This document shows, in pieces, positions 1 through 60,132 of a stretch of DNA of 60,132 bases. This DNA comes from an uncultured Acholeplasmataceae bacterium (GTDB lineage: Bacteria; Bacillota_I; Bacilli_A; Acholeplasmatales; Acholeplasmataceae), in NCBI GenBank assembly GCA_963540225.1, contig CAUTNH010000001.1:1-60132 (forward strand). Reading direction: 5' to 3'. The notes beneath the pieces were generated by a model. That model made no database searches and was not told the DNA's origin. It saw nothing but the letters and a program-made list of their open reading frames with translations. Position 1 is the stretch's first letter; each line of letters opens with the position of its first letter. The position numbers were made by a program, and so were the translations under genes.

Positions 1-1050
1 AGGAGATGAAATATTAAATAAAAAAATATCTTTTGTTCCTAATAAAAGTTTAATATTTTTTTTAACTTCACCGTTTAAAGCGCTTATTTTTAAGCTATCT
101 TTTATATAAGAATGATAGATATAACTTTTATCTAAATCTTTTAAATTATTATAGTAAAAATCAGCAAGGTTTGCGCTTTCACAAACAAGATAAATACATT
201 TTCCGACTGATAAATTTTTATATAACTGTTTTATTATTTCTATTTTTTTAAATTTATCACAAGTTTCAACTTGATATAGATCTTTTTTAGAAATTATTTT
301 ATATATAAAATTATCTGGAATATATTTTTGAAATTTTAAGGAATTACTACTTTTTTTATCTTCTTTATATGCTTTTTCAATTAAACCAAGACTACACATT
401 TTATTTAATATATTTTTACTTAGATTATATTTTTTTATATCATTAAAAAATATAATCTTATTTTGATTAAATAAATTAAGATAATCATTCATTTTATCGG
501 TTAAAATTACAGTATTGAAAAAATCTTTTTTTATATAGCAATTACTTTTTAGATATGCTCTATTTTTATAAATACTACCAAATGAGACAATATTTTTATT
601 TTTTAATATTTTTAATCTTTGGAATAAATCATCATCTATCGTTTTAATTTTTAATTTATCATTTTTAAACTTATCATATAAATCAAAAGGAAGTAGTGCT
701 TTATCTAAAAGCTCTACTTCTTTATAATAATTTAAAAAAAGTACAGAAGGAATTAAATTAAGATAGACAATGTTTTTACTTATAAAAGTATTTTTAGAAA
801 TATAGTTGCAAAGCTTAATAAACTCATCACTTATAAAAGGCTCATCATCTATTACTTCTTTTACATATAATAAGTCGCTTCTTTCTTCATTAGTAATCTC
901 AATTACAAATCCTAGTCTATCACAATTATTAAATGGAACAATTACTCTTTGACCTATCTTAATAATATTTTTTAAATTATCATCTACACTATATGAGTAG
1001 TTAAAATTTATGGATGCTGTTTTTAAATCAACTAAGATATTAGCAATCAT
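1..1050 (-). CDS. priA: primosomal protein N' (PriA-like), 5' part only; the ORF is open at the left window edge
   Basis: Absent from the ORF track because it has no stop inside the window. Hand translation from ATG 1050..1048 gives MIANILVDLKTASINFNYSYSVDDNLKNIIKIGQRVIVPFNNCDRLGFVIEI, which fits the PriA N-terminal pattern G-RV-VPF...GFV. Later comes YIYHSYIKDSLKISALNGEVKKNIKLLLGTKDIFLF, which fits the PriA HS..L / vvGtRSA region. The start overlaps the rbfA stop as ATGA. Confidence 0.7.
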   Translation of the reverse strand, partial: MIANILVDLKTASINFNYSYSVDDNLKNIIKIGQRVIVPFNNCDRLGFVIEITNEERSDLLYVKEVIDDEPFISDEFIKLCNYISKNTFISKNIVYLNLIPSVLFLNYYKEVELLDKALLPFDLYDKFKNDKLKIKTIDDDLFQRLKILKNKNIVSFGSIYKNRAYLKSNCYIKKDFFNTVILTDKMNDYLNLFNQNKIIFFNDIKKYNLSKNILNKMCSLGLIEKAYKEDKKSSNSLKFQKYIPDNFIYKIISKKDLYQVETCDKFKKIEIIKQLYKNLSVGKCIYLVCESANLADFYYNNLKDLDKSYIYHSYIKDSLKISALNGEVKKNIKLLLGTKDIFLFNISSP

Positions 1051-1400
1051 TTATAATTGTCTTTAATTGCTTCTAAAATTTCTTCTATCTTATTTCCATA
1101 TTCTAATGAATCATCATATAAAAAAGTTATATCTGGGAATTTTCTAATATCATTCATTTTAGAGGCAAGCTCTTTTTTTATCTTTCCTTTATAGCCTAAA
1201 AGAAGATTAGAAACCTCTTCTTTTTTAGTATTGCTATCGTTTAAAATTGTGTAATAAATTGTAGCAATTTGTAAATCTTTTGTTAGTCTTACTTCTGATA
1301 CTGTAATATATCCTATTTCCTTAGTTTTAAAAATATCATCTAAAATTGTTGTAAGATGTCTATGAATTCTACTTTCTAATCTTTCAAGTGATACGCTCAT
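1047..1400 (-). CDS. rbfA: ribosome-binding factor A
   Basis: 117 aa. RLESRIHRHLTTILDD...GYITVSEVRLTKDLQIATIYY is an RbfA-like core. It sits directly after infB with an ATGA overlap. Confidence 0.85.
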   Translation of the reverse strand: MSVSLERLESRIHRHLTTILDDIFKTKEIGYITVSEVRLTKDLQIATIYYTILNDSNTKKEEVSNLLLGYKGKIKKELASKMNDIRKFPDITFLYDDSLEYGNKIEEILEAIKDNYK

Positions 1401-3172
1401 AAATCTATCTCCTTAAGTTCATATATTTCAAGTCTATCATCAATTTTAAAATCATTATATCCTTCAATTGTAAGACCTCCTTCAAGACCTGCTTGAAGTT
1501 CTTTTTTATCATCTTTTAAATGTTTTAAAGATGCTATTTTATTTTCATATATAACCTTGTCATCTCTTATAACCTTAGCATATGCTTTTCTTTTAACAAT
1601 ACCATCGGTTATATATATTCCTGCAATCATTACACCTTTTGGAAGTTTAAAAGTTTCTCTTACAACAGCCTCTCCTATAACAACTTTATCATATTCTGGC
1701 TCAAGCATTCCCTTTAAGGCATTTTTAATATCATCTTCTATTTGATAAATTACATTATATAATCTAAGTTCAATATTTTTTTCCTTAGCCATTTTCTTAA
1801 TTCCTGCTGATGGTGAAACGTTAAAATTTATTATTAAAGACTTAGATGCAACAGCAAGTAAAAGATCACTTTCCGTAGGAGCACCAACACCTGATGAGAC
1901 AATATTTATCTTTAAATTTTCAATGTTAAGTTTAGATAATAAATTACTAATAGCCTCAATTGAGCCTTTAACATCGGCTTTTATAATTAAGTTTAAATTA
2001 TCGTTTTCACTATTTAAATCACTTAGGCTTGTTGCCTTTTTAATTTCTCCTATTTTTTCTTTTTCTAAGATTTTTCCAACTTCAAGTCTTGCATCTTTTT
2101 CACATTTAAATACTCTTAATCTATCACCTGTATTAGGAACTTCATTTAAACCAGTAATTTCAACCGCTTGGCTTGGGGTTGCCGTTTTCAAGTTTTCAAG
2201 CTTGTCATTAGTTATAGTTCTTACTTTTCCTATGGTTTTTCCAACTAAAACATAATCTCCTTGATTAAGACTACCGTTTTTAATAATTATAGTTGCAACA
2301 GGCCCACGTCCTTTATCAAGTTTAGCCTCAATAACTGTTCCAACAGCGGGCTTATTAGGATTTGCTTTTAACTCTTTTAACTCAGATAAAATAAGTATTG
2401 TATCAAGTAGCTCATCTATATTTTTACCAGATTTTGCGCTTATTTCAACAAATTGATAATCTCCACCCCAAGTATCAGGAACAACACCAATCTCAGATAA
2501 TTTAGTCATAACCTGATCAGGCTTTGCGCTTGGTTTATCAACTTTATTAATTGCAACAATAATCGGAACCTTTGCTGCTTTTGCATGATCAATTGATTCA
2601 ATTGTCTGTGGCATTATACCATCATCGGCCGCAACAACTAAAACAACAATATCAGTTATCTCAGCGCCCCTTGCTCTCATTTCAGTAAATGCAGCATGTC
2701 CTGGAGTATCTATAAATGTTATATATTCATTATTTCTTTTAATCTGGTATGCACCAATATGTTGAGTTATTCCACCAAATTCACCTGAGACAACATTTGT
2801 TTTTCTAATTGTATCAAGTAGTGTGGTCTTACCATGGTCAACGTGTCCCATAATGGTAATTATTGGGGGGCGTTTAACTAAATTTTTAGGGTCTTCATTT
2901 TCATCAAGACCTAGTATCTCATTTTTTTTAATTTCTTCCTCGCATACAAATTTATAATCTGTATCAAGCGTGATTAACTCAACACAATCTCTGTCTAAAA
3001 TAGAGTTTATATTTGCCATCTGCCCCATTGAAAGAAGTTTTTGAATAATTTCAAAAGGTTGCATTCCCAGTGATGATGCAACTTCTTTTAATGTCATATT
3101 TTCTTTATAAATAAATTTTTTTGATTCGTTTTTAGAGGAATTAGTTTTATTATTTTTCTTTTGATTTTTCAT
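1397..3172 (-). CDS. infB: translation initiation factor IF-2 (short form, 591 aa)
   Basis: G domain with [17 protein letters not shown] and NKVD motifs. Lies in nusA-infB-rbfA synteny. Confidence 0.97.
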
Positions 3173-3176
3173 ATTA

Positions 3177-3476
3177 TCACATTCCTTTAAATTTTAAAAT
3201 TTGGTCTTTAAAACCATCATCTAGAATTGCAACTACCTTAACATCTAAATTATTAAAAACACTATTTATAATAATATAGTCCATTTCAATAATTGAAATA
3301 TTATAATATTTTGTCTTATCATAAAATTTTTTTTTAGTATTTTGGCTTGCAACACTTGATAAAATAACAAGTTTTGCCTTTTTTGTTTTTATTAAATCAA
3401 GAACAACCCCGCTACCATATCTTAAATTATTAGATAGTCTGCAAAGTCCTAAATAATCTTTTAACTTATTTTGCAA
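3177..3476 (-). CDS. ylxQ: L7Ae-family RNA-binding protein (YlxQ-like)
   Basis: 99 aa, located between nusA and infB as in Bacillus. Contains GSGVVLDLIKTKKAKLVILSS, an L7Ae-like motif. Confidence 0.7.
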   Translation of the reverse strand: MQNKLKDYLGLCRLSNNLRYGSGVVLDLIKTKKAKLVILSSVASQNTKKKFYDKTKYYNISIIEMDYIIINSVFNNLDVKVVAILDDGFKDQILKFKGM

Positions 3477-3478
3477 TT

Positions 3479-4591
3479 TTATTCCTCATTATCGGGAGTA
3501 ATATCAATTCCTTCGCCTTTTGCTTCTTGAACTGATTTAATATTTATCTTCCAGCCAGTTGCTCTTACTGCAAGTTGAACATTTTGACCCTTATTTCCTA
3601 TTGCAAGTGATAGCTGGTCATCTGGAACAATTGCAAGTGCTTTTTTCTCAGTTGGATTTATATCAAGAATTTTAACAACATCAGATGGTTGAAGAGAATT
3701 TCTTATTAAAGATGCTGGATCATCAGACCATTTAAATAAATCTATTTTCTCTCCTCTTAAAAGCCCTTGAATACTGTTAATTCTCATTTTGCCCTCACCA
3801 ATACATGCCCCAATTGGGTCTACATTAGGATCATATGATAAAACTCCCACCTTAGATCTATCCCCTGGATCTCTTGCAACTGCTTTTACCTCAACGATTC
3901 CTTCTTGTATTTCCGGAATATTTTCTTTTAAAATTGCAGCAACAAGTTCAGGTTTAATTTTTGATACATAAACACTTAGATGCTTTTCTTTTTCTTTATC
4001 AACACCTGTAATAATTACTGGAATATTTAATCCTGCATGAAGTCTTTCACCTGGTAAAATTTCTTTTTCAGGTAAAACTGTTGAAATATCATTTCCTATA
4101 TCTAAAATACATTGACCATTTTCAATAGAGATTATTCTTGCTTTAATTACATCGCCTTCTTTATTTTTAAAGTAGTTATATAATCTTTCTTTAACAAGTT
4201 TATTTAAATTATCTCTAAAATTATTTTTTACAATTCTTGCAGAGGAGTGTGAAAAATTAGTTAAATCAACTTCTTCTTCTAAAATATCTCCTATTTTAGT
4301 TCCTCTTGGTTTAATTTTTTTAGCATCACTTAAAAGAATTTGAGTCATTTTTTGTAATGGTTGTTGGGTTAAATCTTTCTGAATTTGATAATCTCCCACA
4401 ACTATTCTTTGCTTAAAAATTTTAATTGTGCATTTTTCCTCGTTTATTTCAACACGACAACTTCTTACACCTGCTTCTTTTTTACATCCTGATATTAGGG
4501 CTTGCTCAAAAGCATTCTTAACAAGTTCTCTTTCAATTCCACGTTCTTTAGATATTTCATCAAAATATAGTGGTAAGTTTTTTCTTTTCAT
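3479..4591 (-). CDS. nusA: transcription termination/antitermination factor NusA
   Basis: 370 aa with an S1/KH layout (..VIKARIISIENGQCILDIG.., ..DPIGACIGEGKMRINSI.., ..LAIGNKGQNVQLAV..). Synteny with rimP and infB. Confidence 0.95.
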   Translation of the reverse strand: MKRKNLPLYFDEISKERGIERELVKNAFEQALISGCKKEAGVRSCRVEINEEKCTIKIFKQRIVVGDYQIQKDLTQQPLQKMTQILLSDAKKIKPRGTKIGDILEEEVDLTNFSHSSARIVKNNFRDNLNKLVKERLYNYFKNKEGDVIKARIISIENGQCILDIGNDISTVLPEKEILPGERLHAGLNIPVIITGVDKEKEKHLSVYVSKIKPELVAAILKENIPEIQEGIVEVKAVARDPGDRSKVGVLSYDPNVDPIGACIGEGKMRINSIQGLLRGEKIDLFKWSDDPASLIRNSLQPSDVVKILDINPTEKKALAIVPDDQLSLAIGNKGQNVQLAVRATGWKINIKSVQEAKGEGIDITPDNEE

Positions 4592-4592
4592 T

Positions 4593-5030
4593 TTAAATCC
4601 TCACTGCTTTCCTTATTTTTATTGTTTTAACATACTTTATATTTATTTTTTTAACTTTATTCTTAATTTTATACTCTATTTCTAAAATATCATCTTTAAA
4701 ATTAGATAATATACAATAACCTTTATAATAATCCGAGACAATATAAATATAGCATCCTATATTATTTTTTATATCATCAATTGTTTCAAGTTTATGTTCT
4801 AATCCTCTTGATGATATTTCAAGATAAGAATCATCTGGCATTATATCATTTATTTTATCAAGAATTTTAAGATGAATTTCTTCTTGAATTTTACTTTCAA
4901 TCTCATCTTTATTTATTATAATCTCAATTATATTATCTACTCCATAATCGCTTTTTATCCTTATAGAATATAGTTTTAAATTATAATCAGATAATATTTT
5001 TTCACTTATTTCTTTTATTTCATCAATCAA
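4593..5030 (-). CDS. rimP: ribosome maturation factor RimP (start re-called to TTG at 5030)
   Basis: Position upstream of nusA. The track ORF extends to 5078, but its first 16 codons are a terminator hairpin. AAAGGTGAT lies 3 nt upstream of TTG 5030..5028, giving (M)IDEIKEISEKILSDYNLKLYSIRIK, a RimP-like N-terminus. Confidence 0.65.
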   Translation of the reverse strand: MIDEIKEISEKILSDYNLKLYSIRIKSDYGVDNIIEIIINKDEIESKIQEEIHLKILDKINDIMPDDSYLEISSRGLEHKLETIDDIKNNIGCYIYIVSDYYKGYCILSNFKDDILEIEYKIKNKVKKINIKYVKTIKIRKAVRI

Positions 5031-5051
5031 AAAATCACCTTTTAACTCTAA

Positions 5052-5081
5052 CAAAACGAGCGGAACAACTTGTTCCACTCG
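5052..5081 (-). terminator. rho-independent terminator after rplT
   Basis: Minus strand reads CGAGTGGAAC-AAGT-TGTTCCGCTCG (10-11 bp stem with one U.G pair), followed by TTTTG. Confidence 0.6.
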
Positions 5082-5129
5082 TATTAATTATATTATATAT
5101 TATTATATTTTAAAATGCAACTTATATAA

Positions 5130-5771
5130 TTATTTTTTAGCAGGTGCCTTTTTTGCCACAGGCTTTTCTTTGCTATCTTTTGCAGGTGTTTTTTTAACTG
5201 CTACAGTCTCAGATTTTTTTGCTGTGGTTTTAGGTGTTTCTTTTTTTACAGTCTGACTTACTTTTGAAGCAACTTCTTTTTTTACCTCAGGTTTTTTTAC
5301 TGTCTCTTTTTTCAAAGGTTTTTTCTCTTCTTTTTTTGCTTTTTTATCAGCCTTTTCTGCAACAACTAATTCTGGAAGTTCTTTTTCAATATCTTTGAAT
5401 TTTTCAGGAAGTTCTTTTTTCAAACCTTTTTTAGCCTGTAAAACTATTTCTGTAAACGCCTTAGGATCAGAGATTGCAATCTCTGATAGCATTTTACGAT
5501 TTATTTCTATTTTTTCACGACGAAGTCCTGTAATAAATCTTGAATATGAAATATCATTTAACTTACAAGCAGCATTAATTCTTGTAATCCATAATTTTCT
5601 AAATTGTCTTTTCTTTTGTTTACGATCCCTAAATTGATATCTTAGTGATTTCATTACTTGCTCGTGTGCAGTTCTTACAAGTGCATGACGAGATCCAAAA
5701 TATCCTTTTGCTTGTTTTAATATTTTATTATGACGATGTTTTTTTATAACTGCTGATTTTGCTCTTGGCAT
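5130..5771 (-). CDS. rplT: 50S ribosomal protein L20 with a long Lys-rich C-terminal extension
   Basis: [29 protein letters not shown]...[11 protein letters not shown] is canonical L20 (~118 aa). It is followed by ~95 extra residues rich in K/E/P/T/A. Confidence 0.95.
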
Positions 5772-5780
5772 ATTATCACC

Positions 5781-5981
5781 TTAGTAAAGGTTGCTTATCA
5801 AAGGTCTGATTCTTTTTTCATCACTCTTTGATATACCTTGTTCCTTTCTTAATCTTCTAATTTGGCATTGTCTTTTTGATGCTGCAAGGTGGCTTGTATA
5901 TGCAGAGCCACGTCTAATTTTTCCACTTTTTGTAATCTTAATTCTTTTTTTAAGACCACTATGAGTTTTCTGTTTTGGCAT
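5781..5981 (-). CDS. rpmI: 50S ribosomal protein L35
   Basis: MPKQKTHSGLKKRIKITKSGKIRR.., 66 aa, located between infC and rplT. Confidence 0.95.
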   Translation of the reverse strand: MPKQKTHSGLKKRIKITKSGKIRRGSAYTSHLAASKRQCQIRRLRKEQGISKSDEKRIRPLISNLY

Positions 5982-6000
5982 ATTATCCGTCCTTTTCTTT

Positions 6001-6537
6001 TTATTTTTTCTTTTTATTAGGTGCTATTATCGCAAATACTATATTTCTTTCTTGTGTAAGTTTTTGCTCAACAGTACCAAATTCTTCTAATGATGATAAA
6101 AATTTCTTTATTATTTCAAGACCTATTTCAATATTGTTTATCATTCTACCTTTAAAAAACATTGAAATCCTAACCTTATCGCCTTTTTCTAAAAACTTTT
6201 TCGCATTATTAAGTTTAGTGTTAAAGTCATTATCTTGAATTGTTGGTCCAAGCCTTACTTCTTTAACCTGAATTATTTGTTGATTTTTTTTCATTTCTTT
6301 TAATCTTTTTTGCTGATCAAAACGATATTTTGCATAATCCATTACCTTTGCAGTATATGGTTTTGTATCATTTACAACAACAACATCTAAATCAACACTT
6401 TCAGCATATGCTATTGCTTGGCTTTTAGACAAAATACCACGATTATTTCCGTTTTCATCAATCAATCTAATATCGCCATCAGGGATATTTTCATTAACTA
6501 AATCTAATGACTGATTTTCTTTTTTTACTTGTTTAAT
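6001..6537 (-). CDS. infC: translation initiation factor IF-3, ATT start codon
   Basis: The track ORF starts at the internal Met 6465. The frame stays open upstream as IKQVKKENQSLDLVNENIPDGDIRLIDENG. An ATT at 6537..6535 lies 7 nt after GGAGG (6545..6549). An AUU start is the classic infC feature. Confidence 0.9.
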   Translation of the reverse strand: MKQVKKENQSLDLVNENIPDGDIRLIDENGNNRGILSKSQAIAYAESVDLDVVVVNDTKPYTAKVMDYAKYRFDQQKRLKEMKKNQQIIQVKEVRLGPTIQDNDFNTKLNNAKKFLEKGDKVRISMFFKGRMINNIEIGLEIIKKFLSSLEEFGTVEQKLTQERNIVFAIIAPNKKKK

Positions 6538-6552
6538 AAATTTTCCTCCTTT

Positions 6553-6582
6553 AAAATAAAAAATGATGCTATAAAAGCATCA
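6553..6582 (-). promoter_or_regulatory. hairpin plus U-tract immediately upstream of the infC SD (candidate L20-type attenuator)
   Basis: Minus strand reads TGATGCT-TTTAT-AGCATCA followed by TTTTTTATTTT, then AAAGGAGG. The stem is short (7 bp) and AU-rich. Confidence 0.35.
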
Positions 6583-6785
6583 AAAACCATAAAATTTATA
6601 AGTATAGATAAAATAAATAAAAAATTTATTTTCATATAATTTAAATTCGTGAGTTTTTACCCAAAGATATATCAATCAGGTGAGATGCTTTCTCTTTTCA
6701 CAAAAAGTACAATAACACATTTTCTATATTTCTAATATAAAAATGCTTTACTTTTTATTAAATTTAAAAATATTGTAATTTAAAT

Positions 6786-6860
6786 TGGAGCAGACAAGGG
6801 GAATCGAACCCCCATCTTAGCCTTGGCAAGGCCACATAATAACCGTTATACTATGTCTAC
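6786..6860 (-). tRNA. tRNA-Gly (anticodon GCC), CCA encoded
   Basis: Reverse complement reads GTAGACA TA GTATAACGGTTATTAT G TGGCC TTGCCAA GGCTA AGAT GGGGG TTCGATT CCCCT TGTCTGC T CCA. Confidence 0.85.
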
Positions 6861-6892
6861 ATATTTTATTTAATAAAAATATAGCAATAAAC

Positions 6893-6920
6893 ATTATACT
6901 ATTTTTAGATTATTTGTCAA
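6893..6920 (-). promoter_or_regulatory. sigma-70-type promoter for tRNA-Gly
   Basis: Minus strand has TTGACA (6920..6915), a 16-bp spacer, then TATAAT (6898..6893). This is about 33 nt upstream of the tRNA 5' end. Confidence 0.6.
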
Positions 6921-6975
6921 ATTAAAACTATATTTTTTAAAATTACATCTTACTTTTATAAAACATTAAACTTTA

Positions 6976-6984
6976 TGCTATAAT
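6976..6984 (+). promoter_or_regulatory. extended -10 promoter for tRNA-Cys
   Basis: TGcTATAAT, with its end 10 nt before the tRNA 5' end. Confidence 0.55.
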
Positions 6985-6993
6985 TTATAAGAT

Positions 6994-7065
6994 GGTTCCG
7001 TAGCCAAGCTGGTAAGGCAGTGCTCTGCAAAAGCTCGATCATCGGTTCAAATCCGGTCGGAACCT
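6994..7065 (+). tRNA. tRNA-Cys (anticodon GCA), CCA not encoded
   Basis: GGTTCCG TA GCCAAGCTGGTAAGGC A GTGCT CTGCAAA AGCTC GATC ATCGG TTCAAAT CCGGT CGGAACC T. There is one U-U mismatch in the anticodon stem. Confidence 0.85.
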
Positions 7066-7080
7066 CATAAAAGTATTTTA

Positions 7081-7101
7081 GTGGCAAAAGCCACCTTTTT
7101 T
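7081..7101 (+). terminator. terminator after tRNA-Cys
   Basis: GTGGC-AAAA-GCCAC followed by CTTTTTT. Confidence 0.6.
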
Positions 7102-7109
7102 ATCTTATT

Positions 7110-7468
7110 TGGTGGAGATGGAGGGATTTGAACCCTCGTATGAAATAAATAATATATTAAAATCTACATACTTATTTTATTTTTTATCTAAGATATCAAA
7201 GAAAAATAAACAAAACTTAAAATATCCTATCCTATAAAATTCACTAAATTATCTAGGCATAATTTAGTATAACCTACAAATATCTTTTAACCAGCAAGTA
7301 GGTATACTAGTTAAAAGGTTTCACAAATTATTATGCGAAAGCTAATTGTTGTGCATTATTTGCACGATAAATTGGGTTTGCATTTAATTAAACCTCGAGT
7401 GTTTAACGTGACTACTCACGGTATGCATTTAGTATACGCTTTATCCCAGCGACTCCTAAATCATCCCC
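7110..7468 (-). ncRNA. ssrA: tmRNA (SsrA), ~359 nt
   Basis: The 5' end GGGGATGATTTAGGAG pairs with the 3' end GAGGGTTCAAATCCCTCCATCTCCACCA, forming a tRNA-Ala-like acceptor with a G3.U pair. The internal tag ORF is GCA AAC CCA ATT TAT CGT GCA AAT AAT GCA CAA CAA TTA GCT TTC GCA TAA TAA (7381..7334, with stops at 7333..7328). Confidence 0.9.
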
Positions 7469-7476
7469 ATAAGCTT

Positions 7477-7485
7477 ATTTTACCA
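7477..7485 (-). promoter_or_regulatory. extended -10 promoter for ssrA
   Basis: Minus strand has TGGTAAAAT, then 8 nt (AAGCTTAT) before the GGGG 5' end of the tmRNA. Confidence 0.55.
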
Positions 7486-7508
7486 TATTTTTTTATAATA
7501 TAAAAATT

Positions 7509-7517
7509 TGATATAAT
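7509..7517 (+). promoter_or_regulatory. extended -10 promoter (TGATATAAT), 6 nt upstream of ATG 7524
   Basis: TGATATAAT-AGATAT-ATG. This promoter is divergent from the ssrA promoter. Confidence 0.5.
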
Positions 7518-7523
7518 AGATAT

Positions 7524-7646
7524 ATGAAAAAGGAGAATATTATGAATAAAAAATTAAAACTAAACAAAAAAAATAATAATAGAAACATTGCATCAAATAA
7601 TTTAGATAACAAAACCAGTCAAATTTTAAAAGATAAAAGAGGTTAA
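7524..7646 (+). CDS. possible small basic protein or upstream ORF (40 aa from ATG 7524; 34 aa from ATG 7542)
   Basis: MKKENIMNKKLKLNKKNNNRNIASNNLDNKTSQILKDKRG. ATG 7542 has an AAGGAG 6 nt upstream, and ATG 7524 fits the leaderless pattern. The stop lies 3 nt before the next ATG. It is too short for the ORF track, and the K/N-rich composition could be chance. Confidence 0.3.
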   Translation: MKKENIMNKKLKLNKKNNNRNIASNNLDNKTSQILKDKRG

Positions 7647-7649
7647 AAT

Positions 7650-8189
7650 ATGGAAAATATAGAAAAAAAAGAAGACGAACTAAATAATGATACAACATTA
7701 GAAAAAAATGATATAAAATCAAATCAAAATAAAAAAGTTATTCAAAAAGTATTTGCTATTTTTACTCTTGTTATATCAGTTATATATTTTTTACTTAGTA
7801 TTTGGAACATAGCAAATTCTAGTAAAAATATATTTTTTATATTAACTACACTAATAGCATTTTCACTAATTCCAATATCAGCAATACTTACTGCTTTTAC
7901 ATTTAAAAATAAGAAGATTATGCCATTTCTAATTACTACTCTTTCAATTTGTTCATTTTTATTTTTAAATATTTTTATAAGATATATGTTTTTAACAGCA
8001 TCCGGAACACCAATTGGTTTTCTAGTAATTTCTTGGCTATATAAGATGAATGGTCTTGGTTTAGGTGCTCTTGCAATAGTTTTAATTTGGGCACAACCTC
8101 TTGTATTTTCTTTATTTATTGTTCCTATAACTCTTGGAATTATTGCAATTTATAAGGAATGTAAAATAATAAAAAATAATCTAAAATAA
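7650..8189 (+). CDS. hypothetical integral membrane protein (about 5 TM)
   Basis: 179 aa with a hydrophilic N-terminus followed by hydrophobic helices. AAGAGG lies upstream and a terminator follows. Confidence 0.7.
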   Translation: MENIEKKEDELNNDTTLEKNDIKSNQNKKVIQKVFAIFTLVISVIYFLLSIWNIANSSKNIFFILTTLIAFSLIPISAILTAFTFKNKKIMPFLITTLSICSFLFLNIFIRYMFLTASGTPIGFLVISWLYKMNGLGLGALAIVLIWAQPLVFSLFIVPITLGIIAIYKECKIIKNNLK

Positions 8190-8209
8190 AAAGGGCACCG
8201 CCCTTTTTT
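8188..8209. terminator. bidirectional terminator between convergent genes
   Basis: AAAAGGGC-ACC-GCCCTTTT with A and T runs on either side. Confidence 0.65.
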
Positions 8210-8465
8210 ATTTTTTCTTTGTTTTATTTGCTTCCATTTCTCTCATAACAGCTCTTACTTGTTTTTCAGATGGAGTTCTTCCCATTTGTTGCATCATTGC
8301 TCTTATCATATTCTCGTTTATCGGTGGGTTTTTATCAAGATATTTTTTTATTACATGTCTTGCAAGAAAAAATCCAGCGATAAATCCTCCAATAACAAGT
8401 AAAATTGGAATAAAAATTAAAATATATAAATTTACATCAACTAATGCGTTTATTTTCAAAATCAT
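8208..8465 (-). CDS. yneF: UPF0154 (YneF-like) small membrane protein
   Basis: One N-terminal TM helix, then KKYLDKNPPINENMIRAMMQQMGRTPSEKQV, which closely matches the B. subtilis YneF motif. Confidence 0.8.
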   Translation of the reverse strand: MILKINALVDVNLYILIFIPILLVIGGFIAGFFLARHVIKKYLDKNPPINENMIRAMMQQMGRTPSEKQVRAVMREMEANKTKKK

Positions 8466-8466
8466 A

Positions 8467-9003
8467 TTATCTCCTTTTTAAATATATTATTTTATTTTCT
8501 CCGTAGTCTTTTTCTTTTATAATAGTAAAAAAATCAGGAATTTTAAAATCTATTTTTTTCAATGTCTCAACAACAACAATACTACTATTTTTTATAATAT
8601 CTTCTAAATTTAATAAAGTATCATAATATAAATTACTAAAATATGGTGGATCAATAAATATTATATCAAATTTAATCCCTTCAGATTTTAAAGTATTTAA
8701 AAGATTTTTATAATCTAGTTTAAATAATTTAAAGTTAGTAAATTGCAGGCTATTTAAATTTTCATATATTATTTTATAACAATTTATATCTTTATCATTT
8801 ATATAAGATATTTTAGCACCCCTGCTAAGAGACTCTAAGGAATAACTTGCAGAACCTGCAAAAATATCAAGTATAGCTAAATTTGAAACATCTCCTAATG
8901 TGTTAAATACAGCCTGTCTTATTTTATCCATCGTAGGTCTTATTTTAGCGGATTTTATAAATTTAATTTCTCTTGATTTTTTTGTACCTGATATTATTCT
9001 CAT
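8467..9003 (-). CDS. rsmD: 16S rRNA (guanine966-N2)-methyltransferase RsmD
   Basis: MRIISGTKKSREI..RPTMDKIRQAVFNTLG..LDIFAGSASYSLESLSRGA..IFIDPPY. Confidence 0.8.
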   Translation of the reverse strand: MRIISGTKKSREIKFIKSAKIRPTMDKIRQAVFNTLGDVSNLAILDIFAGSASYSLESLSRGAKISYINDKDINCYKIIYENLNSLQFTNFKLFKLDYKNLLNTLKSEGIKFDIIFIDPPYFSNLYYDTLLNLEDIIKNSSIVVVETLKKIDFKIPDFFTIIKEKDYGENKIIYLKRR

Positions 9004-10070
9004 TAAAATTTTAAAATATTAGAAACCTCTTTTTTATCAAGAGATAAAATAAGTTTTTCAACTAAATTAACAGTTTCTAAAAAATCACTATAAGATATAA
9101 CAGATGTATGTGAATGAATATATCTTGCAGGAACTAAAATTGAAATTACGGCAGCACCGCTTCTTGCATATTGCATTCTTGCAGCATCAGTTTGGCCACC
9201 TGACAGATATGAAAGCTGATATTTAATATTATTTTCTTTGGCAACTTTAATAACTTTTTCTTTTAATTTTTGATTTGGAATTAAACCACCATCATAAAAT
9301 ATTATCTGAGGGCCCTTCCCAAGCTCTTCGCCTTGTGGGTTATCATTTCCTGGAAGATCTGTCGCAAGACCTGAATCAATTGCAATTGCAATATCAGGAT
9401 TTATATGATATGATGCCGTTTGAGCGCCACGAAGACCAACTTCTTCTTGCACAGTAAATGTATAATCAACTTCTTTATCTAATACATTATTTAACCTTTT
9501 AGCAACAGCAATTAAAACTGCTGTCCCAATTCTATTATCCCACGCTTTACCAAGTAAAAAATCATTATTTGCAAGTTTATAGAATTTTTGCATAGGACAC
9601 ACAAAAGAACCAATAGAAATCCCTAATTTTTCTACTTCCTTTTTATCTGATAACCCTAAATCAAGATACATACAAGATATATCAACTGGTTTTTCTCTTA
9701 TCTCTTTTGAAAGAATATGAGGAGGAGTTGAGCCTGTAATTGCTATAACCTCATCTCCATTCTTAGTTTCAACAAGCCATTTTTGAGATAGCATAACCTG
9801 CGAATACCAACCTCCAATTGGTTGAACTTTTAAAAAGCCTTTATCTGTTATTTCTCTAACCATAAGGCCTACTTCATCCATATGCGCTGCAAGCATAATC
9901 TTAGGTCCAACATTTTTATTTTTTATATAAATTTGTGAACCAAGATTACAATTAGTTTTTTCAAAATTTTCATCTTTTAAAACCTCTTCAATATATTTTG
10001 CGACTTTTTTCTCATTTCCAGATACTCCTGATATCTCTGATAGATCTTTTAATAATTTTAAATAATCCAT
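9003..10070 (-). CDS. M42 family glutamyl aminopeptidase / YsdC-like peptidase
   Basis: 355 aa with LSEISGVSGNEKKV.., AHMDEVG, and a DNRIG..VQEEVGLRGA metal-ligand pattern. Confidence 0.8.
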   Translation of the reverse strand: MDYLKLLKDLSEISGVSGNEKKVAKYIEEVLKDENFEKTNCNLGSQIYIKNKNVGPKIMLAAHMDEVGLMVREITDKGFLKVQPIGGWYSQVMLSQKWLVETKNGDEVIAITGSTPPHILSKEIREKPVDISCMYLDLGLSDKKEVEKLGISIGSFVCPMQKFYKLANNDFLLGKAWDNRIGTAVLIAVAKRLNNVLDKEVDYTFTVQEEVGLRGAQTASYHINPDIAIAIDSGLATDLPGNDNPQGEELGKGPQIIFYDGGLIPNQKLKEKVIKVAKENNIKYQLSYLSGGQTDAARMQYARSGAAVISILVPARYIHSHTSVISYSDFLETVNLVEKLILSLDKKEVSNILKF

Positions 10071-10086
10071 ACAATCACCTCATCTA

Positions 10087-11568
10087 TTATATAATAATTT
10101 TTTTATTTGGATACTTTACTATAATTCTTAAATATTCACCGTTTTTTTGTTCTGCTGAAAGAAGTAGTTTTCTTATTAGAATCTCAATTTTATTATTATC
10201 ATTTTTTGAGACAAACTGAGTTTCTACAATTTTTTCCATATTAGATAACATATAGATATACGCTAGATTTTCTTCTTGGAATTTTAAAAGGTTGTAATTA
10301 TCATCAAAATGAAAAAATAAAGAAATTATAACAGATTTTTTAAGTTCTATCTCCTTTAAATAATTAGCACTTTTTATTGCTCTTTGAATAATATAATTTT
10401 TATCTTTTGAAAACTCTCTTGGATATATTATATTTTCATCATCTACAATTTTATTTATTAAAATATCACTAAGAAGTTTAGATGCTAAATATTTAGAAAA
10501 TCTTTTAGGTTTTTTATAATCCTTGGTCTTAAAACAAGTATAAAGTTTTATCTCATTTTTAAATACTTTATAACCTGTAATTATAAACTTATGATAATTT
10601 GCATAAATTAAAAACTTCTTAAAATGCATTTTAAAATAATCATAATCACATCTTATCTGGTATATTGCAATTAAATTATATCCACTAAGATAAATATATG
10701 GTTCATATAAGGCATTAGCAATTGTTTTTTCGCCTTTTTCTGATGTATATTCATAATCAAGAAAGCAGACTCTCCTGAAATAAAATATAATGTGAAAGAT
10801 AATTAAAACTAACAAGATAACTAGTAAAACTAGAAAAAGTATCATCTTAATTTTAAAAGAAAGCATTTTTTCCTTAGCATTATAGACTAAAAAAAGTAAA
10901 AAAGGAATTGAAAATAAATTTAAAAATCTAAAACATGAATAAAAAGATTTTTCTTTTACTAAATATCCAGATATTAATAAAACTAAAATAATATAACTAA
11001 CCATTATAAGATTTATATAAGGAAGTTTTAAAAAATCTCTATAAGGAACAGCATAATAAAAAGATATAAATACAGCCGATGATATCATAATAGATGATGT
11101 CATATTCCTTAAGAAACGATAAAAATGATTTTTATTATATAAAGAAAGTGATTCAGAGTGAAAGACTTTTTTCATCTCATTAGTATATGAGTAAAGCACA
11201 TAACTATCATCTCTTACTAAGTTCCTAAGCTCGGTTTTTGTATTTTCCTTAAATTTAGTTTTTAAAAATCTTTCAAAAAATCTTAATGGATTTAAAACAA
11301 ATAATATAGCTCCTAAAACCATTACAACAAGCTCATATTTATAAAGTGTATATATTAAAATAGAAACTAAGATAGCATAGATTAAATTTATTATTAGTTT
11401 AGAAAATCCACCTAGAAAAAATGTAGACATAATAAGAAGACATATAATATATGAGTATATATACGATCTTATAGAATAACTTTTTAAATAAATAATTAAA
11501 AGAGGCAATGAAATTGTAGCAGCCAATATAATTATTAAAGATGTAATAAGTCTTTTTTTTAAATTCAT
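10087..11568 (-). CDS. hypothetical polytopic membrane protein with a ~220-aa soluble C-terminal domain
   Basis: 493 aa. Residues 1-270 form many hydrophobic helices; the C-terminus is a Y/K/N-rich soluble region. No catalytic motif was recognised. Confidence 0.7.
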   Translation of the reverse strand: MNLKKRLITSLIIILAATISLPLLIIYLKSYSIRSYIYSYIICLLIMSTFFLGGFSKLIINLIYAILVSILIYTLYKYELVVMVLGAILFVLNPLRFFERFLKTKFKENTKTELRNLVRDDSYVLYSYTNEMKKVFHSESLSLYNKNHFYRFLRNMTSSIMISSAVFISFYYAVPYRDFLKLPYINLIMVSYIILVLLISGYLVKEKSFYSCFRFLNLFSIPFLLFLVYNAKEKMLSFKIKMILFLVLLVILLVLIIFHIIFYFRRVCFLDYEYTSEKGEKTIANALYEPYIYLSGYNLIAIYQIRCDYDYFKMHFKKFLIYANYHKFIITGYKVFKNEIKLYTCFKTKDYKKPKRFSKYLASKLLSDILINKIVDDENIIYPREFSKDKNYIIQRAIKSANYLKEIELKKSVIISLFFHFDDNYNLLKFQEENLAYIYMLSNMEKIVETQFVSKNDNNKIEILIRKLLLSAEQKNGEYLRIIVKYPNKKIII

Positions 11569-12068
11569 TAGTTTATTAAATTGTTATCTTTTTTTAATTG
11601 TTCTTCTATAATTTTTAAAGGAACGTTAACTCTATTTTTTAAAATAACAAATAAATTTATACAAATTGTAATAATAGAAAGTATTGCCATTAGTGAACCT
11701 AGTATATAATATGTTAAAGACATATAAAAACTGCTTAACTTTAAATTACTATTCTTAAAAAGAAAGATAAATATTAAATAAATAAGAAATAATACAAGAT
11801 ATGTATATGTTATAATTTTATTTATATAGTCATATTTTTTTATATATTTTACCGATATATCCTTTTTATAAAATGTGCTAAAAGAAAATATTGCAACAAT
11901 TATTAATCCTATAAAACTTCCATATAATATTTTATATAAAAGACTATTTTCTCCCATTTTAGTAAATATAGAAAATATTGCAATCGTCAAAAAAAGAAAG
12001 TTATACATAATTATAACAATCATTGATTTTATACTAATATATTCTTTTAATTTCTTTTCATCCAACAT
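11568..12068 (-). CDS. hypothetical 4-TM membrane protein (paralog of 50115..50810)
   Basis: 166 aa. It shares the block IKK-D-INKIITY-YL with the 231-aa ORF at 50115..50810. TAATG overlap with the next gene. Confidence 0.7.
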   Translation of the reverse strand: MLDEKKLKEYISIKSMIVIIMYNFLFLTIAIFSIFTKMGENSLLYKILYGSFIGLIIVAIFSFSTFYKKDISVKYIKKYDYINKIITYTYLVLFLIYLIFIFLFKNSNLKLSSFYMSLTYYILGSLMAILSIITICINLFVILKNRVNVPLKIIEEQLKKDNNLIN

Positions 12069-12074
12069 ATATTT

Positions 12075-12083
12075 ATTATATCA
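12075..12083 (-). promoter_or_regulatory. extended -10 promoter 6 nt from the ATG (leaderless candidate)
   Basis: Minus strand reads TGATATAAT-AAATAT-ATG(12068). There is no SD. Confidence 0.5.
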
Positions 12084-12094
12084 TTTTAATAGTT

Positions 12095-12131
12095 TATAAA
12101 AAATAATTTATCCAAAATGATTGGATAAATT
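12095..12131 (-). terminator. terminator after leuS
   Basis: Minus strand reads AATTTATCCAA-TCATT-TTGGATAAATT followed by ATTTTTTAT. The stem includes the leuS stop codon. Confidence 0.65.
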
Positions 12132-14544
12132 ATTTACAAACAAAATTTACTAACTTATTAGGAACATAAACTACTTTCAAAACTTCTTTTCCTTCAAGAT
12201 TTAATTTAGTATTAGGATCTTCTTTGGCAAGTTTTATAACTTCATCTTTTTCTAAATTTATTTTGATCATCTTCTTGCCACGAAGCTTTCCATTTACTTG
12301 GAATATAACTAGGCATTCATTCTTTTCTAAAAGTAAATTATTCTCTTCTGGAAATGATTCTTCAAAAAGTTCTTTATTATTTTTTAAAACTTCCTTATTT
12401 ATTTCTTCTGTTATATGTGGGCATATAGGATTAAGTAAAATTAGAAATTTTCTTGCTGCCTCTTTAGATATTTTTTTAATCTTATAAACACTATTAACAA
12501 ATATCATCATCTGACTTATTGCGGTATTAAATTGCAGATTTTCATAGTCAAGTTTAACTTTTTTTATTGTTTCATTTAATATAACATCAAGTTTGGCTAA
12601 ATCTTTTGTATCAGTTAAAAAATCAAACATATTTATGACTCTGTCAATAAATTTTCTACTCGCACTAATTCCTTGATCAGTCCATGATTTATCTTGACTA
12701 ATTGGCCCCATAAACATCTCATATAATCTTAATGCATCAGCGCCATATAAATTTATTATCTCATCAGGATTTATTACTCTTCCTTTTGATTTAGACATCT
12801 TTTGACCGCCTATTAGAATCATACCTTGATTGTATAATTTATTAAATGGTTCATCACATTTAAAATATCCCAGTTCGTGCATAAACTTATGCCAAAATCT
12901 AGAATAAAGTAAATGTCCTACTGCATGTTCTGCTCCACCAATATATAAATCAACAGGTAGCCATTTTGATAAAACTGTATATGCTTTTTTACTGTTTAAT
13001 TTAATAAAGCCATCTTTATTTTTTAAAAGATGAGCAATGTAATACCATGAACTTCCAGCAAGTTGTGGCATTGTGTTAGTATCGTAGTGATAATCTTTAC
13101 CATCAATTTTAAAATTAAGCCATGTTCTAATATTAGCAAGTGGACTTTTTCCATCACCACTTGGTTTTATATTTTTTGTTTTTGGAAGAACAAGTGGAAG
13201 CTTATTATCGGGTATTTTATAAATATTACCTGAGTTATCAAAATAAATAGGAAAAGGTTCTCCCCAATATCTTTGACGAGAAAAAACCCAATCCCGAAGT
13301 TTATAAGTAAATGTTTTTTCTCCTTTTTTTAGCTCGTTTAATTTCTTAATAACTAAATTTGTTGCACTAGAATTATCTAATCCATTTAAAAAATCAGAAT
13401 TTATATGACTACCATCGCCTTGATATGGCAAGGTATCATCTGGTGTATCTATTATTTTTATAATTTCTAAATTAAATTTTTTAGCAAATAAATAATCTCT
13501 TTCATCATGAGCTGGCACAGCCATTAAAGCACCTTTTGCATAATCTGCTAAAACATAATCAGAAATCCAAATTGGTATTTTTTTACCGTTTATGGGATTT
13601 ATTGCATATGAGCCTGTAAATACACCTGTTTTAGTTTTATTAATTTGTCTTTCAACGGATGACATTTGAGATGATTTTTTTATATAATCAAGACAATCTT
13701 TTTTAAATTTATCTTTAATTAGATCATTAACTACCATACTTTCAGGTGCTACTACAAGATAACTTACGCCAAATATAGTATCAGGTCTTGTTGTAAATAC
13801 TTCAACTTTTAAACTTGAATTATCTACATCAAAAATGATATTTGCACCAGTTTTTTTACCTATCCAATTTTTTTGAATATCTTTAATTTTATTAGGCCAT
13901 GATAATTTATCAAGACCAAACAGTAATTTATCAGCATAATTTGTAATTTTTAAAACCCATTGTTTCATAGGTTTTTTATATACTGGATAATCGCCACGCT
14001 CTGAAAACATTTCATTATCTTTGGTATATATTTCATCATTTGCCAAAACTGTTCCAAGCATAGGACAAAAATTAACATCTACCTCTTTTAGCTCTGCAAG
14101 ATTATTTTCATATAGTCTTAAAAAAATCTCTTGTGTTATTTTATAATAATCCTTATCACAGGTTGCAAATGATTTTTCCCAGTCAACCATCTTTCCAAGT
14201 CTTTTAAGTTGTCTTTTAAAATTATCTATATTCTTATATGTAAAATCTTCCGGATCATTTCCTGTCTCAAGTGCATATTGCTCAGCAGGAAGACCAAAGG
14301 CATCAAAACCCATTGGAACCAAAACATTATAGCCTTGCATTTTTTTAAATCTTGCATAAATATCAGTTGCGGTATATCCTTCAACATGACCTACATGAAG
14401 ACCTGATCCACTAGCATATGGAAACATATCTAGTATATACATTTTCTTTTTATTTTCATCAAGTAAATCGACATTAAAAAGACCATCATTATACCAATGG
14501 TCTTGCCAAAATTTCTCATATTCTAGATGATTTTTTATTTTCAT
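12130..14544 (-). CDS. leuS: leucyl-tRNA synthetase
   Basis: 804 aa with HVGH and KMSKS motifs. The start overlaps the ACP stop (ATGA). Confidence 0.97.
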   Translation of the reverse strand: MKIKNHLEYEKFWQDHWYNDGLFNVDLLDENKKKMYILDMFPYASGSGLHVGHVEGYTATDIYARFKKMQGYNVLVPMGFDAFGLPAEQYALETGNDPEDFTYKNIDNFKRQLKRLGKMVDWEKSFATCDKDYYKITQEIFLRLYENNLAELKEVDVNFCPMLGTVLANDEIYTKDNEMFSERGDYPVYKKPMKQWVLKITNYADKLLFGLDKLSWPNKIKDIQKNWIGKKTGANIIFDVDNSSLKVEVFTTRPDTIFGVSYLVVAPESMVVNDLIKDKFKKDCLDYIKKSSQMSSVERQINKTKTGVFTGSYAINPINGKKIPIWISDYVLADYAKGALMAVPAHDERDYLFAKKFNLEIIKIIDTPDDTLPYQGDGSHINSDFLNGLDNSSATNLVIKKLNELKKGEKTFTYKLRDWVFSRQRYWGEPFPIYFDNSGNIYKIPDNKLPLVLPKTKNIKPSGDGKSPLANIRTWLNFKIDGKDYHYDTNTMPQLAGSSWYYIAHLLKNKDGFIKLNSKKAYTVLSKWLPVDLYIGGAEHAVGHLLYSRFWHKFMHELGYFKCDEPFNKLYNQGMILIGGQKMSKSKGRVINPDEIINLYGADALRLYEMFMGPISQDKSWTDQGISASRKFIDRVINMFDFLTDTKDLAKLDVILNETIKKVKLDYENLQFNTAISQMMIFVNSVYKIKKISKEAARKFLILLNPICPHITEEINKEVLKNNKELFEESFPEENNLLLEKNECLVIFQVNGKLRGKKMIKINLEKDEVIKLAKEDPNTKLNLEGKEVLKVVYVPNKLVNFVCK

Positions 14545-14771
14545 TTTTTTAAAAGTTTATTTATATAATCAACAACATTACCAACAGTTTTTAAAGTTGG
14601 TATAATTTCATCTTCAAAACGAATATTTAACTTTTTTTCAATTGCAGTAATTAAACTTATAGCATCAATTGAGTCAAGTCCTAAATCAGTTGTAAGATTA
14701 GTATCTAGGCTAATTTCTTTTTTTATTCCTAGCTCATCTAATAAAACGCTTTTTAATTCATCTAAGTTCAT
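14541..14771 (-). CDS. acpP: acyl carrier protein
   Basis: 76 aa with a DLGLDSIDAISLI phosphopantetheine-attachment (DS-) motif. Confidence 0.75.
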   Translation of the reverse strand: MNLDELKSVLLDELGIKKEISLDTNLTTDLGLDSIDAISLITAIEKKLNIRFEDEIIPTLKTVGNVVDYINKLLKK

Positions 14772-15517
14772 TTTTTATTCTCCTTAAGAAAATCATATAA
14801 CTCTTTGAATATTTCATCAACATCGCCTTTAATAAATTTTGCGCCTGCAAATTTTATATCGTCTTTATTTATTAGATACATTTTATCACCCAAATAATAT
14901 CTAACAAGAGCACAAGCAGGAAAAACCGAAAGTGATGTTCCAGCAATTATTAAAACATCTGCTTTTTCAATTTTATCAACAGCCTCATTAACAACATTAA
15001 CATTGCTTGGCTCACCATATAAGACAATATTAGGTCTTATCATAAAACCATCTTCATCAACAGGATATGGTTTATCTTTTTGATTTATTACATATTCTAT
15101 TGGATATTCTTTTTTTGATTCAACTGAATAATTTTTATAAATTGTTCCATGAAGTTCATAAACATTTTTTGAGCCTGCTTTTTGATGAAGCCCATCTATG
15201 TTTTGAGTTACAATTGCATCTAAAATATTTATATCTTCCATATATTTTAAGGTCTTATGGCAGTTATTAGGTTTTGCATCAAGATAGACTAGATTATCAA
15301 AGTAAAATTTAAAAAACTTCTCTGGATTTGAATATAGGAAATCTTTTGAAAGAATTTCTTCAACTGGTATATCGTTGTTTTGTTTTATAATTCCACTTGA
15401 TGACCTAAAATCAGGAATTCCACTTTTAGTAGAAACCCCAGCACCTCCGAAAAATACAATTTTTTTAGAATTTAAACAATCATTAAAAAATTCAGTTTTT
15501 ATATTTTTTTCACTCAT
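14768..15517 (-). CDS. cobB: NAD-dependent protein deacylase (Sir2/CobB family)
   Basis: FFGGAGVSTKSGIPDFRS, TQNIDGLH and HG motifs. Confidence 0.9.
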   Translation of the reverse strand: MSEKNIKTEFFNDCLNSKKIVFFGGAGVSTKSGIPDFRSSSGIIKQNNDIPVEEILSKDFLYSNPEKFFKFYFDNLVYLDAKPNNCHKTLKYMEDINILDAIVTQNIDGLHQKAGSKNVYELHGTIYKNYSVESKKEYPIEYVINQKDKPYPVDEDGFMIRPNIVLYGEPSNVNVVNEAVDKIEKADVLIIAGTSLSVFPACALVRYYLGDKMYLINKDDIKFAGAKFIKGDVDEIFKELYDFLKENKK

Positions 15518-15523
15518 ATATTT

Positions 15524-15529
15524 ATTATA
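15524..15529 (-). promoter_or_regulatory. -10 box 6 nt from the cobB ATG (leaderless candidate)
   Basis: Minus strand reads TAGTATAAT-AAATAT-ATG(15517). There is no SD. Confidence 0.4.
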
Positions 15530-15602
15530 CTATGTTTTATTTTTTTATATATTTTATAACTACAAAAATACAAAATTATTAACTTTTACTCTAAAAAATT
15601 GA

Positions 15603-15651
15603 TTTTTCCTAGGAAAAAATGACTTTTTTATATACTTTTTCCTAGGAAAAA
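15603..15651. promoter_or_regulatory. two identical perfect 16-bp palindromes TTTTTCCTAGGAAAAA (candidate operator pair)
   Basis: Copies at 15603..15618 and 15636..15651, with a centre-to-centre spacing of 33 bp. They lie between the upstream terminator and the cobB promoter. Confidence 0.5.
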
Positions 15652-15707
15652 TCGATTAGGAATAATATTCAATGTTAAATAAAATCTATTGTATATCATA
15701 ATATAAT

Positions 15708-15744
15708 AAAGGCTGTAAAGATTTTTCACGCTTTACAGCCTTTT
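15708..15744 (-). terminator. terminator after the PII-like gene
   Basis: A perfect 10-bp stem GGCTGTAAAG / CTTTACAGCC with a T-rich tail on the minus strand. Confidence 0.7.
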
Positions 15745-15746
15745 AG

Positions 15747-16097
15747 TTATTTATTTGGTTTAAGTAAGAATATATCATCAACAGGAACTACAAACATAAA
15801 TCCTATTGCTGGTTTTTTAGATGGTTGAACAATCCTTCTAATTGCTGATACAACTTCTTCTACTTTTTCTTTTTTTAATACTGTAAAAATAGTTTTATTA
15901 TTTCTTCCTTGATCAGTTAAATTTCTTTGAAAAGGACCATTAAAAAATAACTTTGAACCACTATCAGAACCTAAAATTGCCTGAGCAAGTCCTTGCGAGT
16001 CAAGAATTGTTGCCCCTTTTATATTAAGGGCTACAAATTCTTCTAGAATATCTTCTAAAAAATTTAAATCATTTAAAATTATAAAAAGTGCCTTCAT
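15747..16097 (-). CDS. small PII-like (ferredoxin-fold) protein coupled to the antiporter gene
   Basis: 116 aa. MKALFIILNDLNFLEDILEEFVALNIKGATILDSQG fits the beta-alpha-beta start of PII-like proteins. TAATG overlap with the transporter gene. Confidence 0.45.
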   Translation of the reverse strand: MKALFIILNDLNFLEDILEEFVALNIKGATILDSQGLAQAILGSDSGSKLFFNGPFQRNLTDQGRNNKTIFTVLKKEKVEEVVSAIRRIVQPSKKPAIGFMFVVPVDDIFLLKPNK

Positions 16098-17458
16098 TAA
16101 CTTACATCTCCTTTTTCATAATTAGCTTCTATATCATGCATTTTAGTAAGCCTATCAAGACCATACATCTCACCTGATTTTGTAATTGCCATTTTAGCAA
16201 AAAGCGGACCCGTCGTCTCATAGATTAAAATAGATAAAAGAATAATTGTAGATATTATATCGACCGTTTTTCCAAAATCACTATGCTCACCAAGTTGCCT
16301 TTTTATTATTGTTAAAAGTCCAATAGAAACCCCGCCTTGGGGAAAAAGTGAAAATCCAATATAATTTCTAACTTTCTTATCATCTTTTGAAATAGCACAT
16401 CCTGTAAATGCTCCTAGATATTTTCCAGAACCTCTAGCAAGAACATAAACCAGTGTAAGAAGTAATATAATATAACTTTGTTTAAGCATTCCTAAGTCAA
16501 GACTTGCGCCTGCTAAGGTAAAAAATATTATAAAAAATGGAGCTGAGAAATCATTTACTGTATCAAATGTCTTTTGTGGGTTTTTAGAAATATTAGAAAC
16601 CATAGCACCTAGGAAAATATTAGATAAAAGTGGAGAAAAACTAACCCATTTACCACTAAATGTGTTAAACAAATGACATAGTCCTAGTGTTAAGATAATA
16701 AAACCAATTGAAAGACCCTGCAGTTCATCTTTATTATTAAGGATTTTTTTAGATATTATAGAAAGTAAAAATCCCATAAAAAGGCCAAATGAAACAGATA
16801 TAATAATTTCAATAAATGGCTTTAATACAGTATACCAAATAGGAAGCATATTTCCGCCAGTTTGTGGAAATAGTGCACCTACAATTGAAAGAGAGATACC
16901 AAATACTATTATTCCAAATATATCATCAAGAGCAGTTATCGGAAGAACTGTTTTAGTCATCTTACCATAAGCACGATATTGTCTTATAACAAGAACAGTA
17001 GCGGCCGGCGCAGTTGATGCTGCAAGACTTGCAAGAAGAAGAGAAAATGAAATATTTGTTTTTCCTGTAAAAGAAAATGAATTGTTGATTTTTGTTTTCG
17101 GGAAAATAAAAATTAAAATAAATACAAAAACAATTGCAAAAAAAGTTTCAAAACTTGTTATAAGTGATACTCTTTTTCCCATCTTTTTTAAAGATGATAT
17201 TCTAAATTCACTTCCAATACTAAAAGCAATAAAAGAAAGTGCAATGTCATTTAAAAATGATAATTTCTTACTATCATCTTTTGATATTATTCCAGGAAAT
17301 CCATCAAATATAAGCGCCATTGATGGACCTAGTAAAATTCCAAATAATATATACCCTGATACATTAGGTAGTTTTAAAATTTTAGCGTATATCCCACCAA
17401 TAAATCCAACAATCAAAAGTATTCCAATTTGAAATACTTTATAAAGTATTGGATCCAT
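16097..17458 (-). CDS. cation:proton antiporter (CPA2 / Na+/H+ exchanger family)
   Basis: 453 aa with ~12 TM helices. The N-terminus ..LKLPNVSGYILFGILLGPS.. is typical of Kef/NapA-type exchangers. Confidence 0.8.
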   Translation of the reverse strand: MDPILYKVFQIGILLIVGFIGGIYAKILKLPNVSGYILFGILLGPSMALIFDGFPGIISKDDSKKLSFLNDIALSFIAFSIGSEFRISSLKKMGKRVSLITSFETFFAIVFVFILIFIFPKTKINNSFSFTGKTNISFSLLLASLAASTAPAATVLVIRQYRAYGKMTKTVLPITALDDIFGIIVFGISLSIVGALFPQTGGNMLPIWYTVLKPFIEIIISVSFGLFMGFLLSIISKKILNNKDELQGLSIGFIILTLGLCHLFNTFSGKWVSFSPLLSNIFLGAMVSNISKNPQKTFDTVNDFSAPFFIIFFTLAGASLDLGMLKQSYIILLLTLVYVLARGSGKYLGAFTGCAISKDDKKVRNYIGFSLFPQGGVSIGLLTIIKRQLGEHSDFGKTVDIISTIILLSILIYETTGPLFAKMAITKSGEMYGLDRLTKMHDIEANYEKGDVS

Positions 17459-17506
17459 TCCAGGAATTAAAGTTGATAAAATAATAATAAGACCTTCTTA
17501 TACATA

Positions 17507-17531
17507 AAAAGGCAATTTTAAATTGCCTTTT
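17507..17531 (-). terminator. terminator after tuf
   Basis: AAAAGGCAATT-TTA-AATTGCCTTTT with a T-run on the minus strand. Confidence 0.7.
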
Positions 17532-17549
17532 AATTTTATAAACAACTAA

Positions 17550-18737
17550 TTATTTAATAATTTTAGTTACAGTTCCAGCACCAACAGTTTTACCACCCTC
17601 ACGGATAGAGAACTTAGTACCGTTTTCAATAGCAATTGGGTGAATAAGTTCAACAGTCATTGCAGTATTTTCACCTGGCATAACCATTGCATCTTTACCA
17701 CCTTTTAACTCTACAACACCTGTAATATCAGTTGTTCTGAAATAAAATTGTGGACGATAATTTGTGAAAAATGGAGTATGTCTTCCACCTTCTTCTTTTG
17801 ATAGAACATAAACTTGAGCCTCAAATTTAGTATGAGGTGATACTGAACCTGGTTTTGCTAAAACTTGACCACGCTCAATATTTTCTCTTTCAATACCACG
17901 AAGAAGTGCACCAATGTTATCTCCTGCTTGAGCCTCATCTAGAAGTTTTCTAAACATCTCAATACCAGTTACAACAGTTTTTTGAGTTTCTTTAATACCA
18001 ACAATTTCAACAGTATCTCCAACTTTTAGTGTTCCTCTTTCAACACGACCAGTTGCAACAGTTCCACGACCAGTAATTGTGAAAACATCCTCAACTGGAA
18101 GTAGGAATGGTTGGTCTGTTGCTCTTTTTGGAGTATCAATATAAGAATCAACAGCATCCATAAGCTCCATAATTTGAGCTTGAGCCTTAGCATCACCTTC
18201 GATTGCTTTAAGAGCTGAACCTTTAATTACTGGAACATCATCACCTGGGAAGTCATAAGATGATAGAAGTTCTCTTACTTCCATTTCAACAAGGTCAAGA
18301 ATTTCTTTATCATCAACTAAATCTGCTTTGTTTAAAAATACAACAATTTTAGGAACACCAACTTGACGAGCAAGTAGAATATGTTCTCTTGTTTGTGGCA
18401 TAACTGAATCAGCAGCAGATACAACAAGAATTGCTCCATCCATTTGAGCAGCACCTGTAATCATATTTTTTACATAATCGGCGTGACCTGGGCAGTCAAC
18501 GTGTGCATAGTGTCTTTTATCAGTTTCATATTCAATATGAGAAGAGTTAATTGTAATTCCTCTTTCTTTTTCCTCAGGAGCACCATCAATTTGATCATAT
18601 GCTTTCTTTTCAGCTAATCCTTTACCTGCTAGAACAGTTGTAATAGCAGCAGTTAAAGTAGTTTTACCATGGTCAACGTGACCGATAGTACCAATGTTAA
18701 CGTGTGGTTTGTTTCTTTCGAATTTTTTCTTTGCCAT
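17550..18737 (-). CDS. tuf: elongation factor Tu
   Basis: 395 aa, a canonical EF-Tu sequence throughout. Confidence 0.99.
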
Positions 18738-18821
18738 ATTATTCCTCCTATAATTTTAATAACATTCTTTAAATTTTAAACTAATAAATATTTTAACGCA
18801 AAACAGCAATTTTTGCAAATA

Positions 18822-20897
18822 TTAAGAGTTTTTACTACGTTTTTTAACAATTTCATCATATACAGCTTTTGGTGTTTGCTGATAATGATCAAATTGCATT
18901 ACAAAGTTTGCTCTACCTTGAGAGTTAGATCTTAAATTTGTTGCATATCCAAACATTTGAGCAAGTGGCACAAACGCTTTAATTGCAACAGCATTTGATC
19001 TTACACCCTGAGATTCTATTCTTCCTCTTCTTTGAGAAAGATCACCTATAATATTTCCAACATATTCATTTGGAGTAATTACTTCAACATTCATAATAGG
19101 TTCAAGAATTGCAGGAGCACCTTTTGTCGCAAGGTCTTTAATAGCCATTGATGCTGCTATTTTATAAGCCATTTCAGATGAGTCTACTTCATGATATGAT
19201 CCATCATATAATGTTGCTTTAATATCCATTAGTGGATATCCTGCAATAATTCCTGAATCAAGCGTTTCAAGAAAACCTTTTTCAACAGCCGGAATATATT
19301 CTTTAGGAATTCTTCCTCCTACTACCTTATCAACAAACTCAAATCCCTTTCCTGGATTTGGCTCAAATTTAACTAGTATATGAGCATATTGTCCACGACC
19401 ACCTGATTGACGAATAAACTTTTCCTCAACATCGCACGCTTTAGTAATTGTTTCTCTAAATGAAACTTGTGGTTCTGCAACATTTGCCTCAACATGAAAT
19501 TCTCTACGAAGTCTATCAACAATAATATCAAGGTGAAGTTCACCCATACCAGCAATAATTGTTTGACCTGTTTCTTTATCCATATAAGTTTTAAATGTTG
19601 GATCTTCTTCGGCTAGTTTTTGCAATGCTATTGACATTTTTTCTTGGTCTTGTTTTGTTTTAGGTTCAATTGCAATATCAATAACTGGTTCTGGGAAAAT
19701 CATAGACTCAAGTATAATATCATCATTTGCAAGAGCAAGTGTATCACCTGTTGTTGTTCCTTTTAGACCAACAACTGCTGCAATATCACCTGTTGAAACC
19801 TCATCAATTTCTGAACGGTTATTAGCATGCATTAAAAGAATACGACCAAATCTTTCTTTAACATCTTTTGTAACATTATTTACATAAGAACCAGTTTTCA
19901 AAGTTCCAGAATATACTCTAAAATATGTAAGTCTACCAACATATGGATCAGTCATAACTTTAAATGCTAATGCTGTGAAAGGTTCTTTATCATCAGCTTT
20001 TCTTATTATTTCTTTACCTTCATGATTATGTCCTACAACTGGCGGAATATCTAGTGGAGATGGTAAATAATCCAAAACAGCATCAAGAACAAACTTAACA
20101 CCCTTATTTTTAAAAGCAGAACCACATAAAACAGGGAAAAATTCAACTGCTAGTGTTCCTTTTCTAATTGCCTTTTTAACAAGGTCAACCGAAATTTCTT
20201 CACCTTCAAGATATTTAATCATTAACTCTTCATCAAAATCAGCAGCAGCCTCGATTAGTTCATTTCTTTTTTCTTCTACTAAGTTTTTTAAATTAGCAGG
20301 GATTTCAATCTCTTTTGTATTTTCGTCAATTGATTCATCATATTTATACGCTTTACGATTTAATAAATCAATTATTCCGGAAAAATTATTTTCTGCTCCA
20401 ATAGGCCAGTTAAGTGCATATGCTTTAACACCTAGTCTTTCTTTAATAGATGATATAGCATTTGCATAATCAGCACCTATTTTATCCATTTTATTAACAA
20501 ATACAATTCTTGGAACTTTGTATTCTGTTGCTTGTCTCCAAACAGTTTCAGTTTGTGGTTCAACACCAGCCTGAGCATCTAATACTGTAACAGCACCATC
20601 TAAAACTCTAAGAGAACGAGATACCTCAACTGTAAAATCAACGTGTCCCGGGGTATCTATAATATTTACTTTATAGCCTTTCCAAAATGCTGTTGTAGCA
20701 GCTGATGTAATTGTAATACCACGTTCTTGCTCTTGTTCCATCCAGTCCATTTGAGCGGCACCTTCATGAGTTTCACCAATTTTATGAATCTTACCAGTAT
20801 GGTATAAAACTCTTTCTGTTGTAGTTGTCTTACCAGCATCAATGTGAGCCATGATACCAATATTTCTTACTTTTTCTAATTCAATATTTCTTGGCAT
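18822..20897 (-). CDS. fusA: elongation factor G (start re-called to ATG 20897)
   Basis: Canonical EF-G. The track start at 20912 is a TTG inside the rpsG stop/SD region. AGGAG lies 5 nt before ATG 20897 (MPRNIELEK..). Confidence 0.98.
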
Positions 20898-20905
20898 ATA
20901 ATCTC

Positions 20906-21376
20906 CTACCAACGATAATGTGCAAATGCTTTATTAGCTTCTGCCATTCTATGTGTATCATCACGTTTTTTACAAGATGCACCAATACCATTAGATGCAT
21001 CAATAATTTCTTTAGCTAATCTTTCGGCCATTGTTTTTTCATTTCTTAATCTTGAATATTGCACTATCCAACGAAGTCCAAGAGTTTGTTTTCTTCTTGG
21101 TTTAACCTCAACAGGAACTTGATAATTTTGTCCCCCTACACGACGAGATCTAGTCTCAATTACTGGCATTACATTTGATAATGCTAGGTTAAATACATCT
21201 AATGGATTTTTACCACTTTTCTTTTCAACAAGCTCAAAAGCATTATATAAAATTGATTGAGCTGTTCCTCTTTTTCCATCTAGCATGATTGCATTGATTG
21301 CCTTTGTTACAAGTTTTGAATTATAAATAGGATCAGGCAAAACATCACGCTTAGGAACGTATCCTTTTCTTGGCAT
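20906..21376 (-). CDS. rpsG: 30S ribosomal protein S7
   Basis: 156 aa, canonical S7. Confidence 0.98.
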
Positions 21377-21396
21377 ATTATCTCTCCTTTTCCTTA

Positions 21397-21819
21397 TTAT
21401 TTGCTAGCTGCTTTAGGTCTTTTAGCACCATATTTAGATCTTGCTTGCATTCTTTTATCAACCCCAGCAGCATCTAGTGTTCCACGAATTATATGATATC
21501 TTACACCTGGTAAATCTTTAACTCTACCACCACGAATTAAAACTACACCATGTTCTTGTAAGTTGTGCCCAACTCCTGGAATATAGGCTGTTACTTCACT
21601 ACCATTACTTAATCTAACTCTGGCATATTTTCTCATTGCTGAGTTTGGTTTTTTCGGAGTCATTGTAGTAACTTTTGTACAAACTCCTCTTTTTTGTGGT
21701 GAATTACTCTTACTTTCTCTTTTTTTAAGACTATTAAATCCAAAGCCTAATGCAGGTGCTTTTGATTTGAAAGTTTTTTTACTTCTACCATTTGTTACAA
21801 GTTGTTGTATTGTAGGCAT
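21397..21819 (-). CDS. rpsL: 30S ribosomal protein S12
   Basis: 140 aa, canonical S12 (..[16 protein letters not shown]..). Confidence 0.98.
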
Positions 21820-21958
21820 ATTTTCTCCTTCCTTAATAACACATATCCAAGTGTTCCATTTTTATTTTTAATTTTTAAAATGGCCTTTTAGGACCATTTT
21901 TTTTTATAAACCTATAATATGATAGCATATTTTATGTATTTTCTAAAATTAAATGCTT

Positions 21959-22741
21959 TTATAAGCACGAGTTAACAACTTCTAAAACTATATCATCTAT
22001 TTCATTTGTTGTTAAATCTTTTATATCATTATATTTAATAATATTATGATAAGTTATATATATTGTTTTTTTATAGTATTTTTTAAATCTCAGAGAATTT
22101 TTAATTGAAAAAGGCAATATATCAGATTCAGCCATTAAAGCAAGTTTATAAGCCGCAGATTTTGTATTAGACATTTTTTCACTATCGCGATTTTTAGTTC
22201 CACCTTCTGGAAAAACTACATAACTTATATTTTTTTCTATCATATTTGACTTTGCTGTTTTCAAAGATTCAACGGTTTCTCTTATATCATCACGGTTTAT
22301 TTTTATAGCATTTAATTTTTTAAATATAAATCTTAAAATCCTACTTTTATATAAATCCGATTTAGGAGTAAAACTAATAGGTTCTTTACTCACAATTATT
22401 AGAAATATCGGATCTAGTTTTGCTTTGTGATTTCCTACAAGAAGTACTCTTTTATTTTTAAAATTTATCCAATTTGTATTTTTAACTTTAAAAAAATAAA
22501 GTGCTTTTGAAAAAAAGATTAAAAGTGATCTAACAACTTTATAGTTAAATTTAAAATTCTTATCTTTTGAAAGTAGTAAGACAAACAAAAATAACAAAAA
22601 CAAAAGCAATGCAATTAGATAAAATGCAAGAGGAGATAGTAAAAAAAGTAAAATTATGTAATAGTAGTTTTTAGATAATATTAAAAATATTGTCGGTACT
22701 ACAAAATATATACAAGTTAAAAAAACAGTTAACGTAAACAT
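21959..22741 (-). CDS. plsC: 1-acyl-sn-glycerol-3-phosphate acyltransferase
   Basis: N-terminal TM segments, an HX4D motif (NHKAKLD) and FPEGGT. Confidence 0.8.
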   Translation of the reverse strand: MFTLTVFLTCIYFVVPTIFLILSKNYYYIILLFLLSPLAFYLIALLLFLLFLFVLLLSKDKNFKFNYKVVRSLLIFFSKALYFFKVKNTNWINFKNKRVLLVGNHKAKLDPIFLIIVSKEPISFTPKSDLYKSRILRFIFKKLNAIKINRDDIRETVESLKTAKSNMIEKNISYVVFPEGGTKNRDSEKMSNTKSAAYKLALMAESDILPFSIKNSLRFKKYYKKTIYITYHNIIKYNDIKDLTTNEIDDIVLEVVNSCL

Positions 22742-23208
22742 TTTTTTCTCCTTAAATTTAAAAAAAGTAAATCGCTTGATAATTCTTTTTTAACAATCTC
22801 AAAATCTTTTAAATTAAAATTATCTAAATAGATATTTCCGATTTTAAAATCTAGAATATATGTAAGATATATAAAATCGGTTTTTTCTAAAAGTCTTTCA
22901 TACAAACTTTTACCACCTATTATATATAAATCTTCATCCAAGTTATTTAAAAAATCATCTAAGTTGCTAACTTGAATAATTCTTTCATCCTCTATTTTTT
23001 TATCTGATACTACATAAATTTTCTTATAATTAAACTTTTTTATTTTATATTCTTCAACTAATGAAGTATATGTGTTATATCCCATTATTACATTTTTATC
23101 CCTTGTAATATTATTGTATCTTTTTAGATCTTCTACATAGTGCCATGGAAGAATGTTATCTTTTCCAATAAGTTTATTTAAATCCATTGCTAAAACCATA
23201 TAAATCAT
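22729..23208 (-). CDS. folA: dihydrofolate reductase
   Basis: 159 aa with ..[11 protein letters not shown].. and a GG..LY C-terminal motif. ATGA overlap with thyA. Confidence 0.85.
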
Positions 23209-24071
23209 ACTGCAACATCTCCTTTAATTAGCGGATGAGGTTTATAATTTTCAAGTTTAAAATCATCAAATTTTATATCGTCAATAGATTTAATATCATT
23301 TGTAAAAGTTATATTAGGAAGTTTTTTAGGTCTTCTTTTTAACTGTTTTTTTATCTGATTTAAATGATTTATATAAATATGAGCGTCCCCTATTGTATGA
23401 ACAAATACACCTGGTTTTAAATTAGTTATTTTTGAAATAATCATTAAAAGAAGAGAATATGACGCAATATTAAAAGGAAGACCAAGGAATATATCGGCTG
23501 ATCTTTGATAAAGTTGTAAATTCAATTTATCATTTTCAACTATAAAATGCATTAAAACATGACATGGAGGAAGAGCCATTTTATCAAGTTCTGGCGGATT
23601 CCAAGCAGATACTATCATTCTTCTTGATTCTTTATTAGTTTTTATTTCATTAATAATATATTTTATTTGGTCAAAGCCATTAAAATCTCTCCACTGTTTA
23701 CCATAAATTGGGCCTAGTTCTCCATGTTTTTTAGCAAACTCTTCATCTTCTTTTATTTTTTTAGCAAATTCTAGGATATCTTCACCATTATAATTTGGAG
23801 TTTTCTTATAATTTAGAAAAGCCCATTCATTCCAAATTCTTACATTATTATCTACTAGATATTTAATATTTGTAGATCCTTTTAAAAACCATAAAAGCTC
23901 ATGAACAATAGATTTAAAATGAACCTTTTTAGTCGTTAAAAGTGGAAAGCCTAAATCAAGATTAAATCTCATCTGATAGCCAAAATAACTAATCGTATCA
24001 ACTCCTGTACGATTAGATTTTCTTAAACCAAATTTTAAAACTTTCTTACATAACTTTAAATATTCTTTCAT
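23205..24071 (-). CDS. thyA: thymidylate synthase (ThyA type)
   Basis: 288 aa with [16 protein letters not shown] and the DAHIY catalytic region. Confidence 0.95.
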
Positions 24072-25381
24072 TTTGCAAGAGTTAAAAATGCTTCAAGATA
24101 TATAGCACCTGCTTTTATTAAATCTTTTTTAAAGATATATTCATTAGGTGCGTGCATAAGTGATTCTTTATTAGGAAATTGTGGTCCAAATGCTACTAGA
24201 TTTTCAAACTCTCTTGCATATGTTCCACCACCTGTTGCAATTAGTTTTGTTTTTTTATCATTTGTATTAGATATATATATACTATGAAGTGTTTTTATAA
24301 GTTTTGATTTAGGGGATACAAAAAGATATTTACTATCTGATATTATTTTAGAATCATCAGATATATATTTTTTAATATTTTTTAATATTTTGCTAGGAGT
24401 AATATTTTTAGGATATCTTATATCAAATCCTATAACAATATCATCAGATTCCTTTTTTAATACTCCAATATTAATGGATAAATCTCCCATTAGTTTATTT
24501 TTTTTATTTATCTTTATTATTTTTCCACAAGTATCAAATTTACCGTCCTTAAAAATAAAATTAGACGTTATGATGTCAGAAAGATTAGATGAAAATCCAA
24601 GTGATTTTAAAACTTGAAAAAGCTTTAATATAGCAGAGATACCTTTTTCAGGAGTTGAACCGTGAGCTGATTTACCTTTTTGAATATATTCTAGTTTTTC
24701 ATTAAATTTTTCATTAAGGACTAATTTACATTCTTGTGAAACCATATTATATGTATTACCGCCGAATACATCTTTTATTTTATCGTCTTTAATGTATGAA
24801 TTTATTCTTAAAATACCTTTTTCAGAAAAAATTAAAGGAAAATCAGCATCTGGGATAAATCCCATAACAGGTTTTTCATTTACAATTTCATTATATCTTT
24901 TAACACATCTAGAACCAGATTCTTCATCAGTTCCAAATATTAGCTTTATTCTTTTATTAAGTTTTATATTATTATCTTTTATAATTTTTAAAGCATAATA
25001 ACTAGCCATTGATGCACCCTTATCATCTAATGTTCCACGACCAATTAGTTTATCAGATAATTTATCATATATCATAGTAAAAGGATCGCTACTCCAACCA
25101 TCCCCTGCTGGAACAACATCAAGATGACCTGCTGCAAGAATAAATTCTTTACCGCTTCCATAAGTTATTTCAAGAACCATGTTATCATAAATTTTATAAT
25201 TAAATTTATCTCTCTTACATAAATTTAACATATAATCAAGTGCTTCTCTTGGGCCTTTTCCAAATGGAGTTTCATAATTTGTAGGATCATATTTATCAAT
25301 TGATGAATCAATTTTAATAAGACCTGCCAAATCAGTTAAAAAATTATTTTCTTGTTTTTTAAACTCATCTAAGAAATTCAT
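24068..25381 (-). CDS. pepV: M20 family dipeptidase (PepV-like)
   Basis: 437 aa with [12 protein letters not shown] and GTDEESG motifs. Confidence 0.75.
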
Positions 25382-25440
25382 ATTATCACCTACTTTATTT
25401 TATCATATTATTTGATTTTAAATTATTTATGTTAAATAGT

Positions 25441-25474
25441 AAAAAAGAACTAGAAAGTTGCCCTTTCTAGTTCT
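25441..25474 (-). terminator. terminator overlapping the end of hydF
   Basis: A 12-bp stem AGAACTAGAAAG / CTTTCTAGTTCT followed by TTTTTT on the minus strand. Confidence 0.75.
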
Positions 25475-26628
25475 CCTTTAAGATAGCTTATTATTATGCC
25501 ATAATTAGTTATTGGAATATTTTTACTTTTTGCTTTATTTATTCTATTTTCCATATTAAGTCTATCATTCATACATCCACCACAATGAATTATTAGGGAA
25601 AATTTTGATATATCATCTGGAATTGGACCGTTTGAAAATGTGTATTTAAAATCTATTCCAGTTTTATTTTTTATTAGTTCAGGAATTAAAACATTTCCAA
25701 TGTCTTCATGATTTTTAGTATGAACGCATGATTCAGCAATTAAAATTTCATCACCTTTTTTTAACTTACTAATAACCTTTGCACTTTCGTAAAAAAGTTT
25801 TATATCGCCTTTTTGTCTTGCAAAAAGTATTGAAAAACTTGTAAGTTTTTTATCCTTAGGAACTATATTAGCAACTTCTTTAAAAATCTTGCTATCTGTT
25901 ATTACTAAATCAGGATCATATTTTTTTATATTTTTGTTAAGATTAGAAAGAGAAGATATTATAGATGTAGTATTTTTATCACAAAGCGCTCTCAAGGTCT
26001 GAACCTGAGGTAAAATCAATCTTCCTTTGGGAGCTTCTGAATCAATAGGAATTACAAGAATGGCAGTTTTACCATCTTCTAAAATACCTTCTAAAAGATT
26101 TACCTCAGAATCATTTTTAAGATTATTTTTTATCTCATTAAATATCTTATCTTTAAAATATTCTTTATTGTTAATACTAAACTTTAAAATGTTAAAATCT
26201 AATTTATCATCTAGTAGATCTGATTTTGAAATTATAAAAATTACTTTTTTATTTTTTAAATAATCTCTATTTTTTATCTCATTTATAAAATTATTTAATT
26301 CATCATTATTTTTTATATTATTTTTTTTTATATCATCAAAGGAGATTAAATATAAAATAAGATGACTATTTAAAATATTATCTATAGTTTTTTTCACTCT
26401 TAAACTTCCAAGATAACTAATATCATCAATACCTGCTGTATCAATTAAATTAAATGCTCCAAAGCCTGCAATTTCAATTACTCTATTTACAGGATCTGTT
26501 GTTGTTCCTACTACATCAGATACTATTGATTTTTCAAAATTTATTAAACTGTTAAAAAGAGTGGACTTACCACTGTTTGCATTTCCAATTATTACAATAT
26601 TTTTTTTATTTATATCTTTTTTCATCAA
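25450..26628 (-). CDS. hydF: [FeFe]-hydrogenase H-cluster maturation GTPase HydF
   Basis: GNANSGKST P-loop and DTAG, with C-terminal CVH...HCGGC cluster ligands. Confidence 0.85.
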   Translation of the reverse strand: MMKKDINKKNIVIIGNANSGKSTLFNSLINFEKSIVSDVVGTTTDPVNRVIEIAGFGAFNLIDTAGIDDISYLGSLRVKKTIDNILNSHLILYLISFDDIKKNNIKNNDELNNFINEIKNRDYLKNKKVIFIISKSDLLDDKLDFNILKFSINNKEYFKDKIFNEIKNNLKNDSEVNLLEGILEDGKTAILVIPIDSEAPKGRLILPQVQTLRALCDKNTTSIISSLSNLNKNIKKYDPDLVITDSKIFKEVANIVPKDKKLTSFSILFARQKGDIKLFYESAKVISKLKKGDEILIAESCVHTKNHEDIGNVLIPELIKNKTGIDFKYTFSNGPIPDDISKFSLIIHCGGCMNDRLNMENRINKAKSKNIPITNYGIIISYLKGELERATF

Positions 26629-28028
26629 ATATATAAATCTCTTTTACCATTTTTTAAAAGTTCAATATTTTTAAAAACTTGTTTTTCAAGTTTAGGATTA
26701 TTAAAATTTTTTACAGTTTTTTTAATATATTCTTCCATTTTAATAATTAAATCTTTATCACCATAATCTATTGCATACTCCATTAGAGTAATTAGCGCAT
26801 TATGATTACACATATAATGAATTTTACTAGCCTTTGCAATTTCCATAAAATGCTCGCCGGTTCTACCGACACGATAGCATGCAGTGCAATAACTTGGAAT
26901 ATAATCATTATCTATTAAATCATTAATTACTTCCTTAGGAGATCTTTGATCAAGCTTTTCAAACTGATCTATTTTTTCTTCCTTTAGAGATTTTTCATAT
27001 CCACCAACACCAGTACAAGAGCCAGCAGATACTTGAGATACTCCATATTTTATTAACTCACTTCTCATAATTGCCGATTCTCTTGTTGATAAAATAAGAC
27101 CTGTAAAAGGAACAGCAAGTCTTATAATTGCTACTAGTTTTTTGAATTCATTATCTGATACAATATATGGAAAATCATCCATTTTTATACCCTCAGCAGG
27201 TCTTAATCTAGGAACTGATATTGTATGAAAGCCAACACCAAATTTTCTTTCAAGATGCTCATTATGCATCATTAGTGCAAGTACTTCGAATTTATAATTA
27301 CTTAATCCAAATAAAACACCAGCACCAACATCATCAATACCTGCTTCCATTGCTCTATCAAATGCAGTTAGATGATAGTTATAATCACCTTTAAGACAGT
27401 TTGGATGCATTTTGTTATATTGAAAGATATCATATGTTTCTTGAAATAGGATATATGTTCCTATTTCAGCATTTTTTAACTTAACATAATTTTCTGTTGT
27501 AGTTGCCGCAATATTTACGTTTATCCTTCTTATAACTCCTCTTTTATTATAAGTATCATATATTGCTCCTATTGCATCAAGAACATAATCTATTGGACAA
27601 TTTATAGGATCTTCACCTGCTTCAAGAGCAAGCCTTTTATGACCCATATCCTCTAGTATCATTACCTCATTTTTTATTTCCTCTAATGTAAGTTTTCTTC
27701 TTTCAAATTTATTTTTATGTTGATAACCGCAATAAAGGCAATTGTTAACGCAATAATCACTTATATAAAGTGGTGCAAATAAAACTACTCTATTTCCGTA
27801 AATATCTTCTTTTATCTTGCCAGCAATTTTAAAAAGTCTTTTTAACTGGTCTTTATCTTCTATTTCAAGCAGGGTTGCAATTTCTTTATGAGTTAAACCT
27901 TTTTTTACCTCTGCTTTATCTAAGACTTTATCAATATCTTCTTTTGAAACTTCTTTTGCATCTTTTATAAGATTATTTATATAATCATAATCAATATGCA
28001 TATTCTCATCAAATCTTTTTTTATTCAT
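26625..28028 (-). CDS. hydG: [FeFe]-hydrogenase maturase HydG (radical SAM); start re-called to ATG 28028
   Basis: CVNNCLYCGY radical-SAM motif and a C-terminal CTACYRVGRTGEHFM cluster motif. The track's MKGDK prefix is the translated SD (TTGAAAGGTGATAAA). Confidence 0.88.
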   Translation of the reverse strand: MNKKRFDENMHIDYDYINNLIKDAKEVSKEDIDKVLDKAEVKKGLTHKEIATLLEIEDKDQLKRLFKIAGKIKEDIYGNRVVLFAPLYISDYCVNNCLYCGYQHKNKFERRKLTLEEIKNEVMILEDMGHKRLALEAGEDPINCPIDYVLDAIGAIYDTYNKRGVIRRINVNIAATTTENYVKLKNAEIGTYILFQETYDIFQYNKMHPNCLKGDYNYHLTAFDRAMEAGIDDVGAGVLFGLSNYKFEVLALMMHNEHLERKFGVGFHTISVPRLRPAEGIKMDDFPYIVSDNEFKKLVAIIRLAVPFTGLILSTRESAIMRSELIKYGVSQVSAGSCTGVGGYEKSLKEEKIDQFEKLDQRSPKEVINDLIDNDYIPSYCTACYRVGRTGEHFMEIAKASKIHYMCNHNALITLMEYAIDYGDKDLIIKMEEYIKKTVKNFNNPKLEKQVFKNIELLKNGKRDLYI

Positions 28029-28039
28029 TTTATCACCTT

Positions 28040-29104
28040 TCAAATCAGATCTTCTTCTTTGTTAGATTTATAATCTCCTCGCATAAGGCAAGGAATATAG
28101 TTATTTTTTATTAGTAAATTTTTAAGATTATCTAAATTTTTACCATCTTCAGTTTTATCTATTTTTTTATTGTCATATAAATTATAGCACTTTGCAATAT
28201 CAGATGGTGTAATATTAGGCATTATCACATTACATCCCGCATTAAGGCCTTTTATTGTTCCCATTAAGTCAGCTGTTGCAAGAGCAGTTGTTGCAGGAAG
28301 TAAAACATTTGGCAAAAGAAGCCTTATTAAAGAAAGTAAATCAACGGTTAAATCAGTCGAACCTTTTTTGTAATCTTTTAACTTAGTATTACTACTCGGA
28401 ATAAAAGGTCCTATCCCAACCATTTCAGGATTTAACTTTTTTAAAAAAATTAAATCGTCTACATAATCTTTTAATTTTAAATTAAAAAGACCAACTATAA
28501 AACCTGCGCCAGTTTGATATTTTAATTTTTTTAAATTATATAAAGACTTAATTCTTTTTTTTGATGATTCGTTATGAAGAATCTTGTAAACTTTTTTATT
28601 TGATGTTTCATGGCGCAGTAAAAATCTATCAACGCCAGCATCTTTTAAATCTTTATAGTATGAATATGACTTTTCACCAATGGACATAGTTAACGCAATA
28701 TTTCCAAAATTAGCCTTTATTTTTTTTACAAGTTCAACCAAAGCATAATCTTCTTTTTTTTCCTCACCAGATTGTAAAACAAAAGATTTATATCCAAGAT
28801 TTATACCAAAAGATATAATATTAAATATCTCGTCATATGATAATTTATATCTTTTAATTTTGGAAAATTTATTTATGCCACAATAAGCACATTCTTTTAT
28901 ACAGTAGTTACCAAATTCAATTAAACCCCTTAAATATATTTTTCTACCATATATCGTATCGCAAATACTCCTTGCTTTATTATGTAAATATTTTCTTAAA
29001 TCATCATCTATGTTTTCTAAAATATAAAGTAGTCCTTTTTTAGAAAGACTATGTTTTTTTTCTAGTTTATCAATTAGTTTAACTACCTTTTCTTTACTAT
29101 TCAT
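28040..29104 (-). CDS. hydE: [FeFe]-hydrogenase maturase HydE (radical SAM)
   Basis: CIKECAYCGIN motif, BioB-like length, and a position adjacent to hydG and hydF. Confidence 0.85.
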   Translation of the reverse strand: MNSKEKVVKLIDKLEKKHSLSKKGLLYILENIDDDLRKYLHNKARSICDTIYGRKIYLRGLIEFGNYCIKECAYCGINKFSKIKRYKLSYDEIFNIISFGINLGYKSFVLQSGEEKKEDYALVELVKKIKANFGNIALTMSIGEKSYSYYKDLKDAGVDRFLLRHETSNKKVYKILHNESSKKRIKSLYNLKKLKYQTGAGFIVGLFNLKLKDYVDDLIFLKKLNPEMVGIGPFIPSSNTKLKDYKKGSTDLTVDLLSLIRLLLPNVLLPATTALATADLMGTIKGLNAGCNVIMPNITPSDIAKCYNLYDNKKIDKTEDGKNLDNLKNLLIKNNYIPCLMRGDYKSNKEEDLI

Positions 29105-29357
29105 TTATAGTTTTTTTAGATATAGCAGTAGTAACTGTAATTCCTTTAATTTGTCCTAGTTTACCTGTTAAGGCATTTATTTCATCCATTGTAGCAAGAC
29201 AGGTAATACTTATTACAGTTATATTATTATCTAATAGTGGTATACCCATTCTTCCACGAACTATTTTTTTATAATCTGAAACGATTTGATTAAACTCACT
29301 TTGGCTTTTTTTAGGATCTTCTAAAATAGCACCTATAACAGCAATTTTTTTATCCAT
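29097..29357 (-). CDS. TM1266-family putative iron-only hydrogenase system regulator
   Basis: 86 aa, MDKKIAVIGAILEDPKKSQSEFNQIVSDYKKIVRGRMGIP.., a small ACT/NikR-C-like protein at the head of the hydEGF genes. Confidence 0.65.
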   Translation of the reverse strand: MDKKIAVIGAILEDPKKSQSEFNQIVSDYKKIVRGRMGIPLLDNNITVISITCLATMDEINALTGKLGQIKGITVTTAISKKTINE

Positions 29358-29480
29358 ATTATCTCTTCTTTCTTATTATATTTTAACATCTTATAATAAA
29401 TTTATTATTCAGAATATATATTTAAATAAAATATAAATTAAAATTCAATATTATTTAATAATCTAGTACATAAAATAAAA

Positions 29481-29497
29481 AATAGGATGAACCTATT
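29481..29497 (-). terminator. terminator after recA
   Basis: AATAGG-loop-CCTATT flanked by A and T runs. It overlaps the recA stop codon. Confidence 0.55.
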
Positions 29498-30482
29498 TTT
29501 TATTTAATATCTCTTTTACTTTTTTATCAATTAAGTCATATGCTTCTTTATTTTTATTTAAATAATCAAGCACACTATTTTTCCCTTGTCCTATTTTTTC
29601 ACCATTTAAAGAATACCAAGAACCAGATTTTTCTATTAAATTATATTCAACCGCTAGATCAACTAATTCATCAATATAAGAAAATCCTTTTCCATAGTAA
29701 ATGATTGTTTCGACTTTTTTAAAAGGTGGGGCAACTTTGTTTTTTACAACAGAAATTTTTACAACATTTCCTATAACATCTTTTTCAAGTTTTATCTGTT
29801 CACCTTTTCTTATATCAAGTCTTATTGACGAATAAAATTTTAATGCTCTTCCACCTGGTGTTGTCTCAGGAGATCCGTACATAACTCCTACTTTTTCCCT
29901 TATTTGATTTATAAAAATAACCACAGTGTTTGCTTTTGAAATAATTCCTGATAGTTTTCTCATTGCCTGACTCATAAGACGCGCTTGCAAGCCTACATGA
30001 TTATCCCCCATCTCACCTGCAATTTCTGCTTCTGGAACAAGTGCTGCAACAGAATCTACTACTAATAAATCAATTGCCTCAGATCTTATTAGAGCCTCAC
30101 TAATTTCTAATGCTTGCTCACCTGTGTCTGGTTGAGATAGTACAAGTTTATCTAAATTAACACCTAGTTTTTTAGCATATGTTGCATCTAGTGCATGCTC
30201 TGCGTCTATAAATGCAACCTCTCCACCTAGTTTTTGAGCCTCTGCTATTGCATGAAGAGCAAGAGTTGTTTTTCCACTTGACTCAGGACCGAAAATTTCA
30301 ATTATTCTCCCCTTAGGATATCCGCCAATTCCTAAGGCATTATCAAGAAGAAGTGAACCTGTCGGAATTATGTCATAATTTTCACAAGTCTTATCTCCAA
30401 GCATCATAACAGAGCCTTTACCATATTGTTTTTCTATTTGAGCAATTGCTTTAAGCAAAGCATCGCTTTTTTTATTTTCCAT
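29493..30482 (-). CDS. recA: recombinase RecA (start re-called to ATG 30482)
   Basis: [12 protein letters not shown] Walker A and a canonical RecA core. The track's MKGDN prefix is the translated SD (AAAGGTGATAAT). Confidence 0.97.
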
Positions 30483-30523
30483 ATTATCACCTTTCATATA
30501 TATAATAGTTTAAAAGATTTTTT

Positions 30524-31189
30524 TTACTCTTTTATATCACTGTCATTTTTTACTTTTAATGATTCTTTTAATATTTTTCTATTTTTTATAACATACTCAA
30601 ATCCTGATACGATAGTTAAAATAACTGCAATCCAAAGAAGAATTATTGATAAATAAAAATCCTTTCCTCCAAGTAAGAATGAAATACTAAATTCTTTAAA
30701 TGCTAAAACTATAATTGAAACCATCGTAAAGGCAGTTTTTATCTTCCCAAGCCATCCTGCTGCAACAACACATCCTTCTTCCATAAAAACAAGCCTAAAA
30801 CCAGTTATTAAAAACTCTCTTAATAAAATTATAATAACTGCAACGATTATCTGTATATAAAGCCTTGATATATTTTCTTTAAATTCTTTATATGTTAGTA
30901 AAATTAAAAAAGCCGATACAACTAAAAGTTTATCTAAAATCGGATCTAAAAACTTTCCAAAAGTTGTCACCTCACTTTTCTTTCTTGCAAAATATCCATC
31001 TAGAAAATCCGAAAAAGAACCAATAATAAATAAAATAATAAATATAAAATGTCCAACGGATATAATATTGCCTTTTATTTTATAAATAGGCATTCCAAGT
31101 GGAAAGTCATAAATTCCTAAAATTCCAAATAATACCATTATAGGAATTATAAAAAAGCGTGAAATTGTTATTTTATTAGCTAAAGTCAA
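30524..31189 (-). CDS. pgsA: CDP-diacylglycerol--glycerol-3-phosphate 3-phosphatidyltransferase
   Basis: DFLDGYFARK...GKFLDPILDKL is the CDP-alcohol phosphatidyltransferase motif. TTG start 7 nt after GGAG. Confidence 0.88.
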   Translation of the reverse strand: MTLANKITISRFFIIPIMVLFGILGIYDFPLGMPIYKIKGNIISVGHFIFIILFIIGSFSDFLDGYFARKKSEVTTFGKFLDPILDKLLVVSAFLILLTYKEFKENISRLYIQIIVAVIIILLREFLITGFRLVFMEEGCVVAAGWLGKIKTAFTMVSIIVLAFKEFSISFLLGGKDFYLSIILLWIAVILTIVSGFEYVIKNRKILKESLKVKNDSDIKE

Positions 31190-31208
31190 TTTAATTCTCC
31201 TTTAAAAT

Positions 31209-31237
31209 TTGATTTTTTTTATTATATTTGGTAAAAT
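31209..31237 (+). promoter_or_regulatory. rpsT promoter
   Basis: TTGATT, a 17-bp spacer ending in TGG, then TAAAAT. GGGAGG SD before ATG 31265. Confidence 0.6.
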
Positions 31238-31264
31238 ATCTAAGTAATATTTTAGGGAGGACAT

Positions 31265-31528
31265 ATGGCAAATATTAAGCAACAAATTAAAAGAAACAAA
31301 ACAAATGAGATAAGACACCAAAGAAATGTTGCCTTCAAGTCAAAAGTTAAAACTTCTATGAAAAAAGTTGAACAAGCAGTTAAAGCAAATGATAAAAAAT
31401 TAGCACTTGAACTTTTAAACTTAGCATATAAAGATTTAGATACAGCAAACTCTAAAGGTCTATATCATAAAAACTTTGTTTCAAGAAATAAATCACGTCT
31501 TGCAAAAGATGTTGCATCTATTAAATAA
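31265..31528 (+). CDS. rpsT: 30S ribosomal protein S20
   Basis: MANIKQQIKRNKTNEIRHQRN.., 87 aa. Confidence 0.95.
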   Translation: MANIKQQIKRNKTNEIRHQRNVAFKSKVKTSMKKVEQAVKANDKKLALELLNLAYKDLDTANSKGLYHKNFVSRNKSRLAKDVASIK

Positions 31529-31531
31529 ATT

Positions 31532-31554
31532 AAGGTATTTGATACCTTTTTTTA
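31532..31554. terminator. terminator between convergent rpsT and the exonuclease gene
   Basis: AAGGTAT-TTG-ATACCTT followed by TTTTTT. Confidence 0.7.
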
Positions 31555-32220
31555 TTTTTTAAGATTATGTATTTCTTGTCCTGCTCCCTTTTGATTTACA
31601 TATTTGACATACGGTATTTTTTCTAAATTGCTTACTGGATATTTAGGATTTTGTCCTAGTATGTTTATATATTTAGAAATACTAAAATTTATATTAAACT
31701 CATCATTCAAGCGCTTGTTTAATGAGCATAATAAATTATATGTTGCATTTGCATCATCTAGTGCTCTGTGCGAATTTATTCCACTTACATCTAGTCTAGT
31801 AATTGCATCTTTTAATTTATGAGGATACGGATAAAAATCTTTATAAATTGCCATAACATCTAAAATAGGGTTTTTTAGTATAAAACTATTATTAAAAGAT
31901 TTAATAAATCTGTCTAAAAATTTAATATCAAATTGCAAATTATAGGCAATTAAAATTAGATCGTCTGAAAATATTTTATAAATTTTATCATATGCATCTT
32001 TTTTACTAATTCCTTTTTTATCTAATATCTCGTCTGTAATATTAGTAAGCTCAACAATCTTACTAGGAATTGGAAAGTTTTGCTTAATTAAAATATTTTC
32101 CTCTTCTAATTTTATAATATCATTATCTTTTTTTTCAAGAAGAATATAGCCAATTTCAATTATTTCATCAACTTTATAATCAAGTCCTGTGGTTTCTAAA
32201 TCAAATACTAAATATTTCAT
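31552..32220 (-). CDS. DnaQ-like 3'-5' exonuclease (DEDDh)
   Basis: YLVFDLETTGLD (ExoI), YNLQFDIKFL (ExoII) and HRALDDA (ExoIII). Confidence 0.8.
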   Translation of the reverse strand: MKYLVFDLETTGLDYKVDEIIEIGYILLEKKDNDIIKLEEENILIKQNFPIPSKIVELTNITDEILDKKGISKKDAYDKIYKIFSDDLILIAYNLQFDIKFLDRFIKSFNNSFILKNPILDVMAIYKDFYPYPHKLKDAITRLDVSGINSHRALDDANATYNLLCSLNKRLNDEFNINFSISKYINILGQNPKYPVSNLEKIPYVKYVNQKGAGQEIHNLKK

Positions 32221-32221
32221 A

Positions 32222-33175
32222 TTAACTCCTTATTAAAAATAACTCTAATGCATAGTTAGGATCAACATATCCTTTTTTTATCATATAATCTATTTTGGCA
32301 AGATATACTATCTTATCTATTAGATAATTTTTATCTGTTTTTTTTATATCATTTAAAAGATAGTAAAGTTGTCCACTACTTATATTAAGATAGCCTGCGA
32401 TATCATCCTTAATTTTTCCTTTTTTTAAAAGTTTAATACAAACTAACAACTGGTATAATCTTTTAAATATAAGATTTAATATCTGAATTGGTTTTACATT
32501 TTTTAAAATAAGATTATTATATACTTTAATTAGGTTTTTCTTATCATTTCCCAAAAGATAATTTGAGATTTTAAAAATATTACTTTCTAAATCAGCCGAT
32601 ACTGCCGATTCTATATCTTGTTTTGAAATTATTTTATCATCTAGTTTAAAAAGTTTTAATTTAAGAGTCTCATTTTCAAATCTTGCATAACTTTTATTAA
32701 CTTTTAAAAATAAATATTCTAAGTCCTCTTTTTTTATATTATAGCCATCTTTTAAAATATTTTTTTCAATACTTTTTAAATAATCATCATCAAGTGGCGC
32801 ACTTAGGTTAGTAATTTTTACATATTTGTAAATTAGTGAGCAAATTTTTGAATAATCCTTTTTAAAAGGTGTATTTAGTTTAATTATAAGACTTATTGGG
32901 CTATCATCTTTTTTAAGATAATTTAAAAATATATCAAGCTCATAATCGCTTACATTTTTTAAATCATATATTCCACTTACAACAACAATCTTATTATCAG
33001 AAAAAAAAGATGGTGTTGAGATTTGCTCGCAAAAAGATGAAAAACTGTTTTCAGAAAAATCATACGAAAACAGATTATAATCAGTTATTTTATTTGTAAG
33101 TTTATTTATTTCCTCTAATACTTTTTTATCAAGTAAAAAAGAATCATCACAGTAAAAGCAGTTTTGATATTTCAT
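32222..33175 (-). CDS. holA: DNA polymerase III delta subunit
   Basis: 317 aa. The position divergent from rpsT matches Firmicutes. The N-terminus ..CFYCDDSFLLDKKVLEEI.. resembles the HolA start. Sequence support is weak. Confidence 0.55.
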   Translation of the reverse strand: MKYQNCFYCDDSFLLDKKVLEEINKLTNKITDYNLFSYDFSENSFSSFCEQISTPSFFSDNKIVVVSGIYDLKNVSDYELDIFLNYLKKDDSPISLIIKLNTPFKKDYSKICSLIYKYVKITNLSAPLDDDYLKSIEKNILKDGYNIKKEDLEYLFLKVNKSYARFENETLKLKLFKLDDKIISKQDIESAVSADLESNIFKISNYLLGNDKKNLIKVYNNLILKNVKPIQILNLIFKRLYQLLVCIKLLKKGKIKDDIAGYLNISSGQLYYLLNDIKKTDKNYLIDKIVYLAKIDYMIKKGYVDPNYALELFLIRS

Positions 33176-33181
33176 ATATCT

Positions 33182-33190
33182 ATTATATCA
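33182..33190 (-). promoter_or_regulatory. extended -10 promoter 6 nt from the holA ATG (leaderless candidate)
   Basis: Minus strand reads TGATATAAT-AGATAT-ATG(33175). There is no SD. Confidence 0.5.
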
Positions 33191-33202
33191 AAAATAAAAT
33201 AA

Positions 33203-33220
33203 AAAGGACAAAAGTCCTTT
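33203..33220 (-). terminator. terminator after the 1390-aa gene
   Basis: AAAGGAC-AAAA-GTCCTTT with T-runs. Confidence 0.65.
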
Positions 33221-33225
33221 TTATT

Positions 33226-36200
33226 TTATTTAACTGCGACGAGTTCTAAATTATCAAATACTGGATCGTTTAATACATCAAATTCAACAGTATTGTCATT
33301 TTTTAAAACCCATTTATTTGTATCATCTGGAAGAAGTGGAGCACCAGTAAGACCACCGTTTGGATCTGTATCTTTACCTTGATAATCGTTTAATGTTCCA
33401 CCACAGTATGCAAATCTTATCTCATATGGTTTTGGTTCTGGATTTGCTAAATCGGATAATCTATAAAGTTTAACTGTATATTTTGCTCTTTTAACAAATA
33501 CATAAGTTACAACCTCATTTTCATCATTTAATAAAACTTTTCTCTTAGGCTTTTCATTTCCAAATGGATTAGTATATTCACTATAACCTTTGCCAAGACC
33601 AAGTTCTGGGAAGACCTCAGTTTCTTTTCCGATTTCTATTTTCTTATATAAAATTTTATAATCAACATTATTTGCCTTAGCCTTTTCAATTATTTCATTA
33701 TCTGATAATGGATCACTACCGTTACTGTAAATAGGATCAATTGTATTATCACCTGGATCAGAGTATATAGTATAAACTTTTAAATTACCACGTTTTTTAA
33801 CAGTTGTAATATTAAATCTAAACTCGTCTGAACCATTTTTATAAATTGAGAAGACAAACTCTGATGGTCTAATTTCTTGGCCTTTATATAAGAATTTATC
33901 AACCTCGTTATTTGCTTCTATTTTTTCATAAAGTTTCTTTAACTCCACTGAGAAAGGATCAGTTCCTGCAGCCAATGTTGAAAATCCTTTTCTATCTGAA
34001 TAAATTCCTGTAACTTCAACTTGTTTTAAAGGATCATTTTCATCAAGAATAAATTTTGCTTTAATTTCTTTTCTTTTTATAGTAAGACGCAAGTTATATT
34101 GTGAACCATCTTCTTTAATTTTATCAGCAGAAATTGTTTGAAGTTTTTCACTATCATCAATTTCATAATCATCACTTAAATTTAAACTATCAAGTGTTTC
34201 TAGTTTATCAACTGAATCATAATCCCAGTTATACTCTTGATTTGCCGGTACAGTGATTGTTGAAAATTTTATTGTACTTCCGCTTTGATCGGTTGTGTCA
34301 AGCTGTTGAGCTGTGTTATCGTCTTCTGAAGTTTTTACATAATATGCATTTATTGTTGCTGTAATATTTCTAAATTTAGCCTCATATACAACCTCAGGAC
34401 GATATTCAGATGAATTTTGTCCATAATTCCAACCAACAATTTTTTGATCTATTTCATCATGTTTAACATCTATTCCATCAACATTCCAAATGCCAGCAAA
34501 TTTATATCCTGCCTTAATTGGTTCACCGATTTCATCTTTGTTAATATATTGACCATAAATATATTCTTTTTCCTTAAATAATGAGCCATCAGAGTTAAAG
34601 ATTGTTTTAACTGTTTTTCTCTTAAAATAAACTATAAAATATCCTTGAACATCATCTTCTGTTGGAGTAGATTTTAACTTGTTATCTGCTGCATCATCCA
34701 TTTCAAAGACATTTGGTCCTAGATTTTGTGGGAAGTTAGTAATCTGAGCTAAATTACGATAATTAGGGAAAATATTATTTATATCTTTTTCCTCACCTAA
34801 CTCGTAGTCTTTCTTATCAGAATAGACTACATTTTCAAATACATTAGCACCATTTGCTTGATTGTTTTCATCATAAAATACTCTTGTTAAAACAAATTTA
34901 CCGTCATTTCTATTTTGCCAGTTAGCAAACATTTCAAATTTAGTGTCGTTAGGATTTTGCTTGATAAGTTCATTAAAAGTATCGTTTTCTTTATAATCAG
35001 TTGAATTATAAAGATATGATTTAAAGAATTTATTTTTTAGACTTGGAATTTGAGAATGTGTTATTTTTTGATTGTAATAAAATTTTTGCTCATGTAAGAA
35101 CTCACTACCTGCTATATAATAGAAGTTTATAACTATTTGTTTAACTTTTGTTGTAAAAATAATCTCATCATTTCCAACTCTTTTAATTTTTAAATTTACA
35201 TCATCAATAGATTTATTAACAAGATATGATGTTTGTTCAGTATTGACCAAATTATCAATAAAATCAAAAGCTCTTTTATAGGTTTCATCAACATCATAAT
35301 ATCTTACATAAACAGATGTCATTCCTCTTGTCTCTTGTAAGTTGTAGTCAAAATAACTATCGTATCTTGTCATTTTGATTGGAACTTTTGAAAATCTAAT
35401 TTCTGCTACATTTCCAAATCTTCCAAAAGTCACATCATCTGCAATTCTTTCATCAGTCTGATTTTTAAAATAACCAATTTCATTTCCAAAATCAGATGGG
35501 AATGCTATATTATAATCTGTTTTGTAACTACTTAACTTATCAACTAAAATATCATCTTCTTTACCACGAAGATTCGGAAGATTATCAAACTTCATCTCAG
35601 AAAATATTTTATTAACCATACTGTCAAGTTCACTTTCTGATATAGTCGGGTTTTCTTTTCTCTTATCTTCTTTAATTTTAATCTTATAATCTAATAAATT
35701 AGAAACAACTACACTAATTGAAACATATCTTCCAGATCTTGGATGAAGCCTAACAATATAATTAGATCTATTTATATCATCTTTTTTATTAACAAATATA
35801 TCAAAACCTGGAATACTTGGTTTATCTGTTGAACCATTTACCTCTAAATTTCCTTCTGTAAGCCATTTATTAGCAAAATATTTATCAGGATCAGAAAATT
35901 GATATTTTTGAGGAAGTTGAAATTGTTGATATTTAGCATCGTTTTCACCGTTGCTATCAACTTCAACTGTTTGGTCAATATATTCATTAGAACCATCATT
36001 TGCAAGCTCTTCTTTGTTCTCGTTTAAGAATTTCAAAATTACTTTTTTTCTTCTAAATCTAGGTTCTATTGTAACATTATAAAGTTTATTTTCTGCTTGA
36101 TCATATCCACCAGGAATTTTTTCTGTTCTAATATTTTCAAAATCGCTTGTAAATACTTCATTTGTTCCAGCAAGAACAAAATCAACTAGCTCATAAAACT

Positions 36201-37398
36201 CTCTTGCCTTTTCAGTATTTGTTGCAACTCTTCTAATTACTTTTTTAGTTTTAGGATCAATTGTTTCTTCAAACTCAGTTGATGGATAAATAAGTTTTTC
36301 TTTTAACTTAGCTAAAAAAGTACTATCTCCTGTGCTTGATATATATTTTGTATAACCACTTGAATATTCTGTCCCAAGAATTGATACTTTAATATTTTTA
36401 CCACCAACTCTAGCATTCGAAGCATATGCTCTTATTTCGTTATTTCTTCCTTGCCAATCATAAAGATCTTTTTTATCTTTAATCTGAGTTGCTCTTGTTG
36501 AATCAAAATACCATTCTTCCATATCTTTTCTTAAAGCATCAGTTAAATCTTGTGTTGAAATTATATTTTTAGATAATATTCTTTGTTTAAATACAGATTC
36601 AAAACCTCTACCTTTTTCAACAAAATCTTTATAATCTGAAAACTTCATATAAGTTGATTGATTTGTTGTCTCATTAGCAGCCTCACTTGCATTAGGAGAA
36701 TAAATTGAGACAATATTTTTAAAATTTATCTCAAGTGGTAAAATTGCATATTTTCTTTCTTTAACAAAGATAACCTTAACTCTATAATCCGTATTAGCCT
36801 CATTAAGACTACGAGAGTTATAAATTGCTTTTAAATCAAGTTCTTTAACATTAGCATAACCTTTACCGCTTTGTTTTAAAAACTGAAACTCAACACTTTG
36901 TTTAGGATTATAATAATATTCATTAAGTGTTGTAAGTTTTTTCTCGAAATCATCAGGCGATAAAACAAGTTTACCATCATTTCTCTTATCTGGTGTTTTT
37001 GCTTTTACACTATTTTTTGTATCAAGTTGCATTTTCTTTAAATCAATGGGAGTAACCTTAGTTAAACCAATATATGCGCCTGCTGATATACCAACCACTA
37101 AAATTGTAATTAAAATAATAACAATAATTGCAAGAATCGAAAACTTCTTAGCTTTTTGTTCTCTGGTTTTTTCCAAAACCATAATATCTTGTCTTTGAGT
37201 CTCATATACAACAAGAGCACCAGCACCATCTTGATTAGATGAAATTGGAGCAATATCAGTAGATAAGTCTTGCTCAAGATTTTTAAAATTTTCAGGATCG
37301 AATTCTTCTGCTATAACTTCTTCATAAACTTCATTTTTATCGTCTATGTCATCGCCTATTCCATTTAGTCCTTGCTCAAACTTTTCTTGCATTTTCAA
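33226..37398 (-). CDS. giant (1390 aa) single-pass membrane-anchored surface protein, function unknown
   Basis: An acidic ~85-aa N-terminus, one TM helix (FSILAIIVIILITILVVGISAGAYIGL), then ~1280 extracellular residues. Several segments resemble Listeria-Bacteroides (Flg_new) repeats, e.g. GEPIKAGYKFAGIWNVDG and ..TKFEMFANW. The start is TTG 37398 or ATG 37392. Confidence 0.8.
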   Translation of the reverse strand: MKMQEKFEQGLNGIGDDIDDKNEVYEEVIAEEFDPENFKNLEQDLSTDIAPISSNQDGAGALVVYETQRQDIMVLEKTREQKAKKFSILAIIVIILITILVVGISAGAYIGLTKVTPIDLKKMQLDTKNSVKAKTPDKRNDGKLVLSPDDFEKKLTTLNEYYYNPKQSVEFQFLKQSGKGYANVKELDLKAIYNSRSLNEANTDYRVKVIFVKERKYAILPLEINFKNIVSIYSPNASEAANETTNQSTYMKFSDYKDFVEKGRGFESVFKQRILSKNIISTQDLTDALRKDMEEWYFDSTRATQIKDKKDLYDWQGRNNEIRAYASNARVGGKNIKVSILGTEYSSGYTKYISSTGDSTFLAKLKEKLIYPSTEFEETIDPKTKKVIRRVATNTEKAREFYELVDFVLAGTNEVFTSDFENIRTEKIPGGYDQAENKLYNVTIEPRFRRKKVILKFLNENKEELANDGSNEYIDQTVEVDSNGENDAKYQQFQLPQKYQFSDPDKYFANKWLTEGNLEVNGSTDKPSIPGFDIFVNKKDDINRSNYIVRLHPRSGRYVSISVVVSNLLDYKIKIKEDKRKENPTISESELDSMVNKIFSEMKFDNLPNLRGKEDDILVDKLSSYKTDYNIAFPSDFGNEIGYFKNQTDERIADDVTFGRFGNVAEIRFSKVPIKMTRYDSYFDYNLQETRGMTSVYVRYYDVDETYKRAFDFIDNLVNTEQTSYLVNKSIDDVNLKIKRVGNDEIIFTTKVKQIVINFYYIAGSEFLHEQKFYYNQKITHSQIPSLKNKFFKSYLYNSTDYKENDTFNELIKQNPNDTKFEMFANWQNRNDGKFVLTRVFYDENNQANGANVFENVVYSDKKDYELGEEKDINNIFPNYRNLAQITNFPQNLGPNVFEMDDAADNKLKSTPTEDDVQGYFIVYFKRKTVKTIFNSDGSLFKEKEYIYGQYINKDEIGEPIKAGYKFAGIWNVDGIDVKHDEIDQKIVGWNYGQNSSEYRPEVVYEAKFRNITATINAYYVKTSEDDNTAQQLDTTDQSGSTIKFSTITVPANQEYNWDYDSVDKLETLDSLNLSDDYEIDDSEKLQTISADKIKEDGSQYNLRLTIKRKEIKAKFILDENDPLKQVEVTGIYSDRKGFSTLAAGTDPFSVELKKLYEKIEANNEVDKFLYKGQEIRPSEFVFSIYKNGSDEFRFNITTVKKRGNLKVYTIYSDPGDNTIDPIYSNGSDPLSDNEIIEKAKANNVDYKILYKKIEIGKETEVFPELGLGKGYSEYTNPFGNEKPKRKVLLNDENEVVTYVFVKRAKYTVKLYRLSDLANPEPKPYEIRFAYCGGTLNDYQGKDTDPNGGLTGAPLLPDDTNKWVLKNDNTVEFDVLNDPVFDNLELVAVK

Positions 37399-38432
37399 AA
37401 GTTCGTCATCCCTTTTTTTTCTTTTTCTTTTTCTTCTATTTCTTTTTTAGCTTTTTCAAGCTCTTCACCGTGTTTTTTCTTTAACTCTTTTGTTTGTCTT
37501 TCAAGTTCTTCTTGTAATCTTACTTGTTCTACTAAAACTCTTTCATAAACCGTTTCCTCATCCGATATAGGAATATTCATCTCATATGCCCTATCACTTT
37601 CAGGACAGCGATAACCATCTTTTGTAGATTCAGCACGTTGTAAGATATACTCAATCATTTCTTTTTTGTTTAACTCACTACCTGTTTCAAGCCCGTTATC
37701 AAGTGCATATTGTCTTATATCTTTAACCTGCATCTTAGGCATTTTTTCACTAAATTCAGTAGTATCAACACCCATCGCATTTAATTTTTCTAATACATAA
37801 GCCCCAATTGTAGATTTGTTTATTTTTTCAGGAATGCTTATTCCATATTTTTCACCAATTGACATAACCTGCTCTTTTGTTGCGGAGTTATATATTACAG
37901 GTCTAAACTTATCAACTTTTAAGCCATCAAGAGTTCCTTTTTCATCAACAAAGAAAGGACAAAAACTTTTTATAAATTCTTTTATTTTTACATCTTTTTC
38001 ACTTATATCTTTATTATTGATTGCAAGAGTAATTACTTCATCAAGTGCTTCTGCATAATCTGGAATACTTCCCAAATAAATAATAAGATTTCTTAAAAAC
38101 TTTGTAGCAAATATTTTATTTAAGTCTTTATCTTTAAAATATCCAAAATAAAATGCCATTTGGTCTTCTGAAAAATTATTAAACCATAAAAGACGGTAAT
38201 TAAGTCTTGAATCAAGAGTAAGACATTCAGATCTCGTCCTAACAATTCCAGGGCGAAGTGCAGCACGCATCGCATCCATTCTTACCTTTCTTTGAAGTTT
38301 AACATTATATTTTAAAAATGTATCGGTTATTTCTTGAGGTGCGATATTAGTAAGAGTTTTAGCAATTTCTTCAATTGAATATACAACACCATCTTTTGTT
38401 AATTCTTGACTACTTATATTTATTGATACCAT
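37395..38432 (-). CDS. hypothetical cytoplasmic protein with two HeH/Rho_N-like motifs and a charged coiled-coil tail
   Basis: 345 aa with a strong SD (AGGAGAATAAG-ATG). Contains ..MQVKDIRQYALDNGLETGSELNKKEMIEYIL.. and ..EQVMSIGEKYGISIPEKINKSTIGAYVLEKL... The C-terminus is VRLQEELERQTKELKKKHGEELEKAKKEIEEKEKEKK. Its stop overlaps the giant gene's start. Confidence 0.7.
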   Translation of the reverse strand: MVSINISSQELTKDGVVYSIEEIAKTLTNIAPQEITDTFLKYNVKLQRKVRMDAMRAALRPGIVRTRSECLTLDSRLNYRLLWFNNFSEDQMAFYFGYFKDKDLNKIFATKFLRNLIIYLGSIPDYAEALDEVITLAINNKDISEKDVKIKEFIKSFCPFFVDEKGTLDGLKVDKFRPVIYNSATKEQVMSIGEKYGISIPEKINKSTIGAYVLEKLNAMGVDTTEFSEKMPKMQVKDIRQYALDNGLETGSELNKKEMIEYILQRAESTKDGYRCPESDRAYEMNIPISDEETVYERVLVEQVRLQEELERQTKELKKKHGEELEKAKKEIEEKEKEKKGMTNF

Positions 38433-38521
38433 CTTATTCTCCTTTTTATTTTATAAACTAAAATCTATACTATTTATATTTTTTATAAATAATATAGAAT
38501 TTTCAATTCTTCAATTTTAAA

Positions 38522-38755
38522 TTAATAGTTTGTTTTTCTTACCTTACCATTTAACTTATGGATTAGAAGACTACCTCCATAATTTCTTACAAGATCATTA
38601 GCATACTCAATTGCTTCTTGTTGGGTATCAAAGTATTTAATAGATCTTAGGCTACCAGAAAGTCTAACACGCCATTTTTTGTAATTTTTACCTCTTATTT
38701 TATTTTGAGAGACATGATAAATCTTAGATTTTTTTATCTTTTTTACAGAAGGCAT
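38522..38755 (-). CDS. DUF2188-like small protein
   Basis: 77 aa. YHV....W.V......S.K.FDTQQEAIEYANDLV...GGSLLIHKLNGKV follows the DUF2188 pattern. Confidence 0.6.
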   Translation of the reverse strand: MPSVKKIKKSKIYHVSQNKIRGKNYKKWRVRLSGSLRSIKYFDTQQEAIEYANDLVRNYGGSLLIHKLNGKVRKTNY

Positions 38756-38801
38756 TTAAAACTCTCCTTTTTTATTATATATATTTTAACATAATTAAAA
38801 A

Positions 38802-38825
38802 GAGAATGCAAAAGAATGCATTCTC
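38802..38825 (-). terminator. terminator after tRNA-Arg(CCT)
   Basis: GAGAATGC / GCATTCTC stem followed by TTTTT on the minus strand. Confidence 0.6.
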
Positions 38826-38832
38826 AAAAACT

Positions 38833-38906
38833 CGTTTTCGGGCGGATTTGAACCGCCGATCTACGACTTAGGAGGTCGTTGCTCTATCCATCTAAGCTAC
38901 GAAAAC
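38833..38906 (-). tRNA. tRNA-Arg (anticodon CCT), CCA not encoded
   Basis: Reverse complement reads GTTTTCG TA GCTTAGATGGATAGAGC A ACGAC CTCCTAA GTCGT AGATC GGCGG TTCAAAT CCGCC CGAAAAC G. Confidence 0.9.
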
Positions 38907-38922
38907 ATTTAAATGGATAAAT

Positions 38923-39696
38923 CTATTTTACAATATAATTTGTAAAATCTTTATTTTTTAATATCTCAGATGCAGCAGTTTTATCAAGATATAAACAAAC
39001 ATTATTATGACTTTTTAAATAAGATGCCGGAAAATTATTTGTTATATCACCAAATACAAGTTTTTTTATAGGTTCTATTTTTTTATCTCCTGTTGCAATA
39101 AGACAAATCCTTTTCGCTTTTAAAATATCCTTAACACCCATAGTAATTGCACTTTTTGGAACATCTGATAAATTATTAAAAAAGCGAGAATTATCTTTTA
39201 TTGTTTGCATATCTAAATATACCATATGGCAATTTGAATCAATAGAAGTTCCAGGCTCATTAAATCCAATATGACCATCTGTTCCAATTCCTAAAATTTG
39301 TATATCAAATGCCCCTGCTTTATTAAGCTTTTTTTGATATCTTTTAATTTCTTTATCAACATCTTTACATTTTCCATCAATAAGATTTATATTCTTTTCC
39401 AAAATGTTTATATTTTTAAATAAATTATTCCACATAAAATAAGAATAACTTTGCTCATCATATTTACCAAGGCCTATATATTCATCAAGGTTAAATGTTT
39501 TTAAGTTTATATAATCAATGTTTTCTTTTTTAAAACCATCCGACATTAGTTTATATAAATTCAAAGGAGATGATCCAGTTGCAAGTCCCAAGATAGGTTT
39601 TTTAAAATTTATGATTAAAGACTTTATTTCGCTATATAAATCTTTATATAGCGTATCAATATTTTCATATATTTTAATCTCAAAGTTATTTTCCAT
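38923..39696 (-). CDS. nagB: glucosamine-6-phosphate deaminase
   Basis: GLATGSSPL and GIGTDGHIGFNEPG motifs. Confidence 0.93.
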   Translation of the reverse strand: MENNFEIKIYENIDTLYKDLYSEIKSLIINFKKPILGLATGSSPLNLYKLMSDGFKKENIDYINLKTFNLDEYIGLGKYDEQSYSYFMWNNLFKNINILEKNINLIDGKCKDVDKEIKRYQKKLNKAGAFDIQILGIGTDGHIGFNEPGTSIDSNCHMVYLDMQTIKDNSRFFNNLSDVPKSAITMGVKDILKAKRICLIATGDKKIEPIKKLVFGDITNNFPASYLKSHNNVCLYLDKTAASEILKNKDFTNYIVK

Positions 39697-40807
39697 ATAC
39701 GATATTTCCTCTTACAATTGTTTTTACTATATTAAAATCTTTATCAAAAATTGCCAAATCAGCATCCATACCTTCTTTAATTATTCCTTTCTTATCATCT
39801 ATTTTTAATATCTTAGCCGAATTATAAGATAGAATTTTTGAGGCTTCCACTATTTTATTTGGATATATATTTAAGAAGTTTTTTAGCGCTACATCTTGTG
39901 TTAAGATACTTCCTGCAAGCTGACCTGATTTAAGCCTTGCTGTACCATCTCGGATAAAAACATCTTGTCCTCCAAGAGATCCTTTTTTAATATTTGCACC
40001 TTGTGCCATCATTGCATCTGTAATTAGAATAATATTATTAAAACCTTTAATTTTAAAAAGAAGCTCTACTGCCTCTTTGCTTACATGATGCATATCAAGA
40101 ATTAACTCACAAAAAATATCATCACCTGATAAAAGCATTGCACCTACCATATTAGGATTTCTATGATCAAATTTAGACATTGCATTATATGCATGAGTAA
40201 ATAATGTCGCGCCATTTCCAAGTGCAATTTTTACCTCGTCATAGCTTGCGCTACTATGTCCTAGTGAGACAATGATGTTATTTTTTTTACAATAATCAAC
40301 TAGTTTTAATAAATTCTTTTTCTCAGGAGCAACTGTAATAATTTTAATAATGTTATTTTTATTTATTTTCTCTAAAAAAGAGATGTTTATATCTTTTACA
40401 TAATTTTCATTTTGTGCACCTAGCATTTTATTTGATATGAAAGGTCCTTCTAAATTTACTCCGAGTATATTAGCATATTTATTTTCATTAGATGCATTTA
40501 TAATAGTATTAACTGATTTTTCAATACTTAAATAATCCATAGTCATAGTAGTAGGTAAAAATGAAGTCGTTCCAAATCTTGTTATACTTTTAGATATTTC
40601 TAAAATTGATTTTACATCTCCATCCATTGTGTCAAAAAGATTACTTCCATGGATATGTTGATCAATAAAGCCTGGAAAAATATAACCATAATCTTTATTT
40701 ATAGTATCTTTAATAACTTCGACATTAGAAATCATTCCATTTTCTAAGTATAAATTACCAAAAATAACCTTATCAAATAAGACAATATTAAAATTTTTAT
40801 AAACCAT
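39686..40807 (-). CDS. nagA: N-acetylglucosamine-6-phosphate deacetylase
   Basis: PGFIDQHIHG, LGHS and THAYNAM motifs. Confidence 0.92.
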   Translation of the reverse strand: MVYKNFNIVLFDKVIFGNLYLENGMISNVEVIKDTINKDYGYIFPGFIDQHIHGSNLFDTMDGDVKSILEISKSITRFGTTSFLPTTMTMDYLSIEKSVNTIINASNENKYANILGVNLEGPFISNKMLGAQNENYVKDINISFLEKINKNNIIKIITVAPEKKNLLKLVDYCKKNNIIVSLGHSSASYDEVKIALGNGATLFTHAYNAMSKFDHRNPNMVGAMLLSGDDIFCELILDMHHVSKEAVELLFKIKGFNNIILITDAMMAQGANIKKGSLGGQDVFIRDGTARLKSGQLAGSILTQDVALKNFLNIYPNKIVEASKILSYNSAKILKIDDKKGIIKEGMDADLAIFDKDFNIVKTIVRGNIVYGK

Positions 40808-40873
40808 TAAATCACATCCTATATAATTATAGCACTTTAAATTTTTAAAATTAACAAATTTTAATATTTTTTA

Positions 40874-40879
40874 TATAAT
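40874..40879 (+). promoter_or_regulatory. -10 box 6 nt from ATG 40886 (leaderless candidate)
   Basis: TATAAT-TATTAT-ATG, with no SD. Confidence 0.4.
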
Positions 40880-40885
40880 TATTAT

Positions 40886-41503
40886 ATGAAGTGTAAAAAA
40901 ATGTTTATTTTTGTAATATTAATATCTTTTTTTCTATTTTTAACAAATTTTTTAATTGTTAAAGCTTTTTGGCTTGGAATAAACAATCCGACTAATGAAA
41001 AATCTAATAATCAAATTGAAATAGGTAGTGCAAAAAATATTAAAACTAGAATTGGCTTATCTAATTTAGAAAATAATCAAAACAAAATACTGTTGCCTAA
41101 AAACACAGAAAATATTCAAAAATTTGAATATAAAAATGATAAAGAGTATGTAAATGAAATTACATTTAAAAAAAGAATAATTTGGAAAGAGAACACTACC
41201 CCTTATATAGTTAATGATGAATATAAAAAAATATTAAAAGTAAGTGTTAATACTTATTTAAAAAATATTCCACAATCTCCCAAAATACCACTTGATGAAG
41301 TTTATAAATTATTTAAAGTTGAAATAACAGGAAATAATCAAGAAATTAAATTAAATGACCCAAATGGTGTAGTATGTGAGTTTAAATTTTATTATAATTC
41401 ATATAATCAAGATGAAGAATATGATAAAAATAAAAAATTATATGATATTTTATATCTTAATGATATTATAATAGAAATTGTTTTTGAGGTAGTTTATGCT
41501 TAA
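40886..41503 (+). CDS. hypothetical exported or membrane-anchored protein
   Basis: 205 aa. An N-terminal hydrophobic segment ends in ..LIVKAFWLGINN... The rest is K/N/E-rich. Its end overlaps the next ORF by 8 nt. Confidence 0.65.
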   Translation: MKCKKMFIFVILISFFLFLTNFLIVKAFWLGINNPTNEKSNNQIEIGSAKNIKTRIGLSNLENNQNKILLPKNTENIQKFEYKNDKEYVNEITFKKRIIWKENTTPYIVNDEYKKILKVSVNTYLKNIPQSPKIPLDEVYKLFKVEITGNNQEIKLNDPNGVVCEFKFYYNSYNQDEEYDKNKKLYDILYLNDIIIEIVFEVVYA

Positions 41504-42317
41504 TAAGAAATTATTTTATAAATCTGCAATTTATATAATTATCTCAACTATATTATTTGTCTTAACAATTTCACTAAGCGTAGGTGCCTTTTTTGTAGGT
41601 GATATATTAAAGCCTAAAAATATAGAAGATAAAGATAGTTTAGGTGTTTTAAACTATCCTTATTTTAAATATAAAAAATATGCCACAAATACACCTTATA
41701 GTAAAGATGATATTATCCTAACTAGTGAAAATGAATTATATCTTGTAAACAGAGATATCCCAGCAGATGATCCTTGGCATGATTACAAAAAATTATATAC
41801 AGGAAATTTAAATAAGCCATCTGAAAGAAAAAAAATACGCTATTATAAAATTGGTAATGGCTTTTATTCAAGAAATATTTACTATGGTGGAGATTATATA
41901 TATGATAAAAATAATAAAAAACTTTATTCTGCATCTGATAGATATGTGCCTCATATAGCTGGAAATGAAGTTATGAATACTTATGATTTTCCAGGAACAA
42001 GTCCTAATTGGGTTGTTAAACCAATTGATGGTATATCAATTTGGAAAAGATATAATATCTATCAAAAGTATGATATCGTATATTATAGTAATAACTACTT
42101 TTATCTTTTTGGAAAAGATTTTTCAGTTAATAAAACTCCCTCAATCCTTCCTACTAGTATATGGAAAAGGATATTTGATTTTGATGATAACAAAGTATAT
42201 AATAAATATGAAATAATTAAAGTATATGATAAATTTTACCAAGCAAGATTTGATGGTGTAGTAGGTGCTGCTTATAATAGTACTGCGCTATGGCAAGAAA
42301 TATATCCCAGAATATAA
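41496..42317 (+). CDS. exported or anchored protein with four CBM5/12-like (chitin-binding-type) aromatic repeats
   Basis: 273 aa with an N-terminal TM segment (IYIIISTILFVLTISLSVGAFFVG). Four repeats follow the pattern Y-x-x-x-D/E-I-[IV]...Y......W, e.g. YNKYEIIKVYDKFYQARFDGVVGAAYNSTALWQEI. Confidence 0.55.
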   Translation: MLNKKLFYKSAIYIIISTILFVLTISLSVGAFFVGDILKPKNIEDKDSLGVLNYPYFKYKKYATNTPYSKDDIILTSENELYLVNRDIPADDPWHDYKKLYTGNLNKPSERKKIRYYKIGNGFYSRNIYYGGDYIYDKNNKKLYSASDRYVPHIAGNEVMNTYDFPGTSPNWVVKPIDGISIWKRYNIYQKYDIVYYSNNYFYLFGKDFSVNKTPSILPTSIWKRIFDFDDNKVYNKYEIIKVYDKFYQARFDGVVGAAYNSTALWQEIYPRI

Positions 42318-42320
42318 AAA

Positions 42321-42350
42321 TGGTTGACCAAAGTCAACCATAATTTTTTT
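42321..42350 (+). terminator. terminator after 41496..42317
   Basis: TGGTTGAC-CAAA-GTCAACCA followed by TAATTTTTTT. Confidence 0.75.
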
Positions 42351-42354
42351 TATA

Positions 42355-42428
42355 CGATGCGAGAGGGATTCGAACCCCCGACCCACAGCTTAGAAGGCTG
42401 TTGCTCTATCCTGCTGAGCTACCGCACC
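42355..42428 (-). tRNA. tRNA-Arg (anticodon TCT), CCA not encoded
   Basis: Reverse complement reads GGTGCGG TA GCTCAGCAGGATAGAGC A ACAGC CTTCTAA GCTGT GGGTC GGGGG TTCGAAT CCCTC TCGCATC G. Confidence 0.88.
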
Positions 42429-42473
42429 AACAAATATTAGTATAACATTTTTTAATCTTTTTTTAAAATTTTA

Positions 42474-43097
42474 TTAACTTAGATAATAACTTTTTATTTT
42501 AACTAATTCATTTTTTTTATTCATTGGAGCATTTTCAATAATTTTATCTATTCTTTTTATCATATAATCTTTATATTTTAGATATAATTTATCATCTTTT
42601 AAGTATAAGCCTTTATATAATTGGCATTCATCAAAATTCATTTTCCCAGTTTTACATTCAATTATTTCATAATACTTATTATTTTCAAATACTAGTTTTT
42701 CAAAGGTTATTTTAAAATTATTACATAATAAATATCTTCTTAAAATATCAGTTTTTAAATTACTTGATAAGATATATGTCTTATTTATTGGAGCAGTTTT
42801 TAATATTGAAATAATAGTATAAGCACCAAGACCTGAAATTATACAAGTATCAAAATCAATTTCTAAATTATTAAAATTATCTGCTTTTATAAATTCTACA
42901 TTATAATTTTTTAAATTTTTTTTAGCATTTTCTAGTGGTCCTATTTTATTATCAATAGCATAGGCTTTTTCTACTTTATAATTTTTAAAGCACTCTAAAA
43001 GACATAAACCGTGATCGCAACCAAAATCAACTAATTTTTTGGACTTGCTTGCTAGTTTAGAAATTTCTAATAATCTTAAACTTAATTTACTTATCAT
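42474..43097 (-). CDS. trmK: tRNA (adenine22-N1)-methyltransferase TrmK-like (start re-called to ATG 43097)
   Basis: MISKLSLRLLEISKL.. and DFGCDHG motifs. The track's longer start would overlap sdaA by 44 nt. Confidence 0.65.
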   Translation of the reverse strand: MISKLSLRLLEISKLASKSKKLVDFGCDHGLCLLECFKNYKVEKAYAIDNKIGPLENAKKNLKNYNVEFIKADNFNNLEIDFDTCIISGLGAYTIISILKTAPINKTYILSSNLKTDILRRYLLCNNFKITFEKLVFENNKYYEIIECKTGKMNFDECQLYKGLYLKDDKLYLKYKDYMIKRIDKIIENAPMNKKNELVKIKSYYLS

Positions 43098-44280
43098 AAA
43101 ACTTAGCAAGACCTCCATCTGATGTTTCACGGTATTTTTTCTTTAAGTCTAGACCTGTTTGATACATAGTTTTAACTACCGTATCAAATGAAACTTTTCT
43201 TGTATTAGGTAAAAAGAATGCTAAAGAGCAAGAGTTTATAGCTCTTAAAGAAGCAACAGCATTTCTTTCAATGCATGGTATTTGAACATATCCCATAATA
43301 GGATCACATGTAAGACCGAGTTGATGTTCCATAGCAATTTCAGCGGCATATTCGACTTGTTCAATTGATAAATTAAAAAGAGTTGCGTGCGCTGCTGCAG
43401 CCATTGCAGTTGCACTTCCTATTTCTGCCTGACATCCTGCAACAGCACCAGATATTGATGCGTTTTCTTTAATTATATTTCCGACTAATCCTGCAACAGC
43501 CAAAGCATTTATTATTCTATTTTTTTTTATAAAACTATATTTATTTTCCATATAATATAAAACAGCGGGTAAAACTCCACAAGCACCACATGTAGGAGCG
43601 GTTACTATTATGCCACCAGATGCATTTTCCTCAGATACAGCATAGGCATATGCACTTATAAGTCTTGTTTCAGCAACTTCAGGTGCCTCATTTATTTTTT
43701 TATTTTCATAAAGAAGTTTTGCTTTTCTTTTAGTTTTTAATTTTCCAGGTAAAATGCCATCTTTTACAAGACCACGTTTAATTGCATCTTTCATAGTATT
43801 ATATACATTTTCTAGATAGTCTTTAATATCTTTATTTTCATATTTATAAACATAATCATATAATGTAATATTATTTTCTATACAGTATTTTTTTATATCT
43901 GAAAAATATCTTAAAGGATAAATATCTTTTTTATCATCTGAAATATTAAGATCTCCTCCGCCGATACTTATAAAATCTTTTTTTATTACCTCATCACTGT
44001 TTGTATTTTTGGCAATGAATGCAAAAAAATTAGGATGAAGATTTTTATCAATTTTTCTTATAATATTAACCTTTAATGGCTTAAATATACTTTTTATAAC
44101 AGAATATGTAAGATGCCCATTACCAGTTTTGTTAAGAGAATTATAAAAAATAGCATCTATTATATAGTTATTTTTAGTATTTAAATATTTTTTAAAAATA
44201 TCAGCAGCCCTTGAAGGAGCCATTGTATGAGAGCTTGAAGGACCATATCCAATTTTAAATATTTTTTTTATTGTTTCCAT
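43087..44280 (-). CDS. sdaA: L-serine dehydratase, iron-sulfur-dependent, single chain
   Basis: FKIGYGPSSSHTMAP at the N-terminus and the ..GGIIVTAPTCGACGVLPAV.. cluster region. Confidence 0.88.
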   Translation of the reverse strand: METIKKIFKIGYGPSSSHTMAPSRAADIFKKYLNTKNNYIIDAIFYNSLNKTGNGHLTYSVIKSIFKPLKVNIIRKIDKNLHPNFFAFIAKNTNSDEVIKKDFISIGGGDLNISDDKKDIYPLRYFSDIKKYCIENNITLYDYVYKYENKDIKDYLENVYNTMKDAIKRGLVKDGILPGKLKTKRKAKLLYENKKINEAPEVAETRLISAYAYAVSEENASGGIIVTAPTCGACGVLPAVLYYMENKYSFIKKNRIINALAVAGLVGNIIKENASISGAVAGCQAEIGSATAMAAAAHATLFNLSIEQVEYAAEIAMEHQLGLTCDPIMGYVQIPCIERNAVASLRAINSCSLAFFLPNTRKVSFDTVVKTMYQTGLDLKKKYRETSDGGLAKFYDK

Positions 44281-44287
44281 ATAAAAT

Positions 44288-44296
44288 ATTTTACCA
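44288..44296 (-). promoter_or_regulatory. extended -10 promoter 7 nt from the sdaA ATG (leaderless candidate)
   Basis: Minus strand reads TGGTAAAAT-ATTTTAT-ATG(44280). There is no SD. Confidence 0.45.
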
Positions 44297-44366
44297 TATT
44301 TAAAAGCAATATACTTTATATATATTTAAAATATGTTAAGATTATTAAAGGAAGGAATGTGATTTT

Positions 44367-45203
44367 ATGGCTAAAAAAGAGGCTAAAGAAGAAAAGATGT
44401 CAAAGACAGAATACTGTTGTGATGATGATTGCTGCTGCGGTTGCAATGAATCTTATTGTTCTTGCGGTTGTGGTTGCTCTTGCGGTTGCGATGAATGTCG
44501 CGAATGCGATGGAGTTTGCACATGCCCATGCGAGAATTGTACATGTGAACATGCAACACCACTAATTGGAGATAAAGCACCTGAATTTCACGCAAATACA
44601 ACTCAAGGTGTAATTCATTTTCCAAATGATTATAAGGGTAAATGGGTGATTTTATTTTCTCATCCTGCTGATTTTACACCGGTTTGCACAACTGAATTTA
44701 TGACATTTGCAAGCAGATACCAAGAATTTAAAAAACAAAATTGTGAACTTGTAGGTCTTTCAATTGATTCGATTTTTTCACATCTTGCTTGGCTTGACAA
44801 GATTAAATCTTTACAATATAAAGAAATTAAAAATGTAGATGTTTTATTTCCACTAATTGATGATATTGATAAAAATGTTGCCTATAGATATGGTATGATA
44901 CATCCAGCATCTAGCACAACACAAGCAATTAGAGCGGTATTTTTCATTGGACCTGATGGAGTTATTAAAACAATTCTATACTATCCTTCAAGTGTTGGAA
45001 GAAACTTTGATGAACTTTTAAGATTATTAACTGCTCTTCAAACAGTTGAAAAAGAAAAATGTGCAACACCTGCCGATTGGAAAAAAGGCGAAGATGTTAT
45101 TGTTCCTCCTGCAACAGATATGAAAACATTAAAAGAAAGAAAAGAACCAAAAGATGGTATGGTATGTCAAGATTGGTTCTTATGCTTTAAAAAAACTAAA
45201 TAA
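44367..45203 (+). CDS. peroxiredoxin (Prx6/1-Cys-type core) with a Cys-rich N-terminal extension
   Basis: The core is PLIGDKAPEF..KGKWVILFSHPADFTPVCTTEF..., preceded by 19 Cys within residues 17-60. The start could be Met1 (44367) or Met11 (44397). Confidence 0.9.
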   Translation: MAKKEAKEEKMSKTEYCCDDDCCCGCNESYCSCGCGCSCGCDECRECDGVCTCPCENCTCEHATPLIGDKAPEFHANTTQGVIHFPNDYKGKWVILFSHPADFTPVCTTEFMTFASRYQEFKKQNCELVGLSIDSIFSHLAWLDKIKSLQYKEIKNVDVLFPLIDDIDKNVAYRYGMIHPASSTTQAIRAVFFIGPDGVIKTILYYPSSVGRNFDELLRLLTALQTVEKEKCATPADWKKGEDVIVPPATDMKTLKERKEPKDGMVCQDWFLCFKKTK

Positions 45204-45245
45204 TTTTAGTTTTAAATAAATTAAATATTTTTTATTTTAAAAAAC

Positions 45246-45270
45246 CCCTAGCCTTCAAAAAAGGTTAGGG
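45246..45270 (+). terminator. terminator after the peroxiredoxin gene
   Basis: CCCTAGCC / GGTTAGGG stem followed by ATTTT. Confidence 0.55.
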
Positions 45271-45303
45271 ATTTTAAATTATATTAATAATTATTTCATA
45301 AAA

Positions 45304-45321
45304 AATAGCCTTTCGGCTATT
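45304..45321 (-). terminator. terminator after pepC
   Basis: AATAGCC-GAAA-GGCTATT followed by TTTT on the minus strand. Confidence 0.65.
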
Positions 45322-45326
45322 TTAAA

Positions 45327-46649
45327 CTAATCTGCAAGAGAACCCATTGGATCCCATGGTTTAAGTTTTTTAGATTTTTTCTCAAGAGCTTGAAGTTGCT
45401 TTTCAGTTAGGTATTTTTTGTTAACAACTGCTTGAAAAACATATTTATCAAACCATGAATCACTTGCTATATAATATCCTTTATCTCCTTGTTTATCGCC
45501 CCAAGAATTTTGGATTTTCCATTTATTAACCTTACCTTGAATTTCATTAAATCCTGTAAGTGTCATTGCGTGATTCATCTGAGCAACACGATAATCAAGT
45601 TTTTGAGCTTTACTAAGTTCAAGGTTTAATCCAAGTGTATGTTCGAAATCATACTGACTATCATCCCAAATACCTTCTGTTCTTGTTCCATCAAATGAAA
45701 CATCAGAACCAAACCAAACTGTTTCTTTATCTTTTAATTGTTTTAAAACTGCATTTCTTAACTCACCCATTGGAAGGTTTAAATGAATTATCTCATCCCC
45801 GCCAACAACATTTCCTAAATACTCAATAGAAAAAGTATTGTAATATGGTTTATCAACAGTAGGAGCATTAATTAGTGATACATAATCATCAAGATTAACT
45901 CCAACATAATCCTCATAAAATTTTTTTGGTGTAAGATTTTCTACACAGAAATACTCATCTTGTTTTGTAACATATTCAAAATTAAATTTTTTAGGAGGTA
46001 GTCCTAGTGTTGCAACTAATAAATTATATAACTCTTTTAAAGTTACATCACGAACACCAGCAATTTTATTTTGCTGACCAGATGCATATAACTCTCTTGC
46101 ATCACACGCATATTTTCTTAATTTAATATTTATTAAATGATTTAAATACATTGTTGAACTTGATGAAACGCTTTCAGGCATAACCTCTTTTGGAACAACT
46201 CCATATTTTTTAACAATATTAACAAACATTTGCCATTGTCCACCGTCTTGAATACCTGTTTGCAAAATATGTAAAAGAGTTCTGTCATCTTGTTTTGATG
46301 CTAGAAAATCATTTATTGATTCCATAAAATAATTTATTTTTTCAAGTTTATCATAAAATGCAACATAATTTTGTGAAAGTTCAAATTTATTTAAATTTAA
46401 TTTATTGGCTGTAAACTCACGTAAAAAATTACATCCAGCAAATATCCAGCATCTACCTGATTGTTGTTGGTTTGTAATAGGCAATGTCTTAATCTCATTA
46501 GAAAATCTAAATTGATTATTTGCTTCTGCCTCCATAACTCTTGTAACATCTGATATTTTGGATTTAAATAAAACCTTTCTTAGAACAACTTGAAGTGGAT
46601 CTTTTTTATTTTGTTCTTCCAATTTTTGTAATATATTTTCATTTATCAT
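45327..46649 (-). CDS. pepC: aminopeptidase C (C1B / bleomycin hydrolase family)
   Basis: QQQSGRCWIFAG active-site Cys motif; 440 aa. Confidence 0.9.
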   Translation of the reverse strand: MINENILQKLEEQNKKDPLQVVLRKVLFKSKISDVTRVMEAEANNQFRFSNEIKTLPITNQQQSGRCWIFAGCNFLREFTANKLNLNKFELSQNYVAFYDKLEKINYFMESINDFLASKQDDRTLLHILQTGIQDGGQWQMFVNIVKKYGVVPKEVMPESVSSSSTMYLNHLINIKLRKYACDARELYASGQQNKIAGVRDVTLKELYNLLVATLGLPPKKFNFEYVTKQDEYFCVENLTPKKFYEDYVGVNLDDYVSLINAPTVDKPYYNTFSIEYLGNVVGGDEIIHLNLPMGELRNAVLKQLKDKETVWFGSDVSFDGTRTEGIWDDSQYDFEHTLGLNLELSKAQKLDYRVAQMNHAMTLTGFNEIQGKVNKWKIQNSWGDKQGDKGYYIASDSWFDKYVFQAVVNKKYLTEKQLQALEKKSKKLKPWDPMGSLAD

Positions 46650-46782
46650 AAAATCACTCCTTAATTTATTTTATCATATTTATAAATAATATAATTATTT
46701 AAATAACTTTTTTAACTTTAATTACCATTTTTAACATAATATCTTATTAAAAACCCAAAGTCATAGACTTGGGATTTTTTTA

Positions 46783-48471
46783 TTAGTAATTTTTTAATGC
46801 TTTATAACTTACTTTACAAGCTCCATAGTGTTTTTTTCCATCTTTATCAGTAAACTTATACCCATAAACAAAAGTGTACTCTAAGCCCGAACTATTAGAA
46901 TCCTTAAATGGATTATTTTCATATACATCAATTTTAGTAGTAGCATTATTTGTTGCAATAAGTTCTCCTGTTTTATAATATAAATAAACATTATTCTCAT
47001 CTTTAAATTGTAAAAATAAAGATATTTGCCCTCTACTTAAAAATTCTTTACCATTTACTTTAACTAATGCTTCCTTAGGATTATTAGTTAATATATAATA
47101 GTTCATCATATCATCATGGAAAACATTTAAATTTTTATCAATACTATAACTATCTTTTGCAATATAGTAGTTTCTTGCAATATATTTATCTTCTACTATA
47201 TCGTAAATATCAACTTTTCTATTACTAGAGCTAATAGTAAGACCATTACTTATTACAAAATATCTACTATTATGAACTGAAGCAATTTTATTTTTTTTAA
47301 TCGCTCTTATAAATTTTTTATTATTATCAACTAAACTATAAAAATTACTACTTTCTAAAAGATATCTGTTATCATTTATTTTTTCAATTGATAAGATATC
47401 TTCAACTTCAGATATTTTTGTAAGATAGTTATCAATAGCAACTTTTTCTCTTTTTAAAAGTTTTCTAGTCTCAGGGTCAATAAATCTAATATCTGCGATA
47501 TTTTTAATTTTACTATTTTTATATGATATGTAGTTTCCTTTTTCATCTTTTTGATTTTTTTCGATGTGTTCAACTACAAACTGTAAGTTTATTTTTTTAA
47601 GTGTTTTTTTACTAAAATCATATAAATATGTTTCATATAAATAAGTTTTATTTCCATAAAAATAGTAATTTTTTAAATCATTTTGATTATATGTATAATC
47701 TATTTGTTGACTACATGAGAATAAAATATTGTTATTTTCAAGAATAAAATTTTTACTAACATAATCTGGCAAGGTGAATACATCATAAATTTTTCCATCT
47801 TTATAAACTGTCGCTACACCACCACCAGAGTTTACTTTTATTTCTTTATTTTTATAATCTAAAATTTCTTTTTCAAACTTTTCAAGATCTTTTATTATAT
47901 TTCCTTTATAAAAGTAGTATTTTTTAAAATCATAATTATCTTGATTGCTAACTTTAACTTCATCAATACTGCTATCTTTAAAAGTATTAGCATTATGATT
48001 CATTTTAATCTCGTTTTTTGATGTAGAAGATGTTAAAGTCGCATTTTCTACTTTTAAAAGTTCTTTCCCATCATATCTACTTATAAAAGTGAATGTATCA
48101 TCTTTTTTAAGTAAAATATAATTTCGTGTAGTAAGTATGACATTAGTACCTTCGCCATCAAATTCAAAAGACTTACTAGTTAATCTATTTATAAATTGAT
48201 ATTTTTTACTTGTAATATCATATCTATATAAAAGCTCACTATCTGATACAAAATTCTCATCTTTAACTATTTCATTAGCGCTTATTTTTTCAAAAAAGTC
48301 TTTATATTTTGTAAAAGTATCAAGAAAGCTAAATTTATTTTTTGTAAGTAATTCATTTCTTACTTTTTCAAGTGTTTTATTATCTAGTTTATTGTTATCT
48401 TTTTTACAGCCAACAAAAACAAAAACAAGTAAAGCAGATACGAATATAAAAAGTATTTTTTTAAACTTCAT
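46783..48471 (-). CDS. lipoprotein, unknown function (paralog of 48483..50118)
   Basis: Signal peptide with lipobox MKFKKILFIFVSALLVFVFVGC. Shares blocks with the neighbour, e.g. IYDVFTLP...FILENNNILFS vs LYDIIKLP...YILENKNLLIKS. Confidence 0.8.
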   Translation of the reverse strand: MKFKKILFIFVSALLVFVFVGCKKDNNKLDNKTLEKVRNELLTKNKFSFLDTFTKYKDFFEKISANEIVKDENFVSDSELLYRYDITSKKYQFINRLTSKSFEFDGEGTNVILTTRNYILLKKDDTFTFISRYDGKELLKVENATLTSSTSKNEIKMNHNANTFKDSSIDEVKVSNQDNYDFKKYYFYKGNIIKDLEKFEKEILDYKNKEIKVNSGGGVATVYKDGKIYDVFTLPDYVSKNFILENNNILFSCSQQIDYTYNQNDLKNYYFYGNKTYLYETYLYDFSKKTLKKINLQFVVEHIEKNQKDEKGNYISYKNSKIKNIADIRFIDPETRKLLKREKVAIDNYLTKISEVEDILSIEKINDNRYLLESSNFYSLVDNNKKFIRAIKKNKIASVHNSRYFVISNGLTISSSNRKVDIYDIVEDKYIARNYYIAKDSYSIDKNLNVFHDDMMNYYILTNNPKEALVKVNGKEFLSRGQISLFLQFKDENNVYLYYKTGELIATNNATTKIDVYENNPFKDSNSSGLEYTFVYGYKFTDKDGKKHYGACKVSYKALKNY

Positions 48472-48482
48472 AATCTTCCTCC

Positions 48483-50118
48483 TTAGTAAACAAGATCAAA
48501 ACTAGTATAAGTCATACTAAATGTGTAAAACTCTTTTACCACACTATCATCTAAATTTTTATATGTTATTTCAATTAAATAATATCTTGTCTTTGTATTA
48601 TTTTTATTTTCAACATCAATTTCTTTCTTAATTTCTAAATTGAAATCTTTTGTTTTAGTAATATCATATTTTGCTATTTCATCACCAAATAAATTATAAA
48701 CAGATATAATATCACCATTTTTACAAAGTGCTACAAAATTATAACCAGAAGTAGTCTCATATATATTATCAAGTTTTCCTTCAATCTTTTTTAATTTACC
48801 ATCAAAAAAGAAAAAATACTCACCTTTATCATTTTTTAATAAGGCAGAATTATCTGTCTTTTTAATAACATAATAATTATTTAAAATATACTTATTTTCT
48901 TCTAAATCATAAATATTAACTAAATTAAACTCCAAATCATAGCTTGGAACAATTTCATTTGAAACTTTTACAATGGCATATTTTTTATTAAGAAATCCGA
49001 CAATTCTTCTACTTTCAAAAAATTTAGAATTTTTGCCAGTTGTTCTTATATCAAAATTATGATATTTTATATAATAGCCTGTATTTGAAAAATAAACTAA
49101 ATTATAATTTGGGGAAAATTGTTTTTTGATATTTCCAAAATTATCAATAGATGAATATTTGGCAATTGATAATTTTTTTGTTTTTGGATCAATTTCATTA
49201 TATAAGGCAAAGTTTGAAATATTATCATTATATTTTTTTATGCCTGTTTTAATATCTTTAGTATTTGGATTAACAGCATTTATTATGTAATTTTTATTAA
49301 GTTGTATTAACTCTTTTATTTTATAATTATAGATATATTGTCTTACTCTTACCCTTGTAACTTTACCACTATTTACATAGTAGTAATCATAATTTAAATC
49401 AGTTGCTTTTTGACCTTCTCCTAATTCAACTACTTCTTCTGATTTAATAAGTAAATTTTTATTTTCTAAAATATATGTTCTAATATATCCATTAGAATTA
49501 GGAAGTTTTATAATATCATATAACTCATTATTTTCATAATATTCTATATCATTAGTTGATGAAACACTAACATATGGTTCAGTTTTATCTAATGGCTTTT
49601 CAACTAGTTTAAAATCTTTAAAATAATATTCTTTTTTTATATAACTTGAGTTTTTTTCAACCATTATCATTTGATTATTGAATGTATTATTATATGTAAT
49701 AGTATTACCATCTATAACTTCTTTTCTTTTTAATTCTAATATTTTCTCACCAGTTAAAAGTGAAAAAATTAAATCAGCGTCAACCTCGCTATCATAAATA
49801 CGCAGATACTGTCCTTTTAAAACAATATCACTATGTTTAGTCTTATCATATTTAAAAATCTTTAAGATCGATTATTTTTCCACTTGCCTCAACTAAAAAT
49901 AATTGATCATCGCTTTTATAAAGTCGGTAATGAGAATTTTGAGATTGAAATTCTCCCTTTAAATTTTCTATTTTAGTAGGTTTAGTAGTACTAATTTTAT
50001 TTTTAAATGCCTCATTTAAATAATTTTTATTTGCTATATCTTTATTTATATTCCCTTTGCATGCAAATAAACTTCCAAGTGTAATAATAGATAATAATAA
50101 AAATAATATTTTTTTCAT
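48483..50118 (-). pseudogene. lipoprotein gene split by a 1-nt frameshift at a homopolymer (88-aa signal/lipobox ORF plus 395-aa ORF)
   Basis: The ORF 49852..50118 has a lipobox (LGSLFAC) and stops at TAA inside GATTTTTAAATAT. The downstream ORF's frame is open from 49871, giving 67 stop-free codons with no start codon before the track ATG at 49670. Removing one T from the T5 run (A5 at 49854..49858 on the plus strand) fuses both into ~540 aa, matching the 562-aa paralog. Confidence 0.7.
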
Positions 50119-50810
50119 TTTTTATCTTCTTCCTCTTTATTTTTTTCATCTTTTATATCATCATTTTTTTCAACAACTTCAACTGCATCTTGAATGTCTT
50201 CAGATTTAAGTTCTCCGATTGTACTTTCAAAATCACTTTTAGCCTCTTGCTCTTTCATAATCTCTTCTGATTTTATTTTAGTATCTTTTTTAATGCATAA
50301 AATAGTATCGTAGATAAAAAGTGATATTGCAAGTAGAAAAAGTAGTACTCCTGATAAATACTGACCTATTTGAAATTTAAGAACTGATTTTTTAAAACCT
50401 GTATAATCATTTGTAAATACGCCATTCTTATCAAAGAATATTTGCAACTCTTTTTTACTAAGCATAACAAATGCAATAAATGCTATAAGCGGTATAAGAT
50501 AGATATATGTAATAATTTTATTTATAAAAAGATCTCTTTTTTTAATTTGAACAATATTCGTATTTTTATATACTCTAATTAAAACAAAAAGAACAATTAT
50601 TGCAACAATTACAACAGATAACATTACCCATTTATATACATCGGCCATTTTTTTACTTGTTGTAAGATAAAAATACCCTGAAAGTATTGCTAAAAATCCT
50701 AGCAAGGCAGAAAAAAGATGATATCCTGCAATCGCAAAAACATTTCTTTTTTCAAGTTTTACCTCTTCATCTAAATTAAGTTTACTTTTTTTATTTTCAT
50801 TATTTTCCAT
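50115..50810 (-). CDS. hypothetical 4-TM membrane protein with an acidic C-terminal tail (paralog of 11568..12068)
   Basis: 231 aa with ..VQIKKRDLFINKIITYIYLIPLIAF... ATGA overlap with the lipoprotein gene. Confidence 0.75.
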   Translation of the reverse strand: MENNENKKSKLNLDEEVKLEKRNVFAIAGYHLFSALLGFLAILSGYFYLTTSKKMADVYKWVMLSVVIVAIIVLFVLIRVYKNTNIVQIKKRDLFINKIITYIYLIPLIAFIAFVMLSKKELQIFFDKNGVFTNDYTGFKKSVLKFQIGQYLSGVLLFLLAISLFIYDTILCIKKDTKIKSEEIMKEQEAKSDFESTIGELKSEDIQDAVEVVEKNDDIKDEKNKEEEDKK

Positions 50811-50861
50811 ATTTTCTCCTTTTATTTATTTTTTTATGTTAAAATTATACTGGTGATAATT

Positions 50862-51341
50862 ATGAAATATCTTGTATATCCTGGCACATTTGACCCAATA
50901 ACTTATGGTCATATTAACCTTATTAAAAGGGCCTCAAAATTATGCGATAAACTAATTGTTTTAATTGCTCTTAATCCTAATAAAAAAACTCTTTTTACAA
51001 AAGATGAAAGGTTATCAATTTTAAAAAAAGCCTTAAAAGATATTAAGAATGTAGAAATTGATGCAACCGATGGACTTATTACATCATACTGTAAATATAA
51101 TAACATAAACTGTATGCTACGTGGAATTAGAAACACTCAAGATTTAGAAAATGAATATGCCAGATTTTCATTTAACAAGGACCTTGAAAATAGTATTGAT
51201 ACAATTTTTATGCTTCCAGAAGGAAAGGATTTATATCTTTCATCAACATTTATTAAAGAGCTTTTAATAAATAACGCAGATATTAAAGCATATGTTCCTG
51301 ATTTTATAATTCCTATTTTGAAAGATAAAATTAAGAAATAA
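50862..51341 (+). CDS. coaD: phosphopantetheine adenylyltransferase (start re-called to ATG 50862)
   Basis: MKYLVYPGTFDPITYGH.. The track's GTG 50853 lies inside the SD GGTGAT. Confidence 0.92.
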   Translation: MKYLVYPGTFDPITYGHINLIKRASKLCDKLIVLIALNPNKKTLFTKDERLSILKKALKDIKNVEIDATDGLITSYCKYNNINCMLRGIRNTQDLENEYARFSFNKDLENSIDTIFMLPEGKDLYLSSTFIKELLINNADIKAYVPDFIIPILKDKIKK

Positions 51342-52095
51342 GTTTTAAATCATTTAAAAATACATTATAAAGATCATCACTTGCAGCACTTTTAGCTAAA
51401 TAATCCGATATTTTTATAAGTTTTTTGCACTTGCTTGTTTTCATTCCTATTTTAATATTTGCAAGTTTAAATAACTCCAAATCATTTTCACCATCACCAA
51501 CACTAATTAAAAAGTCATCTTCATTAATTATTTTTTTAACACCATAGGCTTTACTATGGTGTTTTTTTGTTATATCTAATCCGCCATAATTCCAAAAAAA
51601 TGCTTTTAAGTTTTTATTTTTATTAACTTTTTTATAAATCTTTTTTAAATACTTTTTATTAAGTGATTTTATCCAAATACTATGAATATTATCTTTTATA
51701 TCATCATATTTGATAATTTTTTCATAATCCCTTAGTCCAGTTTTGCTCCCTTTAAAAATTATCCCATATTTTTCTTTGGTTCCTGCTCCAACAGTAGTAT
51801 TATACTTTTTTGCAAGACTAAGTATAAAATCTAGATCATCTTTGGTAAATTTATTCTCGTAAACTATGCTATTTTTATCCCTTACATAAACACCATTTGA
51901 TAATACATAATATGAAATATATTCAGTAAGCGGTGTAATACATTCAATATTTGAGTCTGGTCTTCCTGTTGCAATTCCTATTTTCACATTGTTTTTATTT
52001 AATTTTTCAAAAAGATGAATAACACTCTCTCTAATTTTTTTATCTTTTAGAGAATAGATTGTGTTATCAATATCAAAAAAAGCATATTTAATCAT
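51331..52095 (-). CDS. HAD-superfamily hydrolase (Cof-like, subfamily IIB)
   Basis: FFDIDNTI (motif I) and GDGENDLELF (motif IV). Confidence 0.75.
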   Translation of the reverse strand: MIKYAFFDIDNTIYSLKDKKIRESVIHLFEKLNKNNVKIGIATGRPDSNIECITPLTEYISYYVLSNGVYVRDKNSIVYENKFTKDDLDFILSLAKKYNTTVGAGTKEKYGIIFKGSKTGLRDYEKIIKYDDIKDNIHSIWIKSLNKKYLKKIYKKVNKNKNLKAFFWNYGGLDITKKHHSKAYGVKKIINEDDFLISVGDGENDLELFKLANIKIGMKTSKCKKLIKISDYLAKSAASDDLYNVFLNDLKLIS

Positions 52096-52101
52096 ATTTT
52101 A

Positions 52102-52110
52102 ATTATACCA
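52102..52110 (-). promoter_or_regulatory. extended -10 promoter 6 nt from the ATG (leaderless candidate)
   Basis: Minus strand reads TGGTATAAT-TAAAAT-ATG(52095). There is no SD. Confidence 0.5.
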
Positions 52111-52120
52111 TTTTTTAAGT

Positions 52121-52152
52121 TTTTTAGGCTCTAGTTCAAAGTTTATGGTCAC
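52121..52152. repeat. copy 1 of a ~30-bp sequence repeated in inverted orientation at 60096..60127
   Basis: The 19-nt core ctctagttcaaagtttatg (52129..52147) is the exact reverse complement of cataaactttgaactagag (60101..60119). The flanks match partially. Confidence 0.85.
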
Positions 52153-52242
52153 GGTAGAATTTAAAAAAAGAGAATTTAAAAAATATACCAATACCAATAA
52201 TTGATAAAGAGATTGAAAAAAGCAAAGCTCTTTTTGATTTGG

Positions 52243-53463
52243 TTATATGCACCAAATAGGTATTATTAGTGTTTCTTTATCAAGCGCTGAAATATTATCT
52301 GATGAGCAAATGATTGCCCCTTGACCAATAGGAATATTTGCTTTTTTAAGAATTTCTTTACTTTTGAGCATTCTTAAATTAGGGCTACTTGTTTTTTTAA
52401 TTTCTATAGGATGAAGCACACCGTTATAATCTAGTATTAAATCTATCTCATTTTGTTCTTTATCACGATAGTAGTAAACATTAAAGGGAATTCCAAGATT
52501 CAAGTAAGATTTCCTTATTTCATTTATCACATAATTTTCTAAGATAGCACCATTTATAGCGCTGTTTTGAAGTATTTCGGGCGTATGGTGCTTAGTAAGA
52601 TATGAAACAAGTCCAGTATCGAAAAAATACACTTTTCTTCTTTTAACCATTCTTTTTAATAGGTGATTTGAGTATGGATGTAGATAGTATATTATCTCAG
52701 CTTTTTCAAGTAAAAAAAGCCATCTTTTAGCAGTATCATCTGAAATATCTACATCTTTGGCAAGCGAGTGGATATTTAACTCTTGGGAATTTCTGCAGGC
52801 AACTGCTGTAATAAATTCCATAAATTTAAAATTATCTTTTAAAGATACTTCATCTTTTATATCTCTTGAAATATAAGTTTCGATGTAGCTTTTATAAAAA
52901 ATTTCTCTATTAGTAAACTTTTCGCTTAATAGTCCAGGCATTCCACCAGCAAAAATTCTTTTAAAAATCTCTGATATATTTACAGCTTTTTTAACTTTTA
53001 TTCTATCTTTAAGTTTAAAAAGATCAATCTCGAAATTAGCTTGATTTGATTTATCATAAAACTCATTTTGTGATAGTGATGTTAAATTTAAAATAGCAAC
53101 ACGACCAGCCATTGATTCCTTAGCAAGTCTCATAAGTTCAAACGATTGTGATCCAGTAAGCCAAAAACTATTAGATTTTGCGCCAGCATCAACTTGCATT
53201 TTTATATAACTAAAAAGTTCAGGTGCATATTGAACTTCATCTATTATTATAGGAGGAGTATAAACTTCTAAAAAGTATTTAGGATCCGTTTTAGCAAGGT
53301 TTCTTGCCTCATAATCATCTAGTGAAATAATTTTTCTATTTGGTTCGATATTTTTAAGTAGAGTTGTTTTCCCAACCTGTCTTGGTCCTACAACTAAAAC
53401 GCACGAATACTCGCTTGATACTTGTTTAAATAATTTTTCAATATCACGATTTATATATTCCAT
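52243..53463 (-). CDS. AAA+ ATPase of the AAA_14/DUF4143 type
   Basis: 406 aa with a VVGPRQVGKTTLL Walker A, IIDEVQ Walker B, and a C-terminal region typical of DUF4143 proteins. Strong AGGAGG SD. Confidence 0.75.
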   Translation of the reverse strand: MEYINRDIEKLFKQVSSEYSCVLVVGPRQVGKTTLLKNIEPNRKIISLDDYEARNLAKTDPKYFLEVYTPPIIIDEVQYAPELFSYIKMQVDAGAKSNSFWLTGSQSFELMRLAKESMAGRVAILNLTSLSQNEFYDKSNQANFEIDLFKLKDRIKVKKAVNISEIFKRIFAGGMPGLLSEKFTNREIFYKSYIETYISRDIKDEVSLKDNFKFMEFITAVACRNSQELNIHSLAKDVDISDDTAKRWLFLLEKAEIIYYLHPYSNHLLKRMVKRRKVYFFDTGLVSYLTKHHTPEILQNSAINGAILENYVINEIRKSYLNLGIPFNVYYYRDKEQNEIDLILDYNGVLHPIEIKKTSSPNLRMLKSKEILKKANIPIGQGAIICSSDNISALDKETLIIPIWCI

Positions 53464-53673
53464 AATTCCTCCTTAGTATTTTGTTTTTTTGTTTTTTTTG
53501 ACGAAAATGCGATATAATCTTATTTTAGTCAAAAAAATAATTTTGTCAAGTTTAAAGACTAAAAATTTTATTTTTACATGTGAAATACAAAATAAAAAAA
53601 TCCCACCAAGCGGTAGATTTTTTAAAAATTATTTTTTAAAGAACAGATTGGCTCTTCTCGCCCTTTTTTCTTC

Positions 53674-54283
53674 TTACTGCAAAATAATAATATATTTCAT
53701 ATATAAACCATACAGTAGCACCAATAAAAATAGTAGTCCAAGTGCCCAGTATGAAACCATATAACCATCATGACCTGATTTTTTAACTTTTAAAGTAGTT
53801 CCTAGATGGAATGGGATAAGTAGGAAATTTTCAAATGTAATTAGGGAGCCCGATACATAAGCATTAAATCCAATTGCAGCAGTAATTGCTATAATTGTTC
53901 CAATAAATTGAGTTGAAAATCTAACTAATAAAATAGCAACATCACCACCAGCAGCATTCCAGTTTACAGCTTGGAATATAACTAGGAATAACAATGTAAT
54001 AATAACTGGAATAAACGCCCATTTTCTTGTGATAGGTACTCTATCAGATGTTTTAAACCTTAGGATAAGTACCAAGATTATTAATTATTATTAAATAAAT
54101 TAAAATAAAAAATGAAGCAAATTCATAAGGATTATTTTTAATTACATCGCCAAAAGGCTTACCACTAACTCTTGCTGCCCAGATAAATGCTGATGTTGCA
54201 GGGATGGTTTCAGCAAATAATACAATTATCATTCCAACAAGTTCTTTACGTGCAAGAACTAACTAGTCTTGCATGTAATCCAT
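53674..54283 (-). pseudogene. decayed small polytopic membrane-protein gene (possibly an ECF S-component or BioY-like transporter)
   Basis: ATG 54283 is followed by an in-frame TAG at 54263..54265. That frame then continues (LVLARKELVGMIIVLFAETIPATSAFIWAARVSGKPFGD...) to a TAA at 54053..54055. The remaining 133 codons (53674..54075) are in another frame. Together the pieces make ~200 aa of hydrophobic helices. Confidence 0.5.
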
Positions 54284-54312
54284 TATTAAAATTAAGTAGT
54301 ATTTAATTAAAT

Positions 54313-56460
54313 CTATTTAGTTTTAGACTTGTTTTCTTTTCTAGAGTCTTTTTTAGAATCGTTTAAAGCATCTTTTCTTGATAGATCAATTCTTCCTTGA
54401 TTATCAATATCAATACATTTAACAATAACTTGATCACCAATTTTTAAAACACTTTCAACTTTTTCAATTCTTTCATTAGCTATTTTTGATATATGTAAAA
54501 GTCCTTCACAACCAGGCCATAATTCAACAAATGCACCATAGTTTTCAATTCTTTTTACAACACCCTCATATACTTCTCCAACCTTAGCCTCTCTTACTAA
54601 ATCAGAAATTGTATTTAATGTTTTATTAACTACATCAAGTGATTCATGCATAATATAAATTTTTCCATCTTGTTCAATGTCTATTTTTACATTATCATTA
54701 TCTTCAATAATCTTATTTATAACTTTTCCGCCAGCACCAATAACATCTTTTATCTTATCAGGGTTTATTAAAAGCATTTTAACTTTTGGAGCATATTTAG
54801 AAACTTTATCTCTTGGTGCTTTAATTGTATCAGTTATAACTTTTAAAATTTGCATTCTAGCCTCTTTTGCTTGTGCAAGGGCTTCTTTTAGGATCTTTTC
54901 ATTTATTCCTTTTATTTTTATATCCATTTGTAGTGCAGTAATACCTTTATCAGTTCCTGCAACTTTAAAATCCATATCACCAAGATGGTCTTCAAGACCT
55001 TGAATATCAGTTAAAATTGTATAATCTTTATCTTTTGCAATAAGTCCCATTGCAATTCCTGCGACAGGTGATTTAATAGGAACACCAGCAGCCATAAGTG
55101 ATAGTGTGGCAGAGCACACTGTTGCCATTGAGCTTGAACCATTAGATTCTAAAATTTCGGATACAACTCTTATAGTATATGGAAAATCATCTTCACTTGG
55201 TAAAATTGGTAGTATTGCTCTTCTTGCAAGATTACCATGACCTATTTCTCTTCTTCCAGGAGAACCATATTTTCCGGTCTCACCAACTGAAAAAGGCGGG
55301 AAATTATAATGAAGTAAAAATCTTTTCTTCTCTTCAAATGATAAATCATCAATAATTTGGCTATCAGCAAGTCCACCTAATGTAACAACTCCAAGTGATT
55401 GAGTTTGCCCACGAGTAAAAAGAGCACTACCATGAGGACGAGGCAGTAAATCTATTTTTGCAGATAGTGGTCTTATTTGATTTATCTTTCTTCCATCTGG
55501 TCTTATTTTATCTTTTGTAATTAGTTCTCTAAAAACAGTCTCAATAACATCTTCTATTGCTTGATCGTTTAAAAATTTATAATAGATTTCATCTTTTTCA
55601 TCTTTAATAAATTCTTTTGAACTTTGCATTAGCTCTTCCATATATTTTTCTTTTAAATTAAACATTGCCTCATCACGAGCTTGCTTGTCAAATACAAGTA
55701 GGGCTTTCTTAAATTCATCTCTTGTTTGTTTTAAAAGATCTTCTACTTTTTTACTATCTGCAATTATTAGTTTAGGTTCTGGTTTATTTGGTTTTAGTTC
55801 TTTAATAATTTTTTCTTGGAATTCAACGATTTTTTTAATTTCTTCATGAGCAAACATAATTGCCTCAAGCATAGTTTTTTCAGATACTTCAAATGCACCT
55901 GATTCAACCATATTTATTGCTTGTTTTGTTCCTGCAACTGATAGCTCAATTAAATTGTTTTCTAGTTTTTCAAAATTAGGATTTATTAAAAACTTTCCAT
56001 CCTTATATCCAATATTAACACCTGCGATAGGACCTTCAAAAGGAACTTCTGAAATCATTAAGGCAATACTTGAGCCAATTAAAGCCGCCATTTCAGTAGA
56101 CGCATCAGGATCACTTGAAATAACTGTATTAACTACTTGAACCTCATCTTGATATCCCTTTGGAAAAAGTGGTCTTATAGGTCTATCAATTACACGTGAT
56201 GCTAGTGTTTCTTTTTCTGTTGGTCTTCCTTCACGACGCAAAAATCCACCAGGTATTTTCCCACCTGCATATAATCTTTCTTGATAAATTACCATAAGAG
56301 GAAAAAAATCTCTTATCTCTTCTGATTCTTTATGGCAGACAGTTGATAATACTGCGCTTTCACCATATCTTACAAGACATGCTCCAGAGGCCTGCTTTGC
56401 AAGTTCTCCAAACTCTACAACAAGCACTCGTCCGCCTATTGTTGTTTCAAATTTTTTCAT
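54313..56460 (-). CDS. pnp: polynucleotide phosphorylase
   Basis: 715 aa with two RNase PH domains plus KH and S1 (..GEVYEGVVKRIENYGAFVEL..). Confidence 0.97.
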   Translation of the reverse strand: MKKFETTIGGRVLVVEFGELAKQASGACLVRYGESAVLSTVCHKESEEIRDFFPLMVIYQERLYAGGKIPGGFLRREGRPTEKETLASRVIDRPIRPLFPKGYQDEVQVVNTVISSDPDASTEMAALIGSSIALMISEVPFEGPIAGVNIGYKDGKFLINPNFEKLENNLIELSVAGTKQAINMVESGAFEVSEKTMLEAIMFAHEEIKKIVEFQEKIIKELKPNKPEPKLIIADSKKVEDLLKQTRDEFKKALLVFDKQARDEAMFNLKEKYMEELMQSSKEFIKDEKDEIYYKFLNDQAIEDVIETVFRELITKDKIRPDGRKINQIRPLSAKIDLLPRPHGSALFTRGQTQSLGVVTLGGLADSQIIDDLSFEEKKRFLLHYNFPPFSVGETGKYGSPGRREIGHGNLARRAILPILPSEDDFPYTIRVVSEILESNGSSSMATVCSATLSLMAAGVPIKSPVAGIAMGLIAKDKDYTILTDIQGLEDHLGDMDFKVAGTDKGITALQMDIKIKGINEKILKEALAQAKEARMQILKVITDTIKAPRDKVSKYAPKVKMLLINPDKIKDVIGAGGKVINKIIEDNDNVKIDIEQDGKIYIMHESLDVVNKTLNTISDLVREAKVGEVYEGVVKRIENYGAFVELWPGCEGLLHISKIANERIEKVESVLKIGDQVIVKCIDIDNQGRIDLSRKDALNDSKKDSRKENKSKTK

Positions 56461-56499
56461 TTTATATCTCCTTTTTTTAAAAAAAATAAGACTTATGTC

Positions 56500-56769
56500 T
56501 TATCTTCTTAGTCCTAATTTTTCAATTAACGCTTGGTATTTAGTAAGGCTTTTATCTTTTAAATAAGCAAGTAGTTTTTTTCTATGTCCTACTAAAACAA
56601 AAAGTCCACGTTTGCTGTGAAAATCTTTTGGATGTTCTTTTAAATGCTTATTTAATGCATTTATTTGCTCTGTTAAAAGTGCTACTTGAACCTCAGTTGA
56701 ACCAGTATCTTTTTTGCCTTGCGCAAATTCTTTAATAATTTTTTCTTTTTCTTCTTTTGTAAGTGCCAT
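56500..56769 (-). CDS. rpsO: 30S ribosomal protein S15
   Basis: [36 protein letters not shown].., 89 aa. Confidence 0.96.
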
Positions 56770-56879
56770 AATAATATCTCCTTTTCATAGCATATCCTAG
56801 TAATAGGTTGCACCATTCCTAAAACAAAGATAGCAATTTATACTTTTAAAGTATAACACAAATTTATTATTTATCAAAA

Positions 56880-57203
56880 TTAAAACTTTTTATACTTTTC
56901 AATATCTATTATAAAGCATGTTGCTCCACCTACTTCAACTTCAATTGGAAGTGATGAAAAAGCACCAAATTCATTAACAATAGTATTTGGAACAATAGCC
57001 TTTCTTTTTTTAGTATATTGCTCAATTAAATTTAGTGTTGAATCAACTAAATCATCCTCTACCCCAAGCAAAAATGTAGCATTCCTTGCCCTTAAAAAAC
57101 CACTTGTTGTAGAAAGTCTTGTTGCAATTAAGCCATTTTCAACAAATACTTTCTGAACTCTATTAGCATCATCGTTTGAAATTATTGCTATTATCATTTT
57201 CAT
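56880..57203 (-). CDS. darA: cyclic-di-AMP receptor, PII-like protein DarA/PstA
   Basis: MKMIIAIISNDDANRVQKVFVENGLIATRLSTTSGFLRARNATFLLGVED...VEVGGATCFII parallels B. subtilis DarA (YaaQ) along its whole length. Confidence 0.8.
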   Translation of the reverse strand: MKMIIAIISNDDANRVQKVFVENGLIATRLSTTSGFLRARNATFLLGVEDDLVDSTLNLIEQYTKKRKAIVPNTIVNEFGAFSSLPIEVEVGGATCFIIDIEKYKKF

Positions 57204-57204
57204 A

Positions 57205-58071
57205 TTATAAACCTTCTTCTTTTATTATTTTTAAAGATTCTTCTAAATCGTTATTTAGCTGATTTATTAAATCATATTTATTGTTAAATTTTATTTCATC
57301 TCTTAACTTTTTTAAATAAACTACTTTTACATTTTTATTATAAATATTTTTATTAAAATTTATAATATAAGCCTCTAGTCTTATTTTTTTTTGCATATTT
57401 ATGCTTGGATTATAGCCTATATTTATTATAGTATAATATCTTAAATCACCTATATAAATATATCCAAGATATACCCCGTTTGGAGGGATAACTTTATTCT
57501 TATAATCTATATTTGCTGTTCTATATCCTAGTTTTCTTCCTATTTTATTTCCCCTTACAACCTTACCTGATGTGTAAAAAGAATATCCTAGATATTTTTT
57601 TGCTAAAAAAATATCTCCTTCTTTTATAATTTTTTTTACCATTGTTGAAGAAACTTTATTATCATCAATATATAAATCAGGTGCAACTAACACATCAAAA
57701 TATTTTTTTAATAAAGTAATATCACCTTTATTATCTAACCCAAATTTAAAATCGCTTCCTGCTACAATTTTTTTAACTCCTACATTAGTTAAATAAGTGC
57801 AAAAAGAATCGGCAGTTATATTTTTTATATTTTTACTATATCTTATGACAATTAAATAATCTATTAAATTATTTTTAAAATATTCTATTTTATCGTTAAG
57901 TGATATTATTTCATTTTCATCTTTTAAATTATTTAAAAATGTAAAAACTACTTTCTTTTCGCTACTTTTTTTTAATATATTTATAACGTTTTTATGACCT
58001 GTATGAAAACCGTCAAAATTTCCTATTGTCGCAATAGAATTATTTATTTTTATTTTCTTTAATTTTTCCAA
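57205..58071 (-). CDS. ribF: bifunctional riboflavin kinase / FAD synthetase
   Basis: IGNFDGFHTGH and GRKLGYRTANI motifs; 288 aa. Confidence 0.9.
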   Translation of the reverse strand: MEKLKKIKINNSIATIGNFDGFHTGHKNVINILKKSSEKKVVFTFLNNLKDENEIISLNDKIEYFKNNLIDYLIVIRYSKNIKNITADSFCTYLTNVGVKKIVAGSDFKFGLDNKGDITLLKKYFDVLVAPDLYIDDNKVSSTMVKKIIKEGDIFLAKKYLGYSFYTSGKVVRGNKIGRKLGYRTANIDYKNKVIPPNGVYLGYIYIGDLRYYTIINIGYNPSINMQKKIRLEAYIINFNKNIYNKNVKVVYLKKLRDEIKFNNKYDLINQLNNDLEESLKIIKEEGL

Positions 58072-58094
58072 ATATATTATCTTTATAATATCAC

Positions 58095-58913
58095 CTACAA
58101 AATTAAAAGAGGTTTATAATCATTAGGTTTATTTTTTTTATATATTGCAACTAACTTATCATCACTTATTATTTGAATAAAATCACAATTATTATCTAGC
58201 ATAAGATGAACACCATTTTTTATTTTATCTAGCATATCATATTTGATTATATGTTTTTTTATATTTAAAATATCTAATACCTCTTCAATGCCATATTCTT
58301 TATTATTTTTTGCTAATTTAAACGGACCAATTTCTTCTCTTTTTAATTTATTGCAGGTTGCGATTGTATTATTATTTAGTTTTGCAAAATCCTCAATAAG
58401 TGTCCTAATATAAGTTCCTTTTGATACTTTAGCAATAAATCCATAACTAAAATTTTTTTTCTTTGATATATTAAAATCATATATTTTAACCTTTGTTGGT
58501 AAAATTGAAAAATCCATATTATTTCTTTTTAACTTATATGCAGAAATACCATTTATCTTTTTAGCCGAATATCCCGGTGGAACTTGCATATAAGTATAAT
58601 TTTTTAAACATACTATATTTTCCATATTTATATCTATATCATTTTCTAAAATTATGTTCCCTGTGATATCTGCTGTATCAGTTTTTATTTTAGCAATAAA
58701 TGAACCAGAATATTTTTTATCTAAATTTAAAAATAAATCAGATAATTTAGTAGCCCTGCCAATTAGAATAATAACAAGACCGCAAGCAAATGGATCAAGC
58801 GTTCCCGTATGACCTATTTTTATTTTTTTATTATCTATACTCTTTTTTATATCTCTTATTAAATCATAAGTGGTTATACCACTTTTTTTATTAACTAATA
58901 ATATTTTATCCAT
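58095..58913 (-). CDS. truB: tRNA pseudouridine(55) synthase
   Basis: GHTGTLDPFACGL catalytic Asp motif. Confidence 0.9.
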   Translation of the reverse strand: MDKILLVNKKSGITTYDLIRDIKKSIDNKKIKIGHTGTLDPFACGLVIILIGRATKLSDLFLNLDKKYSGSFIAKIKTDTADITGNIILENDIDINMENIVCLKNYTYMQVPPGYSAKKINGISAYKLKRNNMDFSILPTKVKIYDFNISKKKNFSYGFIAKVSKGTYIRTLIEDFAKLNNNTIATCNKLKREEIGPFKLAKNNKEYGIEEVLDILNIKKHIIKYDMLDKIKNGVHLMLDNNCDFIQIISDDKLVAIYKKNKPNDYKPLLIL

Positions 58914-59608
58914 TACTCAAGAGATTGCTTTAAATAAGAAAGTGCTGAAAGACAAGCACATTCAGCTTTTAAGATATTTTTTCCAAGTGAGATAATTTTA
59001 GCATTTTTTAACTTGCTAAAAAATGATATTTCACTATCACTAAAACCACCCTCAGGTCCAACTACAACTAAAATTTTATCTTTTTTATCTATTTCTTTTA
59101 TTAGATCTTTTAACATCAGATTTTTTTCATTTTCATAGCAGATAAAAATTTTATCAAAATTTTCAAAATCATACTCTTTTAAACTTTTATAATATGAAAT
59201 ATCAGGGTATTTAAATAAATTAGCAACCTCTGCAGCTTCTTTTGAAATTTTTATAATTCTTTCTTTTTTCTTTAAAAAGTCAAAGTTTTTTACTATTGTT
59301 CTATTAAAAGTAATAAAGTCTATTTTACATGCTCCAAACATAGTCGCATACTTTACTACAAACTCATTATTATCTTTTTTAAGTAGTCCTTGGAGAATAG
59401 TTATATCTAAATTAAAACTATCAATAAGCTTATCTATTTTTTTATAATATACATTATTATTTTTATAATATATCTCGCAAGTATAACATTCATTATTAAA
59501 ACAGACAACTACTTTGTCTTTGTTTTTTAACTTAATTACATCTTTTATGTGATGCGAATTTTCTTTATCAAATTGTCCTGTATCATCATTTATAAAATAT
59601 CTTTGCAT
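58913..59608 (-). CDS. rsmE: 16S rRNA (uracil1498-N3)-methyltransferase RsmE
   Basis: MQRYFI start and a C-terminal VVVGPEGGFSDSEI...ISLGKNILKAE SPOUT motif. Confidence 0.8.
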   Translation of the reverse strand: MQRYFINDDTGQFDKENSHHIKDVIKLKNKDKVVVCFNNECYTCEIYYKNNNVYYKKIDKLIDSFNLDITILQGLLKKDNNEFVVKYATMFGACKIDFITFNRTIVKNFDFLKKKERIIKISKEAAEVANLFKYPDISYYKSLKEYDFENFDKIFICYENEKNLMLKDLIKEIDKKDKILVVVGPEGGFSDSEISFFSKLKNAKIISLGKNILKAECACLSALSYLKQSLE

Positions 59609-59708
59609 TTTAACCTACTTTTATATATTATACACTCATTAAATAATTTAACATTAAAATTAAAATACAAAATATTTTTACATTTACATAAGTTTACTTA
59701 TTCTGTGA

Positions 59709-59939
59709 TTAAATATTTTTATTAAATATTGTGTTATATAAAAACTCAATATCTATTATTTTTTCAAGAAATGGTTGTAGTTTATTACCTAAACTTGACA
59801 ATAGAATTAAAAAAAACGAATAAGAAATATTATTTTTTTTAATAAGTGCATCATAAAGATACTTCGGATTTAAATTCGTGAGGTTTTGTTTGAGTTCTCT
59901 TTTAATTTTATTTTTTTCTATTTTAGATACCAAAATCAT
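59709..59939 (-). CDS. hypothetical small protein
   Basis: 76 aa with a strong SD (AGGAGGATAGT-ATG). No recognisable motif. Confidence 0.5.
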   Translation of the reverse strand: MILVSKIEKNKIKRELKQNLTNLNPKYLYDALIKKNNISYSFFLILLSSLGNKLQPFLEKIIDIEFLYNTIFNKNI

Positions 59940-60095
59940 ACTATCCTCCTATATTTTCTATAAATATAGTAGTAAATTATGAAAAAATTACTTTTTTAAT
60001 GCTATCTTATAATGTTAATGCAATTAAAGCTTTTTACAATTTTATGAAGTTAAAAGAGCCTTTAAAAATGTAATATGTTGGAGTTTAAAACTAGT

Positions 60096-60127
60096 TAGAA
60101 CATAAACTTTGAACTAGAGTCTAAATA
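60096..60127. repeat. copy 2 (inverted) of the repeat at 52121..52152
   Basis: The core cataaactttgaactagag lies at 60101..60119. This copy is near the right window edge and points outward. Confidence 0.85.
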
Positions 60128-60132
60128 AAAAG

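Follow-up and report, generated by a model that had tools for sequence, protein, structure and literature searches.

A peroxiredoxin with a cysteine-rich, metallothionein-like N-terminal tail in an uncultured Acholeplasmataceae-like bacterium

Few antioxidant enzymes have been studied as thoroughly as the peroxiredoxins. In the 60,132-nucleotide stretch of DNA analysed here (the window), a gene of this family carries a dense block of cysteines ahead of the catalytic fold, and the question raised by the locus is whether this block is truly part of the protein and, if so, what it may do there. The host is an uncultured Acholeplasmataceae-like gut anaerobe, and its [FeFe]-hydrogenase maturases, noted earlier from the letters alone, were located as HydE/F/G-type genes at 25450-29101. 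The genes of the window are otherwise housekeeping only; metal-homeostasis genes, Trx/TrxR, a metal pump and a regulator were looked for among them and none was found. Near homologues elsewhere, only a ferritin gene (locus L009) and a FUR-family gene (L016) were seen.

A sequence-only reading of the window had described a 278-aa ORF, and this was borne out as a complete coding sequence of 278 codons plus stop at 44367..45203 on the forward strand. In-frame ATG, GTG or TTG triplets occur only at codons 1, 11, 94 and 112, and none of these can bypass the Cys block and still yield the Prx fold, as had been claimed. A ribosome-binding site, read from the sequence as AAGGAAGGAA, lies 5' of Met1 (44348..44357, +); its counterpart GAAAGGAA precedes the ATG at a similar spacing in four homologue loci (L012, L006, L007 and L009), which supports Met1 as the start. 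Residues 1-16 (44367..44414, +) form a Lys/Glu-rich hydrophilic leader, MAKKEAKEEKMSKTEY, without signal-peptide character; its MAKK... N-terminus is kept in relatives, and Met11 is replaced by Val in a sister species. A promoter-like site (TTTAAA, 16 nt, TATATT; 44299..44326, +) was located by consensus scan only, which carries little weight when the genome has 27% GC; it falls within the 86-bp spacer common to the Prx gene and a divergent L-serine dehydratase gene. Downstream, an intrinsic-terminator-like hairpin followed by a T-run is predicted at 45246..45270 (+), and the Prx gene is monocistronic. Three overlapping ORFs, at 44359-44565 (+), 44383-44625 (-) and 44400-44552 (-), were rejected as by-products of the TGC/GGT repeats; the synonymous pattern backs the Prx frame only.

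The block itself, residues 17-60 (44415..44546, +), reads CCDDDCCCGCNESYCSCGCGCSCGCDECRECDGVCTCPCENCTC and does contain the 19 Cys in 44 residues (43%) that had been reported. These are arranged in three CC, nine CxC and three CxxC patterns, with CCC occurring too, and are accompanied by nine Asp/Glu and by a single aromatic (Tyr) and a single aliphatic (Val) residue. In the long ORFs of the window the Cys frequency is 1.0%, which gives such a block a binomial P of ~1.6e-26; it is the sole Cys-rich stretch in a real ORF there. Cys-dense, rich in CxC, CC and CxxC and poor in aromatic and hydrophobic residues, the block has the make-up of a metallothionein; a metallothionein is, however, a small free-standing protein, whereas the block is built into a 278-aa enzyme as its N-terminal part. 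The GC-rich island described at this position stands as a local rise (46-47.5% against 26.6% in the window), but it is an effect of codon composition, brought about by the TGY, GGN and GAY codons, and the candidate explanation of foreign DNA was rejected on that ground. The direct repeats quoted previously were found in place and proved to belong to a repeat of greater length, 35 nt (copies at 44417-44451 and 44462-44496, +, sharing 77% identity and spaced by 45 nt, or 15 codons); a repeat search also returned an array of TTGCGG hexamers (4.8 copies; 44462-44490, +). Given these two features, it is reasonable to suppose that the block originated by internal duplication, as suggested earlier, or by slippage, and both are taken as traces of such growth. 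Phase variation of tail length through the hexamer repeat was also considered and is unsupported, as five of five within-species variants have 278 aa.

To what extent the tail is real can be judged from its recurrence. The identical 278-aa protein is found on at least eight contigs from at least five independent assemblies, which excludes the assembly artefact against which the first reading had cautioned. A syntenic orthologue with 87% identity is present in the sister species (an uncultured Acholeplasmataceae MAG); in this comparison 17 Cys columns of the tail are kept, nine of them with TGT/TGC switches, and the tail dN/dS is ~0.12, an approximate value since dS is near saturation (~1) and the tail is short. 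Among five within-species variants, E46K or G34S was seen, a Cys change never. Taken together, the identical protein across assemblies, the kept Cys columns and the low dN/dS indicate that the tail is translated and selected and is no artefact. As judged from these comparisons it is under purifying selection, and the block is a genuine, obligatory N-terminal fusion to the peroxiredoxin.

The core of the protein is intact, and the motifs on which it had been recognised (PLIGDKAPEF, HPADFTPVCTTEF and VCQDWFLC) are all present. An AhpC-TSA thioredoxin-fold domain covers residues 67-202 (44565..44972, +; Pfam PF00578, E = 5.8e-34), followed by a 1-cysPrx_C C-terminal domain at residues 223-258 (45033..45140, +; PF10417, E = 1.4e-11, 44.5 bits, the cut-off being 21.1). 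The peroxidatic PxxxTxxC motif is HPADFTPVCTTEF, in which P100, T104 and C107 are invariant in alignment A1; C107 (codon at 44685-44687, +) aligns with C50 of ApTPx, the 3-Cys thioredoxin peroxidase of Aeropyrum pernix. Over residues 59-277 the protein scores 313 bits with the NCBIfam model NF009668 (PRK13189), whose curated equivalog cut-off is 211, while the sibling models PRK13190, PRK13191 and PRK13599 score under their own cut-offs. The best PDB relatives are 5ovq, 6q5v, 2cv4 and 3w6g, and the alignment to 5ovq runs end to end over residues 64-277 (232 bits). A typical 2-Cys (Prx1/AhpC) core is not indicated: 2-Cys Prx structures reach 107-125 bits as opposed to 232 for the Prx6-type 5ovq, and with the AhpC model TIGR03137 the score is 104 bits where 272 would be required.

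At the C-terminus, PDB alignments to 2cv4, 3a5w and 5ovq place a Cys pair, C267 and C273 (VCQDWFLC; 45165..45185, +), over C207 and C213 of ApTPx, the corresponding segments being RCLDWWFC in 2cv4/3a5w and ECADWYIC in 5ovq (Aquifex-type). Alignment A1 shows no variation at C273 and at least 90% conservation at C267. This alignment with the ApTPx pair argues that the core has its own resolving cysteines. Of the earlier assignment to a Prx6/1-Cys-type core, the Prx6 subfamily was thus upheld and the strict 1-Cys character was not, as C267/C273 align with C207/C213 and the PRK13189 model is passed; by these alignments the core belongs to the Prx6 subfamily and, within it, to the "3-Cys" archaeal/Aquifex (PRK13189) type. 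From a core identity of 50-60% to solved ring-formers, we infer that the protein has thioredoxin-type-driven peroxidase activity and forms a decameric or dodecameric ring.

Searched separately, the two parts of the protein behave differently: the core is identified by PF00578, PF10417 and PRK13189, and the tail falls in no Pfam or NCBIfam family. A phmmer search with residues 1-66 against 1.84 billion representative proteins gave no match, a weak negative in view of the HMMER composition filter; there was no match at E <= 1 in Pfam and NCBIfam, metallothionein families included, and nothing better than E = 5 in the PDB. Homology to a described metallothionein family was thus not detected in Pfam, NCBIfam, the PDB or the 1.84 billion representatives, and the likeness of the tail to metallothioneins is one of composition. 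A profile of the tail together with the initial 45 residues of the core (A2) retrieved mainly truncated Prx fragments, a few of them bearing Cys tails; one of the tails with a 10-residue anchor (A3) gave only five matches, and P0249 was added. Scanning JGI metagenomes with A3 produced 600 pattern matches, none confirmed, tblastn being probably unable to score the low-complexity tail. AlphaFold2 predicts the tail to be disordered (pLDDT below 50). Apo-metallothioneins are also disordered.

The tail is unusual for its family, as had been supposed: in an unbiased search, 115 of the best 120 homologues measure 216-241 aa and have no Cys-rich tail. It is not unique, however. N-tails rich in Cys or in Cys and His, with 4-20 Cys, occur in scattered members of the family, in sister lineages, in unrelated bacteria (one of 65% GC) and in a Diapherotrites archaeon, and their length on the same core varies from 14 to 71 residues. 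Most of them share a proximal CxCxCxxCxC motif immediately before PLIG, which in the window protein is CTCPCENCTC at residues 51-60 (44517..44546, +; alignment A3); the window protein shares its CxCxxCxC part with P0001, P0002, P0004, P0241 and P0123. This fold-adjacent motif of four to five Cys is conserved in position even in the 65%-GC bacterium and the archaeon, whereas the number and positions of the distal Cys are poorly conserved between lineages. In one sister tail (P0004), 64 residues hold 15 Cys together with seven His, and HCHEHHHECEC is among them; another (P0002) has GHGRG... and DGHGHG runs. The tails appear to have arisen independently in distant taxa; in bacteria they are rare, yet can be likened to the known tail of an Entamoeba peroxiredoxin. 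In public annotation these proteins are called "peroxiredoxin" only.

The comparative data indirectly favour metal binding by the tail; the lack of metal-homeostasis genes in the window counts against it. One possible explanation, which we hold tentatively but would place first, is that the tail is a metal-thiolate module of the Cu/Zn type on a peroxiredoxin, and that the tails plausibly come together inside the ring pore. The enzyme, in this scheme a cytoplasmic, ring-forming member of the Prx6 subfamily, has an intact core and has gained a disordered, metallothionein-like tail; the length of the tail varies with lineage, and it probably grew as Cys-Gly/Cys-Asp codons were duplicated in frame, or slipped, around the conserved proximal CxCxCxxCxC. 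The tail would bind soft metal ions as thiolate clusters of the Cu(I) or Zn(II) type, and in sister lineages His would presumably assist. By extrapolation from Prx1-type rings, the N-termini would face the central pore; since the N-termini of ring-forming peroxiredoxins point into it, 10-12 tails with ~190-230 thiolates might make up a concentrated metal/thiolate sink within the ring. The attached peroxidase could then shield the tail thiolates from peroxide-driven oxidation and metal loss or, conversely, peroxide overload could gate metal release. Two published observations bear on the pore: cryo-EM of a Cys-tailed Entamoeba Prx left an unexplained density at the centre of the decamer, possibly residues 1-23 (PMC13532219), and rings and tubes of N-terminally His-tagged Prx hold Ni-coated particles inside (PMC8023583).

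The main rival to a metal-thiolate tail is a thiol buffer or relay, that is, a redox-active reservoir of sacrificial or recyclable reducing equivalents which resolves the C107 sulfenic acid or absorbs oxidants directly; we regard this as unlikely, though deserving of serious weight. Thiols are packed very densely in the tail, which is joined to an enzyme that is a thiol peroxidase in its own right. Across lineages the distal tail conserves composition rather than position, and a purely compositional role such as thiol buffering would fit the poorly conserved distal Cys too. To our knowledge, Entamoeba and the mollicutes lack glutathione, and the host is probably without it as well. Convergence on a Cys-rich N-terminus in the peroxiredoxin of Entamoeba, another gut anaerobe, likewise speaks for a thiol role (PMC5493030, PMC13532219). 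Against this, the C267/C273 resolving pair is already in the core and is conserved family-wide, the His enrichment of the P0004 and P0002 tails has no role in a relay, the position-fixed CxCxCxxCxC resembles a ligand set and not a buffer, and tails located in the pore would presumably be distant from the active sites on the ring face. The His of the sister tails and the fixed proximal motif, in particular, would favour metal ligands over mere thiols.

That the tail, or its proximal five-Cys motif, ligates Fe or an Fe-S cluster, serving as a one-electron entry or as an O2/peroxide sensor, appears improbable. The anaerobic host is rich in Fe-S enzymes (HydE/F/G and the adjoining L-serine dehydratase), ferritin and FUR-family genes lie close to two homologues, and residues 41-51 have a CxxCxxCxxxC spacing. 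The same spacing, however, arises in 63% of cases when the block is shuffled, and most sister tails lack it; no Fer4 or other Fe-S match was found in Pfam or NCBIfam at E <= 1. As a candidate ferredoxin-type CxxCxxCxxxCP site, residues 41-51 were therefore set down to chance; the residue that follows is T and not P. A density of CC, CCC and CxC such as that of the block is typical of metal-thiolate clusters and not of Fe-S sites, and Prx chemistry is a two-electron thiol-disulfide one.

Of similarly low probability, in our estimate, is a tail that controls assembly rather than storage, inter-subunit disulfides or metal bridges locking or stacking the rings in a switch between peroxidase and chaperone/high-molecular-weight forms. 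N-terminal tags and metals do drive the stacking of Prx rings (PMC8023583), and in the Entamoeba Prx the segment following the Cys-rich part touches the neighbouring subunit (PMC13532219); but 19 Cys far exceed what cross-linking needs, tail length ranges from 14 to 71 residues on the same core, and most family members, to go by the solved decamers and dodecamers, assemble without a tail. Least probable, and largely refuted, is a non-functional low-complexity slippage expansion or an annotation or assembly artefact, for which the hexamer array with the 35-nt repeat, the predicted disorder and the want of tail homologues beyond Prx tails might speak, but which is countered by the dN/dS of 0.12 with nine synonymous Cys-codon switches, the recovery from at least five independent assemblies, the constant 278 aa in 5/5 variants, the independent Cys tails in distant taxa and the lack of an alternative start.

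The metal-thiolate reading can be extended to a broader proposal, which is more speculative and on balance rather doubtful: Cys-tailed Prx rings may be recurrent, so far unrecognised natural peroxiredoxin-metallothionein fusions, independently evolved in anaerobic bacteria, archaea and Entamoeba, in which 10-12 tails fill the pore as a peroxidase-guarded or peroxide-gated Cu/Zn-thiolate store and CxCxCxxCxC is the nucleating site. Should the tail be a metal-thiolate module, it would represent a natural bacterial fusion joining peroxide removal to metal buffering and a new, homology-independent type of bacterial metallothionein, few metallothioneins being known from bacteria. It would also account for the Cys-rich N-terminus of the virulence-associated peroxiredoxin of Entamoeba, and a self-assembling ring with a thiolate-lined pore would be of interest for bionanotechnology. 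Should it be a thiol relay instead, it would show the source of Prx reducing power in anaerobes that lack glutathione.

Among known systems, the archaeal/Aquifex-type 3-Cys thioredoxin peroxidases of the Prx6 subfamily (Aeropyrum pernix ApTPx, 2cv4/3a5w; Pyrococcus horikoshii, 3w6g; 5ovq; 6q5v) share PxxxTxxC, the 1-cysPrx_C domain and CxDWxxC with the window protein; the solved ones, however, start 3-5 residues ahead of the PLIG strand, and none has a Cys-rich N-terminal tail. The tail resembles the metallothioneins, both the fungal Neurospora-type Cu(I)-thioneins and the bacterial SmtA/BmtA and MymT, in being very Cys-rich, in its CxC/CC/CxxC patterns and Gly/Ser/Asp/Asn spacers, in the near-absence of aromatic and hydrophobic residues and in the disorder of the apo form. 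The likeness to Neurospora Cu-MT we take as a lead only. Metallothioneins differ in being free small proteins, while the window tail is fused to a 24-kDa enzyme, has no MT Pfam homology and would bind metal only putatively.

A reported thioredoxin-metallothionein chimera, 'TrxA/TrxMt' from Runella aurantiaca, similarly combines a thioredoxin-fold redox protein with a Cys-rich module, and the recombinant protein bound heavy metals and retained reductase activity (PMC13578184). Its MT part differs in being C-terminal, SmtA-homologous and only 15.7% Cys; moreover, the Trx part is 96% identical to enterobacterial TrxA and the MT part 98% to Synechococcus SmtA (PMC13578184), so that it reads like a laboratory fusion construct and offers a weak natural precedent.

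The other protein to be compared is Eh29, the 29-kDa cysteine-rich antigen of Entamoeba histolytica. Like the window protein, it is a Prx from a gut anaerobe and has a Cys-rich extension before the first strand, in its case a short one rich also in Lys and Glu, the likeness being by composition only; it differs in being eukaryotic and in its typical 2-Cys Prx1/AhpC-type core, as against the Prx6-type core of the window protein. The Eh29 tail has about nine Cys and is K/E-rich, whereas the window tail is G/D/S-rich. The Cys-rich N-terminus of this peroxiredoxin has long been known (PMC5493030, PMC13532219): residues 4-28 of P19476 read NQQKECCKK..QEKECCKECCCPRI, with CC and CCC, and in the printed fragments seven Cys are found in a tail of ~25 residues (PMC5493030), compared to 19 in 44 in the window tail. 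Eh29 forms a decameric ring, in which the central density is possibly that of the flexible residues 1-23 (PMC13532219). The resemblance between the Eh29 and window tails is most likely convergent.

The 278-residue peroxiredoxin (Prx) ORF read from the sequence at 44367..45203 (+) carries at residues 17-60 (44415..44546, +) the Cys-rich block CCDDDCCCGCNESYCSCGCGCSCGCDECRECDGVCTCPCENCTC. A recount agreed with the 19 Cys in 44 residues reported by the earlier sequence-only reading; they form 3 CC, 9 CxC and 3 CxxC motifs, and the non-Cys content includes 9 Asp/Glu, 5 Gly, one Tyr and one Val. Cys accounts for 1.0% of the window's long ORFs, no other real ORF in the window has a comparable stretch, and the binomial probability of this density arising by chance is ~1.6e-26. 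It had also been claimed that no alternative start could skip the block, and this held: in-frame start codons occur at codons 1, 11, 94 and 112 only, so that block-skipping translation cannot give the Prx fold. Since the sister species has Val at the position of Met11, Met1 was taken as the start; it is preceded by the ribosome-binding site AAGGAAGGAA, and an equivalent site, GAAAGGAA, precedes the orthologous ATG in 4 related loci. The gene is monocistronic, framed by a promoter-like site (44299-44326, +) and a hairpin terminator (45246-45270, +).

The local GC-rich island described earlier (46-47.5% over the block vs 26.6% in the window) is produced by TGY, GGN and GAY codons, and the direct repeats then quoted are real, belonging to a 35-nt direct repeat with 77% identity whose copies lie 15 codons apart (44417-44451 and 44462-44496, +) and to a TTGCGG x4.8 array. 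Growth of the tail by in-frame duplication or slippage is a reasonable reading of these repeats. Three ORFs of 50-80 aa overlap the block in other frames (44359-44565, +; 44383-44625, -; 44400-44552, -), one of these frames being hydrophobic and Ala/Val-rich; they were rejected as genes, since they arise incidentally from the TGC/GGT repeats, and might be called in error by gene finders.

The core matched Pfam AhpC-TSA (residues 67-202) and 1-cysPrx_C (223-258), as well as NCBIfam PRK13189 (313 bits; cut-off 211). The nearest solved structures were 5ovq (232 bits), 6q5v, the Aeropyrum pernix thioredoxin peroxidase ApTPx (2cv4/3a5w) and the Pyrococcus horikoshii Prx (3w6g). Alignment pairs C107 with the peroxidatic C50 of ApTPx, and the C-terminal C267 and C273 with its C207 and C213; among 32 aligned family members C273 is invariant and C267 at least 90% conserved. 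By sequence, the former label "Prx6/1-Cys-type" therefore stands for the Prx6 subfamily and falls for 1-Cys, as the core has the resolving Cys pair of "3-Cys" thioredoxin peroxidases, and the enzyme agrees with the PRK13189/3-Cys Prx6-type peroxiredoxins in every feature testable in this way. Resolution is thus predicted to be independent of the tail. In P0004 (L008 5001-5843), a homologue with a Cys/His-rich tail, the equivalent of C267 is lost (..EQYLDWFLC) and that of C273 retained, so the C-terminal pair is not obligatory in the clade. At residue 232 (codon 45060-45062; motif K-C-A-T-P-A-D-W) Cys is the majority residue in the consensus of the bacterial family, and the structures solved for Aquifex-type and archaeal enzymes have Val or Ala there. 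AlphaFold2 modeled the core confidently and gave residues 1-60 a pLDDT <50.

The identical 278-aa protein was found on at least eight contigs, the five places listed being five different ENA assemblies, and an 87%-identical orthologue with the same synteny (TrmK, L-serine dehydratase, Prx) was found in Logan, on one contig, and in GTDB, in a genome titled "uncultured Acholeplasmataceae bacterium". Codon comparison with this orthologue gave a dN/dS of 0.12 for the tail (dS ~1.0; approximate, the tail being short and dS near saturation) and of 0.075 for the core. Seventeen Cys columns are kept between the two, with a TGT/TGC switch in 9 of them, and all five within-species variants are 278 aa long, with E46K or G34S as the only changes in the block and none at Cys. 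These results indicate that the tail is a translated, constrained protein segment.

Residues 1-64/66 had no match in Pfam, NCBIfam, the PDB or 1.84 billion representative proteins. Of the 120 best homologues in a full-length unbiased search, 115 were proteins of 216-241 aa with short Cys-free leads, in line with the earlier remark that this family normally lacks such an extension; among these 120, all five closest clusters bear tails rich in Cys or in Cys and His: P0001 (20 Cys), P0004 (15 Cys and 7 His, including HCHEHHHECEC), P0003 (10 Cys), P0002 (9 Cys and runs of GHGRG/DGHGHG) and P0045 (5 Cys). Their contigs are all of 27-34% GC, and P0001 and P0002 share the synteny of the window. Further searches turned up other Cys tails on this type of Prx: 11 Cys in 31-32 residues in P0189 and P0181 (46%-GC contig), 9 Cys in P0249, MSTEERKCECGCENCDCNRL in P0241/P0121 (65%-GC contig, with a FUR-family gene immediately upstream) and MAECECKECNCNKM in P0123, annotated as a Candidatus Diapherotrites archaeon; several more of these tails have a single CC or CCC. 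The P0249 contig, L017 (JGI Ga0136175_10041422), has many short ORFs, with an ABC transporter and the Prx in pieces, and looks frameshift-ridden, so that the 66-aa P0249 "protein" is an N-terminal piece of a Cys-tailed Prx. At L016 5485-6732 the regulator (PerR/Fur/Zur-like) and P0241, whose tail is a minimal one of 5 Cys, lie on the same strand; a ferritin-family gene (L009 2940-3458) lies two genes from P0003. A metagenome scan for Cys-tailed Prx gave no confirmed match.

A crude NJ tree built from the first 80 residues of the core scattered the Cys-tailed groups over different parts of the family, which suggests repeated gain of the tails, or an ancient origin followed by loss. Alignment of ten tails revealed a proximal CxCxCxxCxC motif of conserved position, ending 3-6 residues N-terminal to PLIG in most of them (CTCPCENCTC in the window, 44517-44546, +); upstream of it, tail length and Cys positions vary freely. 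The Cys-tailed Prx is a real, selected, unannotated domain architecture; though rare, it recurs within one Prx family, and it is most extreme in the Acholeplasmataceae-like lineage of the window.

An 86-bp spacer separates the Prx gene from a divergently transcribed gene for a single-chain L-serine dehydratase (SDH_beta + SDH_alpha; 43087-44280, -), which belongs to a family of oxygen-labile [4Fe-4S] enzymes, and the TrmK-SdaA-Prx order is kept in two sister lineages (L006/L012 and L007). The [FeFe]-hydrogenase maturases mentioned in the sequence-only reading are present in a row at 25450-29101, as HydF (25450-26625, -), HydG-like (radical SAM + BATS; 26625-28040, -) and HydE-like (radical SAM; 28040-29101, -) genes, confirming an anaerobic, H2-producing lifestyle. 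The largest gene of the window (33226-37398, -; 1389 aa, TTG start) is entirely unannotated, with no Pfam match at E <= 1e-5, and medium-sized ORFs around the Prx at 40886-42317 (+), 46783-48471 (-), 48483-49670 (-), 50115-50810 (-) and 10087-12068 (-) have no Pfam family; the N-terminus of the second, MKFKKILFIFVSALLVFVFVGC, resembles a lipoprotein signal and contains a lipobox Cys. A tmRNA gene with the tag peptide ANPIYRANNAQQLAFA has tRNA-Gly(GCC) and tRNA-Cys(GCA) on its flanks (7110-7468, -; 6786-7066).

The tail is thus disordered, extremely rich in Cys and under selection, and the thiol peroxidase that bears it at its N-terminus is intact. The earlier observation is confirmed and its interpretation, in which metal binding, a thiol buffer and an electron relay were candidate roles, partly supported. 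Judged from composition and comparison, the tail may well be a metal-thiolate (metallothionein-like) module, although we propose this tentatively: it has the composition and the kinds of motif seen in metallothioneins, His is enriched beside Cys in sister lineages, and the proximal motif, as a ligand set would, keeps its position across phyla. The main alternative, a thiol reservoir or relay, is possible but less likely, as the His enrichment makes sense for ligands and not for a relay, and the core already has resolving cysteines, which also favors the metal-thiolate reading. An Fe or Fe-S site is improbable, the CxxCxxCxxxC at residues 41-51 being found in 63% of shuffles, and there is little likelihood that the tail acts as an assembly switch. 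For a segment under such constraint, neutral expansion or artefact is highly improbable.

By extrapolation from other, ring-forming peroxiredoxins, the N-termini would face the pore. In a Cys-tailed Entamoeba Prx, cryo-EM showed an unexplained central density, tentatively residues 1-23 (PMC13532219), and Prx tubes with an N-terminal His tag trap Ni-coated particles inside (PMC8023583). With a metal-thiolate tail, 10-12 copies per ring would bring the number of thiolates in the pore to roughly 190-230; thiophilic metals sequestered there would be a plausible benefit to an Fe-S-dependent anaerobe, and the peroxidase to which the tail is fused would curb thiolate oxidation and metal release driven by peroxide.

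The tail shares the compositional features of metallothioneins and neither their homology nor their occurrence as free small proteins; at most, it would work like one. Full-text literature searches for Prx proteins bearing Cys-rich or metallothionein-like extensions brought up none described from bacteria or archaea with such a tail. A Trx-metallothionein chimera was reported in 2026 as natural, with identities of 96% between one half and enterobacterial TrxA and of 98% between the other and Synechococcus SmtA (PMC13578184); these identities, which suggest a cloning-vector fusion contaminating an assembly, led us to treat this precedent with caution. Architecturally, the nearest precedent comes from Entamoeba histolytica, whose 29-kDa "cysteine-rich" peroxiredoxin has NQQKECCKK..QEKECCKECCCPRI at residues 4-28 (PMC5493030); it differs from the window protein in its Prx1-type core and its shorter, K/E-rich tail.
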